Part shown: one piece after another, positions 1 through 32,000 of the stretch
Layout of the letters: the number at the start of each line of letters is the position of its first letter
Numbering within the stretch: the first letter of the stretch is position 1
Assembly (NCBI GenBank): GCA_021735045.1
Contig: JAIPHU010000011.1
Coordinates: forward strand, 1 to 32,000
Reading direction: 5' to 3'
DNA length: 32,000 bases
Source of the DNA: Candidatus Omnitrophota bacterium
Lineage (GTDB): Bacteria > Omnitrophota > Gorgyraeia > Duberdicusellales > 4484-171
Position numbers and translations under genes: made by a program
Notes under the pieces: model-generated
What the model was told of the DNA's origin: nothing
Seen by the model: only the letters and a program-made list of their open reading frames with translations
Databases searched by the model: none

Positions 1-131
1 CGAGTAATTCGGCTTAGTGCCATTAAAAATAAAGGTATTCGCTAAATAATTGCATTAGGTATAAAGGCACTGCGCCGAGTAATTCGGCTTAGTGCCATTA
101 AAAATAAAGGTATTCGCTAAATAATTGCATT
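1..131. repeat. Tandem direct repeat with 75-bp period: perfect 56-bp copies at 1-56 and 76-131 separated by 19 bp. The first unit is cut by the window edge.
   Basis: Read directly: cgagtaattcggcttagtgccattaaaaataaaggtattcgctaaataattgcatt is identical at 1-56 and 76-131. Confidence 0.95.
66..96 (+). other. Stem-loop inside the 75-bp unit: ggcact-gc-gccga(gtaat)tcggc-tt-agtgcc
   Basis: Complementary arms were read directly: 6 + 5 bp of stem, a 2x2 internal loop and a 5-nt loop. The 3' half recurs at 1-21, so the 5' half of an upstream copy would lie outside the window. Confidence 0.7.
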
Positions 132-148
132 TTTAATGGGAGGGGACC

Positions 149-1114
149 ATGAAACTGAATCAAATATATAAAAAAGTAGTTGAAAAGGGAATTAGCTCAG
201 ATATTCGTTCTAAAACTGCGATTAAAAAGAATCTAGCTGAGCAAAAAAATAAATTTAATGAGTTAAAAAATAAAAGAAAAGATTATTTTGATAAAGACAC
301 TTTATTTAATCCTTTTGCTGATACCCGTATCGTCTATGGCAATCCAGATGAAAAAATTAATGCAGCAATAATCGGAATAGATATAGGAGCCGGTGAACTT
401 CTTTTAGCAGATAGATTAAATCAAAAAGGCGCAAATATTAATTTAGCTATTTCTCATCACCCGCAGGGTTATGCTCTTGCTCAATTTTATGAAGTTATGG
501 ATTTACAAATTGATGGATTTGCTGACTATGGTATTGCAATGGGGCTTTCAGAAAAATCACTTTTGCAAAGAAAAGGCCAGATAGAAAGAAGAGTGCATGC
601 GGCTAATTTTAATCGTAATCATGATATTGCCCGGCTTCTGAAATTAAACTATATGTGCATGCATACACCTTGTGATAATCTTGTTTATCAATTTTTAAGA
701 AAAAAAATTGATCAAGCTAAACCTTCAAAGCTAAAGGATATAATGGATATACTATATGCGATTGATGAGTATCAATATGCAGCAAAAAACAGCAATCCTC
801 CTAAAATTGTAACCGGCAATAAAGAATCTCGTTGCCGAAAGATTCATCTTGAATTTACCGGAGGAACAGAGGGGCCTGAAGATATTTATAAAGAATTAGC
901 AGCCAAGGGAATAGATACCATTGTTGCTATGCACCAATCAGAAAATCACTATAAAAAATGTAAAGAAGCTAAAATCAATGTGATCTTTGCTTCTCATATA
1001 GCTTCTGATACTGTTGGAGTAAATTTAATGCTTGATCAACTTCAGGCAGAGAAGAATTTCCGGATTTATGAAGCTGGTGGTTTCCGGCGAATCAAACGCA
1101 AAATAAAAGGATAA
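149..1114 (+). CDS. NIF3-family (Nif3-like dinuclear metal centre) protein
   Basis: Motifs LAISHHPQGY, CMHTPCDN and the C-terminal MHQSENH...FASHIASD match the conserved His/Asp metal-ligand pattern of the NIF3/YbgI/YqfO family. The SD gggagggg lies just upstream of ATG 149. The gene sits next to dnaG-rpoD, as NIF3 homologues often do. Confidence 0.75.
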   Translation: MKLNQIYKKVVEKGISSDIRSKTAIKKNLAEQKNKFNELKNKRKDYFDKDTLFNPFADTRIVYGNPDEKINAAIIGIDIGAGELLLADRLNQKGANINLAISHHPQGYALAQFYEVMDLQIDGFADYGIAMGLSEKSLLQRKGQIERRVHAANFNRNHDIARLLKLNYMCMHTPCDNLVYQFLRKKIDQAKPSKLKDIMDILYAIDEYQYAAKNSNPPKIVTGNKESRCRKIHLEFTGGTEGPEDIYKELAAKGIDTIVAMHQSENHYKKCKEAKINVIFASHIASDTVGVNLMLDQLQAEKNFRIYEAGGFRRIKRKIKG

Positions 1115-1200
1115 AGGTTCAAAGGTAAAGGATAAAGTAGAAGATGTATCTTAACCTTCAATTTTTAATTTTTAACCTTTAACCTTTTCCCTTTAACCTT
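1106..1200 (+). repeat. Imperfect palindrome with heptamer-repeat arms: about 5 x (t)aaagg(a/t) at 1106-1137 facing 7 x tttaacc-like heptads at 1150-1198
   Basis: Right arm parsed in 7-nt steps: cttaacc ttcaatt tttaatt tttaacc tttaacc ttttccc tttaacc. The left arm is the complementary word and overlaps the NIF3-like stop codon (1112-1114). Confidence 0.85.
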
Positions 1201-1206
1201 AATAAT

Positions 1207-2982
1207 ATGATTCCAGATAAATTTATTGAAGAAGTACAATCACGTACAGATATTGTTGATGTTATTTCAGGATATCTGCCGCTTAAAAAAACCGGAAGAA
1301 ACTTTAAGGCTTGTTGTCCTTTTCATTCGGAAAAAACCCCATCGTTTATAGTTAGCCCACAGAAACAAATTTTCCACTGTTTTGGCTGCGGCCAAGGAGG
1401 GGGAGTATTCCAATTTTTAATGCAGATAGAAAAAATTAGTTTTCCTGAAGCAGTAGAAATGCTAGCCAAAAAGCTGGGGATGACGATATCTTATCAAAAA
1501 AGTAAGGATGGACAGCTAAAAAGTTCTTGTTATAACGCAACCGAAGAAGCGTCTTTGTTTTATCACAATATTTTAAAATCAAATAAGTGGCAGAGTGTCC
1601 TAGATTATTTAAAAAGAAGGGGTATAGCTGAAAAAACTATTGAGACTTTTAGGTTGGGGTTTGCGCCGGGAAGAAATTCTTTACTTAATCATATGAGAAA
1701 AAAGAATTTTACCTTAGGCGTGCTTGATAAAGCTTCTTTGATTAGTTCGTCAGGAGGAAGTTTTCGAGATGTTTTTTGTGACCGGATTTTATTTCCCATA
1801 TTTGATATAAGAGATAGAGTGGTTGGATTTGGTGGCCGTATTTGGAAAGAAAAAAAAGAATCTCCTAAGTATATTAATTCCAGCGAAAGTTTAATTTATA
1901 GTAAAAGAAAAACTCTTTTTGGCCTAAACTTAGCTAAAAAACAAATTATAAAAGAAGACACTGTTCTGGTGGTAGAAGGCTATCTTGATATGATTAGTCC
2001 GTTTATGCGTGGGGTAAAAAATATAGTAGCTTCATCAGGGACAGCTTTAACTCAAGAACAGATTAAACTTTTGACTCGGTTTTGTTCAAAAGTAATTTTA
2101 GTTTTTGATTCAGATAGTGCTGGTGAATCAGCTATGCTTAGAACTATAGATTTGTTGCTTCAAAATCAAGTTCAGATTGGAATAGTTATTTTGCCTCAAG
2201 GAGAAGACCCGGATTCAATTGTAAGAAAAAAAGGTAAAGATTATTTTTTAAATTTAGCTGATCAATCTTTGGATTTTTTTGATTTTAAGCTAGGCGTCTT
2301 AACTAAAAGGTTTAATCCAGAAAATATTGAGGATAAAAGCAAGATTGTAGAAGATATGCTTGCAACTTTTAACAAAATACAGAATGAAGTGAAAAAATAT
2401 CAATATATAACTAAATTGGCTAAAAAACTTAATTTAAAAGAAGAAGTGGTAATTTCTGAATACAAAAGAAAATTTTTGGCTAAATCAAACTACCAAAATA
2501 AAAAGCAATCTTTATCTTTTTCTAAAAAAGAAATTTTAAAACAGATGCCTTCGGTTACCGAAAAAATTTTAATTAAAGCTATGTTTACTAACTATAAAAT
2601 ATTTTCCTTAGTGAGGAATAATTTTAAAGTCGAAGATTTTACCAATCCTTTGACTAAAAAAATAGTAAGTTTTTTATTTGAACATTTTGGTCAACAGCAA
2701 AAATCAACTAATGAATTACTGGCAACTATTGATGATAAAATGATAAGTGGTTTTGTCAGTCAAATTTTATTAGAAGATGATCTTCCTCAAGATAAGGATA
2801 CCGTAAAAGAAGCTCTGGTCAAGCTACATAAAAAACGCGCAAATCAACAGAAAGATGCATTAAGGCTTAAGATTAAAAATACAAAAGATAAAGAAACCAG
2901 AGAAAAATTAGAAAGAGAACTTATTGCCAAATATAATAAAGTTAACAGTGAGGTTAAAGATGAGAAAGAAAAAAACAATTGA
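1207..2982 (+). CDS. dnaG: DNA primase DnaG
   Basis: CHC2 zinc finger [36 protein letters not shown] region [10 protein letters not shown] ... [11 protein letters not shown]. Classic dnaG-rpoD synteny. Confidence 0.95.
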
Positions 2983-4498
2983 AAGAAACGTAAATCAACT
3001 AGTTGATTTAGGCAAAAAGAAAGGGTATTTAACTTATGATGAGATAAACCATTTTCTTTCTGAGGATTTAAACAAGCCTGAAGAGCTAGAGATGGTTTTT
3101 CAAAAGTTAGATGAAAAAAAGATAGGGATATTAGAAACTAAAGAAGTTACCGAAGTAGAAAAAGAAAAGAAAAAAGAGAAACCTACTAAATCTGGCCCTA
3201 TTGATGATCCGGTTAAGATGTATCTTAAACAGATGGGCCAAATTCCTTTGCTTTCTAGGGAAGAAGAAATTGGTCTAGCTAAAAAGATTGAGGCTAGGGA
3301 GATTGATCTACGTGATGAGGTTTTCTCAACCGGTATTGCTAAAGATATATTCATAGATATTTCACAGAAGTTGGTCAGGGGCCAACTAAATCCGGATGAT
3401 TTTGTTAAAGGGGAAATTAAAGATAAAGAACAAGAAACTGAAAGAATTAGAAAATTATATGCACGTCTTTCTCGAACTAAAAAAGTTAACACTCAAAAGA
3501 AAATTCTTAATAAATATAATTTCACAATTAAGATAATCGAAAAAATTCTAGATAAGATAAGATACACAGTATCTGAAGTAATTAAACTGAATAAACAAAT
3601 TGATAAATTAAAAAACAAAAAGAAAAAACAAACAGAACGGCGCCGGTTTATGAGGGAAAAGAGGGCGTTAGTTAAAAAGCTTGGCTTTCCCGAAAAATCT
3701 ACTAAAGCAAAAATGAAAACAATTTCTCAGAGAGCGGTTTTTTATAATGCTGCCAAACGGCAATTGGTTGAAGCAAATCTACGTTTGGTAGTTAGTATCG
3801 CAAAAAAATATGTAAATCGGGGGCTTTCTTTTCTAGATTTAATCCAAGAAGGCAATATGGGGCTGATTAAAGCAGTGGAGAAGTTTGAATATAAAAGGGG
3901 CTATAAGTTTTCTACTTATGCTACCTGGTGGATAAGGCAGGCAATAACTCGGGCTATAGCCGATCAAGCTCGGACTATAAGGATACCAGTTCATATGACA
4001 GAAACGATAAATAAGATAATTCGCCTATCTAGGCTTTATATCCAAGAAAAAGGTAAAGAGCCTACTCCTGAAGAACTGGCTTCTGAGTTAGAACTTCCGG
4101 TTTCTAAAATAAAAGATATTTTAAAAGTTTCCCAACAACCAATATCTATTCATACCCCGATTGGAGATGAAGGAGATACTTCTTTTGGAGATTTTCTTGA
4201 AGATAAAAAAGCTACCTCTCCGGCTAATGCTACAGTGTTTTCGATGTTGAAAGAAGAGTTAGGCCATATAATGCAGGGTTTAACTGACCGCGAAAAAGAT
4301 ATTCTTACCTTAAGGTTTGGCCTAGAAGACGGTAGCCCTAAAACTTTAGAAGAAGTGGGTTCGGCGTTTAAAGTCACCCGAGAAAGAATCAGGCAAATTG
4401 AAGCTAAGGCTTTGCGAAAACTGCGTCATCCTAGCCGTAGCCGCCGTCTTCAAACTTTTCTAGAGTTGACTTTGTATAAAGATAAACAGAAGGGATAA
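2960..4498 (+). CDS. rpoD: Primary RNA polymerase sigma factor RpoD (sigma-70)
   Basis: Region 2 [50 protein letters not shown]. Region 4 [30 protein letters not shown]. The ORF opens at 2924, but ATG 2960 is preceded by gaggt at 2948-2952, so 2960 is preferred. Confidence 0.95.
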
Positions 4499-4510
4499 CG
4501 GATATTTGCT

Positions 4511-4588
4511 TTACGTTCGATGTGCGACGTTCAATGTTATTAATAAAAAAAATCTAACTTAGAACATAGAACATCGAACGAAACATTG
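4511..4588 (+). repeat. Imperfect palindrome with heptamer-repeat arms between rpoD and gatC
   Basis: Left arm: ttacgtt cgatgtg cgacgtt caatgtt (4511-4538). Right arm: agaacat agaacat cgaacga aacattg (4561-4588). Perfect 10-bp core cgttcgatgt (4514-4523) pairs with acatcgaacg (4571-4580). The loop is A-rich. Confidence 0.85.
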
Positions 4589-4603
4589 GAGGGTTTAATC
4601 ATT

Positions 4604-4888
4604 ATGATTGATCAGAAAGTAGTAGAATATATAGCTAAGTTAGCAAAAGTTGAAATTAATGAGCAAGAAAAAGATTTTTTGTCTTCCCAGCTTTCTAAAA
4701 TTATCAGCTATATTGACAAATTAAAAGAGGTTGATACAAAAAAAGTTAAACCAATGAGAGGCCTATATACAGGTAAAGAGTTAATGCGTAAAGATCAAGT
4801 AAAAATTAGTTCAGCTAGAGAAGATATTTTAAAAAATGCACCTGATTTTTTGGATGATTATTTTAAGATTCCTAAAGTTATAAAATAA
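4604..4888 (+). CDS. gatC: Asp/Glu-tRNA amidotransferase subunit C
   Basis: Small protein (about 94 aa) with a GatC-like sequence, directly upstream of gatA-gatB. The ORF-track start 4586 is a TTG inside the SD ggaggg (4588-4593), so ATG 4604 is preferred. Confidence 0.85.
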   Translation: MIDQKVVEYIAKLAKVEINEQEKDFLSSQLSKIISYIDKLKEVDTKKVKPMRGLYTGKELMRKDQVKISSAREDILKNAPDFLDDYFKIPKVIK

Positions 4889-4900
4889 AAAAAGGAAAAA

Positions 4901-6337
4901 ATGGATAAAAAATTAATAAAAAGTTCGGCTTGTGAGATTGCCAAAGCGATAAAGAATAGAGAAACGACTAGCTCAGAAGTTTATTCATTTTTTCAAAAAA
5001 GGATTACAAAACTAAATCCGTCTTTAAATATTTTTATTGATATCTATAAAAACTCTTCCTCTTTAGGTGGCCTTTCAGCTTTAGCCGGGGTACCTATTGG
5101 GATAAAAGATAATATATCGATTAAAGGTAAAAAAATCACCTGTGCTTCATCAATTCTTGCCTCGCACAAAGCAGTTTATGATGCGACTGTAATAGAAAAG
5201 ATAAAGTCTTCTGGGTTGAGCCTAATGGGTACAACTAATATGGATGAGTTTGCCTTTGGTTCATCTACTGAAAATTCTTGTTATGGCCCGGCTAAGAACC
5301 CTTGGGATAAAACTAGAGTCGTAGGCGGCTCAAGCGGAGGTTCAGCTGCTGCCGTAGCGGCTAGACTGGTGCCTTTTGCCCTAGGTTCAGATACAGGTGG
5401 TTCTATCCGTCAGCCCGCCTCTTTTTGCGGGGTGGTTGGGTTAAAACCTACCTATGGCAGGGTTTCACGTTATGGTTTAGTTGCTTTTGGCTCCAGTCTT
5501 GATCAAATTGGGCCAATTACAACCAATATAGAAGATTGCGCCCATCTGCTTAATGTTATATCTGGTTTTGATAGTTCTGATTCTACTTCCGCTAAGCTAG
5601 AGCCTGGTGATTTCACAGAATCTCTAGGTAAAGATATAGCTAACTTAAAAATAGGTATACCTAAGGAGTATTTTGACCAGGGCCTTGATCCGGAAGTTAA
5701 GAAAAAACTAGATCAAGCAATAGATTTTTTTAAGAAAAAGAAGGTAAAATTCAAAGAAATATCATTGCCTCATACCCAATATGCAGTGCCCACTTATTAT
5801 ATAATCTCTTCTTCCGAAGCAAGTTCTAATCTACAAAGATTTGATGGGATACGTTATGGAAAGCGAGTTGAGGCGGATAACTTATTAAAAACTTATCAAA
5901 AAAGCCGGCATCAAGGCTTAGGTAATGAAGCCAAAAGACGAATTTTTTTAGGTACTTATAGTTTATCTAGTGGCTACTATGATGCCTACTATCTTAAAGC
6001 TTTAAAAGTAAGAAAATTAATAAAAAATGATTTTGATCAAGCTTTTCAGGAGTTAGATGCGATTATTACTCCTACTTCTCCTAGCCCTGCTTTTAAAATA
6101 GGCCAAAAAACAGAAGATCCTTTAAGTATGTATTTGTCTGATATTTATACTATTTCTTCTAATTTGGCAGGAGTCCCTGCTATATCGTTGCCCTGTGGTT
6201 TTACAAAAAATAATTTACCGTTGGGGATGCAGCTAATAACAAAAGAGTTTGATGAAGCAACACTTATGAAGCTAGGATCTGCATTTCAGCAGGGTACAGA
6301 TTTTCATAAAAAAATTCCGGAGTTAGGTAATGTTTGA
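4901..6337 (+). CDS. gatA: Asp/Glu-tRNA amidotransferase subunit A
   Basis: Amidase signature [13 protein letters not shown] ... [16 protein letters not shown]. Position between gatC and gatB. Confidence 0.95.
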
Positions 6338-7742
6338 TACAGTAATTGGCCTTGAAGTTCATGTCCAGCTGAATACTAAATCTAAAATTTTCTGTTCTTG
6401 CTCTACTCAGTTTGAAAGCCCGCCGAATACAAATATTTGTCCGGTTTGTTGTGGTTATCCGGGTGTTTTACCTGTGTTTAACCAAGAGGCTTTAAGGCTG
6501 GGCTTACGAGTTGGGATTGCTTTAAACTGTAAGATTAATAGCAGTATCTATTTTGAAAGAAAAAATTATTTTTATCCCGACTTACCTAAAGATTATCAGA
6601 TATCTCAATATAAAAGCCCTCTTGGCTATCAAGGTAGTTTGAAAATAGACGCTGGGAAAAAGATTGGGATAGAGCGAATCCATCTAGAAGAAGATGCAGG
6701 AAAACTGATACATAAAGGTAACTATTCTTTAGTTGATTTTAACCGCACTGGTATTCCACTTCTAGAGATAGTGTCTTTACCTCAGCTAACTAGTCCTAAG
6801 GAGGCCTTTGATTACCTTCAATCCCTGAAATTAATTTTACAATATATAGGGGTTTCATCTTGCGATATGGAAAAGGGTTACTTGCGTTGTGATGCTAATA
6901 TTTCTTTAAAGAAAAAAGATGCTAATATTTTTGGGACCAAAGTAGAGTTAAAAAATATGAATAGTTTCAAAGGGGTTAAAGCAGCCCTAGAGTATGAGAT
7001 TAAAAGACAAACTAAGCAACTTAAAGACAAAAAAATAATTATTCAGGAGACAAGGCTTTGGGATTCAGACAAGTTAAAAACAATTGCTATGCGCAGTAAA
7101 GAAGAAGCTCACGATTACCGTTATTTTCCTGAACCAGACCTACCTGATTTTGCAGTACCAGCTGAGCTTATCAAACAAGAAAGAGAATCTTTAGAAGAAT
7201 TGCCCAAAGCAAGAGTGGAACGTTTTATAAAACAATATCAACTTAGTAAAGAGGAAAGTTCTCTTCTTGTTGAGAATAAGCAATTAGCAGATTTTTTTGA
7301 AAAAGTTCTGGATTTTTTTAATGAACCTAAAAAAGTATATAAACTATTGTTCGGGCCCTTTTTAGAACAAGTTAAACTATTAGAAAGCGGTTTTAGTGGT
7401 ATTAAAATTTCTGCCAAAGATTTTGCTAAAGTGGTAAAATATTTTAACCAAAAAAAGATAAATAACCGCGGCGTTAAAAAAATTCTTGCTATAGCTGTAC
7501 CGGAAAAAAAAGATATAGATAAAATAATCAAGGCTGAAGGGTTAATCCAGCTCTCAGATCAAAAGGGGCTAGAAGAGATAGCCGAAAAAATATTAGAAAA
7601 TAATCCAAAAGCTATTAAAGAATATAAACAGGGTAAAACAAAAGCAATTCAATTTTTATTGGGGCAAGTCATGAAAGAAACAAGGGGTAGGGCAAATCCC
7701 CAGTTGGTTCGCAAAATTTTTGAAAGGAGGTTAAAGGAATGA
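6330..7742 (+). CDS. gatB: Asp/Glu-tRNA amidotransferase subunit B
   Basis: N-terminus [29 protein letters not shown], and the C-terminal GatB/YqeY tail [15 protein letters not shown]. It overlaps gatA by 8 nt. Confidence 0.95.
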
Positions 7743-8947
7743 GAAAAAGAGTTATTTTGTTTTTATTGGTAGTTTTGGTAGTAAGTATTTTCGGTTATGG
7801 AGTAGGCCATTCTTTAGGGGAGGAAAAAGAAACCGCCTTAAAAAATTTAGATATTTTAGGCGAAGGTATAGCTACAATTGAAGATAAATATGTAGAAAAA
7901 CAAAAATTAAAAGATATAATCTATGGAGCAATGAAAGGAGCCCTGGCTTCATTAGATTCTTATAGCCAATTCTTGACTCCTGATGATTATAAAAATTTAA
8001 TAGTTGAGACTGAAGGTAAATTTGGTGGTTTAGGAATTGAGATTACAATTAGAGATAGTGTACTTACCATAATATCTCCTATAGAAGATACACCAGCTTG
8101 GGAGGCAGGCATTGAACCTGGTGATATTATTGTTGAGATTGATGGGGAGTCTACTAAGGATATTACTTTAAATGAAGCAGTTAAAAAATTAAGGGGGGAA
8201 CCAGGAACAAAAGTTACCCTGACAGTTTTACATCCTAACCAACGTGAGGTTTCCGAAATTGAGATAACTCGGGGAATAATTAAGATAGAAGATATTAAAA
8301 ACAGTTCTATATTAGAGGATGATATTGGCTATGTTAAAATAGCTGAGTTTAGAGAATCTACCGCAAAGGATTTAGAGAGAGCATTGGCAGACTTAAAAAA
8401 GAAAAAATTAGCAGGGTTAATTTTAGATATGCGTAATAATCCTGGAGGGTTGCTTTCATCAGCGGTTGATGTTTCTAGCTTATTTTTAAAAAAGGGGTTA
8501 GAAATAGTCTCAATAGATTCAAGAAATCAAGAAAAGGTAGTTTATAAGTCGGATTCTTTTTCTCCGAAGCTTATAGAGATACCAGTTGTAGTTTTAATCA
8601 ATAAAGGAAGCGCTTCTGGTTCAGAAATTGTAGCTGCAGCTCTTCGGGATAATAATCGTGCTGTACTCATAGGAGAGACTACTTTTGGGAAGGGTTCGGT
8701 ACAAACTATTATTCCTTTATCCGATGGTTCAGCTATGCGTCTTACGACTTCCCGTTACTATACGCCAGCCGGGATAAGTATTCATGAAAAAGGGATAAAA
8801 CCAGATATAGTTGTTGTCAAAAAAGAAGTTACTGAAAAAGAAGATATATTTGAAAAACTAAAAAAAGAAAAGAATTTTGAATATAAAAAAGATTATCAAC
8901 TAATCAGAGCTCTAGATTTGATGAAAGGCCTTCTTGTTTTACAATAA
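7739..8947 (+). CDS. ctpA: S41-family carboxy-terminal processing protease (PDZ domain)
   Basis: N-terminal TM helix. PDZ segment GGLGIEIT...GIEPGDIIVEIDG. S41 core RNNPGGLL, GSASGSEIVAAAL and TFGKGSVQ. ATGA overlap with gatB. Confidence 0.9.
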   Translation: MRKRVILFLLVVLVVSIFGYGVGHSLGEEKETALKNLDILGEGIATIEDKYVEKQKLKDIIYGAMKGALASLDSYSQFLTPDDYKNLIVETEGKFGGLGIEITIRDSVLTIISPIEDTPAWEAGIEPGDIIVEIDGESTKDITLNEAVKKLRGEPGTKVTLTVLHPNQREVSEIEITRGIIKIEDIKNSSILEDDIGYVKIAEFRESTAKDLERALADLKKKKLAGLILDMRNNPGGLLSSAVDVSSLFLKKGLEIVSIDSRNQEKVVYKSDSFSPKLIEIPVVVLINKGSASGSEIVAAALRDNNRAVLIGETTFGKGSVQTIIPLSDGSAMRLTTSRYYTPAGISIHEKGIKPDIVVVKKEVTEKEDIFEKLKKEKNFEYKKDYQLIRALDLMKGLLVLQ

Positions 8948-9071
8948 TCAACGAATGTAGATAATCATCAACGAATATACTAATCTGTACGAATATACCA
9001 ATAGCATTCAAATATTCGTATATTTGTAATTGATTCGTACATTCGATGATTATCTTTCTACATTCGCTGAT
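8947..9071 (+). repeat. About 125-nt imperfect palindrome, acgaat family copy 1, containing the 31-bp core at 8967-8997
   Basis: atcaacgaatgtag (8947-8960) pairs with ctacattcgctgat (9058-9071). tacgaatat (8989-8997) pairs with atattcgta (9012-9020). Intermediate arms pair with bulges. The element starts at the ctpA stop codon. Confidence 0.85.
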
Positions 9072-9098
9072 GATAACCAGTTAATTAATGTAATTTAT

Positions 9099-10094
9099 AT
9101 GTATACTTTAGGAATAGAAACTTCTTGTGATGAGACATCTGTTGCTGTGCTAAAAAACTTAACAGTTTTATCCAATCTGACCATATCTTCTTTGAAGGCT
9201 CATAAAAAATACGGTGGAGTGGTACCTGAAATTGCCAACAGAGCCCATCTTAATAATATCGATAAAGTATTAAAGCTTGCTTTAGAAGAAGCAAAAGTTA
9301 AGATTGAGGCGATAGATTTAATAGCAGCAACTTATAAACCAGGGTTAATTGGCGCTTTACTGGTAGGCCTTAATTTTGCTAAGGCTTTATCAGTAACATT
9401 GAAGGTGCCTTTTATCGGAGTTAACCATCTTCATGCACATTTTTTTTCTCCTTTCTTAAACTATAAATATAAATTACGCTTTCCTTTTTTAGGCCTAGTA
9501 GTCTCCGGTGGACATACCAGCATCTATCAAATAGAGCAGATAGATAAAATAAAAATTATTGGCAGCACCCAAGATGATGCTTGTGGTGAAACTTTAGATA
9601 AAGTAGCCCTAAACTATGGATTAGGTTATCCAGGAGGTAAGGTAATAGATAAACTATTTGAGCCTAGGTATAAAAATGCATTTAAGTTTAAATGCGGCAA
9701 GAAAGGCCTAAATTTAAGTTTTAGCGGAATTAAAACTGCCTTAGCTTATAAAAAGAATGAACTTGAGAGTAAGAAGAAAAGATTGAGCCTTGATCTTAAA
9801 AAAAAGCTTTTGTCTTCTTTTCAATTTTCTTTGGTTGAAGCAATCGTAAAAACAATAGTAGAGGCTTCTAAAACAAAGGAGATTAAACGAGTTAGTTGTG
9901 GAGGAGGAGTTATAGCCAATAGTTTTTTAAGAGATCGATTAAAACAAGAACAAAAAAAAGAGTCTATTAATTTTTTAATACCGCCTTTAGAATATACTCA
10001 AGATAATGGGGCAATGGTTGCAGGATTAGGTTTTTATTTGTATAATAAAAAGGGAGTAGCTAGTAGTTTAGCCTTAGCCGCAGGATCAAGCTGA
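9099..10094 (+). CDS. tsaD: tRNA N6-adenosine threonylcarbamoyltransferase TsaD
   Basis: LGIETSCDETSVAV, GVNHLHAH and VVSGGHTS motifs. The ORF-track start 9030 lies inside the palindrome right arm, whereas ATG 9099 gives the canonical M-x-x-LGIETSCDET N-terminus. Confidence 0.9.
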   Translation: MYTLGIETSCDETSVAVLKNLTVLSNLTISSLKAHKKYGGVVPEIANRAHLNNIDKVLKLALEEAKVKIEAIDLIAATYKPGLIGALLVGLNFAKALSVTLKVPFIGVNHLHAHFFSPFLNYKYKLRFPFLGLVVSGGHTSIYQIEQIDKIKIIGSTQDDACGETLDKVALNYGLGYPGGKVIDKLFEPRYKNAFKFKCGKKGLNLSFSGIKTALAYKKNELESKKKRLSLDLKKKLLSSFQFSLVEAIVKTIVEASKTKEIKRVSCGGGVIANSFLRDRLKQEQKKESINFLIPPLEYTQDNGAMVAGLGFYLYNKKGVASSLALAAGSS

Positions 10095-10522
10095 TGAATA
10101 TTTTAACTACAGCATTTCGATTAATATTAGCTTTTATTTTAGGAAGTGTTATTGGCTATGAACGTGAGAGAAAAAAGCGCAGAGCCGGTTTGCGTACTCA
10201 TATTTTAGTTTGTGTGGGCTCGGCTCTTATTATGTTGGTGTCTTTGTATGTATACCATCTTTACGGTGAAAGCGTAGCTATTGATCCGACCCGAATTGCA
10301 GCCGGAGTAGTTACCGGTATAGGATTTCTAGGAGCAGGGACTATTATTCGAAGCTCTGAAGGTGTAAAAGGGTTAACTACTGCAGCAAGCATTTGGCTAG
10401 CGTCTGCTATCGGATTGGCGGTTGGCTGCGGTTTTATTAGTGCAGCTTTGATAGCAACTTTTTTAGTTTATCTTATACTTTCTTTTTTAAAAAGAATAGA
10501 AAAAGAAAAAATTAAAAAATAA
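10094..10522 (+). CDS. MgtC/SapB-family membrane protein
   Basis: GYERERKKRRAGLRTHILV motif and four hydrophobic helices, with size typical of the MgtC N-terminal domain. Overlaps the tsaD stop by 1 nt (TGATG). Confidence 0.85.
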   Translation: MNILTTAFRLILAFILGSVIGYERERKKRRAGLRTHILVCVGSALIMLVSLYVYHLYGESVAIDPTRIAAGVVTGIGFLGAGTIIRSSEGVKGLTTAASIWLASAIGLAVGCGFISAALIATFLVYLILSFLKRIEKEKIKK

Positions 10523-10549
10523 AAAAAGCATCTTTGATGAGTAAAGAAA

Positions 10550-10634
10550 ATCAACGAATTTACTAATCTCTACGAATATACAAATTGTTTTATATTTATT
10601 CGTAAATTCGTAACAAATTCGTACATTCGTTGAT
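10550..10634 (+). repeat. Imperfect palindrome, acgaat family copy 2, with the 31-bp core at 10550-10580
   Basis: atcaacgaat (10550-10559) pairs perfectly with attcgttgat (10625-10634). The core differs from copy 1 at 2 of 31 positions. Confidence 0.9.
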
Positions 10635-10661
10635 GACAACCAATTAACAAGGAGGTTTAAT

Positions 10662-11144
10662 ATGGCAAGGAAAAAAGAAAAAATTCTCGATGTAGATGCG
10701 ACCATGCAGGGGAGTTTGGTTTTTTCTGATCCGGTTAATTTAAGGATAAATGGAGAGTTTGATGGAAATTTGACTACTAAAGGAAGCTTAATTATCGGCG
10801 AAACTGCTTCTGTAAAAGCTCAGATTAAAGGAGAAAACGTAGTTATTTCTGGTAAAGTAAACGGTACAATTAAAGCTGATAATGTTAAGTTATTTTCTAC
10901 TTCTGAAGTTTATGGAGATATCCAAGCCGGTAAGATTTCTATAGAAGAAGGAGCAGTCTTTGATGGCAGATGCCAGATGTCAGACAATAAAGTTTCTTTA
11001 GCTGAAATTTCAGATTATTTGTCAGTAGAGAAAGACAAAATCATAGAATGGGTTGAAACTGACAAGATTCCAGTTGAAAAAGAAGGTAAAAAATTGTGGT
11101 TTGATCGCAGGAAGGTAGATCAGTGGATGGCCACCAAGACATGA
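10662..11144 (+). CDS. Bactofilin-domain protein with a C-terminal excisionase/MerR-type helix-turn-helix
   Basis: The beta-helical bactofilin repeat pattern (INGEFDGNL.. GSLIIGETASVKAQIKGENVVISGKVNGTIKADNVKLFSTSEVYGDIQAGKISIEEGAVFDGRCQM) is followed by LAEISDYLSVEKDKIIEWVETDKIPVEKEGKKLWFDRRKVDQWM. SD aaggagg upstream. Confidence 0.7.
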   Translation: MARKKEKILDVDATMQGSLVFSDPVNLRINGEFDGNLTTKGSLIIGETASVKAQIKGENVVISGKVNGTIKADNVKLFSTSEVYGDIQAGKISIEEGAVFDGRCQMSDNKVSLAEISDYLSVEKDKIIEWVETDKIPVEKEGKKLWFDRRKVDQWMATKT

Positions 11145-11247
11145 TAATAGCTAAAATGTAAATATAAAATCAATTCCCGACTCCAGTCGGAACTGTTTCA
11201 AACTATAACTAACTTCAAAAGTAAGAATAAACAAAAGGATTAAAAGT

Positions 11248-11553
11248 ATGAAGCCAAAATTAATGACTACCAGAGAAGTTTCTCATGAATTAGGGTTGTC
11301 TGAAAAAGAAATAATTCAGTTAGCTCAAAATAACAATATTCCTCATTTCCGTATTGGAGGAGAATTCTTACGGTTTAAAAAAGAAGACATAATAAAAATT
11401 AAACCGAAGATAAGAAAAAAGTATGGTTTAAGTGAAAATAGCCGCAGTTTGAAAAATAGGACAAAAGAATTTTTGTATTTTAATGATTTTTATATTGGGT
11501 CAGTTATTATAATAACTGCACTGTTATGGCTGATAGTAAAAGATTTTTTTTAA
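11248..11553 (+). CDS. Excisionase-family HTH protein with a C-terminal transmembrane helix
   Basis: LMTTREVSHELGLSEKEIIQLAQNNNIPHFRIGGEFLRFKKEDI resembles the HTH_17/excisionase fold and the tail of the preceding gene. The C-terminus IGSVIIITALLWLIV is hydrophobic. Confidence 0.55.
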   Translation: MKPKLMTTREVSHELGLSEKEIIQLAQNNNIPHFRIGGEFLRFKKEDIIKIKPKIRKKYGLSENSRSLKNRTKEFLYFNDFYIGSVIIITALLWLIVKDFF

Positions 11554-11566
11554 GAGGGGGGAAATA

Positions 11567-11887
11567 ATGGTAACCTTTGAGGATTTTAAAAAATTAGAAC
11601 TAAAAATTGGGAAAATAATTAAGGTTGAAGAGCATCCTAATGCAGAAAAGTTGTATCTTTTGACTTTAGATTTAGGCCAAAAACAAATTCAACTGGTAGC
11701 AGGAATAAAACCTTTTTATAGTTTATCTGAACTAGAAGGTAAGCTTGTACCTGTTTTGGTAAATTTAGAACCGAAAAATATCCGTGGGGTTGATTCTCAA
11801 GGGATGCTTCTTGCCGCAGAATCTAAGGATGATGTTAGTATTTTGGTTTCGGATAAAGCCGTTGAACCAGGAGCTACAATTAGATAA
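11567..11887 (+). CDS. tRNA-binding domain protein (CsaA / MetRS C-terminal-like)
   Basis: F.KLELKIGKIIKVEEHPNAEKLYLLTLDLG ... VNLEPKNIRGVDSQGMLLAA is the OB-fold tRNA_bind pattern. Confidence 0.85.
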   Translation: MVTFEDFKKLELKIGKIIKVEEHPNAEKLYLLTLDLGQKQIQLVAGIKPFYSLSELEGKLVPVLVNLEPKNIRGVDSQGMLLAAESKDDVSILVSDKAVEPGATIR

Positions 11888-11889
11888 AA

Positions 11890-12303
11890 ATGCTTAAAAC
11901 TCATTATATTGAAAAAAAATTAAAGCCAGAATCAGATATGGTAGATATTACCCCTGATTTAGAAGAAATAGTTAAAAAAGAATCTTTAAAAGAGGCTTTA
12001 TTATTTCTTTCTTCTATTGGCTCGACAGCAGCTATAACAACAGCTGAATTTGAGTCAGGCTTGATTAAAGACCTAAAAGAAACCTTCGCTAAACTATTTC
12101 CTTTCAAAAAAGATTATTCTCATAATAATACTTGGGCAGATGATAATGCTCATTCCCATCTAAGAAGCTCTTTCCTAAAAACAAATTTTTTTGTTTCTAT
12201 AACTAATGGGAAACTTGATCTAGGGACCTGGCAACAAGTGATTTTGATAAACTTTGATACAAAAATAAGAAGCAGAAAAATTGCGGTTAAGGTTTTAAAC
12301 TAA
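11890..12303 (+). CDS. YjbQ/UPF0047-family protein (secondary thiamine-phosphate synthase-like)
   Basis: Size about 137 aa. DDNAHSHLRSSFL and LDLGTWQQVILINFD match the family's conserved His and GTWQ motifs. Confidence 0.75.
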   Translation: MLKTHYIEKKLKPESDMVDITPDLEEIVKKESLKEALLFLSSIGSTAAITTAEFESGLIKDLKETFAKLFPFKKDYSHNNTWADDNAHSHLRSSFLKTNFFVSITNGKLDLGTWQQVILINFDTKIRSRKIAVKVLN

Positions 12304-12312
12304 ACAGAAAAT

Positions 12313-12897
12313 TTGATTATGGATTTAAACAAAAATATTAAAAACTGTCCCCTGATTTTTCTAGATTTAGAAACTACTGGTTTATTGGTAGAAAGAAGTT
12401 CTATCTGTGAGGTCGCAGCTTTTTTAATTAAACAAGGCAAGATAGTAGATGAGTTCCACAGCTTAGTTCACCCTCATCAGAAAGTTCCTTATGCTGCGTT
12501 TTGCATACATAAAATTTCAGATAAAGATTTAATCGGTGCTCCTTATTTTGAAAATATTGCCGGTAATTTAGTTAATTTTTTATCCCAAGGTATTCTTTGT
12601 GCTTATAATGTTGCTTTTGATCTAGGATTTATAAACTACCAACTAAAAAAAAATAATAGAGAATATATAAACCCGCCCCTTATCGATGTATTAGCTATGG
12701 CAAAAAACATATTAAAGCTTAAAAGTTATAAGCTAGAGTCAGTAGCTAGGTTTTTTGGTTTAACTTCAAAGATACAGTTTCATCGGGCCAAAGATGACGC
12801 TTATGTAACCTATTTAATTTTTTCTAAATTAATTGAAATTATAGAAAAAAAAGAGCCGATGCAAGCTAAAGAGTTCATTAACCTATATGGTCTGTAA
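12313..12897 (+). CDS. DnaQ-like 3'-5' exonuclease (DEDDh)
   Basis: ExoI IFLDLETTGL, ExoII AYNVAFDLGF, ExoIII FHRAKDDAYVT. The alternative start ATG 12319 is also possible. Confidence 0.85.
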   Translation: MIMDLNKNIKNCPLIFLDLETTGLLVERSSICEVAAFLIKQGKIVDEFHSLVHPHQKVPYAAFCIHKISDKDLIGAPYFENIAGNLVNFLSQGILCAYNVAFDLGFINYQLKKNNREYINPPLIDVLAMAKNILKLKSYKLESVARFFGLTSKIQFHRAKDDAYVTYLIFSKLIEIIEKKEPMQAKEFINLYGL

Positions 12898-12996
12898 TCA
12901 GTGAATGTACAAAGATAATCAGCGAATATATAAATAAGAATAAATAAACATTCGTATATTCGTAAAGATTAGTAAATTCGTTGATAATGATTGATT
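12896..12996 (+). repeat. Imperfect palindrome, acgaat family copy 3, with the 31-bp core in reverse orientation at 12955-12985
   Basis: The reverse complement of 12955-12985 is atcaacgaatttactaatctttacgaatata, 1 mismatch to copy 2. cgaatata (12923-12930) pairs with tatattcg (12955-12962). Confidence 0.85.
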
Positions 12997-13025
12997 GCCA
13001 AATATTTCTATAAAGGGGAAGTTGC

Positions 13026-13054
13026 TTGATATTAATAAGAAAAAACAGTATAAT
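13026..13054 (+). promoter_or_regulatory. Sigma70-type promoter TTGATA-17 nt-TATAAT upstream of the Lrp/AsnC gene
   Basis: ttgata at 13026-13031, a 17-nt spacer, then tataat at 13049-13054. It sits about 90 nt upstream of ATG 13143. Confidence 0.6.
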
Positions 13055-13142
13055 TCAAATAAGGGTTAGAGGTTAAGAGCAAAGAAATTATGTAGGGAAC
13101 AGGCCTGTCTGTTCCGTTAAGTATTGTGCAAGGAGGTTAAGA

Positions 13143-13625
13143 ATGGATCAAATTTTAGAGATTTTAGAGGATAATGCTAGATTATCTATAGAAGATTTAA
13201 AAAAATTAACTGGAAAGACTAAGAAACAAATCCAGTCAGCTATTAAAAAATATGAAAAAAAAGGGATTATTGTTAAATATAAAACTCTAATTAATAAGGA
13301 AAAGGTAAAAGATTATCAAAAAGTCGTGGCTTTAATTGAAGTAGAGGTAAATCCTCAAAAAGATGTGGGTTTTGATCTGATCGCTCAAAGAATTTATAGG
13401 TTCTCAGAAGTAAAAAATTGTTTTCTTTTATCTGGGACTTATGATCTTTTAATTGAAGTAGTAGGCCCCGACATTAATACTGTAGCTAGTTTTGTCTCAG
13501 AGAAACTTTCTCCTTTAAGTTCAGTAAAAAGAACTGCTACCCATTTTATGTTGAAAAAATATAAGGAAGATGGAGTGGTTTTAGTGAAAAAAGATAAAAA
13601 TAGAAGGTTACCGATAAGCTACTAA
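13143..13625 (+). CDS. Lrp/AsnC-family transcriptional regulator
   Basis: N-terminal winged HTH (ILEILEDNARLSIEDLKKLTGKTKKQIQSAIKKYEKKGII) plus a C-terminal RAM/AsnC_trans_reg-like domain. SD aggagg at 13131-13136. Confidence 0.8.
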   Translation: MDQILEILEDNARLSIEDLKKLTGKTKKQIQSAIKKYEKKGIIVKYKTLINKEKVKDYQKVVALIEVEVNPQKDVGFDLIAQRIYRFSEVKNCFLLSGTYDLLIEVVGPDINTVASFVSEKLSPLSSVKRTATHFMLKKYKEDGVVLVKKDKNRRLPISY

Positions 13626-13626
13626 T

Positions 13627-13706
13627 TAGCTCTTAGCTCATAGCTGATGGCTGATGGATTATAAAAAGAATAGCAATGAGCCATGAGCAATGAGCCATGA
13701 GCTGGT
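13627..13706 (+). repeat. Imperfect palindrome with heptamer-repeat arms between the Lrp/AsnC gene and the aminotransferase gene
   Basis: Left arm: tagctct tagctca tagctga tggctga tgg (13627-13657). Right arm: agcaatg agccatg agcaatg agccatg agctggt (13672-13706). The arms are complementary words around an A-rich loop. Confidence 0.9.
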
Positions 13707-13728
13707 TCGATAATCACGGATTAGGAAA

Positions 13729-14886
13729 ATGAAAGAAATGATATCTAAGCATGTAGAAAAGATGGCTCCTTCAGGGATAAGGGAGTTTTTTGATTTAGTT
13801 TTAGGTATGCCCGATGTTATATCCTTAGGAGTGGGGGAACCGGACTTTATTACTCCTTGGAGGATTAGGGAAAAAGCTATTACTGCTTTAGAAGAAGGAG
13901 TTACTTCATATACTTCAAATCAAGGCTTATTTCTGCTGAGGGATTCCATAGCTGACCACCTAAAAACTCAGTACAGATTAAATTATAAGCCGGATAAAGA
14001 AATTTTGATTACCGTAGGAGTAAGTGAGGGCCTAGATTTATCACTCAGGGCTATTCTTGAACCTAAAGACAAAGTAATTGTAGTTGCCCCTTATTATGTT
14101 GCTTATCCGGCTTTGGTTGAATTAAATCATGGCAAAGTTTTATTGCTTGAAACTAAGCAAGAAGATAACTTTAAGATTGATCCAAAAAAATTATCCCAAC
14201 TTCTAAAACAAAATCCTAAAGCAATAATATTAAACTATCCTTCAAACCCTAGTGGAGCAACCTATACAGCCCCAGAGCTAAAAAAAATATGGAATCTTTT
14301 AGCTAAAAAAGAGCTTATCGTTATAAGCGATGAAACTTATGACCTACTTACTTATGGTCAAAAACATATTTGTTTTCCTAGTTTGGCTAAATCAGCAAAA
14401 GAAAAAACTATTCTTTTGAACGGTTTTTCTAAAGGACATGCTATGACTGGATTCCGGGTAGGGTTTGCTTGTGGGAGTTCTGAAATTATTCAAGCTATGA
14501 CAAAGATACATTCTTATTCTGTAATGTGCGGGCCGGTTATATCTCAAGTTGCAGCTACCGAGGCTTTATTAGCAAAAAAAGAGGTTAAAACTATGAAAAC
14601 CGAATATATGCGAAGAAGAGATTTTTTAGTAGAAGAGTTGGGTAGATTGGGTTTTTCGGTTTCATTGCCTCAAGGAGCATTTTATTGTTTTGCTTCTTTA
14701 GAGAAATTTAAATTCAACTCTTTAGATTTTGCCAAAAAACTATTAGTTAAAGAAAAAGTAGCTGTTGTTCCCGGCTTAGCTTTTGGTAAAAATTATAAAA
14801 AATATATCCGCTTATCTTATGCCAACTCTTTAGATAATCTCAAAGAAGCTATTGTAAGGATAGAAAGATTTTTAAAAAGTTTATAA
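13729..14886 (+). CDS. Pyridoxal-phosphate-dependent aminotransferase, class I/II (aspartate aminotransferase-like)
   Basis: LGVGEPDF, NYPSNPSGA and NGFSKGHAMTGFRVGF (PLP-lysine SK motif). Length 385 aa. Confidence 0.9.
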   Translation: MKEMISKHVEKMAPSGIREFFDLVLGMPDVISLGVGEPDFITPWRIREKAITALEEGVTSYTSNQGLFLLRDSIADHLKTQYRLNYKPDKEILITVGVSEGLDLSLRAILEPKDKVIVVAPYYVAYPALVELNHGKVLLLETKQEDNFKIDPKKLSQLLKQNPKAIILNYPSNPSGATYTAPELKKIWNLLAKKELIVISDETYDLLTYGQKHICFPSLAKSAKEKTILLNGFSKGHAMTGFRVGFACGSSEIIQAMTKIHSYSVMCGPVISQVAATEALLAKKEVKTMKTEYMRRRDFLVEELGRLGFSVSLPQGAFYCFASLEKFKFNSLDFAKKLLVKEKVAVVPGLAFGKNYKKYIRLSYANSLDNLKEAIVRIERFLKSL

Positions 14887-14932
14887 ATCCACCAGATATT
14901 TTCAGCTGGTTAAACCTAGTCTAAATCAAAAA

Positions 14933-17308
14933 ATGAATAAAAAGATATCTATAGTTGTGGCTATTCTATTTTTTCTTGGCTGTAGTGGTGTTATTGACCA
15001 AACCAACTTAGCCGGCATTAATTCTTTGGACCAACTAGAGAAAAAATATGATTATTTATCTAGGCAGTATCAGAAGAAATTAAGAAAAGATCCCAATAAT
15101 AAAAAATTACGTCTAAAGCTAGCGAATTTTTACTATAAGTTTAGGGATTATCAAAAGATTGAGAATATCCTTAGCAATATAGATAGCTATAAGGCAAGAC
15201 GACTTTTAGCCAAGTCATTGGCTAAGCAAAAAAAATATGACCAAGCTATAGAAGTTTATCAAATAATAAAAGATAAGTTAAAAGACCCAGAAGGGTTATT
15301 TTTGTATGGAGAAACCTTAGAACAAAAAAACTTATTTCCCAAAGCTTTAGAAATATATGCTAAGGTGGGAAAACCCTATGCCAGAGAAGCTAATAAAAAA
15401 ATTAAGTCTATACAAAAAAAGATAGCTAATATCGTCCCTGAGGGTATCAAACAACTATCTAAACAAGCTGAAAGTTTTCTTGCTAAAACTAAAGATGAAG
15501 CAGCAGTAATACTTTCAGTAGATGAATCAATTGAAATTTTACCAAATCATACCTCTGTCTCTACCATCTGTGTTGTTAAACAAGTTTTAAAAGAGAGGGG
15601 CAAGGAGTTAGCTGAAGTAAAAATTGGTTACGATTCAACTTATGAAAAGATAGAGCTTGAATATGCCAGAACAATAACTAAAGATAAAAAAGTAGTTTCT
15701 GTTGGAAAAGAAAATATTCGTGATGTAAGCAGATACCTTGATTTTCCGCTTTATAGTAACTCTAGGGCATTTATTATATCTATGCCGTCAGTTGGTATAG
15801 GGTCTTATCTAGAATACAAGGTTAAAATCTATTCTTCAAAACTCATAGCTAAAGATAACTTTAATTTTATTTATCGGCTTAGAGAAAAATATCCGATATT
15901 TAAAGCTAACTTCAAACTCACCGTTCCTAAAGACAAAGAAGTTAATATTAAGTTTTTTAACCAAAACCAAGCTAAAGATATTAGCCTGGAGCCACTTTTA
16001 GAAAGGGGCAGAAAAAAGAAAATATATAGCTGGAGCTTTAAACAGTTAAACTCAATAGTGCCTGAATACAATATGCCGCCTTTTCCTTACATTAATCCTG
16101 CGATTTTGGTTTCTAGTTTTTCTTCTTGGCAAGAAATCTATAGCTGGTGGTTTTCTTTATACGCTGATAAACTGCAAACAACTTTAGAGATGGAAAGATT
16201 ATTAAAAGATCTTATCAAAGATAAAAAAACCAATAAAGATAAAGCAAAAGCAATTTATGAATATGTAGCTAAAAATATCCGCTATGTAGCAGTTGAATAT
16301 GGTGATAGCGGGTACCAACCACATTCAGCCAGTGAGGTATTTGTTAATAAATATGGTGATTGTAAAGACCAAGCTGTTCTTTTGGTGGCTTTGCTCCAAG
16401 AAGCTGGCTTGGATGCTTACCCTGTGCTTATTCCTACCCGAAGCAGTTACCCGATTAATAAAAATTTTCCTTCCATTAATTTTAATCATGCTATAGCAGC
16501 TACCCGTATTGATGGTAACTTTATATTTATGGATCCTACTTCAAACACTACCCCTTTTGGCCAGATTCCTTTGCCAGATCAAGATAGAGCAGTTCTTTTG
16601 TTTTTAAAAGAAGGCTATAAGGTCTTAAAGACTCCCTCTAGCAAAGATAATGGGATAGAATATTTAATGGATATCAATATTGATGAATCAGAAGATGCTG
16701 AAATAACACGGGAAGTATCTACCAAAGGTTATTATGCTTCAGGCTACAGGAGTTATCTAAAATATACTCATCCTTCTAGAATCAAAGAAGATATTAGCCA
16801 AAAAATGGTAGAGATATCTCCTTTTTCCCATCTTCTTAATTTAACTGTTAAAAATGAAAAAGATTTAGATAAACAGCCTTTATTAATCTATAGTTTTGTT
16901 GCTGATAATTTTTTAAGCCCTTCTGGGGCATTTCGCATCCTTGAGCCTTTGGATCAATTTAATTTTAAGGCTAGCCTCATCAGTAAAGAAGAAAGAAATT
17001 TTCCCATAGATTTTGGAGGAATATTTTCTAAAACGGCTCGAATCAAAGTTGTCTTGCCTCCCAATATAAAAGTAAAATATTTACCGGATTCTAAAAATTT
17101 TGAAAATAAGTGGTTTAGCTTAAATACCAACTATAAAAGTAAAGAACAAACTATTAATTTCTCTCAAATTTTTTCAGTAAAAAAGAGATTTGTTTCTAAA
17201 AAAGAATATCAAGATTTTAGAAAAAAGTTTAAAGAAATAATTTATTATCTAAAAGGACAAATAATTTTAAAAACCGAAAAAACCAAGCGGGTAGATAATG
17301 ACAGATAA
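14933..17308 (+). CDS. Lipoprotein with TPR-like N-terminus, DUF3857-like region and transglutaminase-like cysteine protease core
   Basis: Lipobox FFLGCSG. Transglutaminase-core Cys motif YGDCKDQAVLLVALLQEAGLDAYPVLI followed by NHAIA...MDPT (His/Asp). Confidence 0.8.
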   Translation: MNKKISIVVAILFFLGCSGVIDQTNLAGINSLDQLEKKYDYLSRQYQKKLRKDPNNKKLRLKLANFYYKFRDYQKIENILSNIDSYKARRLLAKSLAKQKKYDQAIEVYQIIKDKLKDPEGLFLYGETLEQKNLFPKALEIYAKVGKPYAREANKKIKSIQKKIANIVPEGIKQLSKQAESFLAKTKDEAAVILSVDESIEILPNHTSVSTICVVKQVLKERGKELAEVKIGYDSTYEKIELEYARTITKDKKVVSVGKENIRDVSRYLDFPLYSNSRAFIISMPSVGIGSYLEYKVKIYSSKLIAKDNFNFIYRLREKYPIFKANFKLTVPKDKEVNIKFFNQNQAKDISLEPLLERGRKKKIYSWSFKQLNSIVPEYNMPPFPYINPAILVSSFSSWQEIYSWWFSLYADKLQTTLEMERLLKDLIKDKKTNKDKAKAIYEYVAKNIRYVAVEYGDSGYQPHSASEVFVNKYGDCKDQAVLLVALLQEAGLDAYPVLIPTRSSYPINKNFPSINFNHAIAATRIDGNFIFMDPTSNTTPFGQIPLPDQDRAVLLFLKEGYKVLKTPSSKDNGIEYLMDINIDESEDAEITREVSTKGYYASGYRSYLKYTHPSRIKEDISQKMVEISPFSHLLNLTVKNEKDLDKQPLLIYSFVADNFLSPSGAFRILEPLDQFNFKASLISKEERNFPIDFGGIFSKTARIKVVLPPNIKVKYLPDSKNFENKWFSLNTNYKSKEQTINFSQIFSVKKRFVSKKEYQDFRKKFKEIIYYLKGQIILKTEKTKRVDNDR

Positions 17309-19289
17309 TAACCGAAGAAGGTATATAAGGCTTTCTACTGTTTTACCGGTAGAGTTTTTTATAGCCGATAAAAATGGGAAAAAGATTACGCCTTGGATTC
17401 AAGGGTTTACTCATGATATTGGTAGGGGTGGGATATGCCTTGTGGTTAATGATCTTTGGTGGGGGTTTTGGGATAAGTTTAACCGCACTCAGAACAAAAT
17501 ATTTCTCCGGATAAAACTTCCTTTTAAAAAAGAACCGTTATTTTTAGAGGCAGCTATTCGGTGGAAAGAATCAGAAGAATTGAAAAAGTTTAAACAGTAC
17601 AGAGTTGGTTTAGAATTTATAAGCTCTAAAAAGAAAAAAGCTGCTCCAATATTCAGGTTTGCCATATTTAAAAAAGTCGCGCCGGTGGTAGTGGTATCAA
17701 TTCTAACCGGTTTTATTTTATTTTCATCATTTTTGTTTTGGAAGACAAATCGCTTGGCTCAGGAAAATCGTCGTCTGGTAAGTGATCATATAGAGATATT
17801 GCAGAAGAACTCTTTTCTTGCCCAAAACTTAAAAGATAATAAACAAGCCCAAGAATTTCTTGCTAAAAGGAAGAACCAGCTAGGTGAAAAGATAACTAAT
17901 TTAGAAGAAACTATTTCAAATTTAAAAAAAGAATATAAAGAACTTAAAGATATCCAGAAAAAAAATCAACAACAATCCTTAGAGCTAATTGCCCTTGAGG
18001 AAAAATTAAATGAATATAATCAGCGGTTAGACTCTTTAAAAAGAGAAAATGAATTTTTAAAAAGTAAAATCAAAGAGAAAAAAAGATTAACTGCAGAAAT
18101 CCAAGAAGAAGCCCAGGAGCTTAAGGGAATAAAACACAGAGTTACAGAAAAAGTAATAGCTGGGATGCATGATTGGATTAGACACCGTCAAGATTTAGTA
18201 AAAGGGTTGATTTTAAGTTATGAAGGCGACAGTAGCCTAAGAGAAGTGTGTTTTACTTATGACCAGGCTTTAGCAGCTTTTGTTTTTCTAAACTATGGAG
18301 AAATAGATAGGGCTCAAAAGGTTTTGGATTTTTATCTTAATCAAATAAACCAGGGTAAAAAGATTTATAATGCTTATTTTACCGACGGTGGGGTTTTTGA
18401 ATATGTTCTCCACAGTGGGCCCCAGGCCTGGATTGGCCTTGCCGCTTTAAACTATAGAGAGAAAACAAAAAGTAAAAGGTATATTAAAGTTGCTAATGAA
18501 GTGGCGGATTTTCTTATTAGGATGCAAGATAAAGAAGGAGGTATTGTTGGAGGCCCAAAAGTGAGTTGGTACTCTACTGAACATAATTTAGATGCGTATG
18601 CTTTTTTTAGATTACTTTATAAACAAACCGGAAAGAGAGAGTATGAGAAGGTTGCTAACAAGGTCAAAAAGTGGATTTCTAAATATTCCTATACCCAATA
18701 TAAAATACCCATAAATAGAGGTAAAGGGGATTCTACTATAGCCACAGATACCTATACCTGGTCAATAACAGCATTAGGGCCGCAAACTTTATATTCAATG
18801 GGGATGGATCCAGAAGAGATTTTAAAGTTTGCAGAAAATAATTGTAAAGTTACTGTTAATTTTGAATATGATAATAGAAAGGTAAAAGTTGAAGGGTTTG
18901 ATTTTGCTAAGGCTAAACATGCAGCTCGCGGCGGAGTTATCTCTGGTGAATGGACTTCTCAGATGATTTTAGCTTATGAAGTGATGGCTGATTATTTTAA
19001 GCAGAAAGATACAAAGAAATATAAAGAGTATTTGGCTAAAGCTTATTTTTATTCTAATCAATTACAGAAGATGATAATAACTTCTCCTTCTCGGGCCGGA
19101 AGGATAGAACCCTGTCTTCCTTATGCATCTAGCCCTTATGTTAATACCGGTCATGGCTGGCGAACTCCACGGGGAAGCAGAACAGGTTCTTTAGCCTCAA
19201 CTGCTTATTTTTTGATAGCTTACAATGGATATAATCCTCTCAGAGGAGAATTTTTAGATGTATCGCTTAAAATCAAAGATGAAAAATAA
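17298..19289 (+). CDS. PilZ-domain protein with TM helix, long coiled coil and a C-terminal alpha/alpha-toroid-like domain
   Basis: PilZ motifs RRRYIRL (RxxxR) and DIGRGGICL. Hydrophobic segment VAPVVVVSILTGFILFSSFLFW. Heptad-rich, K/E-rich segment at about aa 160-280. The C-terminal fold assignment is tentative. Overlaps the preceding gene by 11 nt. Confidence 0.7.
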   Translation: MTDNNRRRYIRLSTVLPVEFFIADKNGKKITPWIQGFTHDIGRGGICLVVNDLWWGFWDKFNRTQNKIFLRIKLPFKKEPLFLEAAIRWKESEELKKFKQYRVGLEFISSKKKKAAPIFRFAIFKKVAPVVVVSILTGFILFSSFLFWKTNRLAQENRRLVSDHIEILQKNSFLAQNLKDNKQAQEFLAKRKNQLGEKITNLEETISNLKKEYKELKDIQKKNQQQSLELIALEEKLNEYNQRLDSLKRENEFLKSKIKEKKRLTAEIQEEAQELKGIKHRVTEKVIAGMHDWIRHRQDLVKGLILSYEGDSSLREVCFTYDQALAAFVFLNYGEIDRAQKVLDFYLNQINQGKKIYNAYFTDGGVFEYVLHSGPQAWIGLAALNYREKTKSKRYIKVANEVADFLIRMQDKEGGIVGGPKVSWYSTEHNLDAYAFFRLLYKQTGKREYEKVANKVKKWISKYSYTQYKIPINRGKGDSTIATDTYTWSITALGPQTLYSMGMDPEEILKFAENNCKVTVNFEYDNRKVKVEGFDFAKAKHAARGGVISGEWTSQMILAYEVMADYFKQKDTKKYKEYLAKAYFYSNQLQKMIITSPSRAGRIEPCLPYASSPYVNTGHGWRTPRGSRTGSLASTAYFLIAYNGYNPLRGEFLDVSLKIKDEK

Positions 19290-20193
19290 GCAATTTAAAT
19301 CGGGATTTATAACAATTTTAGGTAGGCCCAACGTTGGCAAATCAACTTTGCTTAATGCTGTTTTAGGCCAAAAAATTAGTATTGTTTCACCTATTCCCCA
19401 AACTACTCGTTTTCAACTAAAAGGAATATTAAATCAAAAAAACTCACAGATTGTATTTGTAGATACTCCGGGAATTCATCTGTTTAAAGAAAAGTTTGCC
19501 TATCATCTTAATAAAGTTTCTCTAGCTTCGCTAGCTGAAATAGATTTAATTTTATATGTAGTAGATGTAAGTAGGCCGCCGGGCCAAGAAGAAAAGAAGA
19601 TAATAGATATAGTAGCTCGGCAAAAAAGTAAAGTAGTTATGGTCTTAAACAAAAGCGATCTAGGTAGAAAGTATTTAAATGATTATATTGAGCTGTGGCA
19701 GGAAAAAATAGAAAATATACAAGTTCAGGATCCTTTGATTTACTATATTCCTGTTTCTGCTAAGATAGGGAAAAATATTGAAAAACTAAAAGATGTTTTA
19801 TTAGAACTAACCCCTAGAGGGCATCCCTTTTATGATAAAGATAGTTCAACTGACCTTCCTGATAAATATCGTGCTGCGGATATAATCAGAGAAAAATTAT
19901 TTTTAAAAACTAAACAAGAAATTCCTCATGCAGTTGCAGTTGAAGTAAAAGAAATTCAAGCCAAGGAAAGAAGTGTTTATATCTTAGCTCATATCTATAT
20001 TCAAAGGAGTTCACAGAAAAAAATTATTATTGGCAAAGACGGAGGGTTACTTAAAGAGGTTGGCATAGAAGCTAGGCGAGACTTAGAAAATATCTATAAC
20101 AAAAAAACTTATTTAGACTTATGGGTGAAAACAGAAAAAGATTGGCAAAATAACCGCAGGATTTTACAGGATTTAGGTTACTGGATAAATTAG
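19279..20193 (+). CDS. era: GTPase Era
   Basis: G1 GRPNVGKST, G3 DTPG, G4 NKSD and a C-terminal KH domain. The ORF opens at 19258. ATG 19279 (MKNKQFKSGF) gives the usual short N-terminus, but the start remains uncertain. Confidence 0.9.
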   Translation: MKNKQFKSGFITILGRPNVGKSTLLNAVLGQKISIVSPIPQTTRFQLKGILNQKNSQIVFVDTPGIHLFKEKFAYHLNKVSLASLAEIDLILYVVDVSRPPGQEEKKIIDIVARQKSKVVMVLNKSDLGRKYLNDYIELWQEKIENIQVQDPLIYYIPVSAKIGKNIEKLKDVLLELTPRGHPFYDKDSSTDLPDKYRAADIIREKLFLKTKQEIPHAVAVEVKEIQAKERSVYILAHIYIQRSSQKKIIIGKDGGLLKEVGIEARRDLENIYNKKTYLDLWVKTEKDWQNNRRILQDLGYWIN

Positions 20194-20221
20194 GGGGTCA
20201 GGTCTCCACTCTTGACAAAAA

Positions 20222-20255
20222 CCCGCAGACGTCCTACTTTCGCCAAATATAGGAC
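20222..20255 (+). repeat. Short version (34 nt) of the gcagacgtcct structured repeat, upstream of the nitroreductase gene
   Basis: cccgcagacgtcctactttcg (20222-20242) is identical to 20815-20835. The following ccaaatataggac matches 20860-20872 at 12 of 13 positions. gtccta pairs with taggac as a 6-bp stem, followed by atttgttttt. Confidence 0.85.
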
Positions 20256-20302
20256 ATTTGTTTTTGCTTATTTAGATACATCCTACAATGAGGAGGTTAG
20301 TA

Positions 20303-20803
20303 ATGGGAAAAACTGATATATTAAAATTAATGAAAAATAGGCGTTCTATTAGAAAATTTCAAGACAAAGAGATCTCTGTACAAGCTATAAAAGAATCATT
20401 AGAAGCAGCTCGTTGGGCGCCTTCAGGCCTCAACAATCAACCTTGGAAATTTATGATATTAGAGCAAGATAAAAAAGATTCCTTAGCTAAATATACAAAA
20501 TTTGGCCAAGTGATAAAACAAGCTAATAAATTAATCATAGTTTTCCTTAATAAAGAAAAACTATACAGTTATAAAAAAGACTTAATGGCGATTGGTGCTG
20601 CTATTCAAAATATTCTTATCTATCTTCAAAGCCAGAATGTAGGGAGTTGTTGGTTGGGTGAGATTATAAACCAAGCAGAGCAAGTTCAGAACAAGCTGCA
20701 GGTACCGCCAGAGTTAGAATTTGTGGCGGCTATTGCAGCGGGGGTACCTCAAGAAGAAGTAAAAATCACAGAACGTAGATCCCTGGAAGACCTAATCCTT
20801 TAA
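20303..20803 (+). CDS. Nitroreductase-family protein
   Basis: RRSIRKFQDKEIS and ARWAPSGLNNQPW motifs, size about 166 aa. SD aggagg at 20291-20296 favours ATG 20303 over the ORF-track start 20288. Confidence 0.85.
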   Translation: MGKTDILKLMKNRRSIRKFQDKEISVQAIKESLEAARWAPSGLNNQPWKFMILEQDKKDSLAKYTKFGQVIKQANKLIIVFLNKEKLYSYKKDLMAIGAAIQNILIYLQSQNVGSCWLGEIINQAEQVQNKLQVPPELEFVAAIAAGVPQEEVKITERRSLEDLIL

Positions 20804-20814
20804 AAAACCAAATT

Positions 20815-20878
20815 CCCGCAGACGTCCTACTTTCGGTAAAAGTAGACGTCCTATATTTGCCAGATATAGGACGTCTGC
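20815..20878 (+). repeat. Long version (64 nt) of the gcagacgtcct structured repeat with mutually exclusive hairpins, downstream of the nitroreductase gene
   Basis: agacgtcctatat (20844-20856) pairs with atataggacgtct (20864-20876) as a perfect 13-bp stem with a 7-nt loop. Alternatively, gcagacgtcct (20818-20828) pairs with aggacgtctgc (20868-20878). Confidence 0.9.
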
Positions 20879-20925
20879 AAAGGTACACCCTATAAAAGAA
20901 ATAGTTTAAAGATTAGAAAAATATC

Positions 20926-20963
20926 TTGACGCAAAAAAGAAAACTAGTAAAATTTTACTAGTT
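20926..20963 (+). promoter_or_regulatory. Candidate promoter TTGACG-16 nt-TAAAAT overlapped by a perfect 22-bp palindrome (candidate operator) at the head of the PKS cluster
   Basis: ttgacg at 20926-20931 and taaaat at 20948-20953. aactagtaaaattttactagtt (20942-20963) is its own reverse complement. Confidence 0.5.
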
Positions 20964-20978
20964 AAAAAAAGTAAAAAT

Positions 20979-22496
20979 ATGCAAATAGCCAAATTATTAG
21001 CCCAAAAAAGCAAAAAATACCCTAAAAAAGCAGCTTTTATCTGTAAAGATCTGCCTGTATCATTTGCTCAGTTGAAAGATAAAAGTTTTAGTATTGCTAA
21101 CTATCTTTTAGAGTTGGGGCCAATAAAAAGTAAAAAAGTTGCAGTCTATCTGCCTAATTTGCCCGATACGGTTTTTAGTATCTTTGGAGTTTTGTCTGCG
21201 GGAGGGGTATTGGTTCCCCTTGACTATATGTTGACAGAAATTGAAATCATAAATTTCATCAATCATTCTCAAGCTCAGGTTTTGATTATTCAGCCTAAAA
21301 AAGAAGTTAGCCTAGATTGGGTTAAACAACAGTGCCCGGGTTTAAAAAAAATAGTTATTTCTGGGTCAGAGTCTAAAGAATTTACTTCTATTTCAGATAT
21401 CTTTACCAAGAGTTTTCTAGATTTTCCTCAAAGCTCAGTTAAAGACCAGGATGATGCTGCGATATTTTATACTTCAGGTTCAACCGGTCACCCCAAAGGA
21501 GTGGCCTTAACCTATCAACACCTGATAAACCCTATTGAGGTTATTGATAACTATTTAACTGTTAGTTGCAAAGATGTATTTTTGTGCGGGGGGATACCTT
21601 TTTCTCATATTGGCGGTTTAGACTTTATTCTATTTATGCTTTACTTTGGCTTTACCCTTATTTTGATGGAAAGATTCCAGCCGTTAGATTTCTTAAGAAA
21701 TATTCAAAAACATAAAGTAACTTTATTTTGCGTGGTGCCGGCTATGTTTATGGCTATACTTTTTCTAAAAGGGGCAAAAAAGTTCGACTTGTCTTTTCTG
21801 AAATATGCTGTGGTTTTTGGAGCGCCTTCTTCACCGGCGGTATTAAAGAGGTTTCATAAACTTTGCCCTAATGCTCAGTTACGCAATGGTTGGGGCATGA
21901 CCGAGACATCTGCACCTAACAGTTATTCGCCGGCAGATCAAAATAAACTTTCTAGCATCGGCCGTTTTGATTTTAATCTGGAAGCAAAAATTGTTGATAA
22001 CCAAGGTAGTCAGGTACCTCAAGGCAACAAAGGTGAGTTGTGGGTTAGAGGCAAAGGCGTTATGAAAGGTTACTATCGGGAACCAAAGTTAACCAAGCAG
22101 GTATTGACTGAAGACAGATGGCTAAAAACCGGAGATATAGCTAAAAAAGATAAAGAAGGTTTTTTTTATATAGTTGGGAGAAAAAAAGAGATGATTAAAG
22201 TAGCTGGAGAAATTGTATTTTCTCCGGAGGTAGAAAACGTTATTCAAAAATTTCCGGGGGTAGTTGAGGTAGCCGTTGTTGGCAAAAAGGATAAACTAAG
22301 AGGAGAGGTTCCCAAAGCCTTTTTAGTAGTGGATAAATCAGATCAGTTTGATAACCAGAAGTTTAGGGATTTTTTAAAACAGCACCTAGCTCACTTTAAG
22401 ATCCCTCAGAGTTTTGAATTTTGCGAAAAACTGCCTAAAAATAGAACTGGAAAGATAGATAAATTGAAGTTAACAAAAACTATAAAGATATCTTAA
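20979..22496 (+). CDS. AMP-dependent acyl-CoA/acyl-ACP ligase (ANL superfamily)
   Basis: A3 motif FYTSGSTGHPKGV, GWGMTET, YYREPKLT...GDIA and the C-terminal LPKNRTGKIDK. No SD is recognisable before ATG 20979. Confidence 0.9.
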   Translation: MQIAKLLAQKSKKYPKKAAFICKDLPVSFAQLKDKSFSIANYLLELGPIKSKKVAVYLPNLPDTVFSIFGVLSAGGVLVPLDYMLTEIEIINFINHSQAQVLIIQPKKEVSLDWVKQQCPGLKKIVISGSESKEFTSISDIFTKSFLDFPQSSVKDQDDAAIFYTSGSTGHPKGVALTYQHLINPIEVIDNYLTVSCKDVFLCGGIPFSHIGGLDFILFMLYFGFTLILMERFQPLDFLRNIQKHKVTLFCVVPAMFMAILFLKGAKKFDLSFLKYAVVFGAPSSPAVLKRFHKLCPNAQLRNGWGMTETSAPNSYSPADQNKLSSIGRFDFNLEAKIVDNQGSQVPQGNKGELWVRGKGVMKGYYREPKLTKQVLTEDRWLKTGDIAKKDKEGFFYIVGRKKEMIKVAGEIVFSPEVENVIQKFPGVVEVAVVGKKDKLRGEVPKAFLVVDKSDQFDNQKFRDFLKQHLAHFKIPQSFEFCEKLPKNRTGKIDKLKLTKTIKIS

Positions 22497-22517
22497 AGCG
22501 AGGAGGATAAATTAATT

Positions 22518-23252
22518 ATGATGCAACGTGATGTTCATATGAGCCCAGAGGATCTGCTAGATTCTCTCCAATTTAGAAAAGGAGATTTTGGTAAAATTGC
22601 TTTGGTCAGCGGACAAAAACAAAGAGCTCAGCTATGCTTAAAACATTTGGAAAATCCGGTTAAAAATTTTACTTTTTTAGGTTATACTTTTTGGACTGGA
22701 AATTATAAAAATAAAAAAGTTACAGTCGGTAACGGAGGGTTTTATGCTCCAGATTCTGCTTTTATTACAGAGTTGCTTGCTGTGGGTGGGGTTGATACCC
22801 TGATTCGATTAGGTTCTTGCGGAGCTTTAAGAGAAGATATCGGGGTAGGAGATTATATTTTGGTAGATCAAGCTATCCGGGGTGATGGTGCTACTAAATA
22901 TTACGTAGATGATGATTTTATCCCAAAAGCAGATAAAACTATTAGCTCAGCTATCAAAGAAATAGCCTCAGAAAGCTGTCCGGTTCATCAGGGTTCAGTT
23001 TGGACTACGGATGCCCTTTTTAAAGAAACAAAAGGCATCGTTAACTCTTATATAGAAAAAGGGGCTATCGGAGTCGATATGGTAACTTCTCCATTTTTGA
23101 CTTTAGCTAATCTTTATCAGAAAAAAACAGCAGCTATACTTTCAGTTTCTGATAATTTAATTACCGGAGAACTGGGGTTTAATAACTATAAATTTTTTGA
23201 AAGTCAGTTAAAGATGATAGAAGTAGCATTTAAAACAGTTGATAGTTTATAA
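22518..23252 (+). CDS. PNP/UDP-family nucleoside phosphorylase-like protein
   Basis: LIRLGSCGALRE resembles the DeoD/Udp RxGSCGA motif. Also GAIGVDMVTS. Size 244 aa. SD gaggagg at 22501-22507. Confidence 0.7.
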   Translation: MMQRDVHMSPEDLLDSLQFRKGDFGKIALVSGQKQRAQLCLKHLENPVKNFTFLGYTFWTGNYKNKKVTVGNGGFYAPDSAFITELLAVGGVDTLIRLGSCGALREDIGVGDYILVDQAIRGDGATKYYVDDDFIPKADKTISSAIKEIASESCPVHQGSVWTTDALFKETKGIVNSYIEKGAIGVDMVTSPFLTLANLYQKKTAAILSVSDNLITGELGFNNYKFFESQLKMIEVAFKTVDSL

Positions 23253-23261
23253 GGAGAGCAG

Positions 23262-23531
23262 ATGGAAATAAAATGGGATAGTTCAGCTAAGGAAAAGTTT
23301 GATAAAGTTATTCAATCTTTACCTCAGTTTCATAGGACAATTGCAGAAAAGTTGGTGCATCAAAAAGCAGAAGATTTAGCTAGTTGCCGTAAGTCACCGT
23401 TGGTAGAAGACCAAGATTTAATTCAGGCTTTCTTTCAGGAAGTTCCACCTGCTTTCTGTGAAATGATGAAAAGATTGTTTGATCATCTTAATATTGACTA
23501 TTCAAAATATATTGAGGAGCAGGATAAATAA
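23262..23531 (+). CDS. Small PCP_red-like (protochlorophyllide reductase C-terminal domain-like) protein
   Basis: The pattern W-(5)-A-(10)-LP-F-(18)-A is reminiscent of PF08369, but this is a weak call by eye. SD aaggag upstream. The stop overlaps the next start (TAATG). Confidence 0.35.
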   Translation: MEIKWDSSAKEKFDKVIQSLPQFHRTIAEKLVHQKAEDLASCRKSPLVEDQDLIQAFFQEVPPAFCEMMKRLFDHLNIDYSKYIEEQDK

Positions 23532-24538
23532 TGAAGATAGCAGTTTTAGGTTGTGGAGCAATCGGCGGGTTGTTTTTAGCTCATCTTTCTAAAGAGTCAA
23601 AAAATGTTTTTGGAGTAGTTAGAGACTATCAGCTGGATTCTTTAGAAAATGAAGGCCTGATAATTAAGCAAGAAAATAAGGAAGAAAACGTGAAAGTTAA
23701 AGTTTGTACTAGGTTAACAGAGCCCCTAGATTTAGCTATTTTCACCACCAAAACTAATAATTTGGAAGAAATAATACAAGAAAATATTGATTATCTAAAA
23801 GATGCGGTGGTGGTATCGGCTCAAAATGGATTGAGAGCAGATAATATTTTAGCTAAGTTTTTTCCAACTGAAAAAATTATAACTACTATTGTAATGTTTG
23901 GAGCAACTTTTTATCCGCCTAACAGAGTTGTTTCTAACTTCTCTGGGAATCTTATTATGGGAAATATTTTTGGGAAAAAAGTAGTTGACCAAGAAAAGAT
24001 AAGACAAATTTTAACTAAGTCATTTAATGTAGAAGTTTTAAACAATATAAAAGGAGCTAAATACCTTAAGCTGTTTATAAATCTTAATAACTGTATTCCG
24101 GCTATATTAGGAAAATCAATGCAGGAATCTTTTAGCAGCTTAGAAGTTGCTAAGTTAGCTATTAAGTTAAACCAAGAAGCTTACCGGCTTATCAGGCAAG
24201 TGGGTATCGATTTAGAAAGTTTACCTAATTACCCTAAGGAGAGAATTGAAAGTTTAACTTCAATGCCGCTTCAAGAAGCTGCTTCTCTTTTTTCAAAAAT
24301 AATGACCGGTTTAAGTAAAGAACCTTTATATGGCTCTATATTACAAAGTATAAAGAGAGATAAACTTTCTGAGATTGACTATATAAATGGTGAAATTGTT
24401 AAAGTAGCAGAAAATAATGGTCAACAGGTACCTTTAAATAAAAAGGTAGTTAGCTTAGTCCACCGTGTTGAGCGAGAAGGGTTTTTATCAGAAAATGAAC
24501 TCTTATCAGAAATTAAAGGAGTAGAAAATGAAAAATAA
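23531..24538 (+). CDS. 2-dehydropantoate 2-reductase (PanE/ApbA)-family oxidoreductase
   Basis: N-terminal Rossmann motif MKIAVLGCGAIGG. C-terminal SILQSIKRDKLSEIDYINGEIV matches the family motif S.LQD...G+.TEID.LNG. Confidence 0.8.
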   Translation: MKIAVLGCGAIGGLFLAHLSKESKNVFGVVRDYQLDSLENEGLIIKQENKEENVKVKVCTRLTEPLDLAIFTTKTNNLEEIIQENIDYLKDAVVVSAQNGLRADNILAKFFPTEKIITTIVMFGATFYPPNRVVSNFSGNLIMGNIFGKKVVDQEKIRQILTKSFNVEVLNNIKGAKYLKLFINLNNCIPAILGKSMQESFSSLEVAKLAIKLNQEAYRLIRQVGIDLESLPNYPKERIESLTSMPLQEAASLFSKIMTGLSKEPLYGSILQSIKRDKLSEIDYINGEIVKVAENNGQQVPLNKKVVSLVHRVEREGFLSENELLSEIKGVENEK

Positions 24539-25172
24539 AAATGAAGATTACTTATCAGCTAATTGTGCTGATATTAAAACTCCCTTTCCAAAACTAAAAG
24601 TAACTTGTACTGGGGTTTTTGGTGAGTGTTACCATGGTTATGAAGTGGGTGATGAACTAATTTTAGGAGATTTTACCCATCCTCCTAAGCATTTTTGCCT
24701 TGGGTTGGTTCATTCACTTTTTCCACCTGCCTACGCTTTAAGTTTTGGGGCTAGGTTTCCTTTTATGGAGAATCAAAAATCGTTAAAAGTTACTTGTCCT
24801 GATGGCGGAAAAGCTGAATTTTTGGTTGAGCTGTTAGATAAAAAAGATAAAGTTCAATTTATTCCCCAAGACCCTAACCATAAAGGGCCTAATCCGAAAA
24901 AAATGGAAGTAGAAGTAGTTAAGGCAAAAGGAAAATGTGCCTATAAATATAAAGTTGGTGACAAATGGGACATAGAAGGGCTTAAATGTATCCCCGGGTT
25001 TTGTGGAGCAGCTTGGCATACACTTTTTCCGGCGGTTTTTGCCTTAAACTTTGGAGCAAAATTTCATTTTATGCAAGACCCTAACTCTATAGATACAGTT
25101 ACTTGCCCTGATGGCGGCAACATTGTATTTAAGGTAAGAAGAAAAGAAAAAGACGCGAAAGAACGCGAATAA
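24528..25172 (+). CDS. Cys-rich protein with two tandem TIGR04076-like domains
   Basis: There is an internal duplication: GECYHGYEVGDE...FCLGLVHSLFPPAYALSFGARFPFMENQKSLKVTCPDGG versus GKCAYKYKVGDK...FCGAAWHTLFPAVFALNFGAKFHFMQDPNSIDTVTCPDGG. The family assignment is from memory of the TIGR04076 pattern. Confidence 0.45.
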   Translation: MKNKNEDYLSANCADIKTPFPKLKVTCTGVFGECYHGYEVGDELILGDFTHPPKHFCLGLVHSLFPPAYALSFGARFPFMENQKSLKVTCPDGGKAEFLVELLDKKDKVQFIPQDPNHKGPNPKKMEVEVVKAKGKCAYKYKVGDKWDIEGLKCIPGFCGAAWHTLFPAVFALNFGAKFHFMQDPNSIDTVTCPDGGNIVFKVRRKEKDAKERE

Positions 25173-25238
25173 AAAAGATGCGAAAGAGCGCGAATACAAT
25201 TAGTGTTTATTAGTTAAAAATTAGCGTTTATTCGCGTT
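25150..25238 (+). repeat. Intercistronic palindromic element, gacgcgaa family copy 1 (TIGR04076-like gene to KSalpha)
   Basis: Left-arm words: aagacgcgaaa gaacgcgaata ... gatgcgaaa gagcgcgaata. Right-arm words: attagtgttt attagttaaaa attagcgttt attcgcgtt. aacgcgaat (25162-25170) pairs with attcgcgtt (25230-25238) as a perfect 9-bp stem. Confidence 0.9.
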
Positions 25239-25254
25239 ATAAAGGAAGGTAGAA

Positions 25255-26502
25255 ATGAAAAGAGTAGTTATAACAGGTGTTGGTGTAATATCAGCTGCAG
25301 GCGAAGAAAAGAATGAATTTTATAATAATCTAATTGAAGGTAAGCCGTGCATAGAAAAGGTAGAAAATTTTGACGTCAGTTTATTTAATTCAAAAGTCGC
25401 TTCTCAAGATCTAGATTTTGATCCTAAAAACTTTGGCATAGAAGATGCTTATCGTATGGATCGTTATGTTCAGTTTGGCCTTGCTTCTGCAAAACAGGCG
25501 GTCAAAGATGCAAAACTAGATTTCTCAGATCTAGATTTAAGAAAATCAGGAGTTATCTTGGCAAACGCTATTTGTGGAACCCGGTTTATGGAAGAAGAGT
25601 TTCTTCTGGTAACCGATTGGGGCAAAAATCCAATTGATCCCAGAAAGGGAAGGCCTTATCTTTATGATGCTGCGATGTTTAATACGCCAAGTGCTGAAAT
25701 TTCTGCTTTTTTTGGCACCCAGGGGATAAATACAACAATTTCTACTGGTTGTACCGCCGGTACTGATTCTTTAGGCTTTGCTTATGAATTAATTAAAGAT
25801 GGCAGGCAGGATTTAGTTATATCCGGAGCCAGTGAGGCCCCGATTACTCCGGTTACCTTCGGTGCCTTTGATGTAGTTAATGTTTTAGCTAAAGAGAATG
25901 ATCAGCCTCATAGATCAAGCCGTCCCTTTGACAATAAACGTAATGGTTTTGTTATTTCTGAAGGAGCCGGAATCTTAATCATGGAAGAACTCGAGCATGC
26001 TAAAAAAAGAGGAGCTCATATCTACGCAGAAGTTAAAGGTTTTGGTACTACTTGTAATGCTTATCATATGACTGATCTACCCCCAGATGGGCGCCCGATG
26101 GCACTTTCTATGGAACAGGCTTTGTCTGAGGCAGGTATTGATAAAAAAGAAGTAGGTTATATTAATGCCCATGGGTCTTCGACTCGCCAAAATGACATTT
26201 TTGAAACTGATGCTTACAAAAAAGTTTTTGATAAACTTGCTTATGATATTCCGATCAGCTCAATTAAATCTATGGTTGGCCATCCTTTGGCAGCTGCAAA
26301 TGCGGTTGAAAGTGTTTTGTGCTGTATGGTTTTTGAAAAAGGTTACCTTCCTCCTACAATTAATCAAGAAGAAAAAGACCCAAAGTGTGATCTAAACTAT
26401 ATTCCTAATAAAAAAATGAAACTAATGCCAGAATACATATTAAAGACAAGTAGTGGATTCTCAGGTATTCATTCAGCTATTGTGTTTAAAAAATGGAAAT
26501 AG
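25255..26502 (+). CDS. Type II PKS ketosynthase alpha (KSalpha)
   Basis: Active-site ISTGCTAGTDSLGFA (the TGCT.G.D pattern typical of KSalpha rather than FabF), catalytic His in AYHMTD and INAHGSSTRQND, and the GFSGIHSAIVF C-terminus. SD aaggaagg upstream. Confidence 0.9.
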   Translation: MKRVVITGVGVISAAGEEKNEFYNNLIEGKPCIEKVENFDVSLFNSKVASQDLDFDPKNFGIEDAYRMDRYVQFGLASAKQAVKDAKLDFSDLDLRKSGVILANAICGTRFMEEEFLLVTDWGKNPIDPRKGRPYLYDAAMFNTPSAEISAFFGTQGINTTISTGCTAGTDSLGFAYELIKDGRQDLVISGASEAPITPVTFGAFDVVNVLAKENDQPHRSSRPFDNKRNGFVISEGAGILIMEELEHAKKRGAHIYAEVKGFGTTCNAYHMTDLPPDGRPMALSMEQALSEAGIDKKEVGYINAHGSSTRQNDIFETDAYKKVFDKLAYDIPISSIKSMVGHPLAAANAVESVLCCMVFEKGYLPPTINQEEKDPKCDLNYIPNKKMKLMPEYILKTSSGFSGIHSAIVFKKWK

Positions 26503-26506
26503 ATAA

Positions 26507-26591
26507 AAGACGCGAAAGAACGCGAATATGATACAAATGAACGCGAACATAATTAGTGTTTTTTCGTTAAAAATTAGCGTTTATTCGCGTT
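26507..26591 (+). repeat. Intercistronic palindromic element, gacgcgaa family copy 2 (KSalpha to CLF)
   Basis: aagacgcgaaagaacgcgaat (26507-26527) is identical to 25150-25170. gttaaaaattagcgtttattcgcgttataaa (26566-26596) is identical to 25213-25243. Confidence 0.9.
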
Positions 26592-26611
26592 ATAAATAAG
26601 GAGTTTTATAA

Positions 26612-27850
26612 ATGAAAGAGAAAGTTGCCATAACAGGTTTAGGGGTTGTTTCTCCTTGTGGCCTAAAGAAAGAAACTTTTTGGGCTAATTTAAAAAAAGA
26701 AGAATCATTTATAGAAGAAATCAAAAGGTTTGATTCAAAAAATTATCCTTCACATATTGCTGGTCAGGTGAGTCAACTTGATTATTATACCCATCTTTCT
26801 AAAAGGTTAACAAAAAAAATTGATATTTTTTCCCATATGGCACTTGTCTCTTCAGAAGAGGCGATAGTAGATTCAAAAATGAACCTAGATGATATCGACA
26901 AAGAAAGAGTTGGAGTATTTATGGGCAATGCCTTAGGCGGATGGTTGTTTGCTGAAACTGAATTAAGGGATATGTATATTGAAGGCAGAGACGGTATCTC
27001 TCCTTATATGGCATCAGCTTGGTTTCCGGCTGCACCTCAAGGCCAGATTACAATTTACTATGGATTTAAAGGATATAGTAAAACCACAGTTTCTGATAAG
27101 GCATCATCTGCTTTGGCTTTATGGTATGGGGCAAAAACAATTAAAGAAAAAAAGAATGACTATGTATTAGCCGGAGGAATGGAGGCACCGATTACCCCCT
27201 ATGCCTTGTTATCTGCTAATTGCCGGGGTGATTTGTCAAAAAATAATAGCCGTCCCCAAGAAGCTTATAAGCCTTATGATTTGTATCGAGACGGGCTGGT
27301 ATTAGCAGAAGGTTCGGGTACAGTTGTCTTAGAAAGTCAAAATCAAGCAAGAAAAAGAAAAGCTCCGATTTATGGTTATATAGAAGGTATCGGTTTTTCT
27401 TCGGATGGGTATCATTATGCAAGGTACCGGCCTACCCCAGAAAATCTAGAGTATGCTATAAAAGAATGCTTAAAAGATGCTGGTTGGCAAAAAGAGGATG
27501 TTGATTATATCTGCTTAGATGCAGAGTCTACTGAAATGGGAGATTACCTTGAAACCCAAGCTTTAAAGAATGTATTTGGAGAAAAAATTAAAAACATAGC
27601 TTTAAGTGCGCCTAAAAGCATGTATGGAAATCTATTGGGAGCTCAAACCGCATTAGACTTAATTACTACTTTATTTTCGATGCAAAACTGTATTGTGCTT
27701 CCTACTATAAACTATTCGATGCAAGACCCATACTGTGACCTAGACTATACACCTAATAAGTCAGTGGAAAAAGAGATAGATAAGGCACTGATTATTTCCA
27801 GAGGCAGGGGAGGAATAAATATAGTATTAGCAATAGAAAAAGCGGAGTGA
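26612..27850 (+). CDS. Ketosynthase beta / chain-length factor (CLF), lacking the catalytic Cys
   Basis: This is a full-length KS paralogue. KSalpha TTISTGCTAGTDS aligns with TTVSDKASSALAL (no Cys, no Gln), and INAHGSST aligns with ICLDAEST (His lost). It lies directly downstream of KSalpha. Confidence 0.85.
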   Translation: MKEKVAITGLGVVSPCGLKKETFWANLKKEESFIEEIKRFDSKNYPSHIAGQVSQLDYYTHLSKRLTKKIDIFSHMALVSSEEAIVDSKMNLDDIDKERVGVFMGNALGGWLFAETELRDMYIEGRDGISPYMASAWFPAAPQGQITIYYGFKGYSKTTVSDKASSALALWYGAKTIKEKKNDYVLAGGMEAPITPYALLSANCRGDLSKNNSRPQEAYKPYDLYRDGLVLAEGSGTVVLESQNQARKRKAPIYGYIEGIGFSSDGYHYARYRPTPENLEYAIKECLKDAGWQKEDVDYICLDAESTEMGDYLETQALKNVFGEKIKNIALSAPKSMYGNLLGAQTALDLITTLFSMQNCIVLPTINYSMQDPYCDLDYTPNKSVEKEIDKALIISRGRGGINIVLAIEKAE

Positions 27851-27943
27851 GCAAAGCGAACGGAGTTCTGAGCGATCAAGCGGTGAGCGCAGTCCTGAGC
27901 TTGTCGAAGGACGAAGTCGAACCACGCAGGGAGTCGAAGGAGA
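27851..27943 (+). other. GC-rich, purine-rich direct-word tract between CLF and ACP
   Basis: Hand count over 27851-27940: 53 of 90 nt are G/C and 58 of 90 are purines. tgagc starts at 27848, 27869, 27884 and 27896. gtcgaa starts at 27903, 27916 and 27933. No complementary arm was found. Confidence 0.8.
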
Positions 27944-27969
27944 TAAAAAATAAATTATAAGGAGGCAAA

Positions 27970-28209
27970 ATGGATTTAAAAGAAGAAGTAATAAAAGTAA
28001 TTGCAGAAACCCTAGAAGTAGGCAAAGAAGAAGTTGTTGATGGAAAGAATTTATATGAATCAATTGGTGTTGATTCAACAGAAATGGTAGAAGTTTGTGT
28101 GGCTTTAGGAAAACATTTCGACACAAAAATCCAAGCCAGTGAAGTTAACAAAGATTCAACTCCCGAGGATATAGTAAGAATAGTTAAACAAAAAAAAGAA
28201 AATAATTGA
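27970..28209 (+). CDS. Acyl carrier protein
   Basis: 79 aa and acidic, with the phosphopantetheine attachment motif IGVDSTEMVEV. SD aaggagg at 27959-27965. Confidence 0.85.
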   Translation: MDLKEEVIKVIAETLEVGKEEVVDGKNLYESIGVDSTEMVEVCVALGKHFDTKIQASEVNKDSTPEDIVRIVKQKKENN

Positions 28210-29021
28210 TAACTATGAATTTAATAGATTTAAGTTTACCAATCGACGATCAAGCCTTCGAGGTTCATCCTTTAAGGATAGAACGCACTTCACATAAAGA
28301 AGGTATAGCAAAGATAAATAAGGTAATAATGTCTCGAACTCCTGAAGGCAAAAAAAATTATCAAGCTGGTGAAAGGATAATAAAAAAAGAACAATTGCCA
28401 GGAGGAGAATTTTTGTCACTGGAGATGGTTTATTCGTCAGTCCATAGCGGAACTCATATGGATTATTCTTTTCATTATGGCAGCAGCTCCGAAGGCAGGC
28501 CTTCTAAAACTGCTGATGAAATTCCTTTAGAGTTATGTTACAAAGACGGGGTAAAATTAGACTTAACTCATAAGAAAAAAGAAGAAGTAATTAGCGCCGA
28601 GGATATAAAGAAAGGTTTAGAAAAAATAAATTACACTTTAAAGCCCTTAGACATAGTTTTGCTTTATACCGGATCTGACAAACTATTTGGCAAACCGGAA
28701 TATTTTTCTGATTATCCAGGCCTGGATATATCAGCAATAGATTATCTACTTGATTGCGGTATAAAAGTATTTGGAGTTGATACTATGGGAATTGATAGGC
28801 CCTATAAATTTATGATCAAAGATTTTTTAGAAAAAGGGGATCCTAAATTTTTGTGGCCGGCTCATTTTCATGGAAGAACCAGAGAATTTATTCATATTGA
28901 AAGGCTTGCTAATTTAGAAAATTTACCTGATTATGGATTTAAACTTATTTGTTTTCCAGTTAGAATCAGAAAAACTGGTGCTGCTTGGTCAAGGGCCGTT
29001 GGAGTAATTGGTGACAAGTAA
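28206..29021 (+). CDS. Putative cyclase (PF04199 / kynurenine formamidase-like fold)
   Basis: VHSGTHMDYSFHY matches the family motif HxGTHxDxPxH. The start is either TTG 28206 (overlapping the ACP stop) or ATG 28215. Confidence 0.85.
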   Translation: MITMNLIDLSLPIDDQAFEVHPLRIERTSHKEGIAKINKVIMSRTPEGKKNYQAGERIIKKEQLPGGEFLSLEMVYSSVHSGTHMDYSFHYGSSSEGRPSKTADEIPLELCYKDGVKLDLTHKKKEEVISAEDIKKGLEKINYTLKPLDIVLLYTGSDKLFGKPEYFSDYPGLDISAIDYLLDCGIKVFGVDTMGIDRPYKFMIKDFLEKGDPKFLWPAHFHGRTREFIHIERLANLENLPDYGFKLICFPVRIRKTGAAWSRAVGVIGDK

Positions 29022-29047
29022 TTAATTAAACAAAAAGGAGGTTTACT

Positions 29048-29479
29048 ATGGCACATACTGTAAATTCAATTGTAATTGATGCACCTTACGATAAGGTTTT
29101 TGAAATCAGTAATGATATTTCTCGTTGGAAGGATTTGTTTGACGAATATACCGAATCTGAAGTTTTAGAAAAAGAAGCAAATAAGATTATTTTTCAGCTT
29201 ACTCATCAAAATGGCAATAGTTGGAAGTCATACCGGCTTTTGTTTAAAGAAAATAAATTTGCTTATGCAGAAAAGCTAGATCCAAAGTTTCCTTTTGAAT
29301 ATATGAAGATAATCTGGCTTTACCGCCAACTTCCAAACGGGGTTGAGATGACATGGATTCAAGATTTTACTATGGATAAAAATGCTAAGTTTGATGATCC
29401 AAAAGCTGAAGAGATTATAAATCAACACTCGCAGAAGAACTTAAAGAATTTTAAACAACAAATAGAAAATGAAAAATAA
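29048..29479 (+). CDS. SRPBCC-superfamily polyketide aromatase/cyclase-like protein
   Basis: 143 aa, with an N-terminus I.A....VF....D...W..LF typical of Polyketide_cyc2/TcmN-like monodomain ARO/CYC. PKS context. SD aaggagg upstream. Confidence 0.65.
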   Translation: MAHTVNSIVIDAPYDKVFEISNDISRWKDLFDEYTESEVLEKEANKIIFQLTHQNGNSWKSYRLLFKENKFAYAEKLDPKFPFEYMKIIWLYRQLPNGVEMTWIQDFTMDKNAKFDDPKAEEIINQHSQKNLKNFKQQIENEK

Positions 29480-29482
29480 AAA

Positions 29483-30634
29483 ATGTTAAAAACACACAGA
29501 CGCACTTTTTTCTTTTTAGCTAGCTTGGCTTTTATCCTTTCTTTTAGTGTACAAGCTACAGCAGCGCTTCTGCCTACTTTAGCAGAATATTTCAATCAAA
29601 GTCCGGTTGCAACAGGTAAGTTAATTTGGATTTATATGCTTCCCTACGGACTATGTGCTTTAATTTGGAGTCCGTTAAGCAGGCAGTTTTCGAATAAAAG
29701 GATTCTGCTTTCTTGTCTGGCGCTTTTTTCTCTGTCTGCTTTGGCAGTGACTTTTTCTTTTAATCTATTAGCTGCTTTTTTAGGCCGGTTGGGTATGGGT
29801 ATATTTGGCTCGGCACTGGTACCTTTAAGTTTAATTACGATTGGTAAAGAGTGTAATAGTAAAGAGCGTCCTAAACATGTTGGTTTATTTTTTTCAGTTG
29901 GTTTTAGTTCAGGGCTCATAGGAGTTTTTTTAAGTGGGATTTTACCTTGGAGGTTTATCTACGGAATTCCTGCCTGTCTAGGGATAGTAGCTTTATTTTT
30001 TGGCATAAGGTATCTAGATAGCTATGATTATCGGGGTAAGTTTAAAATTAGCTACCTGGCTACGTTTAAAGACAAAAGTGCCTTAAAACTATTTTCTTTT
30101 ATCTTTGTTTTAAGTTTTTTCTACCATAGTATTCATCAATGGTTAGGGGTCTACTTAGCTCAAGAATATTCTTTTAGTCAATTTTTAGTAAGTTTAACTT
30201 TAACTATTTCAGCAATAGCTGCAATTTTTTCTGAAAGTATTGGCGGTTTTTTATCAGCTCGGTTTGGTTCCTCTAATATTGCTTCATTAGGGCTTTTGAG
30301 TATGGTTTTATTTTTATTTTTTACTTTAATTGTCGGATTGCCTCAGGCAATATTTTTTCTTATTATTTTTTGGGGTATGGGTTGGGCTTTTAACCATGTC
30401 GGTTTATCGTCATATTTAACTGGGCTTCCCGATAAATATTTGCGTGATGCATCCAGTCTAAATAGCTCTTTAAGGTTTATCTCTGGAGGCTTAGGGACTT
30501 ATTTTGGCGGAAAGATTATCTCTAAGATAGGGTTTTCGATCCATTTTATAACTGTAGGAGTTTTACTTTTGGTAGTAGCAGTTTTAATTAAAAAAACTTT
30601 AATAGTTAATAACGCGAATGAACGCGAATTATAG
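29483..30634 (+). CDS. MFS transporter
   Basis: About 12 hydrophobic helices over 383 aa, with the typical MFS loop motif SPLSRQFSNKRILL between TM2 and TM3. Confidence 0.8.
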   Translation: MLKTHRRTFFFLASLAFILSFSVQATAALLPTLAEYFNQSPVATGKLIWIYMLPYGLCALIWSPLSRQFSNKRILLSCLALFSLSALAVTFSFNLLAAFLGRLGMGIFGSALVPLSLITIGKECNSKERPKHVGLFFSVGFSSGLIGVFLSGILPWRFIYGIPACLGIVALFFGIRYLDSYDYRGKFKISYLATFKDKSALKLFSFIFVLSFFYHSIHQWLGVYLAQEYSFSQFLVSLTLTISAIAAIFSESIGGFLSARFGSSNIASLGLLSMVLFLFFTLIVGLPQAIFFLIIFWGMGWAFNHVGLSSYLTGLPDKYLRDASSLNSSLRFISGGLGTYFGGKIISKIGFSIHFITVGVLLLVVAVLIKKTLIVNNANEREL

Positions 30635-30696
30635 ACGCGAATGAACGCTAATATTATTAGCGTTTATTTGTTATAAATTAGTGTTTTTTCGCGTTT
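30611..30696 (+). repeat. Intercistronic palindromic element, gacgcgaa family copy 3 (MFS to SDR)
   Basis: Left arm: aacgcgaatgaacgcgaattatagacgcgaatgaacgctaat. Right arm: attagcgtttatttgttataaattagtgttttttcgcgttt. The MFS stop TAG (30632-30634) lies inside the left arm. Confidence 0.85.
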
Positions 30697-30712
30697 AAAA
30701 GAGGAGGTTAAG

Positions 30713-31495
30713 ATGGGTAATTTAGAAGATAAAGTTGCAATTGTAACTGGTGCTACAGGAGGTATTGGTAAAGATATAGTTAAAGGACTAGTTGATAAAA
30801 AAATAAAACTTATATTGGCTGGGCGCAATCAAGAAAAATTAAAATCCTTAGAAGAAGAATTTTCGAAAATTTCTGAAATTATTACAGTTAGCTGTGATGT
30901 TACCAAAAGAAAGGATTTAGAAAATTTAATTAATAAAGCCAAAGAAAAATTTGGCAAGATTGATTTTTTAATTAATGGGGCTGGAGTATCAAGCCAGCAT
31001 CCTTTTTGGAATCAGCCTATAGAAGATATAGAAAAAATTATCTGGACCAACTATTATAGTTATGTAATGTTATCAAGAATGGTTGTGCCAATTATGAAAG
31101 AAAATAATTTTGGCCATATTGTAAATATTACATCTGGATCTGTGATGGTAGATCCGCCGCCAAGAAATTTTATTGTTTACACTTCTTTAAAGGTGGCATT
31201 ACGCAGCTTTGCTAAGGGTCTTTTTTGGGAGATGCGTGATTTTGGGATAAAGGTTACATCCATTTTTCCTGGGGTAACCCGGACTCCTTTAACCGGTAAG
31301 TTAAAGAATATAGCTGAAAATAGGCTTATAGAACCAAAAGCAGTAGCTGATACAGTAGTGTTTGCCTTGGCTCAGCCATTAAATGTTTGCCCCATTGAAC
31401 TTGCTGTAATAAATCAACAAACACCTTGGACAAAACCGGTTATTCCGTTTAAACAAGATCACCCGAAAGACGCGAAAGAACGCGAATGTAATTAG
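30713..31495 (+). CDS. Short-chain dehydrogenase/reductase (candidate PKS ketoreductase)
   Basis: VTGATGGIGK cofactor motif, NGAG, and the catalytic Ser ...YTSLK (YxxxK). SD gaggagg upstream. Confidence 0.9.
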   Translation: MGNLEDKVAIVTGATGGIGKDIVKGLVDKKIKLILAGRNQEKLKSLEEEFSKISEIITVSCDVTKRKDLENLINKAKEKFGKIDFLINGAGVSSQHPFWNQPIEDIEKIIWTNYYSYVMLSRMVVPIMKENNFGHIVNITSGSVMVDPPPRNFIVYTSLKVALRSFAKGLFWEMRDFGIKVTSIFPGVTRTPLTGKLKNIAENRLIEPKAVADTVVFALAQPLNVCPIELAVINQQTPWTKPVIPFKQDHPKDAKERECN

Positions 31496-31552
31496 TGTTT
31501 TTTCGTTAAAAATTAGCGTTTATTTGTTATAAATTAGCGTTTATTCGCGTTT
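31467..31552 (+). repeat. Intercistronic palindromic element, gacgcgaa family copy 4 (SDR to radical SAM)
   Basis: aagacgcgaaagaacgcgaat (31467-31487) is identical to copies 1 and 2. The extended right arm is attagtgttttttcgttaaaaattagcgtttatttgttataaattagcgtttattcgcgttt. The SDR stop lies inside the element. Confidence 0.9.
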
Positions 31553-31570
31553 AAACAAAGGAGGTAGAAA

Positions 31571-32000
31571 ATGAAAGTATTATTTGTAACCCCTAAAACT
31601 GGAGCTTGGGCAACTCATGGAAAGCATCTAGGCCCTAACCAACTTTATGCCCAGTGGGCAGCATTTATCAGAGAGAAAGGCTTTAAAGATTTAGAAGTAC
31701 TTGATTGCCGGGCCCACCAGATAGAGATGGATGAGATGCTTGAGGTGATAAAAGAAAAAAATCCAGAAGTAGTAGTAATTGGGGATATGCTTCATTCCTA
31801 TGGAGGATTTGGAATTATTCACTATTTTTTAAAAACAGCCGAAGGGATAAAAAAGATTTTACCTAATACTAAAATAATCTTTGGAGGGCTTTGGTTTTCA
31901 TCGATGCCTAAATATTCTTTGGAAAAATATCCTTTTATTGACTATGTAGTTATGGCTGAAGAAGAAGCGTTTTTTGATTTGCTATCTTCTCTAGAAAAAA
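31571..32000 (+). CDS. B12-binding-domain radical SAM protein, N-terminal fragment (CDS continues beyond the window)
   Basis: Not in the ORF track because no stop is reached. My translation: MKVLFVTPKTGAWATHGKHLGPNQLYAQWAAFIREKGFKDLEVLDCRAHQ...NPEVVVIGDM...TKIIFGGLWFSSMPKYSLEKYPFIDYVVMAEEEAFFDLL. This matches the layout of the class B radical SAM cobalamin-binding domain. SD aaaggagg at 31557-31564. The CxxxCxxC motif would lie outside the window. Confidence 0.55.
   Translation, partial: MKVLFVTPKTGAWATHGKHLGPNQLYAQWAAFIREKGFKDLEVLDCRAHQIEMDEMLEVIKEKNPEVVVIGDMLHSYGGFGIIHYFLKTAEGIKKILPNTKIIFGGLWFSSMPKYSLEKYPFIDYVVMAEEEAFFDLLSSLEK

Follow-up and report, generated by a model that had tools for sequence, protein, structure and literature searches.

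A syntenic operon of Candidatus Omnitrophota that probably encodes an early-branching, clostrubin-like type II polyketide synthase

The window analysed here, 32,000 nucleotides of a contig from an uncultured, AT-rich Candidatus Omnitrophota MAG, carries the first 13 of the 18 genes that make up an operon of ~16.4 kb (contig positions 20979–37363). Judged by its sequences, the operon is a real type II polyketide synthase (PKS) locus rather than a FabF locus. We consider it likely that this operon, with a single promoter, serves an early-branching, clostrubin-like type II PKS with O2-independent tailoring. An earlier note on this DNA had read the locus as a type II PKS of an AT-rich bacterium outside the actinomycetes, a view that is borne out by the Omnitrophota source, the KSalpha clade, the KSalpha insertion and a TcmN/WhiE-type SRPBCC protein. 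The 13 co-directional forward-strand ORFs that it listed between 20979 and 32000, separated by short gaps, are all present at the positions given (Table 1). Every motif that it quoted is found in the sequence, and profile matches agree with the domains that it named, except for the ‘PCP_red-like’ call on the 89-aa protein. Position 32000 is not the end of the cluster: five further operon genes lie downstream on the contig, to about 37.4 kb. The GC content remains between 0.31 and 0.37 throughout the window, without a step at the cluster.

Table 1. Features of the operon and its upstream border, in window coordinates
Feature	Position	Strand	Remarks
Nitroreductase-family protein	20288..20803	+	PF00881; directly upstream of the operon; own flanking repeats
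Sigma-70-type promoter and putative operator	20926..20963	+	TTGACG, 16 nt, TAAAAT; conserved in 45 loci
AMP-dependent acyl ligase, 505 aa, FadD/MenE-like	20979..22496	+	PF00501, PF13193; 23/25 full-flank loci
Hexameric PNP/MTAP-type nucleoside phosphorylase	22518..23252	+	PF01048; 23/25 loci
89-aa conserved protein	23262..23531	+	Faint DUF2621 and PCP_red likeness; 23/25 loci
PanE/ApbA-family NAD(P)H reductase, candidate polyketide ketoreductase	23531..24538	+	PF02558, PF08546; TIGR00745
Tandem double TIGR04076 protein	24528..25172	+	99 bits vs cutoff 33; three invariant Cys per repeat
KSalpha, active ketosynthase	25255..26502	+	Cys166, His271, His306; KSalpha clade in tree
KSbeta, chain-length-factor-like partner	26612..27850	+	Ala164 replaces Cys, Asp303 replaces second His
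Acyl carrier protein (ACP)	27970..28209	+	PF00550; DS phosphopantetheine site
PF04199 metal-dependent cyclase, ‘OxyN-type’	28206..29021	+	HSGTHMDYSFH; gene caller start 28215
Mono-domain TcmN/WhiE-type aromatase/cyclase (SRPBCC)	29048..29479	+	PDB matches 2rez/2rer, 3tvr
MFS transporter, presumed exporter	29483..30634	+	PF07690; efflux-type NCBIfam matches; 23/25 loci
Classical SDR oxidoreductase, candidate tailoring reductase	30713..31495	+	PF00106
B12-binding radical SAM enzyme, N-terminus, BchE/HpnJ-like	31571..32000	+	Full 486 aa, to contig position 33031

The Cys-His-His triad of KSalpha is invariant in 57/57 orthologues. Its best PDB matches are AntD (366 bits), the actinorhodin (Act) KSalpha (345 bits) and then FabF (323 bits or less), and it shares with AntD and Act KSalpha a KSalpha-type insertion of five residues that is absent from FabF and from KSbeta. 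In a small neighbour-joining tree, which leaves out actinomycete CLF and AntE sequences, KSalpha forms one clade with AntD, actinorhodin KSalpha and a clostridial KSalpha away from the FabFs (bootstrap 90); the pair does not nest within FabF/FabB clades, a placement that the earlier note had named as one that would refute its reading. In the same tree, KSalpha and KSbeta are split from most FabFs (bootstrap 93), and a FabF-like metagenome sequence, L129, joins the KSalpha clade (bootstrap 81). KSbeta, with Ala164 in 55/56 orthologues and Asp303 in 56/56, is, by its sequence, catalytically dead. Its relatives, 69–100% identical to it, fall into over 120 clusters when grouped at 90% identity, and their source names, where given, are all Omnitrophota. 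Identification of this Cys-less paralogue as a CLF holds as regards the missing Cys, but the protein differs from actinomycete CLFs in having Ala in place of the canonical Gln and in being more FabF-like (279 bits to FabF vs 184 to Act CLF). The Asp-Ser site of the ACP is invariant in all 107 sequences.

The SRPBCC protein matches TcmN (2rez/2rer, E 2e-25) and WhiE (3tvr, E 1e-22), and when aligned to TcmN keeps W28, F32, Y35, W65, S67, R69, M91, W95, W108, Q110 and N136; nine of these 11 pocket residues are invariant in 77/77 orthologues and the remaining two in 76/77. The motif His and Asp residues of the PF04199 cyclase are likewise invariant (86/86). Among named, cultured organisms the nearest cluster is that of the clostrubin producers Clostridium beijerinckii and C. 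puniceum (identity: KSalpha 45%, KSbeta 41%, cyclase 44%, aromatase 43%, Amidohydro_2 29%), which also supply the closest such KSbeta relative, in line with the clostrubin-type lead suggested earlier. Their KSbeta has Ala too, whereas their TIGR04076 domain is fused to an ACP and the window has a separate tandem TIGR04076 protein and a discrete ACP. No gene-for-gene match to the operon was seen among characterised clusters. The double TIGR04076 protein (AF2 pLDDT 82), for which Foldseek found no PDB analogue (E>0.09), is a putative ACP/PKS-associated metalloprotein.

Of the candidate tailoring enzymes, the PanE-like reductase exceeds the TIGR00745 cutoff (158 bits vs 141) and belongs to the minimal conserved core of locus L002. 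The other proposed ketoreductase is indeed an SDR, but a generic one for which a C9 ketoreductase role is not demonstrable: its best 60 PDB matches include none specific to polyketide C9 ketoreductases. The radical SAM enzyme scores 206 bits on NCBIfam BchE (cutoff 481). The 89-aa protein, whose gene directly follows the B12 radical SAM gene in variant operons, matches PCP_red only faintly (E 0.03, 14.9 bits vs cutoff 32.5) and falls just under the DUF2621 cutoff (26.8 bits). Malonyl transferase, phosphopantetheinyl transferase and oxygenase genes, as well as dehydratase and enoyl reductase genes, are absent from the operon.

The bare promoter consensus is found 33 times vs 36.5 expected by chance, so that the match at 20926–20953 reported in the earlier note would mean little by itself. 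The site is nevertheless real, because TTGA(C/T)N, exactly 16 nt and then TAAAATTT recur upstream of the operon, on the forward strand, in 45 related loci; in rearranged variants the conserved promoter precedes whichever gene comes first. Its -10 element sits within a perfect 22-bp palindrome, AACTAGTAAAA|TTTTACTAGTT (20942–20963), a putative operator, and this position points to repressor control of the operon. The promoter region lies between the operon and the nitroreductase gene, which is present in 10/25 full-flank loci and is a frequent neighbour that probably does not belong to the operon.

A housekeeping fatty-acid synthesis locus, in which the ketosynthases would be the organism's FabF/FabB and their neighbours ordinary lipid enzymes, is very improbable. 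KSalpha reaches 438 bits on TIGR03150 fabF and lies above the ‘KAS II’ subfamily cutoff of PRK07314 (418 vs 387), so that automated annotation labels it FabF-like, and the best PDB matches of KSbeta are FabFs; both proteins, however, fall below the fabF equivalog cutoff (493.75), KSalpha clusters with AntD and the Act and clostridial KSalphas, and KSbeta has lost the Cys and one His in 55–56 of 56 orthologues. FabD, FabH, FabG, FabZ and FabI are absent from the operon and from 10 kb around it in 57 loci, and the TcmN-type aromatase and polyketide cyclase have no role in fatty-acid synthesis. We also regard a ladderane-like or otherwise unusual lipid pathway as improbable. Anammox bacteria have a KS/CLF-like FabF heterodimer next to radical SAM genes, proposed to build a modified, ladderane-like fatty acid (bioRxiv 10.64898/2026.05.19.726425), antiSMASH ‘ladderane’ BGCs are reported from Omnitrophota MAGs (PMC9902471), and the operon itself carries B12 radical SAM enzymes. 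Against this, the anammox pair (PDB 9s5h) gives 269 and 210 bits to KSalpha vs 366 for AntD and is farther from it than either FabF or AntD; on TIGR04072, a model of the ladderane type, the radical SAM enzyme reaches 75 bits (cutoff 360); the operon lacks a dehydratase and an enoyl reductase; and the conserved aromatase/cyclase and second cyclase point to ring aromatisation.

Within the preferred type II PKS pathway, two roles can be envisaged for a block of PNP, MtnA-like isomerase, class II aldolase and aldehyde dehydrogenase (ALDH) that is kept with the PKS in at least five arrangements. The top PDB matches of the PNP are DeoD-type PNP and Sulfolobus 5'-methylthioadenosine (MTA) phosphorylase (1jds); the IF-2B protein scores above the subfamily cutoff of the MtnA family, and the aldolase, under every equivalog cutoff, could be an MtnB-like dehydratase instead. 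Radical SAM enzymes are paired with PNP_UDP_1-family enzymes in the futalosine and hopanoid side-chain pathways. By its phosphorylase, isomerase and aldolase the block resembles the DHAP shunt (PMC10986504, PMC12632272), and it may quite possibly, if short of likely, clear radical SAM 5'-deoxyadenosine locally with no carbon link to the polyketide. It is always accompanied by one or two B12 radical SAM genes, whose enzyme class is inhibited by 5'-deoxyadenosine (PMC8102628). Yet the ligase gene adjoins PNP in two arrangements (the window type and L068), and an aldehyde-oxidising enzyme, ALDH or in L065 a tungsten-type AOR, always follows, which suggests that the aldehyde carbon is retained as acid and not discarded. 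A more doubtful option is that the block makes the starter, from a 5'-deoxynucleoside via an aldehyde (e.g. MTA to 2-(methylthio)acetaldehyde) to an acid adenylated by the ligase as primer, or that an adenosylated intermediate is trimmed as in MqnE/MqnB and HpnH/HpnG. The absence from KSbeta of the Gln for decarboxylative priming, the contiguous order ligase, PNP, isomerase, aldolase, ALDH in L068, the persistence of the block beside the PKS and the radical SAM pairings mentioned above favour it. The radical SAM enzyme, however, is of the B12 class and not MqnE/HpnH-like, and the ligase (top NCBIfam match PRK06187, 408 bits, under the cutoff of 476) is found in only 2/9 rearranged variants and is missing from the minimal locus L002, so that it cannot be universally required.

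In the pathway that we propose, the operon would be expressed from its single conserved sigma-70 promoter. With neither Cys nor Gln in KSbeta, decarboxylative priming by this partner is unlikely and a separate primer would be needed, for which the AMP-ligase is the candidate loader. By homology, KSalpha/KSbeta would use malonyl units to lengthen an ACP-bound poly-beta-keto chain, with the TIGR04076 protein possibly acting as an ACP-proximal, Cys-ligated metal protein. The TcmN-type enzyme, by analogy with TcmN/WhiE, would fold and aromatise the first ring of the unreduced chain (C9–C14 type), and the PF04199 cyclase would close further rings. Homology further suggests carbonyl reduction by the PanE-like and SDR reductases, removal of the terminal carboxyl by the LigW/ACMSD-like Amidohydro_2 enzyme, scaffold methylation or oxidative modification without O2 by the BchE-like B12 radical SAM enzyme, and export by the MFS protein. 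The PNP block would take up a 5'-deoxynucleoside left over from SAM chemistry, either 5'-deoxyadenosine or MTA, and convert it to DHAP and an aldehyde and then an acid, either clearing an inhibitory radical SAM by-product or supplying the ligase with a starter acid.

Synteny of the operon extends over at least 55 species-level genomes of Omnitrophota, with the same gene order in 57 genome loci and core genes in 23–25 of 25 full-flank loci; these loci were collected by similarity to the window operon, and the counts do not give prevalence across the phylum. Other Omnitrophota, and MAGs of Deltaproteobacteria, have rearranged variants of the operon in which the gene set stays complete, PNP, IF-2B, aldolase and ALDH included. 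On comparative grounds, the operon is lineage-wide and syntenic rather than a sporadic cluster. Median identities across loci are 77% for KSalpha, 75% for KSbeta and 75% for the radical SAM enzyme vs 58% for the adjacent Era GTPase, and KSalpha is more conserved than Era in all 15 loci carrying both; sequence comparison demonstrates strong purifying selection on the operon across Omnitrophota. Since the operon is retained gene by gene in dozens of species of the phylum, and its conservation exceeds that of an essential gene next to it, its product probably matters to the life of these very small bacteria.

The 13 + strand genes with short gaps described in the earlier note were recovered as 13 ORFs that run in one direction, overlap or lie a short distance apart and extend from 20979 to the end of the window. 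Positions 1-32000 of contig JAIPHE010000009.1 (39,086 bp; MAG GCA_021735365.1, annotated as Candidatus Omnitrophota) constitute the window, and the operon runs past its end; positions above 32000 are contig coordinates. Pfam and NCBIfam searches confirmed all the earlier domain calls with the exception of the 89-aa protein, for which the DUF2621 match is sub-threshold and the PCP_red match faint; its identification as PCP_red-like was dropped because the matches were faint throughout. GC content is 0.31-0.37 throughout the window, without a step at the cluster. Upstream of the operon are housekeeping genes for DnaG, RpoD, GatCAB, a tail-specific protease and TsaD and, further on, Era. The region just upstream of Era (14933-19289) codes for a 791-aa TPR/DUF3857/transglutaminase protein and a 663-aa protein with an N-terminal PilZ as its sole domain; the PilZ protein also adjoins the operon in six loci. 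No structured RNA was detected in the window at Rfam gathering scores.

Features of the operon and its surroundings, with median identity of related proteins to the window protein
Feature	Position	Strand	Median identity	Remark
AMP-dependent ligase	20979-22496	+		first gene of the operon
89-aa protein	23262-23531	+		
PanE reductase	23531-24538	+		
TIGR04076 tandem protein	24528-25172	+	69%	
KSalpha	25255-26502	+	77%	
KSbeta	26612-27850	+	75%	
Cyclase		+	72%	PF04199
Aromatase		+	69%	SRPBCC
SDR		+	70%	
B12 radical SAM enzyme	ends at 33031	+	75%	486 aa
Amidohydro_2	33028-33912	+		operon gene beyond window
IF-2B/MtnA-like isomerase	33909-34853	+		operon gene beyond window
Class II aldolase	34855-35883	+		operon gene beyond window; Pfam Aldolase_II
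Aldehyde dehydrogenase (ALDH)	35870-37363	+		operon gene beyond window
RlmN	from 37418			next gene after operon
Era			58%	adjacent essential GTPase

The catalytic triad of KSalpha (Cys166-His271-His306) is invariant in 57/57 orthologues. The best PDB matches of this protein are AntD of the Photorhabdus anthraquinone PKS (366 bits) and the actinorhodin (Act) KSalpha (345 bits), with FabF proteins reaching at most 323 bits, and a 5-residue insertion common to KSalpha, AntD and Act KSalpha is missing from FabF and KSbeta. The KSbeta protein carries Ala164 at the Cys position in 55 of 56 sequences and Asp in place of the second His in all 56, losses that leave it unable to condense; the canonical CLF glutamine is also missing, Ala being found instead. 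The presence of Ala at the Cys position in the Clostridium beijerinckii/C. puniceum homologue (ADRASGM) and other near relatives marks it as a trait of an early-branching clade and not of actinomycete CLFs. KSbeta is closer to FabF than actinomycete CLFs are (279 bits with a FabF against 184 with the Act CLF), and both ketosynthases miss the fabF equivalog cutoff of 493.75 (KSalpha, 438 bits; KSbeta, 366 bits).

A neighbour-joining tree of the KS proteins (411 columns, 100 bootstraps, small taxon sampling) did not nest the pair within FabF/FabB, the placement that the earlier note had opposed to a PKS. KSalpha formed a clade with AntD, Act KSalpha, the C. beijerinckii KSalpha and the KSalphas of variant operons, i.e. 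rearranged versions of the same gene set in other loci (bootstrap 90); a FabF-like metagenome sequence, L129, joined this clade (bootstrap 81). The two KSbeta proteins of the window and C. beijerinckii fell into one clade (bootstrap 100), and KSalpha and KSbeta were jointly split from most FabFs (bootstrap 93). The reading of the pair as a housekeeping FabF of fatty acid synthesis is thus rejected on the basis of the scores, the residue losses in KSbeta, the KS tree and the lack of fab neighbours, no FabD, FabH, FabG, FabZ or FabI being found in the operon or within 10 kb of any locus; the evidence from the aromatase, cyclase and ACP described below leads to the same rejection. The only 35% match seen as a possible separate FabF (L058) is a second contig of the same operon. 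This contig and L049, both from MAG QZM4_1.bins.127, each carry the 5' part of the operon with slightly different identities, which is explained by either a duplication or the merging of two strains in a single bin. Omnitrophota proteins 43-47% identical to the clostridial KSbeta were also considered as FabF, and nearly all are further Cys-less KSbeta types. A ladderane-type system would share with the operon an active KS paired with a mutated KS beside radical SAM genes, as in the anammox ‘ladderane’ FabF heterodimer (PDB 9s5h). However, the anammox system shows lower similarity, produces a lipid and lacks both aromatase and cyclase; its chains match KSalpha less well than FabF and AntD do, and the radical SAM enzyme of the operon scores 75 bits on the ladderane-type model TIGR04072 against a cutoff of 360. 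Both the scores and the gene content led to rejection of this reading.

The 143-aa SRPBCC protein matches the mono-domain aromatase/cyclases TcmN (E 2e-25, about 93 bits) and WhiE (E 1e-22, about 84 bits). Its alignment with TcmN revealed W28, F32, Y35, W65, S67, R69, M91, W95, W108, Q110 and N136 (TcmN numbering), eleven positions that we take to be the functional pocket residues of the TcmN structure. Every pocket residue checked is conserved, nine being invariant in 77/77 orthologues and the other two in 76/77. In contrast, TcmN and WhiE are actinomycete enzymes partnered by canonical Gln-CLFs, and TcmN is fused to a methyltransferase. The PF04199 cyclase, which we infer to be ‘OxyN-type’, keeps its His/Asp motif in 86/86 sequences, and the Asp-Ser phosphopantetheine site of the discrete ACP (PF00550) is invariant in 107/107. 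As for the tailoring enzymes, the B12 radical SAM enzyme is BchE/HpnJ-like, falls below every NCBIfam equivalog cutoff and may carry out C-methylation or another O2-independent modification. The Amidohydro_2 protein is closest to the LigW and ACMSD decarboxylases, a kinship that would fit loss of the carboxyl group at the chain end. The SDR is generic in its PDB matches, which do not support its assignment as a recognised polyketide C9 ketoreductase. The KS, aromatase, cyclase and ACP evidence from an Omnitrophota MAG shows the earlier proposal of a type II PKS in an AT-rich non-actinomycete to have been correct in kind.

Among named, cultured organisms, the closest parallel is found in C. beijerinckii and C. 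puniceum, which produce clostrubin (PMC7693217, naming ClrB and ClrB-Cp; PMC5321127) and whose type II PKS locus, given the organisms and the architecture, is presumably the clr cluster. This locus contains KSalpha, KSbeta, a TIGR04076-ACP fusion of 175 aa, a PF04199 cyclase and an aromatase with a single domain, and further comprises phosphopantetheinyl transferases, CMD, DUF362, DUF169, a stand-alone TIGR04076, Amidohydro_2, ACP, hydrolases, KSIII and an ABC transporter. It shares with the window operon the order of KSalpha, KSbeta, PF04199 cyclase and mono-domain TcmN-type aromatase (45, 41, 44 and 43% identity, respectively), Ala at the Cys position of KSbeta, Amidohydro_2 (29% identity) and TIGR04076 domains, and an anaerobic host. 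The TIGR04076-ACP fusion, two phosphopantetheinyl transferases, KSIII, CMD, DUF362, DUF169, two alpha/beta hydrolases and the ABC transporter are found only in the clostridial cluster, whereas PanE, SDR, B12 radical SAM, AMP-ligase and the PNP/MtnA/aldolase/ALDH genes are absent from it. The clostridial cluster is limited to a few species, whereas the window operon is spread across the phylum. ClrB has been put in an ancestral clade, and the ancestral architecture, in the Hillenmeyer scheme as cited in the same paper, is KS-CLF-ACP-TcmN-OxyN (PMC7693217). The window operon possesses this core: KS-CLF-ACP, a mono-domain TcmN, an OxyN-type cyclase and a KSbeta akin to clostridial ClrB-type CLFs. 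Judged from these sequence features, the operon, fixed across many Omnitrophota, encodes a clostrubin-like type II PKS of an early-branching kind together with an anaerobe-style tailoring set.

The Photorhabdus ant (AQ-256) PKS, the source of AntD, is likewise non-actinobacterial, and its cluster holds a CoA ligase, a ketoreductase, an aromatase and a cyclase. It differs from the window operon by the absence of radical SAM, TIGR04076 and nucleoside-salvage genes, and AntE was not among the best 60 PDB matches of KSbeta. The aromatase, mono-domain in the window operon, occurs as a TcmN-TcmN duplication in the ant, den and pcy clusters (PMC7693217).

More than 120 KSbeta database clusters (at 90% identity) are 69-100% identical to the window protein, and all the named ones are labelled Omnitrophota or Omnitrophica. 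A scan of one genome per species yielded 57 loci, including three MAG chromosomes of 1.28, 1.52 and 1.82 Mb. Records titled ‘uncultured Planctomycetia’ (L005, L011, L021, L022, L025, L026, L033 and others) and one ‘Methanosarcinales archaeon’ carry an Omnitrophota-type operon with KSbeta identity of 73-88%; these titles probably reflect taxonomic mislabelling or bin contamination of public MAGs. Almost all 57 loci share a common order: ligase, PNP, 89-aa protein, PanE, TIGR04076 tandem protein, KSalpha, KSbeta, ACP, cyclase, aromatase, MFS, SDR, radical SAM, Amidohydro_2, IF-2B, aldolase and ALDH. Gene presence was counted in the 25 loci with full 10-kb flanks, ALDH often lying outside the fetched flank. 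The five PKS core genes are present in 25/25, the TIGR04076 tandem protein in 24/25, the ligase, PNP, 89-aa protein, MFS, SDR, radical SAM and Amidohydro_2 in 23/25 each, IF-2B in 21/25 and the aldolase in 18/25.

KSalpha identity exceeds that of Era in 15/15 loci having both, and Era or the nitroreductase is a common neighbour in 15-17 loci. These neighbours and the flat GC at the cluster argue against a recent horizontal transfer. Combined with the degree of constraint, they indicate that the operon has long been inherited vertically under strong selection, which is unusual for a type II PKS. The nitroreductase gene of the window (20288-20803) is bracketed by copies of CCCGCAGACGTCCTACTTTCG (20222-20243 and 20815-20878). 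The core of this repeat, AGACGTCCTA, has four copies, at 20226, 20819, 20843 and (inverted) 20867, where 0.19 would be expected, and builds a 16-bp hairpin at 20844-20876. The motif was detected in 0/140 other fetched loci, closest relatives included, and is consequently private to the genome of the window.

KSbeta relatives fall off steeply in a 50%-identity-clustered library: one representative at 55% (Deltaproteobacteria MAGs) is followed by full-length representatives at 42-44%, the 42% one being that of C. beijerinckii and C. puniceum, and then by others at about 39% and lower. Metagenome loci found via the 55% relative (GC 0.38-0.62) carry the same gene set in other orders, for example PNP, IF-2B, aldolase, ALDH, radical SAM, 89-aa protein, PanE, TIGR04076 tandem protein, KSalpha, KSbeta, ACP, cyclase, aromatase, MFS, SDR, Amidohydro_2 and a second radical SAM. 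One variant operon is from ‘Candidatus Omnitrophica bacterium CG1_02_44_16’. The operon family thus spans divergent Omnitrophota and a deltaproteobacterial lineage. Several variant loci carry additional genes. In L068 (12647-16173), genes for a TIR-domain protein and a 707-aa protein with eight DUF4379 zinc-finger repeats lie between the cyclase and radical SAM genes and look like defence-type genes landed within the operon. In L089 (1792-2247), L087, L068 and L065, the MtnA-like gene is followed by a separate ORF of about 150-160 aa that has a partial IF-2B domain, and L089 also has a HypF-C/Kae1-like carbamoyltransferase after its second radical SAM gene.

The TIGR04076 tandem protein is conserved to about the same degree as the KS genes (median identity 69% versus 77 and 75%), with three Cys per repeat invariant in 81/81 sequences. 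Its predicted structure is confident (pLDDT 82), and a PDB structure search found no solved analogue of the model. In the C. beijerinckii locus (L140), the ORF after the CLF (11260-11787) joins a TIGR04076 domain to an ACP, and the same cluster contains another TIGR04076 gene, this one stand-alone, at 15656-15946. This fusion argues that TIGR04076 may act at the carrier protein. The domain seems to be a recurrent part of early-branching type II PKSs that has gone unrecognised; our literature search found no paper connecting TIGR04076 with PKSs.

The operon also carries a block of nucleoside-related genes. Its PNP is of the hexameric PNP/MTAP type, resembling both DeoD-type PNP and the hexameric MTAP 1jds (PDB). 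The IF-2B protein passes the MtnA-family model TIGR00524 (191 bits against a cutoff of 185.85) and misses the equivalog cutoffs, and the aldolase, of class II with a Pfam Aldolase_II domain, has no equivalog match and may have MtnB-like dehydratase activity instead. ALDH comes after the aldolase; the deltaproteobacterial variant L065 adds two tungsten-type aldehyde:ferredoxin oxidoreductases (AOR), which, with an FAD amine-oxidase/desaturase-like gene, lie within its cluster (5007-7007, 13161-15146 and 16089-17342). A similar set of enzymes, MtnP or MtnN/MtnK, MtnA and Ald2, forms the DHAP shunt, converting 5'-deoxyadenosine or MTA into DHAP and an aldehyde (PMC10986504, PMC12632272). The block resembles this shunt in grouping a phosphorylase, an MtnA-family isomerase and a class II aldolase, which are contiguous in variant operons. 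It differs in being located within a PKS operon, in continuing with ALDH or AOR and in its link to the AMP-ligase.

The block has been kept with the PKS through at least five arrangements, and the link is consequently functional, not accidental. One candidate role is clearance of the by-products of the B12 radical SAM enzymes of the operon. An attractive alternative is that the block would supply the acid activated by the AMP-ligase as a primer, in keeping with the absence of a priming glutamine from KSbeta and with the position of the ligase next to PNP in two arrangements; however, the ligase is missing from most variants.

The promoter site proposed in the earlier note is no better than shuffles as a bare consensus match, but it is conserved: in 45 loci, TTGA(C/T)N, exactly 16 nt and then TAAAATTT are found on the + strand immediately before the operon. 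The -10 is at the centre of a palindrome, AATAGTAAAA/TTTTACTATT, which in the window (20942-20963) is a perfect 11+11 repeat, and a third half-site is usually found 14 bp further on. In rearranged operons the element precedes whichever gene comes first: the radical SAM gene (L076), the 89-aa gene (L118) or PNP (L044, L053). The palindrome is a conserved, putative repressor-type control site; no regulator gene is evident within the operon. The half-sites TAGTA/TACTA resemble those of Bacillus subtilis fapO, TTAGTACCTAGTCTTAA (PMC12281612). In the present case, the palindrome measures 18 bp and has an additional central base, and its possible identity as a FapR-type operator is a lead only.

Type II PKSs are regarded as sporadic, mostly actinomycete, secondary-metabolite machines. 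Here, such a PKS has become fixed in a candidate phylum of ultra-small bacteria, across many of its species, and in chromosomes of 1.3-1.8 Mb its 16-kb operon represents about 1% of the genome. Fixation across species, small genomes and conservation of the core above that of Era suggest a physiological role. Candidatus Omnitrophica is listed among phyla with KS-CLF hits in a 2023 catalogue (PMC10132072), and a Cariaco Basin study reported expression of Omnitrophota BGCs together with ‘ladderane’ calls (PMC9902471). Two main genome papers on the phylum (a phylum-wide analysis of 2023 and a 2026 complete-genome preprint) do not mention polyketide synthases, and our literature search found no description of an Omnitrophota type II PKS beyond the catalogue listing.

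Taken together, these features allow speculation, which we hold to be rather unlikely in its entirety, about a lineage-defining, needed aromatic polyketide whose synthesis would combine two hitherto unrecognised elements, a TIGR04076 Cys-metal protein and the channelling of 5'-deoxynucleoside ribose carbon. The Cys-metal protein would work at the ACP of early-branching type II PKSs, and the ribose carbons of SAM-derived 5'-deoxynucleosides would pass through phosphorylase, isomerase, aldolase, aldehyde oxidation and adenylation into the polyketide. The product would then be needed by streamlined, largely anaerobic nanobacteria and would not be an optional antibiotic. It might act as a redox-active, quinone-like carrier or shuttle, as a pigment for oxygen protection (a role proposed for clostrubin) or as a host/prey interaction factor.

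The sharply defined promoter and putative operator provide a means of finding the regulator. The operon extends the ‘ancestral’ anaerobe (clostrubin-type) clade, points to TIGR04076 and the Amidohydro_2 decarboxylase as extra ancestral parts, and links polyketide assembly to SAM by-product metabolism. It thereby offers a handle on the biology of Omnitrophota, which is otherwise inferred from genomes alone.

Follow-up and report, generated by a model that had tools for sequence, protein, structure and literature searches.

Four palindromic elements in a KS/CLF-type operon

The window, by which we mean the whole 32-kb stretch of DNA that was analysed, belongs to a Candidatus Omnitrophota MAG and carries a KS/CLF-type operon whose second KS lacks the active-site Cys. 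Four related palindromic elements (copies A1 to A4) occupy intercistronic gaps of this operon and are co-oriented with transcription. A four-copy family in the intercistronic gaps of a PKS operon had been proposed in a first-pass annotation of the same DNA, and we found the elements where it had placed them, save that the arm of A3 starts earlier, at about 30609. No further element of this family, hereafter family A, was found elsewhere in the 39-kb contig, made up of the window and a remaining 7 kb. The features are as follows:

25150-25243, + strand: element A1, in the gap between a TIGR04076-family gene and the KS-alpha gene
25150-25170 and 25175-25195, + strand: left-arm words of A1, followed by a 3-nt loop at 25196-25198
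25199-25238, + strand: right arm of A1, ATTAGTGTTT ATTAGTTAAAA ATTAGCGTTT ATTCGCGTT, followed by the shared tail ATAAA
25242-25257, + strand: SD AAGGAAGG and ATG of KS-alpha, directly 3' of A1
26507-26596, + strand: element A2, in the gap between the KS-alpha gene and the CLF-like gene
26507-26527, 26538-26548 and 26552-26591, + strand: left arm, extra word and right arm of A2, followed by the shared tail ATAAA
26598-26614, + strand: SD AAGGAG and ATG of the CLF-like gene, directly 3' of A2
30609-30696, + strand: element A3, in the gap between an MFS transporter gene and the KR (SDR) gene
30609-30629 and 30632-30652, + strand: left words of A3; its right arm is at 30656-30696
30700-30715, + strand: SD AGAGGAGG and ATG of KR, after A3
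31467-31552, + strand: element A4, in the gap between the KR gene and a B12-binding radical SAM gene
31467-31487, + strand: left arm of A4, with only two words; its right arm, with five words, is at 31491-31552
31558-31573, + strand: SD AAGGAGG and ATG of the radical SAM gene, after A4, a stretch conserved in the related loci L169 and L003

The arms consist of runs of a word of about 10 nt, which reads (G/A)ACGCGAA(T/A) in the left arm and, as its complement, ATT(C/A)GCGTT in the right. For the heptamer ACGCGAA the window has 14 occurrences where 1.0 would be expected, every one inside one of the four elements, and the remaining 7 kb of the contig has none. As previously described, the 21-mer AAGACGCGAAAGAACGCGAAT is present in three exact copies, at 25150, 26507 and 31467, and the 31-nt stretch at 25213-25243 is repeated without change at 26566-26596; near-copies of the 21-mer with 2-3 mismatches are found at 25175, 30609 and 30632. 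The reported recurrence of the words every 10-11 nt applies to most steps, but steps of 13, 15 and 21 nt also occur. The elements had been thought to end 8-20 nt before the next SD. The measured distance is 3-6 nt, and it is the start codons that lie 16-20 nt downstream. The SD region of KS-alpha is host sequence that lies outside the element and is conserved in relatives, and AAGGAGTTTTATAAATG of the CLF-like gene start is identical at the empty site of the related locus L002.

Three upstream ORFs enter the left arms and terminate there. For the ORF upstream of A1 (24528-25172), the TAA at 25170-25172 falls within the left arm of that element; the left arm of A3 contains the stop of the MFS ORF (30632-30634); and the KR ORF gains 7 codons from A4 before its stop at 31493-31495, the residues donated to the three C-termini being KDAKERE, NANEREL and KDAKERECN. 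Imperfect palindromes placed right after stop codons, in families that cluster locally as chromosomal attC sites do, might be taken for integron attC-like recombination sites or for intrinsic terminators. This reading is already contradicted by synteny and by the terminator scan and can hardly be correct: the flanking genes form a conserved syntenic operon and not cassettes, no integrase was found among the window ORFs, the element ends do not match the attC cores RYYYAAC/GTTRRRY, the 9 terminator-like sites of the scan all lie outside the elements, and no U-tract follows. A promoter reading was also dropped after a scan, the elements being neither promoters nor terminators. The Rfam search suggested by the first-pass annotation returned no gathering-score match in the window or in 18 cross-phylum loci, the sole match with E<1 being a chance plant miRNA hairpin.

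Folding of the elements on the transcribed strand

Structure predictions for the sense strand gave imperfect stems of 14-40 bp, with A3 as the best-paired copy (33 Watson-Crick and 5 G.U pairs). In agreement with the earlier expectation that sense-strand folding is favoured, the + strand folded better than the - strand in 4/4 copies (-24.7/-18.1, -25.9/-21.3, -37.2/-22.9 and -25.9/-15.0 kcal/mol for A1 to A4), although both strands still beat shuffled sequences (z from -3.1 to -6.7 for the + strand and from -2.1 to -4.0 for the - strand). The proposed search for G.U-biased substitutions pointed the same way, since mismatches over all family-A copies, which are not independent of one another, comprised 38 of the G.U type versus 7 of the A.C type. 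The inner stem of A1 contains the three G.U pairs previously named, together with a G.A mismatch at 25192/25202. This G.U bias suggests that family A may be under some constraint at the RNA level. The remaining hairpin families on the same transcripts showed no sense-strand bias (about 46-60 vs 55). We had considered a general sense-strand selection on all hairpins and dropped it, the bias being limited to family A plus one other element.

The strand preference, the G.U bias and the co-orientation of all four copies just upstream of SDs are what would be expected of a host-selected cis-regulatory RNA, that is, of REP-like hairpins kept in order to set segmental mRNA stability or translation and thereby tune the ratios of PKS subunits. 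The clustering of family A in this operon in all relatives examined also speaks for it. Against it stand the lack of strand bias in the other hairpin families of these transcripts and the unbalanced word numbers of the arms (2 vs 5 in A4; extra words only on the left arm in the related locus L004), to which comparison with related operons adds further objections.

Turnover in related operons and descent of A4

To follow the four sites among relatives, we used a gap matrix of nine orthologous loci. Each of the four sites has family A in some loci and lacks it in others, in a mosaic pattern: in relatives of this conserved KS/CLF operon whose KS is 89-100% identical, the elements are present, absent or replaced by unrelated word families. 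L002 and L003 encode an identical KS protein, yet three of their gaps differ. The KS-CLF gap measures 109 nt in the window, the value given in the first-pass annotation, but 19 nt in a relative with a 91% identical KS and 3 nt in a compact relative. Compared with L002-L004 (19-nt gap), L006 (37 nt) and L171 (3 nt), A2 is an insertion, and L169 has family A at this gap as well (98 nt). At the A1 gap, shorter or variant versions are found in L002-L004 and L169 and none in L006 and L171, whose genes overlap there. The gap orthologous to A3 is 32, 38, 79 or 102 nt long in relatives, with differing numbers of words, and in L169 and L171 it is -8 nt and holds no element. Word number differs even between near-identical relatives. 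In a relative that is 81% identical the operon is compact: one gap measures 139 nt and all others lie between -13 and 24 nt.

Such turnover does not fit a dedicated tuner of PKS subunit stoichiometry, as the first-pass annotation had suggested the family might be. A compact ortholog manages without any copy, A4 derives from a gene-bearing unit (see below), and the family is not unique to this genome but extends to many phyla; we therefore regard a host-selected cis-regulatory RNA as improbable. Within about 21 kb, all relatives examined have family A in this operon only, a confinement as compatible with local copying or gene conversion as with transposition, and one that would also allow for an operon-linked role. 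A family-A-like element was nonetheless found in a different Omnitrophota MAG (L118), between two other genes (ORFs of 569 and 620 aa), and the family is thus not operon-specific.

Another hairpin family, B, recurs with 87% identity over 86 nt at a different site in L172. The hairpin between Cyc and PKcyc in L002 resembles the 3' end of the gene upstream. Neither a transposase nor a target-site duplication or excision footprint could be made out at the element sites, whose flanks are AT-rich and of low complexity: A2 is flanked by ATAA/ATAA, but the site itself is an ATAA repeat, and the other junctions have no clear duplication. An apparent 8-nt target-site duplication at the CLF-to-ACP junction was explained by conserved C-terminal codons and the SD.

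The A4 gap proved the most informative. In two relatives, L169 (KS 89% identical) and L172-L177, it contains a 134-aa GxxExxY gene between family-A arms. Its protein matches TIGR04256 (E 6e-40), which, with Pfam PF13366 (PDDEXK_3), represents the GxxExxY family of about 130 aa with a PD-(D/E)XK nuclease fold. The PD...(E/D)xK motif is intact in the proteins of the full-length relatives. A fold search gave only weak, generic PD-(D/E)XK matches (best Cas4 SSO0001, E 2e-4), and nothing was found for the protein in a PDB sequence search or in PADLOC. The function of the family is listed as unknown, and multiple horizontal transfers have been described (PMC3424549). In the alignment, L003 retains only the last ~55 nt of the GxxExxY ORF and the window, which encodes no GxxExxY protein, retains the arms alone. 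Because relatives carry the same arms around the gene and L003 keeps only the 3' end of its ORF, A4 is an ORF-less remnant. The direction from full element to solo hairpin is demonstrated for A4 only; A1-A3 could have arisen otherwise. The start codon of the full form lies within the last left-arm word. In an independent case, another Omnitrophota GxxExxY gene, located in another operon and retrieved by protein homology, is flanked by ACACGAAT/ATTCGTGT words and likewise has its ATG in the last word. In minimum free energy folds of the ORF-bearing elements, the arms pair across the ORF (19-30 bp) and the ATG is sequestered.

Cross-phylum word repeats and known counterparts

Beyond this operon, inverted arms made of the 10-nt word GAACGCGAAT occur in at least 120 stretches of genomes belonging to many phyla, and some of these arms enclose GxxExxY genes. 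We defined the family by a left arm of at least two words (G/A)AC(G/A)CGAAT whose complement, as a right arm, follows at a distance of up to ~150 nt or on the far side of a GxxExxY ORF. The pattern ACGCGAAWGAACGCGAAT was found in at least 120 stretches against roughly 35 expected by our own chance estimate, in genomes with a GC of 0.32-0.70. Among the matches listed, a complementary heptamer lies at most 150 nt downstream in 51 of 118 and upstream in 2 of 118, and GxxExxY genes occur at 13 loci, nearly all flanked by word arms. The window copies fit this word-repeat palindrome as an AT-shifted variant, with AAAGAAC junctions and GTTTAT replacing GTTCAT, and when the window was searched with an HMM derived solely from right arms, just the four elements were recovered. 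A metagenome scan for the AAAG sub-variant retrieved only cross-phylum elements and chance coding matches, none of them from the source lineage. Six true elements were seen in viral contigs; this is near our chance estimate for that collection and we make no claim of a viral vector.

This distribution bears on whether the palindromes could have arisen in situ, by local slippage and template switching at gene junctions, with gene conversion and no mobile element accounting for the similarity of the copies. The L002 hairpin, the variable word number between near-identical relatives and the local clustering of each family are in line with such an origin. We consider it very unlikely, given that the same words and architecture recur in many phyla and in viral contigs, that family A and family B both occur at a second, non-orthologous or different site (L118 and L172) and that a homologous ORF-bearing form exists.

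The words themselves are nearly identical across phyla with a GC of 0.32-0.70 while the enclosed proteins are only 30-49% identical, a conservation that exceeds what base pairing needs. Together with the 10-11 nt spacing, the non-complementary variants that recur in many phyla (ATTAGCG opposite CGCGAAT) and the pure tandem arrays without an inverted partner (for example L071, L056 and L115), it suggests DNA-level protein-binding arrays, in which the words, one per helical turn, would be sites for the GxxExxY nuclease or a host factor, like transposon subterminal repeats or iterons, and the hairpin would be secondary. The window has no GxxExxY gene and the arms are clearly complementary and pair in folds, so that as a full account we find this possible but rather doubtful; such arrays might belong to the mechanism of mobility and so need not be a true alternative.

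We consider it likely that the four copies belong, as solo or miniature forms without an ORF, to a palindromic insertion element whose full version, found elsewhere, includes a GxxExxY gene. They are best read as MITE-like or rRNA-IVS-like selfish palindromes, co-transcribed with the operon, and as recent invaders of its gaps, not as an inbuilt regulator of it. A match to a known mobile MITE had been named as grounds for giving up the original interpretation. The outcome was near to that: no known MITE matched, yet the relationship is MITE-like, with complementary left and right arms as terminal inverted repeats, longer gene-bearing relatives with the same termini (L169 and L172, with L003 as deletion intermediate) and insertion polymorphism in the gap matrix, where empty and filled junctions were compared. 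The observation behind the first-pass annotation is thus confirmed and its interpretation partly supported.

In relatives a full element occupies the KR-to-radical-SAM gap, and A4 is what an internal deletion has left of it here. Arm copies may then have reached three neighbouring junctions between a stop codon and an SD in this operon, and word numbers would have drifted afterwards by slippage. Presumably only insertions sparing the downstream SD and start codon survive, and survival may be helped by the left arm, which can bring the upstream ORF to a stop after a few added codons. The co-transcribed element is predicted to fold on the sense strand, and the analogy of rRNA intervening sequences and of the Correia elements of Neisseria suggests that RNase III would most likely cut its stem. 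Such a cut would separate the cistrons on either side, with the upstream fragment retaining a stem at its 3' end, and KS:CLF stoichiometry would be affected, if at all, only incidentally.

Several known systems share parts of this architecture. Like the 23S rRNA IVS of Coxiella burnetii and Leptospira, a selfish insertion in a transcribed region forms a long inverted-repeat stem, optionally around a small ORF. These IVS further have a small internal ORF without known function, a sporadic, horizontally spread distribution, excision by RNase III and an unknown origin; in Coxiella, tandem short words, the heptamers GACAGAT, lie just upstream of the ORF in strain-variable number, with the RNase III cut falling where the first repeat begins (PMC4990558). 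Unlike the IVS, the elements described here are hosted by mRNA intercistronic gaps and not by helix 25/45 of 23S rRNA (scans of the window and of further loci detected no rRNA), the ORF of the full form is GxxExxY, with a nuclease fold, and not a four-helix S23p, the words are 10 nt long and of different sequence, and RNase III cleavage is suggested only by analogy. The Neisseria Correia/NEMIS and enterobacterial ERIC elements are likewise palindromes of ~100 nt in operon gaps, polymorphic between strains and forming long RNA hairpins, which are processed (NEMIS by RNase III), with consequences for how stable the neighbouring mRNA is. Correia elements, which occur in a single genus, carry TIRs of 26 nt, a TA duplication and an IHF site; the family described here has no sequence similarity to Correia or ERIC, its arms are tandem 10-nt words, it crosses phyla and a gene-bearing form exists. 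The comparison with REP/BIME, mobilised by RAYT transposases, made in the first-pass annotation is apt in that these too are short extragenic palindromes at gene ends, repeated and proposed to stabilise mRNA. It fails in that REP/BIME are 20-40 nt long, whereas the present elements measure 85-95 nt, are built of repeated words, lack the GTAG/CGTC head and are associated with a PD-(D/E)XK-fold protein, no IS200/IS605-type RAYT domain having been found among the window ORFs. Rickettsia palindromic elements can also extend or enter coding sequence, but they lie in frame inside genes and are translated through, whereas the elements here only cap ORF ends or are intergenic. We found no paper describing the element in literature on the word sequence, GxxExxY, PDDEXK_3 and Omnitrophota repeats, nor one describing inverted word-repeat flanks of the GxxExxY/PDDEXK_3 family.

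More tentatively, and aware that it may well prove wrong, we propose that GxxExxY genes flanked by inverted runs of 10-nt words form a previously unrecognised cross-phylum mobile class. Copying would be driven by the PD-(D/E)XK nuclease, recognising the words or the cruciform/hairpin; gene-less solo hairpins would spread locally into operon junctions; and RNase III would excise the RNA stems and so make insertions tolerable. Such elements might be the mRNA counterpart, and possibly the source, of rRNA intervening sequences, whose origin and movement have, to our knowledge, been an open question since 1990. The IVS-like architecture found in mRNA gaps, where a single site shows the full, the deleted and the solo form, offers a tractable evolutionary series. 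For GxxExxY/PDDEXK_3, a very large family with no known function, the constant tie to inverted word repeats provides a first testable role. KS and CLF genes are normally translationally coupled, and the hairpins alter intergenic spacing, uncouple these genes, lengthen ORF ends and break metagenomic assemblies; those who annotate biosynthetic clusters in uncultured phyla should recognise such hairpins and not take them for regulators.

Four palindromic elements in the gaps of a KS/CLF operon

The window has a GC content of 33% and carries every gene on the + strand. Four palindromic elements (family A), made of words of ∼10 nt with a left arm (G/A)ACGCGAA(T/A) and a complementary right arm, were present in its KS/CLF operon where the first-pass annotation had placed them.

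Operon genes and family A elements
Upstream genes, +: AMP-ligase, PNP_UDP_1-family, ApbA-family and TIGR04076-family
Core, +: KS, CLF-like KS without the active-site Cys, ACP
Later genes, +: two cyclases, MFS transporter, KR, B12-binding radical SAM enzyme, more downstream
25150-25243, +: copy 1, upstream of KS
26507-26596, +: copy 2, KS-CLF gap
30609-30696, +: copy 3, MFS-KR gap
31467-31552, +: copy 4, KR-radical-SAM gap

The heptamer ACGCGAA occurred 14 times in the window versus 1.0 expected, and 14 of 14 lay inside the four elements. As described in the first pass, three exact copies of a 21-mer left arm were found, copies 1 and 2 shared an exact 31-nt identity, most word steps measured 10-11 nt and KS and CLF were 109 nt apart. 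The elements had also been said to end 8-20 nt before the SD of the next gene, but the arms actually end 3-6 nt before it, and the inner stem of copy 1, otherwise as reported, also contains a G.A mismatch. Copy 4 has unequal arms (2 left words versus 5 right words), and left arms are entered by three upstream ORFs, each of which terminates within the arm. The KS/CLF operon (window 20979-32000 and locus L001, to 20039) is conserved across Omnitrophota, with KS proteins 70-93% identical, and includes B12-radical SAM, amidohydrolase, IF-2B-like, aldolase and aldehyde dehydrogenase genes.

RNAfold gave a more stable + strand in 4 of 4 copies, in agreement with the sense-strand preference proposed earlier. 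The outer ∼14 bp formed in every solo copy (arms without an ORF), and the stem of copy 3 reached ∼38 bp; these folds demonstrate a potential for hairpins in the transcript. None of the terminator-like or promoter-like sites coincided with any element, and the defining features of intrinsic terminators were absent from the elements. Strand bias was assessed by aligning the left arm to the reverse complement of the right arm, which is strand-neutral. Family A mismatches comprised 38 G.U on the sense strand versus 7 would-be G.U on the antisense strand, in copies that are not independent because they share ancestry. In the same alignment the remaining hairpin families, taken together, showed no G.U strand bias, so that the sense-strand argument of the first reading is limited to family A. 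Even there, the bias may partly be an inherited arm asymmetry, since ATTAGCG variants recur in many phyla.

Many further intergenic hairpins in the window are built from short words with sequences unrelated to family A, which makes family A one instance of a general genome feature.

Other repeats in the window
1-56 and 76-131: direct repeat of 56 nt, exact, at the start of the contig and before the first gene
1115-1206: intergenic hairpin, words AAAGGT/AACCTTT, unrelated to family A
4499-4585: intergenic hairpin, words ACGTTCGATGT/ACATCGAACG
11145-11247: intergenic hairpin, words TTCCCGACT/AGTCGGAA
13626-13728: intergenic hairpin, words TAGCTCA/TGAGCCA
8948-9074, 10523-10661 and 12898-12995: family B, ACGAATATAC / ATATTCGT words, within 4 kb, third copy inverted
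20216-20265 and 20809-20878: family C, GCAGACGTCCTA... palindromes, either side of a nitroreductase gene
27851-27945: CLF-ACP insert, word repeats (GAGCG / GTCGAAGG), ∼58% GC in a genome of 33% GC

Housekeeping genes (rpoD-gatC and others) flank the four intergenic hairpins. A family B copy (10540-10640) was 87% identical over 86 nt to an element at a different site, the Cyc-to-PKcyc gap of the relative L172. The composition of the CLF-ACP insert suggests a foreign origin; in relatives the two genes overlap (L002) or are separated by an AT-rich element (L006).

Turnover among relatives and the origin of copy 4

We compared orthologous loci whose KS was 81-91% identical to that of the window. 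The KS-to-CLF gap was 109 nt in the window and 98 nt in L169, with family A in both, and elsewhere 19 nt (L002-L004), 37 nt (L006) or 3 nt (L171). MFS-to-KR gaps with family A measured 32, 38, 78, 79 or 102 nt; the element was absent from L169 and L171, where the spacing was -8 nt. The whole L171 operon is compact, its genes overlapping or nearly abutting. L002 and L003 encode an identical KS protein, yet three of their gaps differ, with unlike word families at both the KR-to-radical-SAM and radical-SAM-to-amidohydrolase sites, so that elements turn over faster than amino acids change. The elements are thus polymorphic for insertion and loss among relatives, and such sharp differences mark them as recent, fast-turning insertions and not conserved operon parts. 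Insertions are probably tolerated at stop/SD junctions only.

Two side observations concern these loci. GCA_021736105.1 is the source of both L003 and L006, separate contigs that carry diverged versions of the entire operon; this MAG probably combines two populations in one bin. In the Cyc-to-PKcyc gap of L002 (13555-13619), the left words of a hairpin, TTAATTGGTGAGTGG, are closely similar to the 3'-terminal codons of the preceding gene, GTAATTAGTGAGTAG; the arm looks as if it had arisen by local duplication and inverted copying.

In L169 and L172-L177, the KR-to-radical-SAM gap contains a 134-aa gene matching TIGR04256 GxxExxY (E 6e-40) and Pfam PDDEXK_3, with family A words on both sides. 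The left arm of this full unit ends in ...GAACGCGA followed directly by ATG, the start codon of the GxxExxY gene, and the right arm, ATTAGCGTTTATT...GCGTTTAAA, comes after its stop codon. In the MFE fold of full-length units the arms pair across the ORF (19-30 bp) and the start codon is buried. No GxxExxY gene was found in the window. In alignment A1, L003 retains the arms and the terminal ∼55 nt of the GxxExxY ORF and the window retains the arms alone, which makes copy 4 an ORF-less remnant. The series of full, deleted and solo forms at one site is clear and shows that copy 4 descends from a GxxExxY-bearing unit. Copies 1-3 would have been seeded locally from the KR-to-radical-SAM unit, since no relative examined has family A outside this operon, and word number may change by slippage.

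A word family shared across phyla

The pattern ACGCGAAWGAACGCGAAT was scanned in a collection of species-representative genomes, where we estimated ∼35 chance hits. At least 120 stretches were found. The matches listed had a genome GC of 0.32 to 0.70 and came from Verrucomicrobiota, Planctomycetota, Acidobacteriota, Chloroflexota, Armatimonadota, Gammaproteobacteria, Spirochaetota, Bacteroidota, Elusimicrobiota, Saccharimonadales and others. The usual form was (T)AACCGCGAATG(G/A)ACGCGAATGAACGCGAAT, a loop and ATTCGCGTTCATTCGCGTCCATTCGCGGTT; among 118 of the matches listed, 51 had an exact complementary heptamer no more than 150 nt downstream and only 2 had one upstream. A profile from the cross-phylum right arms alone matched only the four elements in the window. 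These comparisons show an arm homology across phyla.

Thirteen loci among the matches listed carried a GxxExxY gene, and nearly all of these genes were flanked by word arms and had their ATG in a word junction (MNANERE-LILKDEVY...). An independent Omnitrophota GxxExxY gene in another operon, found by protein homology, had the same design with ACACGAAT words. The enclosed proteins are 30-49% identical between phyla and the words nearly invariant, suggesting that the words may be recognized sequence-specifically. A family-A-like solo element was also present in a further Omnitrophota MAG, where it is flanked by two genes other than those of the PKS-like operon; the family is thus not restricted to that operon.

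Related arrangements were seen elsewhere. Head-to-tail GAACGCGAAT arrays (at least 8 units) without an obvious inverted partner occurred in L071 (3820-3897), L056 (1500-1760) and L115 (3200-3290), and such arrays also in L091 and L043; the hosts are Akkermansiaceae, Anaerolineae and Chitinophagaceae MAGs. Other 10-nt families with the frame GAAC-NNNN-AT (e.g. ACACAGAT, ACACGAAT, GACAGGAT; L065, L009, L027, L099, L106, L044) adjoin or nest within ACGCGAAT hairpins in distant phyla. Across three words of a canonical arm, the AATGAAC junction puts both an ATG and a TGA into every reading frame. Two contigs assigned to an archaeal bin (Methanothrix MAG; L033 and L120) carried nearly identical bacterial-type elements, one with a frameshifted GxxExxY gene, which could reflect misbinning or inter-domain transfer. 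Six predicted viral contigs of IMG/VR (L184-L186, L188-L190) had true elements whose outer word was the typical CCGCGAATG.

Probable processing, known systems and meaning

By analogy with known systems, the stems are probably cut by RNase III. Neisseria Correia elements are processed similarly to the Coxiella IVS. The 23S IVS of Coxiella has a variable number of tandem GACAGAT heptamers immediately before its internal ORF, and RNase III cleavage takes place where the first of these repeats begins (PMC4990558). An intact PD...(E/D)xK motif is present in the GxxExxY protein, whose confident structure model (pLDDT 91) bears only a weak resemblance to PD-(D/E)XK nucleases; the family is listed as of unknown function with multiple horizontal transfers (PMC3424549).

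The first-pass annotation had called the elements REP-like. REP/BIME are defined by a GTAG/CGTC head and a RAYT gene; the elements lack this head, and no RAYT gene was found among the window ORFs. The elements likewise lack the defining features of attC sites, match no Rfam family and, since they lie outside rRNA, are not IVS in the strict sense. They probably work like a selfish palindrome of the MITE or IVS type. What the first pass had observed was borne out, and its interpretation was supported in part. Our literature search found no paper on the word sequence or on inverted-repeat flanks of GxxExxY genes. This cross-phylum palindromic element, apparently not described before, is linked to an orphan family with a nuclease fold, a finding of more interest than a local operon regulator.
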